A stretch of 64,000 bases of DNA from Bispira polyomma (taxonomy: Eukaryota): contig OZ287749.1 of assembly GCA_965649765.1 (NCBI GenBank), positions 39,556,001 through 39,620,000 of the forward strand, in the 5' to 3' direction. This document shows positions 1-64,000 of this stretch, piece by piece. The notes below the pieces were generated by a model. It was not told where the DNA came from. It searched no databases and saw nothing but the letters and a program-made list of their open reading frames with translations. The first letter of the stretch is position 1; every line of letters starts with the position of its first letter. Both the position numbers and the translations under genes were made by a program.

Positions 1-392
1 AGGTACTCTTTATTATGTCTATCGGCAGTAACGGGTACTCTTTATTATTTCTATCGGTAGTATCGGGTACTATTTATTATTTTTATTTGCAGTACCAGGT
101 ACTCTTTATTGTGTCGAGCGACAGTACCAGGTACTCTTTAATGTGTCTAGCGGCAGTACCAGGTACTCTTTATTGTGTCTAGCAGCAGTACCAGGTACTC
201 TTTATTATGTCTATCGGCAGTACTGGGTACTCTTTATTGTGTCTAGGGGCAGTACCAGGTACTCTTTATTATATCTATCGGCAGTAACAGGTACTCTATA
301 TTATGTCTATCGGCAATACCGGGTACTCTATATTATGTCTATCGCCAATACCGGTACTCTTTATTATGTCCATTGGCAGTACCAGGTACTCG
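1..392. repeat. 32-bp minisatellite, about 12 copies, in a RIOK2 intron
   Basis: Unit GGTACTCTTTATTATGTCTATCGGCAGTACCA; GGTACT anchor at 2, 34, 66 and onward. Confidence 0.9.
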
Positions 393-622
393 TGTATGTA
401 GAGTAGCAAGAGAGTAATGGGCTATGTAACTAAGATCACCTTATGGTACTGCGACAACCCTAATCCAAGGTCATCATTAAAAGTCTCAAAACTTAAATGT
501 TGGTCAGACCATGTTCTTGTACATCCACAAGATTTAATGAATACTTTTAGAAAATAGAACTTCAGTTAACTTTGCAATACTGTTACTTCCCAAAAACATT
601 AGTGTAAAACAAAAAAGACTTA

Positions 623-5798
<5,176 letters not shown>

Positions 5799-7349
5799 GA
5801 TATTAATATTGTTGTTAAAGTTCTAGCATATCAGGTGTTAACCACGAATCAACCAAAACTATTGGTTTCAATACGTTCTAAAGCCTGGAGCTCCAGGTGC
5901 GGCAAGGTAGGGTAGGTGTTTTTGCTTACTGGAAATATTTAATAACGCAATGCTTGAATTGTTATGTATTAATACCATTCTGTTGTAGTGAAAGTTTAAA
6001 TCTATCCTATCAAATTAATAAAATTCCCCAATACCGTTCAATATTTTTTATAAATGGCTTAATTTATTAAGCAAATAAGACAAATTATGGGTTGCTAAAA
6101 TTGCTTGGTGATTAAAGGGTAAGCATATTATTATGTGGATATCCCATTGTTATGATTGCAGAAAGTAAAAAAGTATTTTACAAAAAGTAAAATAATTCAT
6201 TTCAGATGACCCTGAAAACCTGCAGCTAAATTTTATATCTCAATATGCTTGGAGTTAATTAGTCACAATCAGTTATTGATTCATATGTAGGTATTTAAAG
6301 GTTACCATGAATTAATACATCCAAGAGAAATGTAATGATGAATTTTGTTCATGATTTATAGCAGAAAAGCAAATATAAATTTATGTTCATGCAAGTATAA
6401 TGCTGTCCACCCTAAAATAATTGTATTCGGAGTGATTTACAAGCCTATATGTTAAATTATCTAATCAGAAAATATATGCATGTAGTAAAAAGTTTGCACT
6501 TGTAGTGTTACTGTATTTTAATATTGGCACAGCTTAAGTGTTTAAACATATTTATTTCCGATAGGTAGTATCATTAATCATATATTAAGTCACTTGCATT
6601 TTCGGAGACAACAGGCAATAGGAGAAAAAACATTTTAAGTGAGATAGCACATAATTTGAATACGTGAAGCACAAGTACAATTAGTGTTTACTGCAAATAA
6701 TTTTTAGACAATTACTGGAATCAGTAAGTACTGCATGGCTATTTAGTCTTGGATGTACGTTATTGCTATTTCATTCATCCTTGCGGTTAGAGATAGGTCA
6801 CCCTGTAAGAGACAAGTGAGAGTTTTGTTAACTTTAATCGTATAAGCCTGTTAAATAAGTCTATCTGAGCATGAACACTTATTGCTCTGTATACTTTGAA
6901 TCCATCGAGATAATCTAGAGTTTAGGCCACTGTATTTCATTTGTTACCTTGACTGTGTTGTTTTCTGTTATACATTCCACACCACAAAGGGGGATTCACT
7001 TGTTCCCTAATATATTTGAATATCGGCACAGATTTAAAGGGATTAACAATTCAGTTTTGTAGAGAGTTATAATGCTTTATTATTCTAGAGTAAAAGGAAT
7101 TATCATAAATATTGGTTTTTCCCCACAGATGGGCACATATATATATATATATCAATTCAAAAATACAGTGTGAATGCCGCTTATTCCATTTCCTGTCCTA
7201 ATGAAAATCAGTAGCCGTACAATATTGACCTCATGTTATGGTGGTGATACTTGGCTCCAGTCACAACTCCAGCTCAAACGTCTTCTGTAGCTGTTAGAAG
7301 GTACCCCTTGCCACAACAAATTGATTATTACTATGAAAGTACATTTGGT

Positions 7350-7660
7350 ATTTGTTATAGCGCATCCTTTCAAATGCACTTCCTCATGGGTAGCCAATAT
7401 GGGCATCAAGGTGCTTGAGGATGACCATTTATCAACGTCTCCAAGGATTTTTAATCTGCCACTGGAAATATTACTCAGTGACAGAGGACCGCCATTTTAA
7501 GTAATCATCAGAGTCACTAGGCAAACTTGTGTTCATATCTTGCCTAAGGATTTTATCCCACAAAATGAAACTAGTGGCCAGAACCGGGAATAGAACCAAG
7601 GACCTTCTGATCATCAGACCAACACCACTACTACTAACACCCTAACCACTAGACCATGGG
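7350..7660 (-). mobile_element. tRNA-derived SINE
   Basis: Minus strand begins TGGTCTAGTGG (A box) ... GGTTCTATTCC (B box), followed by a core containing AAAATGGCGGTCCT. A partial copy lies at about 40400-40480. Confidence 0.7.
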
Positions 7661-7854
7661 GGATCATACTAAAACTCGGAGAAGGTCTGGGAGATGCATT
7701 CAAAATTTCACGGGAATCTGGGCTGCCTCATAGACCCCTATAGGCGATTTTTAAGTCACCTCAAAGACTCCAGAGCAATTTTTACCTCACCGGGAAGCTC
7801 CAAAGGGAAGTCCGAGGTTTAGTATCTACACAACGGAAACCCTACCCAACAACA

Positions 7855-7895
7855 AATGCGCATGTTCAGTAATGTGCCATGTACTTCCTGTTTTT
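7855..7895. promoter_or_regulatory. Candidate promoter motifs upstream of the LysM gene
   Basis: TGCGCATG (NRF1-like) and ACTTCCTG (ETS-like) about 260-290 bp before the ATG at 8151. Motif match only. Confidence 0.4.
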
Positions 7896-8150
7896 GTGTC
7901 TTAAAAAATTATAAACAGAATGAAATAAAATAAAAAGTTAAATACTAACTAAATTATTGTCATGATTTTACATTATACATTTTTGGTTTGGGGATGAAAA
8001 GCTGCTTATTTTGTGGTTTTTATGTAAATAAAATTGGAAAGATCAATAATTTTACCCTGTTGAATATTCGGGCAGTGTTGATTATCACAATAAAATTCGG
8101 AATGTAAAATACAGTACAAAGTAATTCCAACGCTAATTATAGACTATAAA

Positions 8151-11100
8151 ATGACGAAGGTAAGATATGAGAAACTTGCCCTGTTATCACGATCTGATGC
8201 ACAAATACAAAATAGAGCTGCTGGGAAGGTTTACATTTTTGGAGCAGATGACATTGCTGAAGAAGAAATCAACACTGACCAGTCAGTAGACATGGATGAA
8301 TTACGTCCCCGTGGAAAAGCAATGAAAAGTAAAGCTTCAGAAAATACTCAGGAAGAATTTTTTATAGAAAAAGAAGTACAAGAAGGAGAAAGTATCCACA
8401 GTGTTGCGTTAAAGTATGGCTGTACGGTGTGTAATTTTACCTTCCATTGAGTATAGTCATAAATCATGTTTTTGGCGCAGTGGGGTTTTCGGCTTACCGC
8501 ATTTACTTTACACCCAATCACTGTATAAAATTAATTTTAAAGGAATTATTTTCACATTATAATATCCATATAATATACACATGCCTACCCAACAAATATA
8601 TATATTATTGTCTGCCTAAATAAATTTTAAATGAGTTTAAAGTACCAACACAGCTAAATCAACTGTGGTACTACCCAAAATTTGAGGTTGATGAAGTTAA
8701 TGATGATTAGACAGTACTAATGATTGGCTATTGGGCTGTATTGCGGTTTCTTTTCTGGTTCTCATATTATCTATCGTTCACATAAACTATTTCATAACAT
8801 AATTGTTATTGTTAATAAAACTTATAGGTAATATTTTAATCTAAATATTTACTATTGTTTGAAAATGGCGAAATGCTGTCCACTTTTTAATCAATATTAC
8901 CCAGTGACTTTGGTTTCTAACTTGTGGTTAAAATTTATCAGAAATACCTAAATGTATCTGGATATGAGTCTGATTTGTATGCAATCGAATGACCTCCACA
9001 AATTACCAGTGAATTGCCTTAACATTGTTTCCTTTTGCTCATATTTGTCAAATTTCCGAAAATTTCGAGCGAATCACTGCCCCCCCCTGTAGCCATCTGT
9101 GTGCTTTGGTTCAGAATAAACAAACCACTGAAAGCTAACTGAAACATATTTAGATTTTTTTTAAATGTAATGTTATAACATACAATTATTGTAAAAAAAT
9201 AAACTTACAATCAAGAAGCTCTTATGAAAACCTTTCTTTAGATACCAAGAATGCTGGGTAGTAACTGTTTTAAATATTTGTAAAATTTAAAGTGGAAAGA
9301 AATGACAACATTTTGCGAGATTTGGAAATACTCTATCGTTATCGCTCACACACGCTTTCAATTATCCCAGGTTGGGCATGCATACTCGAAATGCTGAATT
9401 TGCTTATTGTAATCTTTCAAAGTAGTTCAGATTTGAGTCCCTGAAGTATACCTTATTTTAAATTACCATTCTTTTAATCCAATTTTGCATTGAATAATTC
9501 AGGTAAACTGATTTTATTATTTTTCAACGATGTGTCTATTATCCTGAGCACGGATACCAACTCTCCAAGTTATTAAACCGACAGTCGGTAAATTTACTAA
9601 ATGTTGAGGAAACATTAATTTATTAACAAATATTTCCATACCAAAAAAGCAAGAGGATATTTATCGGGTGTAGAACTACTTACATTTGAAGAAGGTAATT
9701 AACGGAAATATCCAAGTAAACTATCGTCGTGGAGATCATCCGGAAGTACTAACTTCCATATGAGAATTTTTTACTGTCTGACCTTTGACTTGGCAAGAGT
9801 CAAAGGTCCAAGACAGGTAAATATCCTTATATGGAAGTTGCTATATTTATCTATGTCGGTAAAATAGAATGATGGTCGGTAAAATTTGTTTACTAAAGTA
9901 TGAGGATATCTTGCATTAATATATCTTATATAAGCCTAATATTATTATCGATGGTATTATTATATATAATATAATATGATGTTTTTATGAATATCTTATT
10001 AACATAAAAAAGTTAAAACTTCAATCCAAGCTTTTCGTTTATAGTCGGCACAATAATTTTGGACTAAAAATGCCGATGTATGTAGATTTTTAGAACAAAG
10101 TGATTCCTGTGTTAATGCCATGGTTTAAGTATTTTCTTTCTTGGTCAAAGGTCAGACATTGCTCATAACACATAAGACTTACCCTCATAAAATCAAAGAC
10201 ATCTGCGCCACTTTCTGTGGAGTGTGTATTTAAATATGAAGCACTGAATTTAATAAAATTTTACATAAGTTTAACAGCGATTTACTTATTAAACCAACTA
10301 TAATGATGTAATTTTAAAATTTCTGTGTTGCAAGCTTTTGAATGATACCTTATTTGTTAAAATCAAGCAAGAAATAATGATTTGGTTTGAATAAATACTT
10401 TAATCTTGTCAGTGTCAAAAGTGGCACGCCAACTAAACACCAATACAAGTATATGACAGTGTCTCAACCGCTTGCGTGATCTTTCTGATACTAATATTGT
10501 ATTGCATGCTTTACAAAAAAGTTCAATTCTTGTACACTTTCATATATGCCCATTTTTTATGATTTAATACCAATGAAATTCTTACCAGTTGCATGCAGAA
10601 TAACAAATATTTTGTATTCCTTAAACATTAAAGTATCTCAATTTATTAAAATTTAAGGTAAGCGACATTACAGTGAATTATTTGCACATTTAAGACTGTA
10701 TAGCGTGGAGAGTATATCTCAAACAACTAAATTCCATGAATGAGTCTTAATTGGGGTACATATTTCTCAGCTATTGGCCTTGTCAAGTATGTTCATGCTA
10801 TTGCACAAAGCTAAGTTAGGTGGTACTCCACAAATTTTCCATTGACATTGGCATGAGCTTTAATCGTAACCAGGAAATGCAATTTTGTAAAATTTGAATG
10901 TGTACAAATGATGTTTACAGTATTCTATTGTATGGGGATGATGTAATATGATTTCTGAAATACTGGGGCCAGATTCACTAAACCTTACAAATTAAGGCCT
11001 CTCTAAAATATTGATCAGGAATATGTGACACTAAAATAAAATTGCAGGTTACCCTTTCAGCCAAATATCAAAATTATTTTCAGTTGAGTAATGTAGCATT

Positions 11101-11771
11101 TTATGTGCCATGATTTAGACAAGAAAGTCATACTTTAAGGATCTACCAAGAATCTTGTTACAGTAATAATTTAAATTAAAATACTTTATAATAATTTAGA
11201 GCTGACTTTGTAAATAATTTTAATTTATAATACTTTTTTTTTGTTGCAGGTAGCAGAACTTAAAAGAGTTAACAATCTTATCAAAGACCAGGATTTCTTT
11301 GCACTGACTTCCATTAAAATACCAGCCAAACGTCATGGCCTTCTGTTAGAACTTGTAGAAAATGAGAAAAAGACTCAACATTTAGCGAGCAGTCATTTGT
11401 TAAATGGTGTGGATGACTACTCAGAAAATGTTTGTGATGTAGAAAGTGGTAAACCAGAACCAGAAATAAGAAAAGTCAGTATTAGAGATACATTTAGTAA
11501 CCAGGGCCGTGATGCTATGGACTTCCTACAAAAAATGGATTCAGATATCAGGAACATCGTGACTTCAACGAGAAACAGACTTGATAGTCTGGAAGAGGTG
11601 AAAAAGGTTCTCACTTGTAAGAGAATTTTTCCACTAAAAAAACAAAAACCGAATGTAGGTGCTGATTGTGGTATCAGGTGGTGGAGTGTAGTTATTGTGA
11701 TGTTTGTAATAGGACTAGTCACCCCTTTGTTCTATTTTGTATATTTTGAATTTCTGAAAGCCTCTAGCTGA
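8151..11771 (+). CDS. LYSMD3: LysM and putative peptidoglycan-binding domain protein 3/4-like, 265 aa, C-terminal TM helix
   Basis: Exons 8151-8426 and 11250-11771 (phase 0) join the LysM motif VQEGESIHSVALKYGCT|VAELKRVNNLIKDQDFFALTSIKIP. The C-terminus GADCGIRWWSVVIVMFVIGLVTPLFYFVY is typical of LYSMD3/4. Confidence 0.92.
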
Positions 11772-13143
11772 TGTTATATATATATTACTTTTATGTTGAC
11801 AATGATTGTCTTTTTAGGAAAATGTCATCAGGATAAAAAAAGACAACAAAGAAACAAAACCAGGTGTGTGTTGATTAATCTATTTAAATATTAGTAGCCC
11901 ATCTTTAAAATTGTACTAGGTTGTATATTTGGAATTTCTAAAATATCCAGCTGATATTATGTACATTAACATACATGTACTATATTTTGTAGCAGTTGTA
12001 GCAGTCAAGCTGCAAACCTTGTTTAATCAGTTGACACATAATGCCTGGCTCTTTTAAAAATGAGTCATTGGGATATAAGATGTACATTATGATCCTTAAC
12101 CTCATACTGTTTACAGCCAATATCAAAATGTTATTGCGAAGTTTGGAATAAATAAACAGTTGTCATCTAGAGATACAATATCTTGGTTTGACCTGAATGT
12201 CACCGTTGCGACATAAATATAGGTATGCTAGTATTATGTATATCAGAGTATTTTAATGATCGTGTGTAATACATTATTGGCAATAATTAGTAAGGAGCAT
12301 ATATGTATATATTTATGATTCACAGTGTCAAATACTTTGTTCTAAAGGTGATAAGTTTCGTTTTGTGATGCAGTATCTTCTACTGTATTTTATAGTGTAA
12401 AATGCCTTGTCAACTGGTATCATTGCATTGTAATTAAAGTAGCCAGTTTTTTTTCTGTAACTGTAGGCTGTAAAACTGTCTTTAGATGCCTTGTTATCAG
12501 GACATTCTTTTTGGTGTTACATGGTTACCTCTGTGACAGTAACTTGACTAAGGTGTGTGACAAATACAATAAGAAAACAAACTAAATGGCCTAAATCACT
12601 TTCAGTTTCTAAAATTGGTCCCAAACCCTGAGTCAATGAAACAAAATAGTTTACATTTTTTATAACAACTGCCTGCTCCAATCCCTTCTCTACAAGTCGT
12701 GAAAATCTCCTAAATTGACTGCATATTGAGCTTATTAAAGTTGGTTATTTGATGTATGTAAGTTGCCGCAGCTTCAGCTGTAAAAACATCATTATTCTAG
12801 CAGTTCAGCTATTCAAGTTTATACAGGTTAGAAGTTGTAATCTGCCATTGTCCATTTAGAACCGTTCAGATAAGTTTTAGGTTATAGTTTGCTGTGCTTT
12901 TGTTGGTTGGTAATATGACAATATGGATTTCTGTGATATGGTGTGATCTTTGTTGTGTCAGAAATGAGTTACTTTTGACGTTGCTCATTGGAACAAATGG
13001 AAAATTGGTGGTATAACTGTTAATCATTTTTTGTGCATGTAAATTATGAATACTACTGTAAACAAAAATATTAAGTATTCTGAATAATGTACAATATTAA
13101 AGTTACAAGTCCTGTTATATGGTTCAAATTAAGTACAGTATTT

Positions 13144-13350
13144 ATTAGTGTATGTACAGGAGCCATGTCACGGTTCTAGTGTTATTCATTAGTGTATGTA
13201 GAGGAGCTATGTCACGGTTCTAGTGTTATTCATTAGTGTATGTACAAGAGCTATATCACGGTTCTAGTGTTATTCATTAGTGTATGTAGAGGAGCTATGT
13301 CACGGTTCTAGTGTTATTCGTTAGTGTATGTACAGGAGCCATATCACTGG
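13144..13350. repeat. 44-bp minisatellite, about 4.7 copies
   Basis: Unit ATTAGTGTATGTACAGGAGCCATGTCACGGTTCTAGTGTTATTC at 13144, 13188 and onward. Confidence 0.9.
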
Positions 13351-13386
13351 TTTTCATATGAAAATTCTGTTTTTTTTTTCAGTTCC

Positions 13387-13560
13387 CTGGTTAAACAGAG
13401 AGTGATTATATGAACATATTATACACAAATAGACTTCCAGTCAGAATAAATATATATCATATCACGCTGATTCACTGGTTAAACAGAGAGTGATTATACG
13501 AAGATATAAAACACAAATAGACTTCTAGTCGGAATAAATATACATCATATCATGCTGATT
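13387..13560. repeat. 88-bp tandem duplication
   Basis: CTGGTTAAACAGAGAGTGATTATA... at 13387 and 13475. Confidence 0.85.
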
Positions 13561-16500
13561 AAAACCCATCTATATTTTACTATCTGCTTCACAGTTGACA
13601 TGGATATTTTATTTACAGTTAATTTAGGTGGCAATAGTTTTTGATCAAATAAAATATCCTAAGGTCATTAATCACCATGGAAACTTTGTGGAAAGGTAAA
13701 ATATATTCCCCAAGACAAAAAGGCATATATTATACTATACTATATATTTTGAGATGTGAAAAATTAACTGGCAAAACGTTGAGATATGAATAGTGCTCCG
13801 TCAATTGTCCTGACAATCTATGCAAAGTTTCCAGCAATTCCTTCTCTTAAGACAGTAGTTTGCTTGTAAGTTTTGAGGCAAGGTTTGGTTAAGTTCTGTA
13901 CGTTTAAATAGGAGTCTAGCCTTTACAGATTTAGTGGTTGTCACAGATGTTCACAGGCCTCTGTCTATATAGATTTTGGAGTGTATACTTACAAAGACTC
14001 GATATTTAGATTTCTCTTGATCACTTCTAGAATTTAATGCTGTTTTTTATTTTTGCTATGTACATGTGTTCCTCTTTTTCCTATATTAGCTCCTACACTT
14101 CTATTAATAATCTAGAACACATGATCAGCTTTCTGGTTGCTTTGAAAAGTAAATGATGTTCAAAGTATTTGCAAAGAGAAAAAATTGGCTTGGCAGTGGT
14201 GTAGTACATAAAATCTTAAAGGTATCTGTTAGCTGAATGCTTGAAAGGGTTTCACTGGGTAACTAATGATTTAGTACAGAGATACATGATTTAGTGGAGA
14301 AGTGTTTTATTAGTTGTGTATGTACACCTGTTGTTTTATCATTGATTTCAGTTCACCAATACACTTGTTTGGTTTACTTGCTGTCAGCATATGTCATCTA
14401 TACACCATGTACCTTACAGTATTTGTGTGAGTGCATTAGTAGTTATTTTAGTATGTTTATGGTAAATATATATAGATCAAGCTAAGCCCTAGTCCAGTCC
14501 AACAGTTATTATCCTTTAACATGCCAGCATGCTTCTTTACCCTGAAAAATTTCTTCAGCTCTGATGACTAGAATTTGATTGGTTGTGGTATACTATGTAG
14601 CCAAATAATAGATAGGCAAGGGCTCTTAATAAACTGTTGAAATATAATAGAAATAAATAAGACCAGTTGCTTTCAGTGATCACATTAAGAAATACAAGTG
14701 GTGAGCTGACACTTTGGGAGTCTTTATATTTTAGTGTATTTAGATTATTTAATGTACATCAAGATGTGACTGTAAAACACCCCCTGATATTTGATCAGAT
14801 TTGAGACATATCATGAGTTATTCAATACTCTGGGTGGTTGTTATATACCACAAGTATACTCTGCTTCTAATGGATTTTACTTCTATCTGTCTTCTTAGTG
14901 CCGAAGTGATGGTCTCCTACAATCAGGAAAATGTGAAAAGGCAAGGTTGATTATAACGTTTCTTAGGGTATGTATTTCTGAGTCAGTCTGTGTTTGTGAT
15001 ATATTTGACTTTCTATAAATTGAAATTAATTATGTTTTAAAAATAAGTTTTATAGAGTGGGACCTCTATTATCCAAACATCTGGGGAAAAGCAAGATTTT
15101 GTTACGGTTCTAAAAATAGAAGAAGCATTGTAGTGTAAAATAATGAAGAAATTAGAACTTGGAAGAGTGGAAATGGTTTGTTAAATCGAATATTTGGACA
15201 CTAGAAGTTAAGATAATAGAGGTTCCACGGCACATTTTAAAAGACTATGTCAAATGTACAATGTTCTTTTATATAAACATCATAGATTCTTACAAACAAA
15301 GAACTTGTGTTTGTCCAAGTCCGTATATTTCAGTTTGTGATGTTTAGTTGTTGATGACCTTTCATTTAGTGCTGTTAGTTTACCCTGTACATCCATAGAC
15401 AAGTGAACATTGTTGTAATGGTCTATGATTTATCATAAGTGGTAGACCAACAGTGGATTTTTAGTTTGTGCGAGTATCATACTTAGTATTACATAGTAAA
15501 ATGCATTTATTTTTATGTTGACTAACAAATAATGTGTTGTTAAGTTGTGCAATGGTGACTGGTTCATTGTGTATTTTTTGTTATTTCTTTTCCCTCAGTC
15601 AAAAGCTTGTCACTCTGACAATACATTATGTAAAAGTAGTAAACAGACAATCATGAAAATAGAAACAAAATACGACAAAGTTGGTAGAGATATTTGTAAA
15701 CACATTCACCATGTATTTTGTTTAAAACTTTACTATTTTAGATATATTACATTGTTGTGTTCTGTTTGAGCAAATTAAGATAATATTTTACAGAATGTCG
15801 ATAAAAAGTATTTATTATGGGACATTACTGCAGTGAGTTTTTGTTAAAAGCAATAACGTTAGCTTTTGTTTACTTTTCTGCATTCCTAATTAAGATTTAA
15901 AAAGTCCATGATTACCTGTATTTTAGGCTTTTAACCTGTCCATCAATGTACATGAAATGGTGAGCTAAAATGTTATATTTTAAGGTATATAGAGAGGATA
16001 AATGTATATTGTACATGTTGCAGCCTGAAAATTTAAAATACTAATCTGTGACCAGGTATGAAGTGAAAAAAGAAAAAACTAAAAAAAGTATGGGCTTTAG
16101 TGTGACGTATTGGACTTCCAGGATTAGTGGGGGTAGCTTTGAATAGATTTAGTAAGGTTATTTTCAAACGTCTTTTTGTAAATAGATAATATATATATTT
16201 ATTCTCTAAATATGTCGTTTTTAGTTGTCATTTAAAAATACATGTACATTATATATTTCATATTAGAGTTGCATCATGTACTGTTTCTGTGTTTACAGAA
16301 AAACAAAGAACATAAAATAGCTAATGTCTCGGAACCAAGTCAAAACAAAAAAGAAAAACCTTTAGTGAATTGACTTAAATTATAGTACTCTATGTATTCT
16401 TTCCTGACAATATGTTTCCCATTTAGTTTGTTTGAGGATATATTTTAAATATTGTACATTATGAAATCTGAAATATTTATGAGATTAAAATGGTGTGCTG

Positions 16501-16984
16501 AAAAGAAGACTTTGTTTCTATCGTGGGCCCAGGGGTCTTTTTTAATGAAATAACTTAAGATTACAATATGTAGAAGATAACAAAAACACATAATCATACA
16601 TGGTTGCCAATCCATTTTTATGAGAGGTAATGAAGACGCTGACATTATGTCATGAATCTGTGTCCGCATATCCATCTACATCTTATTTTATATGCATCAA
16701 ATTGAAGCATTTATAGAGCGCCAAATTGATGAAAAAACCTCCTGAACCGCTGAAACTACAGGTCTCAAATTTTGTCCAGGTACCTTGAGGAAATGGCACC
16801 ATTAGTTTATAGCATACAGATCAGCAAATTACCTAAGTCTACCAACATTCTTGAATGGTCAGATTTGTCCTGTGAGTTTTGGGCTTAAGGGAAAGTAAGG
16901 GTCAAAGGCAAATTTCCTATATTTTGGTACTTAATTTCACTTGCTTCATTGTTGCTTATTCTTGTGTTGTCTATCTCTTAAGTT

Positions 16985-17200
16985 AATTGTATTCACTGAT
17001 GAGGTGGATACTTTGGTTTAGCGTTGGCTCCGCCGCTGCCGCTGCCGTAGAGAGATTTTTGTTGTCAACACTCTCAGTGGAAAACTAGACCAGCTAGCTT
17101 GGCCAAATTTGCAGGATATCTTCATTGGGAGGTAAGCTTTTCTGCGACTGAAATTAGCCTCATTCTGAAAAACAAAATAACCACGTAGGGGAATATTTTA
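16985..17200 (+). mobile_element. Helentron/HINE-like non-autonomous fragment
   Basis: Short hairpin followed by CTTTGGTTTAGCG and a GCC microsatellite. Reverse-oriented relatives with (CAAA/CCAA)n lie near 17400-17560, 22660-22850 and 51040-51260. Confidence 0.5.
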
Positions 17201-17640
17201 TGTGGATAATAGAAGGTCAATAAAACAGAAGAAGGATCTTAATACAAACACACACCTGTTTTTGACGAGACGGTTTTAAACCTCCTAAAATCATAGGCCT
17301 TAATCATGCGAGTCAAAAACCTAATTGGTTAAAGTTCACCCTGACCGTATTCATACTTACACTGACTTTAAAGGACATTCAGCATATACTGCATATCTCT
17401 ACTAGGGACTCGTATTCCAAACAAGTAAAATAAATCTGCCCTTTAACCTGGATCCACTGCATTGACCTATGTTTTTGTAATCCTGATGACAAACAAACAT
17501 ACCAACCAACGCAGCAGATAACAAGGATGAAACCATAACCATCTTGGCACAGCTAATAAATTATTGTAGACTGCTTATATTTTCCATAAAATGGAGGGGT
17601 TATTGTGAGCACCTAAATTTGTCATACTGGCATCACTTAC

Positions 17641-20600
17641 GCTATCCCATCTCCACTGTAAACCCACTGGTTAAAACCTAGACCTTCATAAGCAGACATA
17701 ATAAAGTAGCCACAGCTTTCAATGTGGATCAGAAACAGCATATAGGTCAGTGTACGCATCACCCTGCAATAGAAACAGTGTAAGACTGAATAGATAGAAA
17801 AAGTACTACATAATATAACTTAACATGAAACAAAGTAAATTTAATTGGGAAGGAAGGGATAATATTCCTTTGGCCACCACACTACGGGTGAATTGGTGGC
17901 AGTAAAAGTAATCTGAAATGCATATGCAACTATGTTTTAATTATTTTTTTTTTATCATTATCTCTTTTGTAGGTTTTATTAAGATGTAAACCCATGTTAA
18001 TTTGTTATACTGTATTGTACCTGATTATATAAGGATTTTTAACACTTTGGTCGACTGTTTTATAAAACGTTAACCCATGATAACTTGTTGTACCTGATTA
18101 TATGAGGATTTGTAACACTTTGGTTGACTGTTTTATAAGATGTTAACCCATGGTAATTTATAATAATTTATTGTACCTGATTATATGAGGATTTGTAACA
18201 CTTTGGTCCACTCTGTCATAGAATTCCCAGAATGTCTGAATCTGAAGCAAAATGATCTGTCATATAAACTTTGTCTCTTGTCAGTGTGGACTTTTTAAAA
18301 TATCAACATCAATAAAAACTAGTAAATTATTTAACATATAGTTTTTTACATTATAATATACTTAAAGTATACAAGAATTATAATTTACTGTGCATAGTGC
18401 TTGGTTTTAGCATTGCCTTTCTTCAAAAAGTGTGTTGCTGTTTCTGTGGGCTGCAAAGTTTTACCAGGGATATATAATTATTCAAGACAGGGCCAAGTTT
18501 AAAACTTCCTCCCCAAACTAGTTTACCAGTGTACTAGATTTAAAACAATGTTCTGGCAATTTTCCCAACTTATGCAATCCAAACAAGAATAAACCAATTG
18601 TTTTACAGCTCTAATTAACTTTTTTTTAATGTTTTTCAAAAAATTGCCTGATGAGCTTAGATCAATTGAAACAATTTCTGGTTTTAGGAAGACGCTCAAA
18701 AGCCATCTCTTCAAACTTACCTACCCCCCCCCCCCCCTCCCCACCCTCCTTAGTTCCCACCCTGTCCACCCCCACACACTTTCTTACGACCTTGGCTATG
18801 TTTTTAGACTTCTCTATTGGTGAACTGATTGTGTTGTTGCGTTTAGAACATGCCTTGCACCAATAAGGCGCCTTAAAAATAAAAAATCCAATACCATTCT
18901 ATAGATCTACTGCATTTGAGAACTCTGAATATACGGCAGTAATTAACACAAGGGGAGTAGACAATCTTAGTTTTCACAGAATTCGTTTAAGTCCCGTAAA
19001 ATGCACTTCTAAATCTATTTTATTTGTGATAAAATTATTTTACTGTTTTTTACCTACCTTGAGTAGTCTAGGTAGTCGTACCATAGAGTTATAATTAATT
19101 GCTCGTATAAAATACATTAAGTCTAGAGGAATCAATGATGCAAAGTCCATCTGAAAAGTAAAAATAAAAACACAACAGGTGAAAAATACTGTGGCAGTTT
19201 ATTAATGTCAAAACAAAGTTAAAAACAAATCAGACATATATGCATCATCAATATAAGTACAGGTATAATCAATATTGAGGTCACCCCAAGTCAGTTAAAG
19301 TCACTTGTCACCACCAGTGTCATGAGTGAAGAGGCTGTATTTTGTCAGAAATAAGACAGTAATGTATACATACATAACAGTAAATATGTCTAATGAGTAA
19401 ATATGCACATGTACGAACGTTTTCAGTTATTTTATGTAATCATTGATTTGGTATATCTTTGCAAGAAATCATCAATTGCTCTTGATGCGGTAACTTAAAA
19501 GTGTCAGTACTATAATTGTTTCTGATATATCAAACTGCATAGCACTAAATAAATATTTTGAGAGGCACATTTTTGGTGGCACTTTGTCACATTGTCAAAA
19601 TATTTCACTTAAATATCTCTTACCTTACACCTCCGGCTGGTGATGTATTTTCTTAAGCACTCACTTCTATTTTTCTGCAATAAAATATTATCTCAATAGT
19701 TGAAATATTTGTACATTTGCCCATCTAATTCTGATACTCTGATCCTTTAGAATACTTAAATTTACATGTAAATCTGTTTCATAGTTTTAGTGTAAACAAA
19801 CCAACCAAAAATTTCATAAAGTTATAAGCCCCAGTCACATTGCATCTAGGAGCTGCTAAAGACCATCTACGATGTAATTATAGCCAAGAATGAGACCAAA
19901 GACCAAGGTCTTACTAATTCTTAGTGGCAGTCACACAGGAATTTTAGTTGCCGATCTTAAGATCATTGTGTCTTGCGGATGTCTTGGGAATGTGTAAGAC
20001 AACCAAAGACAGGTTGTAGACTGTTGTACGTCCATATCCACTGTTTTAAAGATCATTGAGATTATTGATAATCATTGTAACAAAGAAGCTATAGATTGGT
20101 GGTGGAAGTTAGTGGTCGGCCACTACTGTTTGTACTTCGTGCAAGTAGTTACTGTCACTAATCGCCGATTGTTTGCCTAGTGATTCCCAAGCAGCCCCAC
20201 ATGAGAAGCTATTGTTTGTGTTGGTGGTCGGGCACACTTGTAATGACACTTCGCACAAGTAGTTACGGTCACTCAGCAACTACTCAGGTGTTCTTAAGCA
20301 ATTAAATATTACCCGTAGACATTTTAGTTGTGACCAGAATTAATTGTAAACAGCAAATCCTGGTCACAATCGAACTATTGAGTGTTCTACAAAATATCAC
20401 CCACAAACTTTTTGGCACTATTCTAGAATTCAGCGGACAGAGTACGCAACCATGTTGACTTTTGAGTATGAATACATGAAGCTAAACCCTAACGATGCCA
20501 CTAAATCCTAAAGCTGTGTTAGTAGGACAAACTGCTTTCAATATGGGAGCACCCTGGCCAGTGAATCCTACAATTTAGCCTTTATTTCTTTTCTCTGAAG

Positions 20601-23600
20601 AAGAGAGTCAGGCTCTAAAAGCTCAGAAATATATAATAATTTTCTCTTTTTGTACACTTGTGTTGTAGGATATGGTAGTCCCATTATAATTTGTATCAGT
20701 ATAACCATATTAAACACTGTCACACAAACAGAATGATACACCCATTGCAGTATATACTGGTGTCGATATGCATCAGCAAACATTGTTTCTAGCAATATAA
20801 AAATGGCTGACGAATGTAATCGACATACTAGGTCGTTATATAGGGTCAAGAAATAATTAGTAAAAATCATATTAAACACTCTCACACACACTGAGTGACA
20901 GAGACACGGCAATTTACACTGGTGTTTATATGTGTCAGAAAATACGGTTTCTAGCAATATAAAAACGGTTGTCGACTGTCCTCGACATACAGTAGACTCT
21001 GTATAAGTAGAACCAGTGAAAGTCGAATTTAGGTATAAGTGGAACCAGTTTTGAGGTCCCAACATCAGAAAATGCTGTAATTTTGTAGGTATAAATGGAA
21101 GTTACCTATAAGTAGAACCAAATCCTGTGGATATTGGAGGTTCTAGTTATACAGAGTCTACTGTACTTGGTTAATGGGTTAATTAAATACAGAGCCTGTT
21201 GGTGTATTTACCTCTACTAATCCATTCTTGACAAATCTGATTCTGACTTTGACTAAGAGGATATCCAGCAGATAGATGAGATCAGCCAGATAGTCACATA
21301 ACCACCAGTAGTACCTGTTTTCTGGGGTCTCCACACCATCTCGGTACCTAAAGTTACAGTGTACATATTAAATGGAACCTCTAGATTTTAAATTAGCCAT
21401 TGCCCAAATACAGTGGAACAATCCTTCAAGTCCAACTTTGAGGGACCAGGTTAAATATACCTCCACTTAGGCAGGATTATCACTTTCCCCAAGATTAACA
21501 CTCAAAAGACTCAAAAGAGAAATCGACTTATTATTATTGTTATTATGATAGAATTTATATAGGGCCAATTTGATATAGCATCCTCTACGTACAGCACTAG
21601 TTGTACAAATGACACAGACAGGGAGGACAGGAATGGGTCATGACCAGAAGGGTACAGACAGGGAGGACAGGAATGGGTCATGACCAGAAAGATACAGACA
21701 AGGAGGACAGGAATGGGTCATGACCAGAAGGGCACCGACAGGGAGGACAGGAATGGGTCATGACCAGAAGGGCACCGACAGGGGAGATTATATTAAATTA
21801 TATTGGCTAAGTTATATACTTGCCCTCTCCCAAAGTTATTTGCATGCCCCAACTTTTTGGTAAGTTGTCCATTTGTCATAATATCAATATCAAAATTATT
21901 TTAATATGAGTTGATATCAGGACATATACCAAGAAAAACCTAAACATATGTTTTAGCACAAACATCTGCGAATAAAGTTTTGTTTAAATGAGGTTTATAT
22001 TTCAATAGGTTTCAATGGATCACAGTTTGCACATTTACCTTGTAATATATGTCACTAGAGGAGTAGTTTTGTTGTAACAATAAACTACTGTGGAACCTTC
22101 AGTGTGATTTGATGACTCACAAACCTCCCTCATGTCATAAGTCACCACTTCCTGTATAAATGTCACAGATTACAATGATTATAAATGTTATGAAAACTAC
22201 ACAAAGAAGCTAGAACTTCTACTGTCCAAATATGGTGAAGTAAGAAGTAAGCTTTTGTTCGGATAAGAGAAGATTAAAAAATATATAGAAACAGCATTAT
22301 TGTATAAAACAATAGGAATTACGATATAAATTTGCAGAAGTGGAAATATGTTCATACAATTGAATATTAAGATAGTCAAAAGTTAAGATAATATATATTC
22401 TACTGTGAATTTTTATGTTTAGATAATAGTTGACAACATAGTTCTAAGATAAGTGGGCATATTAGTGATTATATTCTGAGAAATGTACTTCAATATAAAG
22501 TGCTCCTCCATCTTTAAAATTGTATTTGATGGTGCAAATTTTGCCAGAATTTGTCTGAAAGACTGTAAGAATAGAGATGTCTTTTACAAGAAATACTTGA
22601 GCAATATTTTCCTGAAGTTGTCTCTTGTTACACTAATAACCTGAAAAAATAAGTGAAAAAAAACCCCCAAATGTCTGAATAAGCCCTTTATCCAAGTCTG
22701 CTCCAAGTTTTTATGGACTCTTCCTGGGTCTATAACCTCTCCCCTCTACTCAATCTCATGTAAATTAGATTAGGAGTTTTTTTGTAGTCCTGGTCACAAA
22801 CAAACCAACCAACAGATGCAGGAAACATAGTCTCTTTGGTTGAGGAAACTAACTGCCTGTTCTAGTTCATAAACCTTCTTATATCAAAATAATAAACTCC
22901 CAATATAACCAAGGACAATCAATCAAGAGATTCTATAGTGTAGGGCATTTACTCACAACTTAACAGTCCACAATATAAATTTTTGTCATTGAATTTTATA
23001 GGAACCCAAAATCTACAGGGGCTGTATTCACAAAAAGTCTTAGTCTTAAAGGTTAATATTTATGTCTTAAATATTTAAGACTGCCTACTTGTTACTCTTA
23101 GTTTTAAGAGCAAAGTTAACACAAAGCAAAGATATATCTTTTCTTACTGTCACTGGGACTTAAACACCAAAATATTAACCATTTCGGGTAAAATCAAAGC
23201 CTAGAATGTTACGGTTATGACTAAGTTAAGACTAAGACCTTTTGTTGTGAATACTGCCCCAGATAAATATACCTGTTTGTGATAATATTCAGCCCTGACA
23301 AAGAATCCCCTCAGAGGAATAGTTGCTGCATTGTAGCTGTAAGCCAATGTTACCAGCATCAACCACAAGGCATAGATCATAGCTGTGACAAAAAAAAAAA
23401 AAACAATTTCGCTTTCATTTTAATATTCCACTGGTGTAAAATCTTTTGAAATCTCAATATATCCCAATTTATTTTTGCAATACAGTATATGGCAATGTGA
23501 AATTGGAGAAGAAATATACATATTGGATACATCATTTTACATAAAATGCTCATTTCTTGGTTTTCTAAAAAAAAGTGCGAGAGCATAGAATATATTTGTC

Positions 23601-26600
23601 AGCAACAAAATCAGAAATAAATTTTAGCAACGCATGCAGTATATACTGAATAAATTAAATATTACTCAAATTTGTCTGATTATTATTATCCACAAAATCT
23701 TGAAACATAATTTGTCATTAACTAAAAATGACTGGCATTATATATATAGTCTGTTGTTAAACCTTTCCAGCAAAATCCATCTTTATCTCTCTAGTACACA
23801 ACCTGGGAATACACATCTGGCCTAGTATTTACAAAGATTTTGATTCTTAATTTATTGTCTCAACCAATATAATTGGCTGAAAGTATTGTTTCTAAGAGTC
23901 AAAGATTGGCTGAGAATTTTTTTGAATTTTTTTAAAAATTAATTGTTTTGGTATACACATTTACACAAACAATATTACAATTACAGTTATACAAGACAGT
24001 AAGACAGTGTTTGAAACAATAATATACTGTTATAAATTACATACAAAAGACACTTTTTACCAGTCTGTACAATAATACATTGAAATAAAGGTTTTACCAA
24101 TTTTTTTTTACAATTTTTATATTTATATTATTAGAACTTTTACAGATTTCTTAGTGACATGGCAGACTTACAAAAACAAAACAGAAAAAAAGAAGAATAC
24201 ATGACAATAGACACACAATAACAAAAGCGATCAAGATATTATACAACTGCTACACAAAATATAACAGACATTATCACTTACAGTTTGGAGTACATTGCAA
24301 AATTCATAATAATAAGGTCTGCACTCAGAAAATATAATTCAAAGCAAAAAAAGACATAACACATTTCAAAGAAAATCTAACATAACCAAGTTTCTATTCA
24401 AATAATTTTATTCTACCTTGATTAATATGTACGATCTGCTCCAACATAAGTTTCCATTTTAAAGATTGCATAAAATTTTGAAGGTATAATGCTCTATTTT
24501 GTTTTTTCGATTTGCTGATAACATATTTTCAACCAAGCTAATATAATTGACAATATAATATTATTTAGGATTGAAGTTAAGGATACCCAGCAAAACCTTC
24601 AAAACTGTTAAATCAAACTTACTACAATTATGATTTATCAACCATTTTCGAGTCTGTTTTCAAAAACTATTAGTATCTGGACAGTAGTAAAAATACTGTT
24701 CCAAATTATCAACTTTATTAGTATCTGGACAGTAGTAAAAATAATGTTCCAAATTATCAACTTTATCCGTATCTGGACAGTAGTAAAAATAATTTTCCAA
24801 ATTATCAACTTTACCACAAATGCTAGAGTCTGGTAAGTCTTTTATTTTCCAATTAAAAAGCTGGTAATTGCATGCATACACTCTGTTTTTAAAATTTTAA
24901 ACTGAAGGGTGATCAAATCCATGCATTTATCGACAACAGGTTTAATAGGTTTTTTTAATAAATGTTTTTCTAGTTAAGAGTCTCCATAAATGGATAGTAT
25001 TCTACCTATTTTGACTAGCTGGGATTTTATAAGAAGTGACAATAAAATATGTGTATACTTGTGGACTTTAATTTAAACCAATATTGTTTAAACACTGAAT
25101 AGGTATATTTATATAATTTGTTATCAGACTATCACATTTATATTTTGACAGCTTTCTTAGTTGAGCAGATAATGCACTAATAGTTTGGTTGTACACCGTA
25201 CACCATATCATCTATGGTTGTATTATATTTTCTTTCTAGTTCAATTTTGGACATAAAAATTTCATAGTTTTCCTTCAAGACATCACTGACCCTTGAAATA
25301 CCAAAGTCTTACCAATTGCACTATTTGTTGCTGATTACTTTATTATCAACGACAAACAATGAATTGTCAAATGTAGATTCACTATGCACGTCATAACGTA
25401 AGTTTTTAGAAAGTTAAACCAGCTAGAGAGTAAGCTTAGATAGAAAGTAATCTTTACATTATGTTTGGTACTTTGGAACAGTTGTTTAGTTATTAAATTG
25501 CTCTTACTGATACCCATTAAAACAACATCTAAGACATTCCATTTGGCACTCACATTGTCACAAGGTCTTTTGATCCACATAACTTTAGCAGTTCCAACTA
25601 TATACTCAACAGATACTATTTTTAGGCCACCTAACTCTAATGGCTGTACCAATACATTCTTTGAGATAAGGTGTTTCTTATTACTCCACACAAAATTGAA
25701 AAACATAACATCCAAATCGGACAGAAATTTAAAAAAGCTGCATGCAAGTATCAGTCTATAGTTTGATTGCTAGCGATACTAAAAGTGTGAGTATTATGAC
25801 CAAGTAATTATGGAAATCCAATCCATAGGAAGATAGACCAAAGGCAAACTATCATGTGTGCCCATGGAGGGCTCTCAAAGATGGAAGTTTTTGGAAAGAT
25901 ATGGCCACTTTTGGAGCAGCAGATAAATTTTGAAGATAAGTAAAGATTGCATCACTCTTCCAACTACCATGTACACGTATATCTTCAAATGCCACATTAT
26001 TATTAAATGATAATGTAGCACCACTCCTTCTAAATGCATGGAATGTAAAATGTGCAGGTTCATACCCCAATAAGGTTATGATTCTAGCCAGGGTCTGTCT
26101 AACCTTGGAAGCTAATAAAGGAGTAAATGATTTTTTGTTTGGAATGACAAAAGCCACTGAATTAGGAGAAGACGGTATTAACCGAAACATGTTCTTTACA
26201 GCCTGAACTGGACATAAAGAGGAAGAAGGAATAGAAGGAATAGAAATAGGGTGACTTTGGTAATACGCCTGGTGCGTTTTAGTACGTGGAAATACAATAT
26301 CCATTCCCAAAGAGGTATCAATAAAATCTTTCCTTAATAGACTCCTATCCGAAATGTCTTTTCTAGAACTAGGAACCAAGGTTGATAGTCTAGCATAACC
26401 AAAAAATGCCACTAAAAACAATGCTTTAAACACATACCCATGAGGTAACTTGTCACACCTCTTTACAATATTTTGCAATATTGGAATAGATATAACACCT
26501 TTAAATTTGGGTGAAAAGGGAGCATTAATGGCCATGGCCCTCAAAACCATTGTGACTTTTTTATGTTCTAGAGCCGCAGCTTGAAGACTATAAAACCCAA

Positions 26601-29600
26601 AATAGTGCCTGAGCACAGAGAGATAATTTGCAATAGTAGGCTGTTTAAAGCCACATTGATGAAGATATTCCAAAAATATCAAGATGTATGACAACTGAGT
26701 ACAATCGGGTATTTGTAAATAAATGGCCAGAGCCAAGAACAGTCTAAATTGTTGCTTGTATGCTTGAGTAGTTCTCTTCCTCAGTGCAGTAGGAATTCGG
26801 TTGCAAGCCAGAGATAGTAGATTGGAGGCCAAGAGAATGCCTACAATTAAATATCATAATTTGGAATGTAAAAGTCTGCACGGACTTGATACCATTGGCA
26901 TTTTATCAATTCATTCACAACATCTTTGTTGACATTAGGGGAAAACCACCTACTAAGGCAATCTGCCTTGTCATTTTGGACCCCAGCTATATGTGAATAC
27001 TGTAACTGAATATCATGGCTTGCAGCCAAGCACCATATAGAACGAGCATATAAAAGCAAATGAGGATCTCTAGTACGACCATTATTTAACACGTGTACCA
27101 CTGCTTCATTGTCACAACGCACTCTTACCAACTTATGCGTAAAATGGGAACCCCACACTTTCAACATAACATATATATTAATCATTTCCAAATGAACAAT
27201 AGTATATACTAAATGGAAGTTCTGAGGATACGTGGCAGCATACACATTATCGTTATAAATTGCACCAATCCCTGAAAGGGAGGCGTCCACATATACAACA
27301 AAATCAGGGTTATTCTGTCTGTGGATCATAACAACCCCATTAAAATTTATCAAAAATTTATTGAACCAGGCAATGTCTTTTCTGAACTGATCATCCAAGG
27401 TAATACGACATTGTGAATGAGAACCACGCAGAAAACCCAGCATTCGATTGACAAAAAGCCTTGCTGGATGAACACAGCGATGAATGTATAATCCCTTCCC
27501 TAGCAGAGACTGTAACGCCCGCTTAGAGATGAATTGTTTATTCTGCCATTCTCTGCAGATAATTACAATTTTGAGAAGTTTGTCATCTGGTATACGCAAT
27601 GTTCCAGTTTTTGTATTAATTAGTATCCCCATACATGTCACTTCGTGCTGAGGAGTAGCCATTTTCTTGAGATTAAGGGGTAAACCCAAATTTTCAATTA
27701 ATGCCTTAAGCATATGAAACGCAGAATTTGCTTGTTGTTGATTTTGGATGCCTATGACGTCATCGATGTACGGAAACACAGTGTAGCCGCTTGAGGCCAT
27801 GATGTGAAGTAGGAAGTCGCCAATGCGTTGCATTTGGGCGCAACCGTGCCGATAACCGAACGCAACACTAACGTCAATAAAGTACTTTCCTGCCCAATGC
27901 AGCCCCATAACACTATAGTCCCTAGGATCGATGCGCAAATTTCTGAAAGCCCGACTTACGTCCAGCTTATATAAAAGCGCAGAAGAACCTAATTTTGCAA
28001 TCTCATCCACAATGTTGTCTACTGAAGGATATGTAAGAGTGAACTTATAGCCATCATACTCGTCTGTTAAGACATTACTGTTAACTGAATCACCAAAAGG
28101 GTGAGAAAGATTCACTATAATACGTCGAGTATCCCCTGTTTTAGGGCGTGACAACAAAGGAGACACATGTAAGGGAGCTATAGGAGGTATTTCAAAGGGG
28201 CCTGCTATGGAATTATGCTCTAATTCCTTTTTAAAATAGACTTCCACGTCCTGAGGAAATTGAATTGCACTAGGGTGGTTGTCACAAACAGTGGTGTACT
28301 GGAATGTGTTATAATCAACACACAAAGGAAAACCAAAACGAAGGTACTCAAACAATATAGGATCATGGTAATTTTTTAACAGATCAAACCATAATTTAAG
28401 ATTGAGTTCAGTATTAACTTGCAACCGAGCGCCTTTATAATTTGGAACACTAGTACTAGCAACAATGTTATAGGCCTCAGTAACCCACTGTTCAAGTGAC
28501 AACTCCTCGAGTGTAGAGGATTTATCCTTGAGTACATATAAGGGAATTGTGTGTCTAACAAAGCCAAAGCCTTGCAATGTGTTAAGTGCCTCTGCACCTT
28601 GATCACTAACCATGTCACCAAGCACGTGTTCTTCCATACATGTATTATCAATAATGGAATTTCCCACCATATGAGTGCCCCCCTACATGACGTCAGGGAT
28701 CCCCTCCTGTATTTCCCCTACACGTGTTTTGGATCATTTGTATTTCATTAGCTTCTTCACTCTCACAATTATAATTCTGGTTTACACATGCAAGAGAATT
28801 AATGTCTATTATATCGGGGGGGGGGGGGGGGGGGGGGGGGAGAACTGACGTCAAGCAGGCTACAAGCACCATAGTCACTATTTACATTATACTTTGTCTC
28901 TGCACTAAGATTACCATCTGCAATCATAGAATGGTATTGTGCACTAGGGTTTTGTACTGTTTGTACTTTATCAACTTTAAAACTATTATCACTTTTACCA
29001 CTATTCTTAAACACTCTTGGACGAATCGCCTCAGATACCTTACCAGTGTGAGCACTATTGTTTTTAAAATCAGTATACATAATTTTTGATCTACCATAAT
29101 GATTTACATCAGAATTATAGTAAAATTTTGAACATACAACCGTCCCCTTGCATAACACTGGCACAAGTACCTGGGTTCCTTCGTTTTTTGATGTTTTAGC
29201 TGAGTGGCCTTGTTTATGAAAGCAGTTGGGTTCCGCATGCGAAGTTATAAACCGCTTGACTATTTTGAAGCAATATGCACAAGCATGACGCTGTGTAGTA
29301 TTGTCCTCTATATGATCATTGTCATGTGTACAACGAAAAATCTACAAGGCACAGCCGGCTTCGAGTTAGATTTTTTGAAATTGTGAACTGGCTGTATAGC
29401 CCTCGGAGTATACCTAGCTCTCAATGAGCTAACTGCCTGAAAATCCGCCCAGGACAACTTACCTCTTTCGATTTCCAAAAGGACAATCTTATGTGCCGTT
29501 TTAGCGGTGAACCAATTGGTTTCTTGGGCGTCCTGAAACAAATACTGGCAATGTTTTAACATATTTTCCCTAACTTGTGAATTTGATTCCGCCAAAACAC

Positions 29601-32600
29601 ATCCAATAAAACCCTGACAGAACTGCAAAGCAGTAAGGTCATCATAAGCAATGCTAGAACGATCCGATCCGAAACAATGTTCATGCGGCCAACTGATTTC
29701 GCTTTTAACATTATTATCACCATTTCTGAATAACCCAGATTTAATTTTTTTACCTTGGGCTTCTTGTTTGTCATTTTCGTCTAACACTTGTAACTGACGA
29801 TCCACTTGCTTCTGCAAGCCAATGTTATCACGCAAGAATGCTGCTGAGGGAACAACTAATCTGTCAGTACTTTCAGCCTCTGCAGCTGTGTAGCCTGGTA
29901 AACAAGGAGCAGGGTCGGGAACGTACCCTGTGCGTGGAGGGGATGTAACAGCCAAATCACGACATTTGATCAGATTCAAATCTTTTTGGGTATCTGTCTT
30001 AACTTGCTCAATCTTATCGTCAAGTCTCGTTAAATGCCTAAGAATAGCATCGAGCTTATCATCGACTGGGTTACCTTCCTCCGAATGCACAGAGCGACCA
30101 TCTCATGTTGCTGGAGACATCTGGCCTGGAGTGAGAGACATCTGAGGTTGAGACATCTGCAGGTCAGCATCAGGGTGATCTGCCATGGAGCTTGAGGACA
30201 CAGCAAACGGGCAGTCGCCTCCTACTGGCTTCAAATGTGTGGTACTGCAGTTACAGCAAAATGCAGTTTTCTTGGCGATACGATCAGGCTGATCTCGCAT
30301 AATATTTTTAAAAAAAAATAGTGACGATGCACTTAAAAATTCGTTCTGCTAAAGACACGTACTGACTGTTAAATAAGTTCACCATACAGTGGCACTGGGA
30401 CCGAGCACTAATTACCAAGTAAATAGTCATCAATCTCCCCTACGCACCTGGAGACTATGAGCCAACCACTAGTTACTATCTCACACTAGTATCTATTGAT
30501 ACCAATCCTCATGCACAAGGATACCATGGTCACCATTAACTCAGTGGTTAAGTTTGTCCGTACAAGATCACAAGTTTGTCCGACCAACAATCTAACAGCC
30601 AGTACAGCAGTGTCTAAAGGAAGTACCAGTGGGAGGTAATGTCAGCCCTCACTCTTAATTATTTTTACATCAGCACTGGTACTTATTTTAAACTGATTTG
30701 ATTTCACAAATATCTGGGTTTATATAGAGACCACCATCTGGCCCCCCAGAACCTTGGGTTAGAAAGTTGAACTTTACTCTGAACTATGTGTGCTAAAATT
30801 CCTACATATTTTAACCAAATCTTGCCCAGACAACCTGAGCATTTGACAGAATTAATAGAAATACTTCAGACAGTCTTGGGTTAGAAAGTTGAACTTTACT
30901 CTGAACTATTTGCACTAAACTTCCTACACATTTTAACCAAAACTTGCCCAGACAACCTGAGCATTTGACAAAATTAATAGAAATACTTCAGACAGTCATG
31001 TGCCAAACATGTGCCAACACATAGCCAGCTAATGATTTATATACAGTGCACTGAAATGAGAGCTAGTAAAGATCACATCACCATCATATGACGTGTATAC
31101 CTACAAATGTGTATACACTAGTGAACCAGGCCACATTACCCATTACTCACTAACACATTATATAAGAACAGGCCATGCCTACATATCAGCAAAGCTATAC
31201 GAAAACACACACATGTAGTTTTACTGTAACCTGGAGGCTCCCTATCTCACCCCGACTGAACCTGATTGTAAACACTCATGCCAGAGTTTTTCTACTTTTG
31301 TCGGAAGCTTGCTAATAATACTAAATGCTTACATGAGGGATCTATTGTTCTTCTGGGGTCCATTCTTCTGATGAACCTAGGCATTCTACACCTTATTTTA
31401 CAACATCTGTTGTCTTCTCCCATAAATATACCGCCGTCATTGTCCGTCATATCAGATATTGTACTGGTACTGTTACGAGACTGTACAGGGATGAAGGAGG
31501 CTAACCTTCTCTGTCTGGGTTTGACCTCCATTGACATGGCTGTGATGTAAAGCACAAATCATGTACATAAACAGTTTCAAACAAAAGACAATACAGTGTA
31601 GGGTGCATTAGAAGCTCTATTATCTGCGCCCAGATATTAGCTGTTGCATAAAGCACAAGTACTTGCTGTATATATATGTCCTTAATAATCAACGGACAAT
31701 ACAATGTAGGTGCACTGGACCCTCTATACTGTCCCACTATATCTATTATCATGGAGTATCAATTATCGCCACCCTAGATTTAAGCCTTCATAACTTAGCA
31801 AAAAATGCCTTTAGAATTTTAGCAAAATGGGCAGAACTTTAAATGGTGTATATATTGTGCCCAAGTTCTTGCAACCATTATACTTCAAAAAGATGTAATT
31901 ATGTAAGTGACTTATGGCTGCTTTATTTGTTGGTGATAATACTTGGTACCCAGTGCTATAATTTGTAGCATGGCAGTATCATCTGGCCCCCATATCCTCC
32001 TCAAAAGAAACTCACTCCGACACAACTCAAGTGAAGGCTACGTAAAACTCCAGTATAGTAAAATACCATGCACCTATAGAACCTACCATCATTCATTTCA
32101 ATAGAACTTTCAGCACTACATTCAAAGATCAAGTCACATTTTATGCATCTTCTCTATCACAAGAGGAAATCATCTTTCCACCTCTGGTTTCTTACCTAAA
32201 AAACTGGCTAGTTCAAAATCATTCAAAGTTGCAGCATGTACGGCTGAGTAGAATAATCTCTCTACTAGTCTTCGCAATAAGATAAGGATCACAGGCATAA
32301 GGAAAAAGCTCAAACACATTTGTATTACCTCGTTTTTTCTGCATTGACTTTCATCTCCTGGTCACAACTTAACTCTGATCCAGAACTTTTTTTCTTTTGC
32401 TTACTGATTTGGATGTGCACCACAGAGCGTGTCTGTCCATTGACAGAACGAAACACATTAACATGAACCTTTGATCAGGGGTCTGAGGGGAGCTTGACAG
32501 GTTTTGGAGAATATGGCCACTAAATCCTATTTAGTGAGATAATTCCTTAGACTTAAATAATAGATGATTAAAAGTTCATTAAAGAGATTGAATAAATTTG

Positions 32601-35600
32601 TTTGAATAAGTAACGAGTAATGTCAGTGGAGTTATATTCATTTTAATTGATTAATAACCAATATAGCAGGTACATGTATTACCTGAGTAGGTACCATATA
32701 TGGAATGTATGAGAGTACGTAATATATTTATATTAACTGACTGACAACCAACATATCAGGTATTACCGGAGTGGGTGTCATATACCCGCGGAGTGTATGG
32801 CAGGTATATTCATATTAACTGACTGATAACCAACACAGCATCATGATAGCATCATGTTTTACCTGTGTGGGTACCATATATGGAGTGTATTGGAGGTTTG
32901 TTCCTATTAACTGATTTAAAGCCATCATACCATGTATTACCTGAGTGGGAGCCATCCGTAGAAGGTGTGAGAGGTTGGACTGTCATCTCTTTAAAATATT
33001 CTGTACGATTGCTAAACTTTTGGACAAAGTTGAAAATTCTTTCACTGACTGCACCGCTGAGAGCTGACAAGCTCTGTCTACAAGACAAAATGTATGTCAT
33101 ATAATAATATAATACAGGCCAGACTGCTGTGTATAATAATGAAGGATTAACTGAATACAGTAGAATCTCTATTATCCAAACATATGATGAAATATGAGAT
33201 TCAATCTCATTAATTTTGCGTCTTTGTGAGAATAAATTAGCAAGATCCACGCTACAACCATTATTTTGTACACACAGATCACACAATAAATAGAAACTAT
33301 ACCTCTGCAAACGTCATTTTATATAATCTTAACAACAATGAAGGTTGTTTCTACGCATATTTTACTGCCTATTAGAAAACATGGAAAAAAATAAAAAAAC
33401 AATATTTGTTTTAATAATTGCTACCGTGGATTGGATTTCTTACTATTCAGAGATTTCTAGGGGAAACGATATGCAAATTGACGTGGATAAAAGTAGGTTG
33501 CTTTCAACAAAAACAGGCCCGTAGCTGTTTCCGGAAATATAAAAGAAAAGATCTCGATTGTTTGAAGATTCTAGCAATAGAAGGTTCTAGTATTAATTAA
33601 CTAAAAGTGAACCAAGTCTTTTGCGTCTTCATGAAAATAAATTAGGAAGAGGTATCGATCGTGTCACTGCGCATGCTCGGTAGATCACGTGACCTTACTC
33701 CGTACTCTGATTTCATTCACAAAAACAGCCAAAAGTATTTCTCAATGAAACAGCTGATGAGCTCACTTATTTCATTCCAGAAGACGGAAAATTAAATAGA
33801 AGCCTTGAACAAGTGAATGATGTCACAGTCTGAGATTGGCCTACAGACCTGTCTCTTTGTGTGTTAAATGGCTGAAAAATGGCTGTTTCTTTCTCAATTC
33901 TAGCTGAATTACCACAAATTTACAAATGGTGCCTCTTGAAAACAAACCAAACATGTATGCTAAATATGAAAGCCCAGGTCCTTGTAAGGTCGGAGATTAC
34001 GTTGTCCCAAAAATTGTAACCAACAGCAACCAGTTCACTCCACAAATCATAATATCATATTAAGTGGGGTTTCCCCACCTTATTTTAAAATGTTGCCTTT
34101 TAAATGCTCAGAAATATGACTTGGACAAGAGTAATAACTGAGAGAAATCCTACACATACATTGTCTAAAGATTATTCCTGTTGAATACATGTATAGCCTT
34201 CTGGCATCTACTTTGCAGGTGACATCACCATAACAATGTTCATATTATCAAGGTTAAACCTCCACTGTCAAGTTATGGTCAGTCTCTGCACACCTGTAAG
34301 TGCTGTAACCCACACTCATTTCTCTATTACGATAATGTTGATTTTACAGCAGTTACTCTCTATCAAAATACTCAGAATCACCCAGCCTTCTGGACTCAAA
34401 GGGCTAATTAACCTTTTGTTTTGGACAGCACAAGTACAGGAAACCAGCAACAGTAACAGAAACAGAGGCTTAAGGATGACCATTCACAAATATCCCTGAG
34501 CAAAGAACCTAATGACAGAGGTCCTCCATTTTTATACCCTTAGATAGTATCGGAACCAGAGTGGTATGTGATAGTCTGGACACACTATTAGCTGTATGAG
34601 CTTATAGTCTATTTTGTATACACTGAGATAAATTGTTATAATAATAGGAGTATATGAACTATAGACAGGACCGTCCGCCCGTGTCGGACAAGTATTAAGT
34701 CGGGCCACTATCTTTTCGTGGTTGTTGGACCAGTAGACCTGTTACTTTTTACAAATTTTGTAACTTAACTTCCAATTTCATTAAAGGTCAGCATATTGTT
34801 TTAAACTTTGGGTAACTTGGACCACTTGGTTTGTTACCATTTTATAAAATTATTAACCCCGGACAGTCAGGATCAGTACCTTTTTTGTCGGACCAATAAC
34901 TTATTTGAGTTGCAGGACCTGCGGTCCACCAACTATTTACCACAAGTATTATACACTGGGTAGGAGCTGTCCTGAAGCAATAAAGTAAATTATTTCACAA
35001 AGTAGGACCATCCTATGCAAAACTTTTTATCAAACTTAACCTGAAATAGGATGATTTACTTACCCAGAATGTTTGCTCTGATAACTGGCCACACTGGCTT
35101 GACTGGCAAAGGAATCTGTGGAGTCTCTCCTGTCTTTGAGCCTGACTAACTCACTCCAGTAGGACTGGACACTGGTGGCCCCAGGGCTGTGTGGGCGAGG
35201 TGGGTGTAGTCTGGGCATGGTCAGGTAGTCTATGGTGATAGTGGAGGCTCTGTGCGTGTTACTAACGTGTGGTGCTGGGCCATCTGTGTCCACCTCAGGC
35301 AGGGTGTACTCTGAACTGGAACTCATCGCAAGGCTATGTCGTTGGGGTGCTGTGTGTCACCAAAACAAAATTATTAAATTAGAAGGTAACTAGAAAACGG
35401 TTTTTGATAACAAAAACGAAGCGTCCCTAAAGTTGAAATAATAATGAAATTGTTTAGTGTACAAGGTTTGATATTGTTTAAAAGTTGACATATAAGCAGA
35501 ATCAGCACTTTTGGTCAAATATAAGCTCGAAAAGGATAACCATTTCCGAGATAACAGACGTTTTCTAAAAAGACGCAGAAATTGAAGATGTTTGCCCAAA

Positions 35601-38600
35601 TCAAAAATTACTATAAAAATTTACATAAAAGAAAAATCAGCCCTATGAGTCGAAAAGGAGCTTGAAATCGCTCTATCTAGCACCGTTTCTGAAATAAAGG
35701 ACATTTTCGAAAAAGACGCAGAAATTCAAGATGGCCGGCAAAATGTAAATTTTTTTAAAAGTTTAAATATAAGAAAAATCAACCCTGTGGATTGAAAATG
35801 AGCTCGAAATCGGTCTATCTAGCACCGTTTCCAAGATAAATGACATTTTCGAAAAAGACGCAGAAATTTAAGATGGCCAACAAAATTAAAATTTTTAAAA
35901 AAGTATACATATAAGTAAAATCAACCCTGTAGATCGAAAATGAGCTCGAAATCGCTCTATCTAGCACCGTTTCCGAGATAAAGGACATTTTCGTAAAAGT
36001 CCCAGAAATTCAAGATGGCCGCCAAAATTAAAATTTTTTTGAAAGATTACATATAAGTAAAATCAACCCTGTGGATCGAAAATGAGCTCGTAATCGCTCT
36101 ATCTAGCACCGTTTCCGAGATAACGGACATTTTCGAAAAAGACGCAGAAATTCAAGATGGCCGCCAAAATTGAAATTTTTTTAAAAGTTTACATATAAGC
36201 AAAATCCACCCTGTGGGTCGAAAATGAGCTCGAAATCGGTCTATCTAGCACCGTTTCCAAGATAAATGACATTTTCGAAAAAGACGCAGAAATTTAAGAT
36301 GGCCAACAAAATTAAAATTTTTAAAAAAGTATACATATAAGTAAAATCAACCCTGTAGATCGAAAATGAGCTCGAAATCGCTCTATCTAGCACCGTTTCC
36401 GAGATAAAGGACATTTTCGTAAAAGTCCCAGAAATTCAAGATGGCCGCCAAAATTAAAATTTTTTTGAAAGATTACATATAAGTAAAATCAACCCTGTGG
36501 ATCGAAAATGAGCTTGTAATCGCTCTATCTAGCACCGTTTCCGAGATAACGGACATTTTCGAAAAAGACGCAGAAATTCAAGATGGCCGCCAAAATTGAA
36601 ATTTTTTTAAAAGTTTACATATAAGCAAAATCCACCCTGTGGGTCGAGAATGAGCTTGAAATCGCTCTATCTAGCACCGTTTCCGAGATAACTGACATTT
36701 TCAAAAAAGACGCAAAAATTCAAGATGGCCGCCAAAATTGAAATTTTTTTAAAAGTTTACATATAAGCAAAATCAACCCCGTGGGTCAAAAATTAGCTCG
36801 AAATCGCTCCATCTAGCACTGTTTCCGAGATAACGGACGTTTTCGAAAAAGACGCAGAAATTCAAGATGGCCGCCAAAATTGAAATTTTTTTAAAAGTTT
36901 ACGTATAAGCAAAATCAACCCTGTGGGTCGAAAATGAGCTCGAAATCGCTATATCTAGCACCGTTTCAGAGATAATGGCCATTTAAAAAAACCTTAATTT
37001 TTGAAATTTTTGAAATTAAAATCGTTTTATATCAGTAACGATCGCATATTTTTGGATGGGGTAAAAAATAAATAAAAATTCAGGCTATTCTTTAAAAGTT
37101 ACGCGCTGCATGTACTGGTCTAAAATTAAAAATAAAAAAAATCCTCACACGCTCGAAAAAGCACCCATCAACACATTTTTTCCCCATTTTGTATGATTGA
37201 TCGACCTTGTCAATCAGTCAATTATCACCAGATTGATCTAAAAATTTACGGACATATGTGCTTTGGTATTTGCAATGTGCATGCGAAATTTCATTGAACT
37301 ATCACAAGTACTTCAAAAGAAAAGTTGATAAAAGTGCAAGATAGAGCAAAATAGAGCAAAATACGCGGCGGCAATGGCGAGGAAACCAGGGGTGAAACTA
37401 AATAAGCGCCCTTTTCAAGGGACGCTTAATTACTGCTACTTCCTGCATCCAATAATGGCCTCATGTATAATGCTTTAAACAAAGCAGTATGCTGTATTAA
37501 CAATTTCCGATTGCGATGAAATGAAGGAAAATTAAAAAAATATATTTTGGGTGTTGACTGCTTGAAGTAAATTATCCATTATAATTCTTTCGACCCTTAG
37601 ATAGAACTATCGTCAGGAACTGAAAGAAATTTTTCAGTAATAGGTTACAGCCAGATAGCTGGAGTCACTAAAACACACACCACCTATCACTTTCAGCATA
37701 CAATAATGGCCTCATGTTTATAATGTTTTGAACAAAGCATTATGCTGTACTAACAATTTCCAATTGCGAGGAACTGAAGAAAAAAAACAATATAGATATT
37801 TTAGGGTGTTGACTGCTTGAAGTAAATTCTCTAGCTATAATATACTTTCGACCCCAAGATAGAACTGTAACTGGGAATTGAAAGAATTTTTCGTTAATAG
37901 GTTACAGACAGCTGGAGTCACTAAAACATACATCACAGAAATTCTGGCATTCAATAATGGCCTCACATATAAAGTTGTAAACAAAGGAGTATGCTGTACT
38001 AACAAATTCCGATTATGAGGGGGGGTGTTGACTGCATGCGACAGACATAGGTCCTGGGAGAAATAAGTGTCGTAAACTGCTAGCCAACAACTTAGAGGTC
38101 AAAAGGGTTCACATGAAGTGTGTTTCAGGGGTTGTAGGCCCCTATTATGGGTGTTGATGGAAACCTTGGGCTCCGAAAATTAATCTGGCATTACTTTGTC
38201 AATTAGACTTCATATGTACAAATATAACTACTTTTTTAACAAAAAAAACCTCATCATCTTCAACTGTTGTGACACATTGCATCAAAATATGTTGAGAAAT
38301 GGCCGAGATTAATTAAGTTTAAATATAGGTACCCCTCTTTACTACCTGGTTTGTGGACGGGTCATTTGAGATAACCAAGCCCACGTCATTATGACATTGC
38401 TGTGACGAAAGCAACCAAGGGGAAAAAAGGAAATTACAGGTATGACCTACTTTCTGAAGATAGAATTTAATAAAATATTAGATTTTAGAATAACGGTAGT
38501 TCAGTATAAAATTTGGTTGTGTAAAGTGAAGTCCATTATGTGAGGAAATGGTCGTAAAAATTCATGTAAATCCTATGGTTGGAAAGTTACATCAGAATAA

Positions 38601-40200
38601 TAATTTGTGGAGCCCTTAGCTTTTCATCAATATCAAAAACCCTTCAAACACCTTTGCATATTATTATGGTGGAGATATTTATTTTAACGTAAATGGCACT
38701 TTACAATAAAATTACCATAGTGTCAAAGTGTGAAAGAGAATTCATCTTCCCTTCTACCCGTGCTGATCCACTCAAATATTTCATGGATTATTCCTAATAG
38801 CCCATAACCCAACTCTGCACTAAAGTTCAGTCCTCTTTTTTTTGTCTCATCCTGGTGACAAACAATTAAGGTCACCTGTCTGTAGGACCCACATAAAATA
38901 GGAACTTTAAACAGCAGACACTGACCTTTGGAGGGTACTGTACAAGTAGACAACCAAACCAACAAACAAGCAGCAACATAACCTCTTCAGTGGAGGTAAA
39001 TATTAGCGACATCAATGTATTCTATCTCTTTTTTTTTGTTTCTGCATCTATATGTGAAATTGTCGCACAAAAACAGGGTTTTATCTTTTGACCTTACAAG
39101 GTTATTTAACACACGTACGTCAATGAGAAGTTGAGAGAGCAGACACTGACCTCTGGAGGGTACTGTAAGTAGGCTTGTTGTTGAGGGGTCACAGCTTGCT
39201 CTCCGGTGTGAACCTGCTCTACTAGACGCTCCATTTACACCCTCATCTGAAAAAACGACAATGTTCTATTGCTAGCTGGTGTCTATATATGTATATACAG
39301 TAGAACCTCTATTATTCAAACTTTTATTATATCTGAATATTAAATTTTATGGACTCATTTCTACTCCCAAAAATTTATGTACATGTATTTCTTGATACAG
39401 AAATACCTCTTCAGATTTATGAACGGTCTAAGTATCCTGACAGAATGTTGCTCCATAACATATTTGGATGATCGACAGGCTACCATACTGTGGATTAGAA
39501 TCAGCTGAGAGTTGAGACTGACCAACTGGTTGTGACAAGTGGAAGAACTGGGGTGTAAATGAATAAAGACAGATGACACAACATTAAGGGGAACAGCAAC
39601 GCTATAAACTTACGCATTTACATTTCTGTTACTAAGTATAAGTTCAGGTCTGTAGTTATAAAAAAATTACAAAACTTAAATCTCAAAATATGTCCTGCTA
39701 CATATCTTTGTGCATGATCAAAATATCTAAAGTCTAATTGCAGTATTGAAGTTTGTCGCTGAAAGCTCTATTAAGTTACTCACTTGAAAATCTATTGAAA
39801 TAAATGGTAACACGTCTAGATTATTTCCATTAATAAAGAAATCTTTTCATGTGGTACAGTATAACCTGTCTATAACAACCCCTGATAAGACATTTTACAA
39901 AGGTTTGTTATATACAGGCGGTCTTTCTATACAGGATCATCATCTCTGTTGAAATTTTCAAGATATAAAAATGTCTTACAGTGTATGAAACAAAGCCCTT
40001 ATTTGAATACACATAAAATACACCTACAAATAAATGTAGTTGGATTTTTAATTTGGATCCGGATTACCTTCTAGTGTAAATGCTTGGTTATCCTCTCCAG
40101 AATGGCCTCCCTGGATCTGAATAACCGGAGCACTGCCGCCAGATTCCATACTTCGATCTGGTGTCGGGTTGGTATTTTTGGGTGAGGCCATCTCAGTCAT
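17641..40200 (-). CDS. Cyclic nucleotide-gated channel beta subunit (CNGB1/CNGB3/tax-2-like), N-terminus to S5 only (516 codons in window)
   Basis: Phase-consistent exons 40068-40200, 39151-39246, 35064-35349, 32941-33077, 31333-31539, 23273-23382, 22039-22151, 21212-21347, 19624-19674, 19058-19150, 18177-18241, 17641-17763. Motifs: VSERIFNFVQKFSNRTE; TIDPSSMIYALWLMLVTLAYSYNAATIPLRGFF (S1); TPENRYYWWLCDYLADLIYLLDI (S2); MDFASLIPLDLMY (S3); RLPRLLKIQTFWEF (S4); RVMRTLTYMLFLIHIESCGYFIMSAYEGLGFNQWVY (S5). All match beta-type CNG subunits. Confidence 0.92.
18640..18880 (+). mobile_element. L2/CR1-type LINE 3' end fragment
   Basis: LPDELRSIETISGFRKTLKSHLFKLTYPP, an ORF2 C-terminus, plus 3' UTR. 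Confidence 0.75.
20590..20629 (+). ncRNA. Degenerate Penelope-type minimal hammerhead motif (GAAA changed to AAAA)
   Basis: TTTCT-CTGAAGA-AGAG(agtcagg)CTCT-AAAA-GCTC-AGAAA. Confidence 0.5.
20706..20989. repeat. Diverged ~162-bp tandem duplication
   Basis: CATATTAAACACT... at about 20706 and 20868; both copies contain GTTTCTAGCAATATAAAAA and end in CGACATAC. Confidence 0.75.
20990..21163. mobile_element. Tc1/pogo-type MITE, 174 bp
   Basis: TA|CAGTAGACTCTGTATAA ... TTATACAGAGTCTACTG|TA. An inverted sister copy lies at about 58219-58392. Confidence 0.88.
21613..21783. repeat. 40-bp minisatellite, about 4 copies
   Basis: GACAGGGAGGACAGGAATGGGTCATGACCAGAAGGG repeating every 40 bp. Confidence 0.9.
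23019..23259. mobile_element. PIF/Harbinger-type MITE, 241 bp
   Basis: CAG|GGGCTGTATTCACAA ... TTGTGAATACTGCCC|CAG: TIRs with a 3-bp CAG target duplication; inverted TCTTAGTCTTAA/TTAAGACTAAGA subterminal blocks. Confidence 0.85.
23930..25740 (-). mobile_element. 5'-truncated, decayed L1/Tx1-clade LINE (ORF2 C-terminal part plus 3' UTR)
   Basis: FFNFVWSNKKHLISKNVLVQPLELGGLKIVSVEY..AKVMWIKR, zf-RVT-like ICGKVDNLEHYFYYCP, and a C-terminal segment with stops and frameshifts. Boundaries are approximate. Confidence 0.8.
25852..26832 (-). CDS. Tyrosine recombinase of the retrotransposon (326 aa; ORF opens at TTG)
   Basis: SAM-like N-terminus (KQPTIANYLSVLRH) and catalytic residues R (YARLS), K (RTKT), HxxR (HAFRRSGA), HGSW and Y (FTYL) are all present. 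Confidence 0.92.
   Translation of the reverse strand: MASNLLSLACNRIPTALRKRTTQAYKQQFRLFLALAIYLQIPDCTQLSYILIFLEYLHQCGFKQPTIANYLSVLRHYFGFYSLQAAALEHKKVTMVLRAMAINAPFSPKFKGVISIPILQNIVKRCDKLPHGYVFKALFLVAFFGYARLSTLVPSSRKDISDRSLLRKDFIDTSLGMDIVFPRTKTHQAYYQSHPISIPSIPSSSLCPVQAVKNMFRLIPSSPNSVAFVIPNKKSFTPLLASKVRQTLARIITLLGYEPAHFTFHAFRRSGATLSFNNNVAFEDIRVHGSWKSDAIFTYLQNLSAAPKVAISFQKLPSLRALHGHT
26847..28670 (-). CDS. Reverse transcriptase-RNase H of the retrotransposon (607 aa)
   Basis: RRIIVNLS, KLDVSRAFR, FGYRHG, YIDD; DIRS-type RNase H motifs VDAS, HLEM, CDN and NDKADCLSR. Confidence 0.95.
   Translation of the reverse strand: MVGNSIIDNTCMEEHVLGDMVSDQGAEALNTLQGFGFVRHTIPLYVLKDKSSTLEELSLEQWVTEAYNIVASTSVPNYKGARLQVNTELNLKLWFDLLKNYHDPILFEYLRFGFPLCVDYNTFQYTTVCDNHPSAIQFPQDVEVYFKKELEHNSIAGPFEIPPIAPLHVSPLLSRPKTGDTRRIIVNLSHPFGDSVNSNVLTDEYDGYKFTLTYPSVDNIVDEIAKLGSSALLYKLDVSRAFRNLRIDPRDYSVMGLHWAGKYFIDVSVAFGYRHGCAQMQRIGDFLLHIMASSGYTVFPYIDDVIGIQNQQQANSAFHMLKALIENLGLPLNLKKMATPQHEVTCMGILINTKTGTLRIPDDKLLKIVIICREWQNKQFISKRALQSLLGKGLYIHRCVHPARLFVNRMLGFLRGSHSQCRITLDDQFRKDIAWFNKFLINFNGVVMIHRQNNPDFVVYVDASLSGIGAIYNDNVYAATYPQNFHLVYTIVHLEMINIYVMLKVWGSHFTHKLVRVRCDNEAVVHVLNNGRTRDPHLLLYARSIWCLAASHDIQLQYSHIAGVQNDKADCLSRWFSPNVNKDVVNELIKCQWYQVRADFYIPNYDI
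29180..30300 (-). pseudogene. Disrupted gag-like ORF of the retrotransposon
   Basis: ORFs 30103-30300 and 29308-30090 are in the same frame, split by a single TGA at 30103-30105. A frameshift near 29335 cuts off the C-terminal zinc fingers (PCRFF / RCTHDNDH...HACAYCFK...HAEPNC...SKN). N-terminal CxxC..H..P.G..C motif present. Confidence 0.8.
30753..30997. repeat. ~121-bp tandem duplication
   Basis: CTTGGGTTAGAAAGTTGAACTTTACTCTGAACTAT...CAGACAGTC present twice. Confidence 0.9.
33300..34080. mobile_element. Non-autonomous DNA transposon-like interspersed repeat
   Basis: Colinear reverse complement of 54930-55800 (e.g. AAGCCTTGAACAAGTGAATGATGTCA). A short piece also lies at 48600-48700. Confidence 0.7.
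35388..37430 (-). mobile_element. Helentron-derived non-autonomous element (HINE-like) containing a tandem array
   Basis: Subterminal inverted repeats AAGCGTCCCT (35419) and AGGGACGCTT (37418). 5' hairpin AAGCGTCCCTT-GAA-AAGGGCGCTT and 3' hairpin followed by CTAGTT on the minus strand. Confidence 0.82.
35500..36990. repeat. 142-bp tandem array, about 11 copies, with a duplicated 426-bp trimer
   Basis: CTAGCAC anchor at 35677, 35819, 35961, 36103, 36245, 36387, 36529, 36671, 36813 and 36955. Confidence 0.95.
37445..38030. repeat. ~250-bp diverged tandem repeat, about 2.3 copies
   Basis: CAATAATGGCCTCA at about 37450, 37701 and 37952. Confidence 0.8.
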
Positions 40201-41247
40201 GGACTATAAGTTGTATTAACACCACTGAAAATATTTATGAGCATAAAAATAACTACAGAAGAATATTGTACTGTATTTGTGGATTTTTAACATGCCTTAC
40301 TGATGTTAGGCATCTCCAAAAGAATTCAGAATCGATAAACCATTAATCCATGATTCTTAAATACTTGGTTGTCATTATTAGGGTGTAATCACCTTTTTCC
40401 CTAGGATATTATCCCTCAATGATCATTGTGGTGTTACCAGAAGTCAAACCGGGGACCTTCTGATCACCAGACCAACTCCCCAGTGATGGAGTCCAATTTA
40501 TAGTTATTAATAATGGTATTTAGTATTGAAACAGACGTTTACCTGAAAAATGTTTTGCTATAATTTTTAACACAGTTTGGTTAAATATACACATATATGG
40601 ATTTTATTTACTGAAATATTCTTTAAAAATGTTTATCTTATTTCTGAATTTTCCACATAATCGCATGTTTATGATAACAGTTAGCAGTCCCATGGCTTAA
40701 ACACTTAAATATGTATTCATGAACATGTACCTAATCATTAATAAAGATTAAACACTATAATTTTGATCTTTGGTATTTCTCAGAATTTTCTTCTCAAAAT
40801 TAAGAAAAAATAATATGGAACACAGTCCCATACATACAATCAATTGAACTCTTGGAAAACATTCTATCTTGCCAATCTAGTCTATCAGTCTTGGATAAAG
40901 AGTATATCTATAGTTTCCTAAATAAAGGTTTTTATAGGGTCTACAATATCAATCTGTGATGCAAACTTAATGACAAGTAGTATTTCTTTTAACCCTTACA
41001 CTATTTCTGTGCATATTTCACAGCACAATTATTCACAAATGCACTTGTGGGACCCCCAAATTTATTATCTATTTTGTGGCAGAATGTAGTTTACCAAACT
41101 CTTTGACTATGGATTATTTAGATATCAAGAGCTGAACACCTCAGACTGATTATCAGTAAATGGCATTACCTATTTGTATAACTGATGTGCGACATTTTCA
41201 GTGACAACTGAAGCTGTCACCAATGGGTTTCTTTTAATCAACACCAA

Positions 41248-41408
41248 CAGTAGAACCTCTATTATCCTAACTTCTGTTATCCAAGTATTTAAGTCTCATT
41301 TTCATTTTCCAAATGTTTTTCCCCCTAAAAATGCCTTTTATCTAATTCTTCTACTGTCCAAACAAAATATTGCTCTTCCAACATGGTCGGATAATAGACA
41401 TTCTACTG
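41248..41408. mobile_element. Tc1/pogo-type MITE (CAGTAGAACCTCTATTATCC family)
   Basis: CAGTAGAACCTCTATTATCC ... GGATAATAGACATTCTACTG|TA. Related ends near 15055, 33158, 39298, 48300, 60020 and 63370-63549. Confidence 0.75.
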
Positions 41409-41919
41409 TACTTCTTCATCCTCAGCAATATTCTGGGGCCTTGGTGTAGTGGTAACAGTGAAGAAAACCTTGACCAACTACCCTGTTTTGATTTCTTTCA
41501 CCAGTGAACTAAACTGCCTGCAGTGATAGGACACAAACATGCATGTCAAAAGCGATGTAAATGAGTCCCAAATAATTAAATAAAAATAATCAGAAATATT
41601 CACTGAAACAATTGTTAAGAAAATGTATGAGTGAAAACACATAATTACACAAGAATCCTTATGCATATATAAGTACCAAAATAAAACATTACCTTTCATC
41701 AACTTAAAGTCAGGCAATCACATAAGTGTATTTAGGATGATCTCACACACTTTTAATCCCATAGATAAATGTAATATACAGACAACATACGATGGTACCA
41801 CAATACCTAGGGTATAAGTGTCTCCCAAAATGGCTGTAAAAACACACACAGGTAAACTGTTGCCACAAATGTTATACCCTCCCCTTTCATAACTACTGTC
41901 AACTGTCCTTCATTAGTTG

Positions 41920-41933
41920 GTTTCCATGACAAC
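41920..41933. promoter_or_regulatory. RFX X-box-like motif
   Basis: GTTTCCATGACAAC between the CNGB and CNBD1 start codons. Confidence 0.5.
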
Positions 41934-42299
41934 TGGTAACTGGTGTATTTTTTCATGCTGCTTGGACAAGGAATCAATACTGCTCAGTGAGATTTGTAGC
42001 CTCCTGTAGGCTCAAACTGAACTGTTCAAAGTATTGTGAATATTAAATTAGTGGAAATATTATGTTCTTCAATAACATATACTTCATACACTTACTTCAA
42101 TGCTAAACTGGATATATGTATTGATGCCATTTAAAAAATATTTTATAACATTTCATTCACACATAGTACCACATATAAACATGTATATTCTTTCACACTC
42201 AATATAGATTTAAAGAAATAAATAAACCACTTGGTCAGTTAATATTATTATTAAGCAAAATACAACAGCCACCCTACCTTGCCTCCCTTCTTTCCTTCA

Positions 42300-42640
42300 G
42301 TAACCGCAAGAGAGGCAACAGACTCTGTCACTTCGGTCAGACCAATCAGAAAGGCGGGTTTCAGAGCGTTCTCCACTGCAGCTCCACGGTTATGGAACAG
42401 TCTCCCAGTTGACCTCAGATCAGTTGACACACTTATCGGTTTTAGGAAAAAGCTTAAAACCTATCTTTTTAATCTTGCCCACCTACCTTAGCTTTCCTCG
42501 TGCACGCTCCCACTTCCTTCCTTATGACTTTGCAATTTCCATGGACTTAATGATTTGACTAATGATTCTGCTGTTGCGCTTTAGAAGATGCCTAGCATCA
42601 ATAAAGCGCGGTTAAAATCTATAATAATAATAATAATTAC
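42300..42640 (+). mobile_element. L2/CR1-type LINE 3' end
   Basis: KAGFRAFSTAAPRLWNSLPVDLRSVDTLIGFRKKLKTYLF, 3' UTR and (TAA)n tail. Confidence 0.85.
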
Positions 42641-43825
42641 ATGTACTTGCAGTGTTGTGAATATTTAATCATTAGATTTTTTACATTTATAAAAGCCTTG
42701 TTTATGTACATACAGATTTGTTTTTGTAATCTTATTTTAGAATGTGGGACTTAGTAAGGCTATGGTTTGTCACCTTACAGAATAGAGCAGATGAGAATGA
42801 TCCCACCTGTACACAACTGGCTTGCTTCACTAATCACAGCTCATTGTCTCTACACAGGAAAATCAAACACAAGTTTCCATCTACAGGGCGATCAGTTTAT
42901 ATTAAAAAGTGCAGTGATTAATTTGCAGGGAAATTTGTGTACGTGTCGGGTTATTGAGTAAAGAACTGATAATTAAACGTTATTATAAGGCTGATAAATA
43001 CACACACCAATTTTATTGATCCAGTGTGTACATAAACATTAAAACCTTAAAGATAGAAATATTAAAAAGTCTACATTATAAATTTTTCCTACATCCCTAT
43101 TCACAATATTATTATTTTTACAATATTCACGATATTTACAGCTTCAATCCGAGCTGGAGATATATATTTGCAGAAGTGGTTAGTATATGTAAACATTGTG
43201 GGAAGTGTTCAGAAATTCTGCTAGCCAGATTACCAGAAGGATTAAATCTTAATTTCTAAGCCAATAAATTATCTGTTTGGGTAATATACTTGGTTTAAAA
43301 TTTAATTTGGTCTAATTGCATGAGGGCATTATGAATTTTTCACTGAATCCCTCACTCAACAATGTAGTTTTACTTCAGAATAAAGCAAATCTCAGTTATA
43401 AAAAACATTAATGCCGACACTTTTGGAACAGAATTGGAATCTCTTAAAATGCAGTGATACTGTGTTTCACCAAGAGTAAAGACTTGGAAGCAAGTTTATA
43501 GTCTACTACCGAAAATGCTGCAGCAACTAGACATTTGCAGGCGTGCGAGTTATATTGTCTGTATTGGTAATGTATGGGATAGATGCACCACTCAGTGTGC
43601 ACAGGGTTTATAATTACCATTTGTGTTATTAAAAAAAAAAAAGAATAAATAAACGATAACTTATATTGCTATATATGAGTTGTATAACAGTTAACGTTAT
43701 TCGTGGCCATTTATAGTGCCTCCTAGCGACTTAAGTATTTTGCAGCCTACGTCAAAACATTGAAATGGACAAATGCAGACTTAAATTGATTGATTTTTTT
43801 AAGTGTAATTGTAGACTTTATTCTA

Positions 43826-44352
43826 CACGGGTGGTAAGAATTCTGGCTGGTACGAATTCTGGACAATAAATACAATTATATGGAAATACCAGGAAATACA
43901 CAGAAACTACCATGTCAAACTAACGTTTATTCTGCACTACTAAATGTCTACTTACTGAAAAAAGTAGCAAAATATATAATAAATCATAATTTAAATGTAT
44001 AGATAGAGATACAAGTTGGTCCTATATATTGCATTTGCATGTAGGTGTTTTAAGTACATCTACTTATATCTTGTGGTGGCAAAGCAGTGACCTGATAAAA
44101 TACGGTTTATTTCAGATTTAATAAGAAAGTTATGGAAAAAATAAATAATAATAGGAAATAAGTTGAGAAAGCATATAGAAATGCTATTTCTGCACAACTG
44201 AATCCCTAGGTGGCACTTACACTTCCTATTAGTCGCAAAACTAATAGTGTTTCATGTATACCTATTTCAGTCCATTTGACTTTTTATTATATCTTATGCG
44301 ACATACTTTAAGTAAAAACATCAAATTCTGTCCAGAATTCGTACCACCCGTG
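43826..44352. mobile_element. Tc1/mariner-type MITE
   Basis: TA|CACGGGTGGTA(C/A)GAATTCTGG ... CCAGAATTCGTACCACCCGTG|TA. Confidence 0.82.
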
Positions 44353-44729
44353 TAGTAATTCTAGTAATTTTGTCTTAAGCATTATATCAGGGCAGTATGA
44401 CTTTATGTACAGACACTAGTGGTTTTCCACAGAGAAGACTTGCCTAATTCACATAGTTGAGTCATAATGACATCAGGCATGGTGGATAAGGATAAAATAC
44501 AAAGACTTGTAAGCCAGTCTATGTTGTTGTACACTGATGCTGAAAGGTAAGATAGTGGACAGGCCATACTAAATTAATACCTTATTCAGGGTCAAAGAAT
44601 ACCTTAAGAAAATATGATTAATGTTTGCAAAAACACCGTTGTGTTGTATAGACTTTGTTATTTTACTGTAAAACATATTTCGCCCTGTCAAAAACTCCAA
44701 AAGAGTCCACATTCATTTTCTCCCGTTAA

Positions 44730-44830
44730 CCACTGTGACATCTAGCGGTAGAAATGAAAGCAAACGCAAAATTCTCGTCTCGTGAGGTTTCGTCATCGGC
44801 GAAATTGCGCATGACGGAAGTAAACCCAGT
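44730..44830. promoter_or_regulatory. Candidate promoter of the CNBD1-like gene
   Basis: CpG-richer patch with TGCGCATG, CGGAAGT, CGTCA and a CTCF-like CCGCTAGATGTCAC (minus strand), within 200 bp of the ATG at 44916. Confidence 0.5.
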
Positions 44831-44915
44831 GTTGTTAATGTAAATAATGTAACTGGATGTAGTTAGCAAACTGAGTTAAAATCAATTATTGGACATTTTA
44901 TATCATTGTATAAAG

Positions 44916-47900
44916 ATGTCTTTAGTTAAATTTGAAGAAAAGCGAGAAGTATCAACTTGGAAAACGCGCGACAAGAAAGCGACACGCCACAAAAGTAAGT
45001 TTACTTGGTTTAGTAATCGGATTGAAATGGGCAACTCCATTCTCTCTTCAATTAGGATGTGACTGGGGGTCTCATTTCAGGTTCCTTTTTAGAAGTGGTT
45101 ACCGCGGCGATCGTCAGTTAGCTGTCTTATCGCCGTGGCACGAGCCCACATAGAACTGGAGATTTTTTAAAACAGAAAACCAAAAATGAATAACTTAAAA
45201 ACACTTGTAAAAATTTTTTTTTTTTTTTTAAAGTTTTTAGAAATCTCCAGTTTTATGTGGGCTCGTGCCACGGCGACAAGACAGCTAACTGACGATTGCC
45301 GCGGTTATGTATATGACCACGTCTAGTTCCTTTGTACAAAGGATTTTGAACAACTTTGCAATATTAAAAATGTTTTTTTAATAAAGTCACTTTTTAATGT
45401 TAGAATAATCATTACTTATACTATCGTCAAACTTCCTGTTATCGATCACTTACTATTATCGATCAGCAACAAAATAACCATTTTATACTAGGTCATGTGA
45501 ACACAATTTAGCGTTGATCATTTGGCATTTCGAAATAAAAACAATCTCCAATGATCTCCAACAAAAATTAAGAAATTAGGAGATAAAAAAAGGTATTAAA
45601 TTGTTAAAATACCTTTTATATATTATTCCGCTTACGTGATCGATAAGTGGAGGCGCGAGGATATATTGAGTATAGAAGCTATACATGTGCCACAGGCATA
45701 CCTATGAGATGGAAGCACTCACTCTTTGTGAAAATATGAAGTTGACTGACTAAAGCAACATGATTAATACATAATATGATATGTTGATGTGACATATAAT
45801 ACAATTTTTTAAAACTAAAAAATGCTTATACATTTGTAAATATTAAGTCTAACTTCAGAAAATAATGACAGAATAATATAGTTTCCGGAGCCTATACATG
45901 TTTTCTATGTAGGGAACTAGACCTATCTGCATGGAACGTACCTGTGTCCTTGCCCGAATTTATAAATGTTGACAGATGGTAACCATACTTTATAAAAAAA
46001 TAATTTACGTCATGGTTTATAAATGTACAAGATATGACACAAAAACTAAAAAAAAAAAAAAATACACTAATAAATAGTTAGTTGGAAACAAATTTATACT
46101 GAGCACTTTCTTGAAATGACACAATATTGGTCTATTTTACATTATCTAATAGATAGTAAGCTTCTCTCATTCACATGGAGCATAAATTTCATGTCAAATC
46201 GTATACATCAAAAAAACATTCCCTGAATTTTCTTAAATATTTCCTTGATATGACGGCCATTTGACATGAAATTGATGCATACTGTTTAGCGAACCATATT
46301 GCGTCACCCCGTAACAAAAACAGATTTAATATGAAATGTGTTACTTATACTATAGAAATCCACAATTTATTTCCAAGATAACTACGTTTTATGTTCAAAA
46401 TTACAAATCTGTCGATGTATTAACTTTTAACTGGTATTATAACCCAACCTGTAATATGAATGTCTCTGTAGTAGTATTAAAAAAGTCATTAATCAGTCAA
46501 ATAATGGGTGTACTACATATATGTGCATTTTTTAAAACATTAAAGGATAATGAAAAACATTGTATGCACAACTTAAGGAAACAGTTGTTTGCAAATTACG
46601 TTTCCTTTATAAGAACCATAATTACCTTACATTTTTGTACTGTTTTGTACATATACTTTGCAGTTCCTGGTGAAGTACAGAAACCTGTAATAGATTATGA
46701 CAAACTGAAACAGCTGATATCAATTGATGGTCTGAAAGGAAGGTAAGCCATTGAAATACGAAAACTTTAAATGGTATTTATTTTTTAACATTTTGTTCTG
46801 TATGGCATTTGTGGGTAGAGGCACTATTTAGTATATACAACATATTACAAACAACTCTCAGTATAGCTCACACTTTAGAAAAAACCAAACCTAAGTATTT
46901 TTAGAAATACCGTAAAATTTAAACCACATTCCCAATCTCTACTTTTTCTTAAATCTGAGTTAACTCTTTTGACTGCTATATTGTCAGGTAGAAACTAATG
47001 GCATTTGTTACTTACTGAACCTATGTTGGTAAGCAGTAAATACCTTAAACATATTATTTCAGACTCTTTTAGTTCCGTACTATAAATTGTTAGAACAGCG
47101 GAATTCCTCATTTAAACAGTTCTACGAGAGGCGGTTATTAATTGCCAAAAGTAGTTGGTGGTGTGTTTTAGTATAAGCTATTACCTGAACATTTCATTCA
47201 ATTCCTGGTAATAGTTTTCTCTTGGGGTCGAAAAGGTAAAGAGCCCATTGGCTCTACAGAGAGAGAGAGAGATAGAGTAATTAACAGTATGTCTAAACAC
47301 TTTTATGCACTTGTCAAGCTGCCATTCTGGGTCAGGCAGATCAAATGTATCTAGAATACTGAGTCTCTGATTGTTTATTAAGAACTGTGTCATCTTTTTA
47401 TATATTATTTTTGTATAAAAACAAACTTTTTGCTTCAGGAAAGATGCAACTTCAACAGAAGATGCTCATAAATCATTTATGGCAAATTATAAAAGCATTT
47501 TTGTTGAGGATGCACCAAAAAAGGGACTCCCTTATCACTGTCTCACAAGAAGGTAAAGGAATCTCCAAATTGATACTACACGGCCCATAATTCTGAACGG
47601 TTTCTAGTATTTTGTTCTGTAATATATCATATTTTGCCCAGAATTTATTAGTAGGTCTACTGTGAAAATAAGTCAAAATATTTGTACATTATGGTAAGAA
47701 AAATGCTTTTGATTAATAAGAAAAAAATTGTTCGTTATAATTATCGACCTACTGTTCAGAATTGTAGACGGCAGTGTATTACATTAATTTTTGAGGCACC
47801 TGTAATGTGCTGATACCATACCATCATCATTTAAAATCAGTATTTCTTAAATGATGTAGTATTCCTTTCTAAGCTATTTTTGTACAGAATCTTCTGAACT

Positions 47901-50900
47901 CTGTTAAAAGTTACAAAGTTTGTTATGACAGTATATTTTTGAGCTCTTTTTTTAAATCTCTTAAAGCTGTGATAGATATGAGCACTGTTTATTAGTTCTT
48001 TTTTCGAGTAAGTGATGTGAAAAAAAAGGTTGTTATTGCCCCTGTTTCATCAGTTATTGTTACAAATAAAACCAAAGCAATTATGTACTATTTTTTAGAT
48101 CTCTACTATCCAGGTTTTTATTGTCCAAACCAATTTTTTTAACTTATTGCAATTTCACAATTTTATGTTTCTCTATATCACAAGAGAAAATCTATGATAT
48201 TTTACTGTCTAAACAATTCTGTCTCTTTCAAAGTATTTGGATAAATGAACCTCTTATATTATCCAAACCAAAAATTCTGGCTTTCTAAAAGTGTATGGAT
48301 AATAGAGACTTCACTGTGTTATGAGATACTCTTGTAACTTTATATGTTAATATTTAGGTTAATTGACTCAATTGCACTCACTTCATTTGTGTTTTCAGTG
48401 CGACTGTTGTATTCTCCATGTTTGAGTGTACATGTTTTACTTTCATTTTGTAGCCTACAGAAGATGTCAGAAAGTAGTATCACAGATCATAGTACATCAC
48501 AATCTCCAGGTAGTTCAGTTTAATTTATTAGGAAAGTTAATTCATATAATTTAAAAAAAAGTTAATTATTAAGAAACTGTGCCATTATTTAAGTAGGTAG
48601 GGGAATCCTCTACCTAATATGATATCATGATTTGCGGAATGAACTGGTTGCCGTTGGTTACAATTTGGAACAACGTGATCTCAGAACTTACAAGGACCTT
48701 ATTAAGAAATGTAAATTTTATTTTTTTGATGTTTTTGTAGTTTACATATAAAATAATGACAGAAATCATTCTCTTCTGTATACATATGTATTTTAAAATT
48801 ATGTTTTAAATGTTATACTCTTGATAAATATTATATAAGCAGAATATATATGAAATATGTTTTGTATAGTGTAATCAAATGTGTTATTCATTGTCTTAGT
48901 TGGATATTTCATATTTAAACTCTGTTTATAAGTGATCATATAAACTCCAAAAATGTTTGTAGAAAACACATCACAAACTCTATTTTTTTTGTCCTTATTG
49001 TTTTTAATGTAGACCTTGTTTGATTATAGATTCAATCACACTTATTTAAGTTAGTTGTATTTACAAAATAATACGTGAATCATGGTATAAGTCTAGTGTT
49101 TAGGACCATTTTAAAGGATTTTTTTACCATGCAGTCCTTGAATGCTGAGAAAGTTGGTGGATGGGGCTTTATCTCTGGAACCACATATTTAAGGGGGTTC
49201 CACATCCAAGTTCGATCGGCAAAATGGGCCCGATTTTAAAGTCAGGAAGGTCGGGGCGAAAAAATCAATAAAATCCATTTTTGGGCGGGAAAATTCATGT
49301 GTGGGGCGGCCTTCCCGATCGAACGGGACGCTGACCTCGATCTTACTTGAACCAGGATAGGATCGAACTTACTAGTGATAGGATCTGACGTATCGCCCTA
49401 GGATCGAACGTATCGCCAATAGGATCTCACGGATTTAGATCCCCGACCATAAAGATCGAACGTAGAAAAGTCAAAGTCGGGACTGTTATTGTATATAAAT
49501 ATAGATGACAAATGAGGTGTATTTAATGAAATAAAAGAAATAATACATGTTTAGACCTCATTTTTGATGGAAGTTTGTTGTAAATAACAGCAAATAAATT
49601 CATCGTTTGCGTACATGAACTGTACCACAAGTGGGTTCGATGTCGCAAAGGTAAGGTAAACTTTTAAACTGATTTCCGTTATCGAGACTGACAAAATAGG
49701 CTTTTATACGTGTTTTCACACATATAATTCTTCCCGACCTTCCAGACCACCCTGTTTTCGCCCCCTGACCTATACGTTTCGACGGGCCAGCGTTAGGACA
49801 GGCCGGCAGTGCGGTCCGACTTATCCGACTAAGTGTCGCCAATAGGATCGAACGTATTAACGGTCCCGACTTGAGGTCCTGGACCAAAAGTCGGGACCAT
49901 TTTTAAAATATCTAACTTTTTTGATATTCTTCCCGACCTTCCCGACCACCCCGTTTTTGCTCCCCGACCTCAAAGTCGGGAAGGTCGGGGAGCAAATCCT
50001 GAATGTGGAACCCCCACTTAAACAAGAATAGCTTATAAAAAAAGGTAGATAGAAGGGAGGTGAAAGCCAGTTTATGTAAGTTTATTATACACTAACACCT
50101 TTGCGGGTCAATTCCAGTCCTGAGTGTCATTCTGGGCTTCAGTAGTAACCATTACGCATTCCGATTTGACCTACTTTTTAATTAGGACAGCTATGATGCG
50201 TTACCAAACAGGAGAATCCTAGGACTTCAAAAAAGGTGTCAGCTTTTTCAACATAAAACATTGTATTTCAATCTCAATTGATTCTTTCAGTTTTCTTATG
50301 AAATACACTTCTATCAGTTCACCTATATAAGAAAAATATATTACCCATAAATATGAGGCAAATATAACATTAACCACAATAAGCAAGAAATTTGTTTTCA
50401 TGAATATTATAAACAAATCTACACCCCTCTAAATGGTTTATCTTAGACCCGTCCCGTCATACAACAGGGAGGTCCCCAGCTAACACTCACATTAGAAGTC
50501 TTAATTAACTAAAATAATGTTCATTTTGGGGATGTAGTAAATGTGTAACCAGTATATATTGTGTCCCCCCAGTCGTAGGAAACAGTTCTTTAGACCTACA
50601 GCAGCCAGTAGAAAAAGTAAAGGAGGAGACGGATGAAGTGAGTCATGATATCAGGGATCACATGGGAAAACTACATAGACAGAGAAAGAGTGAGGATCCC
50701 AAGTCACAGAGGGCTGAGAGAATAAAGACACTTAGGAGGCTGCTCAAGAAATTGTAAGTATTGTATGCGAGAGAGAGAGAGAAAGAGAGAGAGTGCATTA
50801 ATAGTGAAATGATAGGAGTAAAACCTTGATGTTGTAATATAATTTTGTTGAGCCACTATTTATTTCATGTATTCTGACATATATCACAATACTAAAATTG

Positions 50901-53900
50901 AACTGCACAGTTTCACACCAGTTTTAAAGTAGTTCTCTGAGAAGGCTTGTCCTTTTATCGCACTGAAACAATTTGCTACCTACTTTAGTGGCATCACAAA
51001 TTTATTGTAAGAAAGAGAGAGAGAGAGAGGAATCTGGAATTTGTGACATGCAAAAGCCTTGTAAACAAAACAAAAATTTCTGGATCCCTGCCCAGGACGG
51101 ATCTAGGAATCTAAAGTATAATGGATTCTTTCATGATCCTTGCGACCCCATTATTCGAGCAAATTTACATATAATTCACTTTAGTAACTTCTGCGTGGCA
51201 AATAGACAAACAAGCCAACACATGGGCGAAAACACAACCTTCTTGGTTGGAGGGGATAAAAAGAGTTTGACACAGTTAAGTGAATGACCAGTCAAATATT
51301 TTTTTAGAAATTTAAATAAAAGACAATACTTCACTAGTTAAAATATTTTTATTTATCTTACTAAATGAAATAATTACACAGACAAAAAACAGAGGCAGCA
51401 AATTTTTAATTGCCCTGAACTCCTGCATGGTTATGACCTCAGATTAAAGAAACGTTAATAGAAACTCTAGGGGATTGGCTGTTATAAGATATTGTTTTCT
51501 GGGGTCTAAAATTTGAACTGTATTTAACTGTTACACGAGAGTGGGGTGTGTATTAGGAGTGTAGGTTATACATAGCTTTGCAGTATGCATCTTTCTTGCA
51601 TGTTTTGCATAGAATAGTAAGATACTGACAAGTAATTGAACTTTTCCAAGGTTCTTAAACTGGATGTTCTTCATACTGGTATACTGGAAATTTAGTACTC
51701 ATAAAGCCCATGAATCTTTTCTTAATACTGTCATTTGTTAAGAAAATTAGAATATTGTTGATTCATTTGGTGATGAATTTTTAGTTTACTACTGTTTTTA
51801 CCAATTTCTAGATTTGCCAATGTTATTAAATTTAAAAAAAGAAAAATTTAGCATGCGTGAAACTAAACATAAAAAACTTAAATGGAAGGGTAAATTAAAG
51901 ATTTAATTTCTTCTAATTAATTGTAATGTTTGTATGGTTTAACCTTGCAGTCCTTTTGAAAGATCAGCAAGTGAAAATGATCAGATTTATAATGCCATCA
52001 AGCATTTTGAGGTGATGGCTAATCAGTTTGCACCCAATGTGTTGAAAGAACTTTGTGTTGTGGCTCAGTTAGATTCCTGGAAAGAAGCTGATTTGACAGG
52101 CAAGTTATGTACTTATTTTGTTTTATCTCATTAGCATTTAAAACTACTACTGTGTATTAAATTAAAAAGGTTTAGACTGATCATTCACTATAGTCGCCTG
52201 TTTATGTACAAGATTATTACTACATTGTATTTATTACTGGAAGAGAGTAATTTTCACTACCCAAGTGCATAGGTTTAAACAGCTAAAGATGAATTGGTAT
52301 TGACAATTTCCATTCGTACATTAATCAATTTTATTTTTTGTTTGTTAATAGTTTTTGGCAACACAGGGTTTAACTTTATACTGAGAGGAAAAGTGAAGCC
52401 AATTGCCGAACCCTGGGTAAAATTACACAATGACAACTTTGACATTCCGTCACCTACTCCTGAACCAACTGAGATTATAGAGGTATGTTAAACTACATAT
52501 TAGAATGGTTAAAAATGGCTTTTTTTGTGGGACTGTAAATAAACAATCAATCCTAACAGAATATGTCCATTTTGTGCGGGGACCCGAGCCCACTTTTACA
52601 AATTTGATTCCATAGAAATATTTCATTATTGCTTACGTAGTGTGATAATAAATACCTTGTACATCTGCGTTTTCTCTCAATAACATCATTCCAAGTTTCC
52701 ACATAATAATGAACATTATATAGCCTGAAATCAATAACACAATATCTTATGAATAATTTGATGTTGTTTCTCGAATTTTTCTTGTTACTGACGCCATTTT
52801 AAGTTTGTCAGTGGTTAACACTATATATACAACGATTACTCAAAGTCAGTCCAAATTTTTTTGTGTGAGTCTTCAAAGCTCCATCCTAATATTTTAGGAT
52901 TTCTTCATTGGCATTTATTTAATTAAATTAACTCAAAAAGATTAATACAATTTAAAATCTTACTGGGAATTAATTTTTATAAATGATTTTTTCATGGTCA
53001 TGTGTAAAAATAGTTTAATTCCTAGCCAAAATTACATTCAGATACATGTAGTATCTGACATTTACCATATTTCAATATAAATAAATTAAATAACATAAGG
53101 AAAATATGGGTACTGTTTGGATCAAGACACCAAAAAAAAACACTACTTTCTTACAATTTACTAAGGGTTTAACTTTTTGCTGTTTAGATACATGTATAGT
53201 TGAAGCCCTTTCAGTAGAACTGTGTCAATTTCCCTTCATATGTGAAGGAAAATTAATTAGTTGTCTCAAATAAGCCTTTTCTTTTCAAATATCCTCTTTT
53301 AAGTGGAAATCCTGCTTAAGTAGAGGTACAGTTGAACCCCTTTAAGTCAAACCTCAAGGGACAAGGAGAAAACCCCTTTAAGTCGAACCTCGAGGGACTG
53401 GGAGAAGGTTTTAGAAGTCCAGGACACAAGTCGGGGGACTTTTACAAAATATCAAACATGTTTGATATCCTTGCTGACCTTCCAGACCACCCCGTTTTCG
53501 CCCCCGACCTATACAAACTCACCCCAGACCTCCAAATTGGGAAGGTCTGGAACCAAATCGGCACAGTTGAACCACCATTTAAGCAGGATTTCCACTTAAC
53601 AGGGTTGATTTTGTGGGACCAAAGATTTTTCTCCAGATAACAGGGAAATTGAGTTAACAGAGTTCTACTCAAATGGGTTTGATTGTATATCCTTGTCTCA
53701 TGCTTGGTCCAATTAAAAGGTTTTGACTGTATATACTGATTGTAAATTTCATTTTTGCAAGCAGTCTTCAGGAGGGTCACTAATGGATGTCTCCAGTGGA
53801 GTATATTTACAAGATCTGGAACATCTACCGCAACCTGTTTGCAACATTTTACTCCCACACCCCCCTGTCCCCCTTAAATTTTTTTTCATTCTTTTCTTCT

Positions 53901-56900
53901 ATTAATTACTGGTTCAATTTTTTTTTCAGTTTTACAGATACAAGTCACTATGATGTCACAAAGAGTAAAACATCAGTTAACTACATGTAATCCAGAAATG
54001 ATGTCAAGGTCATTGTTTTAGTTAAAAAAATATTTAAATGATTCCAAGTACTGTTCGATAGTTTCTTGACATCTTTAGATAAGCTACATACTTCATTAAA
54101 TAAATCTCAGGTTAAAGCGAAGATTATGAAATTATAGAAAAAGTAGAAATGTCTTAAGATTGTAAAAATTTGCCAAATTATGCAAACACTTTTTTTCCAG
54201 TTACGTGTTGTTATGAATACACTTTAAATTATAACTTTAGTTTGACCAACATTGTGATTTAAAAACACATAAAAGAAATGTATGTTTGCCATAATAGAAG
54301 ATTTATGATTAATTAGATTGTCAATAAAATGGTCTATATCTGAAGTTTTACTCTTTGTCCCTCACTTTTCAGTTGCCAAACCCTTTGCAGTTTGCACTAC
54401 ACTGTGTGTTTTATAATAGGACATTATATGCTTTTCACTTGTATAGTCATACGGGTATATGCTTTTCACTTGTATAGTCATACGGGAAAGATCACTTTAA
54501 GACAGATATTTTAGAGGTAATTGAATGTATTTGTATTTGTGAGGTGCAGCGAATGATAATCTACAGTTAGCTGTCAATATCAAGTTTGTTGAAGAAAACT
54601 GTATGTATGTCGGCCAGTGTATAGGAAGAAAGTTTTATGGAGGGTGACTTTAAACCAGTCAGATAGAAGAATGAAGATCGGTCATATAATAATGGCCAAA
54701 AACGCTTCTCCATCATTATTGAACGGGGCTGGGACAGCTTGTAATAATTCTCTAGGAATGCACATTTAGCTAATAATAGTGGTAATTATGTAGGGGACCG
54801 TTTCTACACCCTCGCCGGTTTGATTCTGTTAGGGAGGCCCTTTTGACACCCTGATAAATTGGTATTGGTGTCTACTTGGCGTGGCCATTTTTACACCAAC
54901 AGGAATAAATCTTTAAGATATATTAAATTCGGTGGAAATCCCACCTAATATGTTATTATGCTTCTGGGTGGTTGCCATTGGTTACAATTTTAGGACAATC
55001 TCAGGACTTTTAACGACCTCAGCTTTCATATTCAGCATACATGTTAGGTCTGTTTCAAAGAGGCACCGTTTGTAAATTGGTGTTAATACAGCTAGAATTA
55101 AGGTAGAAACAGCCATTTTTCAGCCATTTAAGACACAGACAGGCTTTGGTCTCTATGCCAATCTCAGACTATGACATCATTCACTTGTTCAAGGCTTATA
55201 GTCAATTTTCTGTCTTCGTGGAATAAATTAAATGATCTCATTAGCTGTTTCATTAATGGATATGTTTCATTATTTTTGTGAATGAAAGTAGAGTACGGAG
55301 TGAGGACACGTGATCTTCAGAACATCTAATCGATATCCTCTTCTGAAACTTTGTACAAAATTAAATTCTATTTTATACTCACGTTGAGGTGTACACGATT
55401 TGAAATATCATTGTTGTGTCTGGACTTGGGCCGATTTTGTTTAAACCTCTAACTCGCAATGGTCGTAAGAGTAGACAGTTTTCTGTGCAAATAACATACA
55501 AAATTTTTATTAAAATCAAAAATTAAACATATATAAGGGTACTTACTTCTGTTTGGGGTTTTGCCTTCTTCATTTAATGAATATTCATAGATTTCTAAGT
55601 TAAACGATTTACAAATTGACGTAGGTAAAAAATAGGTGGCTCTCAACAAAAACAGGCCCGAAACTGACGTCATACTTCAAAACAATATAATCTAGGACCA
55701 TTAAAATGGACTTCAAACAATTGCTCATATCTATGAAGTTGAATAATATGCAGTAAAATATGTGAAAACACTTCACGACTCTGTTAAAAAATGATAAAAG
55801 GCGAAAACCCTAAATAGAAGCAAGTACGCTTTATTTGTTTAATATTTAATTTTAATGAAAAACGAGAACCGTGAGCGATAATAGAAGTTGTTGTAGACCT
55901 ACTTTTTCTGTCAGCGACAATGCTTTATTCGATTTTACTGATGGTTCCCTATTTTTGGACTGTTTTCTATCAGACGTTTCGCCCATGTGTTGTACACGCA
56001 TCCAGATAGCAAACTCTGGTACTTTTTATCGCATTTTTCGCCCACTATAGACAAAATATATACTGCTAGGAAGCTGTACAACACATCCATCTTCCTCTGT
56101 CCCAAGTGAGCTCATCACCTAATTATGCAGCCAATAGTTCCCCATTGTCATCTTGTTTAATATAGTCATTATTTCTTGTTTGATTTTAACAAATAAGGTA
56201 TCATTTCATTTCATTCCACTGGCTTACCATTGAACATCGCATCCTTTTTAAGTACAACCTGCTAGTTTTTAAGGCTATTAATTATTTCCAACCTCCCTAC
56301 CTATCTTCCTTAATCAAGTCCAGCAGCCTCACATGTGGAAATAGACTATCTGTTTCACTTCGCCCTAAACCAAAAATTGGAAGGCGTAGCTTTGCTGTCG
56401 CTGCAAAGTCGCTGCACCAGCAGAATGGAACAGGTTGCTACAAAATGTCAGATCCCAGCAGACACTATCAGGTTTTCGTAGCCAGCTCAAGACTCGCTTG
56501 TTCAGACTGGCATATCCCCCACCTTAGTTACTTCCTGGTTGGCGCTCACTTGGTAACAACCTTTGCTTGCTAATGGACAATCCCTTTTTGGAATTCAGCG
56601 CATAAAATAATTTTTATCCATTTTGAGCTATATAAATGCTTCTATTATTATTATTATTTTAAAGCACAGAGATTTCAATATTACAAAAATTATAGCTGAT
56701 ATATTAAGTAAATCGCTGTTAAGCTTATGTCAATAACAAGCTGGAATATCTAAATTTAAATTTCATTAATTTTATATTAATAGCGATTTACTTGTGAATT
56801 GTTGTTTCATAAATCAGCTGTAATTGTGCAATATTTAAATTACATGTGTTGTACACTTTAAAATGGCACCTTATTGGTTAAAATCAAGCAAGAAATAATG

Positions 56901-59900
56901 ATTATATAAAACAATCTTAAACATTTGTTTTTGTTTGTGTCAAAACAGCCACGCCAAGTAAGTAGTGGTTCCACATTCAAGTACGATTGGAAAAAAATGG
57001 GCCTAATATTGAGATTGGGGTGGTTATGGTGAAAAAATCAATAAATGTAATATTTTAGGCTTGAAAATGAAATGTGTGGGGTGACCTTTCAAATCAAACT
57101 GATTGACGGGACACCAACCACGATCGAACCTGATGTCCGTAATAAAACTCACCTGGCCTACCCGACCCTAGGTAGGATCGAACTTATTTGTCATATGATC
57201 GAACGTATCGCCAATAGGATCTGACGGATCCATATTCCCGACCATCAGGATCGAACGTCCTAAAATCAAGTTGGGACTCCAATTGCACAATAACTGACAA
57301 AATAGTCTTATATTCTTCCCGACCACCCCATTCACCCCTTTTTTTCCCACTGACGTATTCATTTTAACGGGCCAGTGTTAGGACAGACCAGGAGTAAAAT
57401 CAGACAGAATGTATTGACAATATGATCGAACTTATTCAGCGATGCCGACCTTCCAGTTTTTAGATGTCGGGAGCTAGTCTTGGGTACTTTTAGAAAATAT
57501 TAAACATGTTGAATATCCTTTCTGACCTCCACTTGCGCCCCGTTACCGCCCCCAGACTTTTATGGACAAGCCCCGGACCAAATTGGCATAGTGGAACCAC
57601 CATTTGAGCACTGGGGTTAAGTGTCGGGTTTAAATCGGCGCTTGGTTTCGAAACGGCGGGTAATGAGTGATGAAATAGGTAGCATTATATTGACACAAAA
57701 TATATAGGTGGCTAACAATGATGTAAATAGGAAACAGCGATGAAATAGGTCACTTTATATTGACACCAGAATAAGTCACATATCAGGTTTTCGGATGAAG
57801 TTGTAAAGAATACAGGCGTTCATTAACTTTTTTGATAATATCAGTACTATTTTGCAAAATACATAAAAATTGGTGTTCACATGTGTCCAAAGCAGAAGTT
57901 TTTAATTACCTGGCTTCTCAAGAGAAATAATGATGTAAATTAGATTAAAATATTAGCACAAATAGTTTAGTTATTTATAGTTACACGCTAAAACCGTTTT
58001 AGGTATAGTTGTACATGTATTATTTTCAAGCATTTCAACCTGTGACATTTACTTATTTTCTTGCATGTTGTGTTATTTTTTTTGACCCATTGAGTGTTAT
58101 AATTTGCATAGGTTTCTACTTTGCTGTACATTAGTGGATATGTTTTACTACAAATATATTCTTATCGAATTGTTTTTAGAAAATATTAGTAAAAGTGTAA
58201 CATTTGAACATTCATATGCAGTAGACTGTATAACTAGAACCTCCAATTATACCACAGGATTGGGTTTGAGTTATGGCTAACTTTCACTTATACCTACAAA
58301 AAATACAGCATTTGTGATAATGGGACCTCAAAACTGGTTCCACTTATACCTAAATTCGACTTACACTGGTTCTACTTATACAGAGTCTACTGGAATATGC
58401 ATAGATATTTACTGCAGCTAAAACTATTTGATTATATTTGTCTGAAATTCCGGAAACAAGATCAACCTTGTTACAATTATATTTGCTTGAGGGTAAATTC
58501 CTGTATATATAAACGTAAAGTCATGTTTCAGTATAAATTGGAGGCATGAAATATCCTCCCTTTTTTATGAGGCAAAGAAGTATTTGACCTTTTTTGTTTA
58601 TTTATATTTTGATAAGATTTCAAATTCAAAGTAACTGTGAAAAACCAGGGCTGTATTCACTAACTAGCTCTGGTTTTGGGCTCGCTTTGTAGCTGTGAGC
58701 ATCTGTAACATTTCATGATTCCAACTAGCTGATAATCTAGGAGAAATATAAGATATCAGTTTCACAGTTCTGTATTATCTAATATGTCAAGTCCTATGAT
58801 ATGTGAGTAACAGAATGTTAATTATTAACTAAACCCTGAAGCTTTGATCTTTGATGCTATTTCAAGAGTTTATATACTTTGTTCACAGTTACTAGAGTCC
58901 ATCTTCCGTGAGCAATAATACAAGAAATTTTGTCAGCTACCCTTAGCTAGTTATCATTTTATATAGATGACACAATTTCTGATATCATTACTCACAGAAG
59001 ACAATCCCTAGCGACTTGATTTTTGTGAATATTTTGGAAATTTTAATGTTTCTTCTTTTTTTTTGTATTTGTTCTTTTACACCTTTTAGCTTGGAACCGG
59101 AGACTGCTTTGGAACATTTGAAAAAGTAGAAGGCAGGGAGGCCAACACCAAAGTTTTGTCTGTCATGACTGTAACAGAAATTTGTGACTTTATGAGAATC
59201 TCCACCGCTGATTACAAAAGAGTGATGGAGGTAAAACAGATTTCTTAGTACAGTAGTAGAAAATCTCTAATATCTATACTTCTGTTATCATTCTATTGTA
59301 TTATGCATGTTTTATCGCGCCGTATTGATGAAAGGCATCTTCTAAAGTGCCACAAAAAATTTTTTAAAAAAACAATCGAAAAATCCCAAAAACATACCTA
59401 CAGTCTTAAGGAAGGATGTGCGGGTGGATGTACAGGGAGGGAACTAAGTGATTAGCAAGTTTGTAAAAATAAGATTTTTTTTAGCTTTTTTTTTCTAAAC
59501 CCAGAAAGTATTTTAAGTGATTTAGGCTCAACTGGGAAACCATTCCATAACATAGGGGCCGCAATAGAGAATGCTCTAAATATAGCCCTCTTGGTGGGTT
59601 TAACAGAGGAAACAGAAAGTCTCTTTCCTCTATTGAGGTTACTGAAGAAAAGACGAGTAGCAAGGTAGAAGGGCCGTTGAGAGCTTCGAAAGTGGTTATA
59701 TGGATTTTACACAAAATTGATAGTAAATTGGAATACAAGGTCATTTTTTGAGGTATGGAGAGACATCATTACGGATCTCGAAATAAGAAATGACTCTACA
59801 CAGATAGTTTTGAATGAACTGTAACTTCTTTATGCAAGACTTTTTTTCCTGAATATTAACTTTTATGAAGACATTTTCACCCTCCCTAATTCACACTTCC

Positions 59901-62900
59901 TACAATTGCTATTGTTTTGTACTAAAATGCCTCTACAGAGGCCTGAAACAAAAGGAATAGATTAATTTGGACAGAGTCGAAATGAGTTTATCAAATCAAG
60001 TAATCGGATAGTAGAAATTCTGATAATAGAGGTCCTAGTGTACTTGTAATAGTATTTGATTTCCTGGGTGATACATTACACAGCACCTTTTTTAGCCATT
60101 ATTGTAGTATTAAAACAGCTCAACTGGCAAAGTTTTCTGATGAACTTTTGTTTCAGTACCATACATGGCCTTTTTTTCTCTTCACCCTGGCTATGTGTTT
60201 GTACGATTATATTGAACCCACATTTACACTAGAGATTGCCCAAAAATTATTTTAAGGCCCATACTTATCAACAGTGTTCAACTTCAACTATTAATTATAT
60301 CTAAATGTATGCCCTGTTGTGTCTTCGTGTATAATGAAGGAATCACCATAATAATGAAGATATCGAAAATCTAACTACATACTTGAGTTAGTCACTAAAT
60401 GCTCTATTTATATGAATGGTGACGCATCCAGGTAATGATTCAGTAATAGGGAAATCTATGTAATCATGTTGTATTTTAGGTTCATGTGAGTATAAGATGT
60501 TTTATAAAGCTCTGGTGTTGTCAAAGTTGAGGATAGCGAGTTAACATAAATATAAAATATTTTGTTAAAAACAAAATTAAACACAAGAGAATTTATAAAT
60601 ACAAGGTTTATTGAGCTTTCAGAGCCTTACTCTTTCCTCAGAATAACCTAGAACTCCCAAATATACAAATACTGTAACTAGATGCAAAACAAAAAATATT
60701 ATGAAATCATAATGGAGAAAATGTGATGTAACAATTAAAGATGACGTAAAGAACATATTACATATTAAAAACATCATACAAGTATAAATTAAATATGTAA
60801 TCAAGCGTCGTCAACATACCAAAAAAACTCATGTCATGGAATAAATCTCTTCACTCATATACAAGAACACCCAAAAGAGAATATACTGAAAAGGTAAGTA
60901 CAGTTTTGGAACTTTAAATAGCAACTCTACTATTATCCCTGTGTTTATTCAAGTGGGCTACAAACACAGTTAACATAAACAAACTTGTGAAGGTTTGCAA
61001 ACAAAAAGCTTGTTTCTTTGTAATATTCACGCATATATACAATGTTTTTCATTTCAGCAAATCCACCATAGAGATGAAACAGAAAAAGTGAATTTACTCC
61101 AGTCTTGTAAAGCATATCAACTCTGGTCCAAACAGCCGCTAGTCAAAGTTGCCAGCTTGTTAGAATGGGCCTCTTTCCCAGCGAATACAGGTAAAATAAT
61201 TTGGGTCATAAGTATATTGCTGAAATTCATTGATTTAGTACAGAAACTCTGTGTGTAAAACCACATTGAATTGTTGCATCTGCCACTGTGGTCTAGTTAG
61301 TTAACAGACTTGCTTAGGAACCCAGAAATGCTGGGTTTGATCCCAGGTTGGGGTTTTATAGGTACAGGCAGATACATAGTGGCTCGGGTGGCCACTTAGA
61401 ATGTCATTTATTTTGTCATTGGGTCTTGTCCCCAGACACAGGCTAAAGAACCTTGGGGGATGCCGATAAAGGGTTATCCTCAAGGCTCTCTCTTCAATTA
61501 GGTGAAATGACGGTTCATACTGTGGTTGTTTGGCTGTACTATGGCAGTTATAAAAAAGGTTAATTGTCTAGATGCCAAGTATAAATTTCAATACAAATGT
61601 GAATGATTACCCTTATACCGTTGGTACAAAACAGTATACTGACCCCAAACTGCCATTTTATCAAACACACCTAAAATGCACCTTCAGGGACTAAAGTACC
61701 CAAACAAAACACAGCCTCTAGTAAGATCATTCAATCTAAAGGGCGAATGACAGTTGTAAGAAGGCATATCATAATTACAACAGTTGTAATGGGTAATACC
61801 TAGCTGACCTACACCGACTGCAGTTTAAAATTTTGTCAAAATACTTTTTGATGTGGACATTTTTATGGGTACTTGTCTTTGACATGTATAATTTTAGCCA
61901 GTTGCAAAATGTAAATTTTATCTTAAAATGAATGAAAGATACATATATCTAATTTGGATATAAACTTTGCAACCAGTATTTTATGCTTCAGCAGAATGAC
62001 TACTGATTAGAATTAAGAAATTTCCTTGGGAAAATCATGGACATACATGTATTTAATTGACAACATGGCTAAAGCTGGCCAAAGAATCACTGAATGCACA
62101 AAACACATACCAACAGTATAGGGATTTTACCAGAAAGGCTAGTCTGACTGGTTCTACACCTAGTACCTACCAAGGTGGTGAATTCTCAGTATATTCAGTG
62201 GGTATACAGATTGGGGTATATTCAGATTCTATCATGACCGATTAAAAGTGTGACTTCAAAAATATTGGTAGATAGAAAAGTAAGGCATGTTATTGCAGGA
62301 ACTGACATGACATTATAGAAGCAAACATTTTGGCTGTCCCTTGTAGATTTGATTAAACTTTTGAACGAGTTAGAATCCAGGACACAATTAGGCTTGTCAT
62401 ATTTTGATTCACTACTGCTGGTAGTACTAATATTAAGCTGTATATGTTTCATCAGTTACCATAGTCTCAATATAGCCACAATTTCAGTCATCTGACCAAA
62501 AGCAATTCTTGGAATAACTTAACCTTGTTTTGGGTGGGCAAACAAAAATACAATTAAAATAGCTTATCTAACGAATTTGGAGACTTTGAATAAAAATGCA
62601 CATTTCTTTCTTTAAAAGTTCAAAATTGGTTTGAAGGATGTTGCGCCCATTGTTTATATTTGGCAAAAGGTTTTTGCCGTGGCTCTGATGCCTTCGTTGT
62701 TGGGGATGCTTGTGTACAATGAAATAACATCTAATCTAATCTAATCTAGTCGTACTTTTATAGCGCTTAATCTTTGTACAACAAATTCTAAGGCGCAACA
62801 AACCCAAAACGTTAATCGCAAATCAAAAATAGTGGGCGGATGGAAGTCGTAACCAGGGAGACTACCGTAGATGGTTGCGACGGCTAAGGTGGAAAAGCCT

Positions 62901-63338
62901 GTTCAAAAAGATAGGCCTTCAGCTTACTCCTGAAAGAGGAGAAAGTTTGAGCCAGGCAAACATGATCAGGTAGGCTGTTCCAAATGAGGGGGCCATCATG
63001 AGCTAGGCAGTGATTGAACTGAACTTTGGATTTGTGGATGTGAGGGTCGAAGGTGGGAATGTTAAGGTATAATTTATCAGGGTTACTGCGCCTAGTCCTG
63101 ACTGAGCATGTATATTTGGATAGATGGGGGCTAAAATAAGTGGGTAATCCAGAATTTAGAAATTTATATATTATTGTTATATCCAGGGTTATCACATGTA
63201 TAATGTGTTTTTGTATGATATTTACTAGTGTTGGTGTCAGAAGGTTACAAGTCTCCTTTTGCTGCAATCATCAAACAAGGGGAATGCCATGTCTTGAGAC
63301 AAGTGGAAGTGATCAAGAATCTGCCTGGTGGTGTCAGA
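44916..63338 (+). CDS. CNBD1: Cyclic nucleotide-binding domain-containing protein 1-like (partial; continues right of the window)
   Basis: Phase-consistent exons 44916-44994, 46664-46742, 47439-47552, 48454-48509, 50573-50753, 51951-52099, 52352-52482, 59090-59230, 61058-61190, 63229-63338. Motifs IDYDKLKQLISIDG, AHKSFMANYKSIF, LLKKFPFERS, FILRGKV, GDCFGTF, WASFPANTVLVSEG..IIKQGEC resemble CNBD1 with tandem CNB-like domains. Confidence 0.85.
45101..45305. repeat. Fold-back inverted repeat (about 75-bp arms), probable MITE
   Basis: ACCGCGGCGATCGTCAGTTAGCTGTCTTATCGCCGTGGCACGAGCCCACATAGAACTGGAGATTT versus its near-perfect reverse complement ending at 45305. Confidence 0.88.
49193..50017. mobile_element. 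Non-autonomous TIR element, Kolobok-like
   Basis: TTAA|GGGGGTTCCACAT ... ATGTGGAACCCCCAC|TTAA, with internal GGATCGAAC and CCCGACC repeats. Relatives at 53400-53583 and 56960-57605. Confidence 0.75.
54930..55800. mobile_element. Second, inverted copy of the 33300-34080 repeat
   Basis: Reverse-complement colinearity with 33300-34080. Confidence 0.7.
56200..56660 (+). mobile_element. L2/CR1-type LINE 3' end
   Basis: FHWLTIEHRILFKY, GRRSFAVAA, WNRL..VRSQQTLSGFRSQLKTRLFRLAYPPP, and a (TAT)n tail. Confidence 0.8.
56960..57605. mobile_element. Diverged copy of the 49193-50017 TIR element
   Basis: GTGGTTCCAC ... GTGGAACCAC ends and a shared GATCGAACGTATCGCCAATAGGATCT block. Confidence 0.7.
59315..59830 (-). 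mobile_element. L2/CR1-type LINE 3' fragment
   Basis: Decayed ORF2 end and the same 3' UTR blocks as 5360-5540. Confidence 0.65.
60604..60649 (-). ncRNA. Minimal type I hammerhead ribozyme motif, Penelope-like
   Basis: Minus strand AGGTTATT-CTGAGGA-a-AGAG(taagg)CTCT-GAAA-GCTC-AATAAACCT: core boxes, stem I, stem II and palindromic AGCT stem III. Confidence 0.7.
61283..61500 (+). mobile_element. tRNA-derived SINE
   Basis: TGGTCTAGTTAG (A-box-like), GGGTTTGATCCC (B-box-like) and core ...GCTAAAGAACCTTGG. Confidence 0.6.
62640..62731 (-). mobile_element. Penelope-like RT fragment
   Basis: Minus strand reads DVISLYTSIPNNEGIRA, the Penelope-type DVxSLYTxIP motif. Confidence 0.65.
62732..63170 (-). 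mobile_element. L2/CR1-type LINE 3' end
   Basis: HDGPLIWNSLPDHV..TFSSFRSKLKAYLFEQAFPP, 3' UTR and (TAGAT)n tail. Confidence 0.85.
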
Positions 63339-64000
63339 GTAAGTTCTCTTTGCACTGACTACAGATATACAGTAGAATCTCTATATTATTCAAACTTTCA
63401 GTTTTTAAATATTTCATCCGTGAAAGTACTTTCACTCCCCCGAATGTACATTTTTAATACTAATATGCCTCTTCTGGTTTATGATCCTTTTATTAGCCAA
63501 ACCTGATGTTGTTCTCCCAACATGTTCAGGTAATAGAGGTTCTACTTTACTAAGTTCTGCTTCACTGAAATGCTGATACTGTCACTCGTTAAAATAGAAC
63601 CTATTAAGAAAATAATTATACACAGGATTCAGACAGGTTGAGGGCATCATGTGAAAAGCTGGTAATAAAGTGGACCTTGTTATGCCAAACCACATGATTT
63701 TTTTTTTGCACAACATTTACATATTTTGTCTGAATGAAGATTAGGACCTTTTGAGAGTTTGATCAGAATAGACAAATACACAGCATTTTATCAAATACAT
63801 GTACGATGTATACAAACTTTTAGCAAAAAATTTAAAAACATTTACATTGTAGATGGCATATTTAAAAATGTATTATGTACACTGAAATATATAGTGTGCA
63901 GAGACTCCATTATATACAGAGAAGTGAGATTAATTAGGTGTTTTGTATACTCCAATGCATAACAAGAGTTTGGTTTTCATTGGGTCAAAGCTTGTTCAAA

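What the first reader, a model, noticed from the sequence alone, without database searches (positions are those of the whole stretch)
40068..44994. Head-to-head CNGB / CNBD1 pair mirrors human CNGB3 / CNBD1
Seen: two cyclic-nucleotide-related genes diverge with start codons 4.7 kb apart. From memory, human CNGB3 (minus) and CNBD1 (plus) are divergent neighbours on 8q21.3. Inference: an ancient bilaterian microsyntenic pair, hinting that the poorly characterised CNBD1 is co-regulated or functionally linked with CNG channels in cilia, sperm or photoreceptors.
Basis: partly seen in the sequence, partly recalled or inferred. Interest (0 to 1): 0.7.

Follow-up and report, generated by a model that had tools for sequence, protein, structure and literature searches.

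The report
Ancient channel gene pair, recently copied
A cyclic-nucleotide-gated channel gene and the little-studied CNBD1 gene sit head to head in this worm-like animal as their relatives sit side by side in mammals, likely a 600-million-year-old neighbour pair that many animals have lost, and this particular copy is a recent duplicate whose channel gene is cut short.

Summary
Both genes are real: a CNGB channel gene (minus strand) and a 13-exon, 505-aa CNBD1-family gene (plus strand), with start codons 4,716 bp apart. The host groups with annelids. Accession order puts the pair adjacent or close in Owenia, two Patella, Lottia and two Haliotis (6 of 33 species with both records), but far apart or unlinked in several others; mammals and turtle keep it. 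An ancestral bilaterian pair is likely, but patchily kept. The mirror is of the pre-duplication CNGB, not of CNGB3 specifically. Co-regulation is unproven: the human gap is at least 110 kb, human CNBD1 is testis-specific, and dogs lacking it show no extra retinal defect. Read depth supports a real duplication. This copy's CNGB stops before the pore; only the other copy is complete. No RNA run was available.

The parts
40068..40200 (-). CNGB first coding exon (ATG at 40200, second ATG at 40191)
   Evidence: In-frame stop upstream, GT donor at the end; identical in the C4 copy; resembles the Owenia CNGB N-terminus by eye
31334..39246 (-). CNGB N-terminal exons 2-5 (39246-39151, about 35356-35064, 33077-32942, about 31537-31334; boundaries of exons 3 and 5 approximate)
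   Evidence: tblastn of Owenia, Patella and Lineus CNGB on the C4 copy hits exons 3-5; all four frames open in both copies
17641..23382 (-). CNGB transmembrane exons S1-S5 (23382-23273, 21347-21212, 19150-19058, 18241-18177, 17763-17641); one short exon between 21212 and 19150 was not located; last CNGB exon present in this copy
   Evidence: PDB hits to CNGB1/CNGB3; tblastn; open frames
17178..64000 (.). Left part of a 110-kb segment (continues to window coordinate 127698, beyond the window) that is an inverted copy of G000:C4:52019474-51907340, 1.5% diverged
   Evidence: megablast; 1,542 mismatches in 105,166 aligned bases; depth
16984..17177 (.). Left half of the high-copy repeat into which the segment is inserted; the right half resumes at window coordinate 127700
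   Evidence: Genome searches, loose contig ends at 17175, joined flanks align through the junction in 3 of 4 intact copies with 3 extra bases
25855..30102 (-). Tyrosine-recombinase retrotransposon (RT, RNase H, recombinase) inside a CNGB intron, present in both copies
   Evidence: Pfam RVT_1 and Phage_int_SAM_1; lies within the 22963-36399 block shared with C4
41920..41933 (.). X-box (RFX-type) consensus match on both strands, between the two start codons
   Evidence: at least one site in 108 of 2,000 shuffles of the intergenic DNA, a both-strand site in 29 of 2,000; 7 sites in 264 kb. The consensus is recalled. Weak hint only
44501..45750 (.). CpG-rich stretch around the CNBD1 start, likely its promoter
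   Evidence: CpG observed/expected 1.12-1.35 against 0.08-0.23 at 40.5-42.2 kb
44916..44994 (+). CNBD1 first coding exon
   Evidence: the model aligns to annelid homologues from residue 1
46664..63338 (+). CNBD1 exons 2-10 (46664-46742, 47439-47552, 48454-48509, 50579-50753, 51951-52099, 52352-52482, 59090-59230, 61058-61190, 63229-63338); exons 11-13 lie beyond the window at 64878-66497
   Evidence: tblastn with three full-length homologues; spliced frame open, 505 aa

Best explanation
The window shows a CNGB channel gene and a CNBD1 gene head to head inside a recent 110-kb duplicate of a locus on another chromosome, and the pair was likely inherited as neighbours from the common ancestor of annelids, molluscs and vertebrates and then lost in many lineages. 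Shown: both gene models, the duplication, the clean insertion into a repeat and the truncation of this CNGB copy before the pore. Inferred: (a) ancestral adjacency, from accession order in other species; (b) a weak constraint, because the pair is broken repeatedly and is over 100 kb apart in mammals, so any shared control would be a loose ciliated-cell (RFX-type) element in compact invertebrate loci and not an obligatory bidirectional promoter; (c) CNBD1 is a soluble protein with two cyclic-nucleotide-binding folds, of which the first is EPAC-like and could bind cAMP weakly while the second lacks the phosphate-binding arginine, most likely acting in sperm or motile cilia independently of the channel; (d) the duplicate arose by break repair that copied C4 DNA into a C2 repeat, giving a second intact CNBD1 and a CNGB fragment that cannot form a pore.
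For: Orthology: names; Atlas top cluster chordate CNBD1, scores 0.97 and 0.96; next cluster 0.95; 41-row tree follows the species tree; the window protein groups with Capitella, Paralvinella and Lamellibrachia, SH-aLRT 95. Adjacency: Patella caerulea tags SNE40_007152 (CNGB residues 1-142) and 007153; Owenia CAH1780519/CAH1780517; Haliotis asinina XP_067651523/530; P. vulgata XP_050395780-782/802-803; same small scaffold in Lottia (3.6 Mb) and H. rubra (1.08 Mb). Vertebrates: dog, human, turtle. Breakage: Tegillarca 117, Solemya 441 and Pomacea 947 locus tags apart; different chromosome-scale scaffolds in Lineus and Babylonia; amphioxus has NipSnap upstream on the same strand. Duplication; single-copy contig depths 72-92, 12-18 and 17-24 in three runs against 107-215, 19-25 and 32-47 inside the segment. 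CNBD1 fold and residues.
Against: Gene order in other species is read from accession numbers and scaffold lengths, not coordinates; orientation there is unknown except that the CNGB 5' end lies next to CNBD1 in P. caerulea. RefSeq number distance is unreliable (H. rufescens numbers are far apart although two congeners look adjacent), so 12 of 33 species are undecided and 9 of 33 are draft scaffolds. No vertebrate CNBD1 or CNBD2 sequence was retrieved, so orthology to human CNBD1 has no tree test, and the Atlas margin over the next cluster is small. No CNGB record from amphioxus, echinoderms or cnidarians was obtained. The three runs are from one study, may be the assembly's own source data, and contig depth is not a copy number; no listed contig bridges the C2 junction.
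Confidence: 0.7

Rival explanations
1. The pair is kept because it shares a bidirectional ciliary promoter, and CNBD1 is a working partner of CNG channels in ciliated sensory cells or sperm.
For: Divergent orientation and short spacing here; both-strand X-box between the starts; CpG depletion at 40.5-42.2 kb would fit a CNGB transcript starting near the CpG-rich CNBD1 start (inference); CNBD1 marks a ciliopathy-enriched cell state in primate testis (PMC10691849 passage); head-to-head pairs are enriched among conserved pairs (PMC3514665 passages).
Against: Pair broken in at least 5 of 33 species on clear evidence; human gap at least 110 kb; human CNBD1 listed as testis-specific (PMC7436996 passage) while CNGB3 is the cone subunit (PMC9803222); dogs lacking CNBD1 exons 1-4 plus CNGB3 show a very similar disease to a CNGB3 missense mutant (PMC3639114 passage); the X-box is a 1.5-5% event by shuffling. 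The goat paper's claim that CNBD1 regulates CNGB3 rests on a STRING network and cites the EPAC2 domain of the same name (PMC9498695 passages).
Confidence: 0.13
2. Adjacency arose twice by chance: both genes stayed on one ancestral chromosome and became neighbours independently in vertebrates and in spiralians.
For: The two genes share a chromosome in most chromosome-scale records, so chance adjacency is possible; a published survey dates the block holding CNGB3 and CNBD1 to vertebrates (PMC8851819 supplement, stored cut); another lists SMARCB1, not CNBD1, as an ancient CNGB neighbour (PMC7530604 supplement; SMARCB1 is on C8 here).
Against: My rough estimate (inference, no call): chance adjacency of two given genes on a chromosome of a few thousand genes is about 1 in 1,000, lower again with matching orientation, against about 600 truly ancestral pairs reported.
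Confidence: 0.1
3. The copy in this window is an assembly artefact: an uncollapsed second haplotype of the C4 locus placed on C2.
For: 1.5% divergence with indels resembles allelic difference; repeats flank both ends; the long contigs at the left junction follow the C4 path.
Against: The C4 ends do not carry the flanking repeat, the two C2 flanks join into one continuous repeat copy, no N gap lies at either junction, unique stretches on C2 and C4 show near-equal depth and almost no variant letters, and the shared segment is deeper.
Confidence: 0.07

Closest known systems
Mammalian CNGB3-CNBD1 locus (human 8q21, dog CFA29)
   Same: CNGB-family gene next to CNBD1 with the CNBD1 5' end facing it (dog deletion removes CNGB3 and CNBD1 exons 1-4); same block in turtle.
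   Different: Spacing 4.7 kb here against at least 110 kb in human; the invertebrate CNGB predates the CNGB1/CNGB3 split; the flanking genes differ (here an SLC7A6OS-like gene, named from memory, and TANGO6; in dog CPNE3 and MMP16).
Conserved ancestral microsyntenic pairs (CAMPs; Irimia et al. 2012, PMC3514665)
   Same: Unrelated genes, head to head, short spacing, shared by distant phyla.
   Different: Shown or indicated in three lineages (vertebrates, annelids, gastropods), not the four that the definition asks for; co-expression untested; the paper's list could not be read.
EPAC2 and PKA/PKG regulatory domains
   Same: Tandem cyclic-nucleotide-binding folds (Foldseek E 3e-15; Z about 17); the first domain is closest by sequence to EPAC2 (E 1.6e-18).
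   Different: No GEF, kinase or transmembrane part; first domain has Thr/Ser/Cys for the pocket Glu (41 of 41) and Arg or Lys at the phosphate site (35 of 41); second domain keeps Glu (41 of 41) but never Arg (0 of 41).
Interchromosomal insertional (segmental) duplication by break repair
   Same: Large copied segment at an unrelated site, no homology between donor ends and target, few filler bases, truncated edge gene.
   Different: Nothing unusual found beyond its size and its precise target inside a repeat.

Membership tests
CNGB subfamily | Closer to CNGB1/CNGB3 than to CNGA | tested here: met
   PDB; pore exon of the C4 copy 77-91% identical to 71 proteins, the named full-length ones mostly CNGB
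CNGB subfamily | Complete S1-S6, pore, C-linker and nucleotide-binding domain (window copy) | tested here: not met
   Copy ends after the S5 exon at 17641; junction at 17178; no nucleotide-binding exon on that strand nearby
CNGB subfamily | Complete S1-S6, pore, C-linker and nucleotide-binding domain (C4 source copy) | tested here: met
   tblastn finds the exons in order to C4:52032095
CNGB3 orthologue in the strict sense | One-to-one orthology with CNGB3 and not CNGB1 | tested here: not met
   Exons hit CNGB3 and CNGB1 alike; the two arose in the vertebrate genome duplications (PMC9803222 passages)
CNBD1 | Full-length similarity to proteins annotated CNBD1, with the same architecture | tested here: met
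   49-55% identity over about 505 aa to the 30 best hits; names
CNBD1 | Groups with vertebrate CNBD1 and not CNBD2 in a gene tree | tested here: inconclusive
   No vertebrate rows retrieved; tree of 41 invertebrate rows only; Atlas features favour the chordate CNBD1 cluster narrowly, 0.97 against 0.95 (run with Owenia and amphioxus homologues)
CAMP (Irimia 2012) | Linked in four or more lineages with at most four intervening genes | tested here: inconclusive
   Vertebrates, annelids and gastropods indicated; amphioxus, echinoderms and cnidarians could not be tested (no CNGB record)
CAMP (Irimia 2012) | Genes are not paralogous tandem copies | tested here: met
   They share only a cyclic-nucleotide-binding domain; CNBD1's nearest solved relatives are EPAC, PKG and PKA
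Bidirectional promoter pair | Transcription starts within about 1 kb | not testable with these tools
   No RNA run listed; start codons are 4.7 kb apart and the CNGB first coding exon has a splice acceptor upstream, so its start site is unknown
Bidirectional promoter pair | Co-expression of the two genes | not testable with these tools
   Only indirect mammalian passages
Canonical cyclic-nucleotide receptor | Both Glu and Arg of the phosphate-binding cassette in one domain | tested here: not met
   Domain A lacks Glu in 41 of 41 rows, domain B lacks Arg in 41 of 41; EPAC2 also lacks the Glu, so binding by domain A is not excluded

The most novel reading that the evidence does not exclude
CNBD1 is an unrecognised, 600-million-year-old regulatory partner of CNG channels in cilia and sperm flagella, co-transcribed with CNGB from a shared RFX-driven promoter in invertebrates, with an EPAC-like first domain sensing cAMP and a degenerate second domain serving as a docking site; the truncated S1-S5 CNGB duplicate could in addition act as a natural inhibitor of the channel.
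Probability: 0.1. Interest if true: 0.72.

Novelty: new member of a known kind. Interest (0 to 1): 0.33.

Why it matters
It moves the CNGB-CNBD1 neighbourhood, so far catalogued as a vertebrate block in the part of one survey that I could read, back to the bilaterian ancestor, and it gives an almost unstudied testis gene a testable context: a slow-evolving, single-copy family from cnidarians to chordates with one plausible and one degenerate nucleotide pocket. Conserved head-to-head pairs number in the hundreds, so the pair alone is ordinary. It would matter more if co-expression or binding to CNG channels were shown. The duplication is a caution: this window is not the native locus, and its channel gene is incomplete.

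Tried and rejected
First homologue search with the S5 exon returned a single fragment. No RNA holder was listed, so start sites, untranslated exons and splicing are unverified; candidate untranslated exons near 40541, 41694 and 44412-44550 were seen by eye and left undecided. The first fold (shallow alignment, pLDDT 43) was discarded; the second is of the Capitella homologue, not of the window protein (pLDDT 84). A sperm-axoneme fold hit (9fqr_Xk) is explained by the PKA regulatory subunit in that entry, not CNBD1. The careful tree did not finish; the quick tree is reported. NipSnap was not found in G000 with the amphioxus query, which shows nothing. SMARCB1 is not linked to CNGB here. Cnbd1 and Cngb3 were not found in the held supplements of PMC4498915, PMC6292497 or, for CNBD and four invertebrate genus names plus Branchiostoma, PMC9803222; the supplement of PMC3514665 could not be read and that of PMC8851819 is stored cut, so either may already list the pair. 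No complex prediction was run, because neighbourhood alone does not justify one. Four look-ups of earlier scan notes showed nothing on this pair.
Full report
Observation. The window is G000:C2:39556001-39620000 of a 1.04-Gb animal genome. Two genes diverge across 40.2-44.9 kb. On the minus strand, ten coding exons from 40200 down to 17641 encode the N-terminus and S1-S5 of a CNG channel beta subunit: two of them hit CNGB1 and CNGB3 in PDB much better than any CNGA, full-length invertebrate CNGBs map to eight of the ten on the near-identical C4 copy, and all ten frames are open. On the plus strand, 13 exons from 44916 to 66497 splice into a 505-aa protein without a stop. The start codons are 4,716 bp apart.

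Identity of the plus gene. A profile search returned 73 proteins at E 1e-10 or better among 7,997 scored candidates, from cnidarians to amphioxus, the named ones mostly CNBD1 or CNBD1-like; none was vertebrate. The window protein is 54-55% identical to Owenia, Capitella and Paralvinella and groups with three annelids in a 41-row quick tree that follows the species tree (named species only, unnamed Logan/JGI rows and some partial models left out), so the host is likely an annelid. For Owenia and amphioxus homologues the nearest Atlas cluster is the 435-aa chordate CNBD1 (0.97 and 0.96, next cluster 0.95). Orthology to human CNBD1 is therefore likely but has no tree test. A confident model of the Capitella homologue (pLDDT 84) shows two cyclic-nucleotide-binding folds like PKA/PKG regulatory regions, followed by a long helix; by sequence the first domain is closest to EPAC2. 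Domain A keeps Arg or Lys at the phosphate site in 35 of 41 rows but lacks the Glu in all; domain B keeps the Glu in 41 of 41 and has no Arg in any. Inference: a soluble, at most weakly cAMP-binding protein, not a channel subunit.

The window is not the native locus. The S5 exon has a second, identical copy on C4, as has a CNBD1 exon. Window 17178 to 127698 is an inverted copy of C4:52019474-51907340, with 1,542 mismatches in 105,166 aligned bases. The C4 copy continues into pore, S6, C-linker and nucleotide-binding exons; the window copy stops after S5. CNBD1 is intact in both (10 of 1,518 bases and 4 residues differ). Both C2 flanks are halves of one high-copy repeat: loose contig ends at 17175 continue with the letters found at 127700, and the joined flanks align through the junction in 3 of 4 intact copies with three extra bases. 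The C4 ends lack this repeat and no gap lies at the junctions. In three runs of one study, long single-copy contigs have depths 72-92, 12-18 and 17-24 on both C2 and C4 with almost no variant letters, against 107-215, 19-25 and 32-47 inside the segment. Contig depth is not a copy number, the runs may be the assembly's source, and no listed contig bridges the C2 junction; still, a real insertional duplication fits better than a misplaced haplotype.

Gene order elsewhere. No tool gives eukaryotic gene order, so I used accession order and scaffold length for the 33 species with both records. Four look adjacent or nearly so: Patella caerulea (consecutive tags, the one beside CNBD1 being CNGB residues 1-142), Owenia (two accessions apart), Haliotis asinina (seven) and P. 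vulgata (twenty). Two share a small scaffold (Lottia 3.6 Mb, H. rubra 1.08 Mb). Four share a chromosome but are far apart by submitter tags (Tegillarca 117, Solemya 441, Pomacea 947, and Pinctada, whose tags may not be positional). Twelve share a chromosome with uninformative RefSeq numbers. Eleven lie on different scaffolds, nine of them drafts and two chromosome-scale (Lineus, Babylonia). In amphioxus an old model fuses NipSnap to the front of CNBD1, so NipSnap is upstream on the same strand; whether CNGB lies between is unknown. In vertebrates, a 404,820-bp dog deletion removes most of CPNE3, all of CNGB3 and CNBD1 exons 1-4 (PMC3639114, passages); human CNGB3 begins at 87,566,205 (PMC9803222 supplement) and CNBD1 at 87,878,670, with an unassigned SNP at 87,768,331, so the gap is at least 110 kb (PMC10179231, table passages); turtle has both in one block classed as vertebrate-novel (PMC8851819 supplement, stored cut). 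CNGB1 and CNGB3 arose in the vertebrate genome duplications and that paper's main text never mentions CNBD (PMC9803222, passages), so the mirror is of the ancestral CNGB.

How it likely works. Presence in vertebrates, two annelids and basal gastropods is best read as inheritance from the bilaterian ancestor; repeated breakage and the wide mammalian gap say the constraint is weak. Hints of shared control are thin: a both-strand X-box at 41920 (1.5-5% by shuffling) and a CpG-rich stretch at the CNBD1 start with CpG depletion towards CNGB. Against a photoreceptor link, human CNBD1 is listed as testis-specific (PMC7436996, passage) and its loss adds no evident phenotype in achromatopsic dogs. A goat study states that CNBD1 regulates CNGB3, but from a STRING network and a citation about the EPAC2 domain of the same name (PMC9498695, passages). 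CNBD1 most likely acts in sperm or motile cilia (one search is a weak pointer) independently of the channel.

What is in print. Seven paper searches showed no paper describing the pair outside vertebrates; most subscription journals are not searched, the CAMP list of PMC3514665 (passages read) could not be opened, and PMC7530604's supplement lists SMARCB1 as the ancient CNGB neighbour. PMC4498915 and PMC6292497 were searched in supplements only.

Verdict. Real genes, real head-to-head arrangement, probably ancient but patchy: a new member of a known kind. The functional link is a hypothesis at about 10-13%. The copy seen here is a recent duplicate with a truncated channel. Interest 0.33.

Noticed in passing
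G000 C8:1303001-1317000 and copies on C2, C10, C11, C13: A segment of at least 13 kb carrying HCN-like nucleotide-binding-domain exons and two long retrotransposon-like frames occurs in at least 8 places with near-equal scores; 3 of 3 copies compared with the C8 copy are 98.7-99.9% identical. It looks like a recently mobile large segment. The HCN label is recalled.
   Followed up: partly
window 25855-30102: Tyrosine-recombinase (DIRS/Ngaro-type) retrotransposon in a CNGB intron, older than the duplication because both copies hold it.
   Followed up: partly
window 1345-11768: RIOK2 (minus, Pfam RIO1 and Rio2_N) head to head with a LYSMD3-like gene (plus, named from memory; no Pfam hit); glutaredoxin, ZW10 and a kinesin lie further left. 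From memory RIOK2, LYSMD3, GLRX and HOMER1 are all on human 5q14-15, so this may be another old neighbourhood, interrupted by the insertion.
   Followed up: no
window 17165-17120, minus strand: The repeat just beyond the junction offers a strong splice acceptor; splicing the S5 exon to it would end the truncated CNGB after about 14 further residues (read, untested).
   Followed up: no
window 44412-44548: An exon-like stretch on the plus strand with its own ATG and a donor in the phase needed to join CNBD1 exon 3; it could be an alternative first coding exon, or on the minus strand an untranslated CNGB exon (by eye).
   Followed up: no
window 52100: GC donor in CNBD1 intron 6.
   Followed up: yes
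L021 (G000:C1:27361982-27365013): Two tandem CNGA-type channel frames of 462 and 349 codons without introns.
   Followed up: no
L016 and L059: The duplicated segment also carries an SLC7A6OS-like gene (named from memory, no Pfam hit), and TANGO6 (Pfam RTP1_C1) follows CNGB on C4; from memory both are on human 16q22 near CNGB1.
   Followed up: partly
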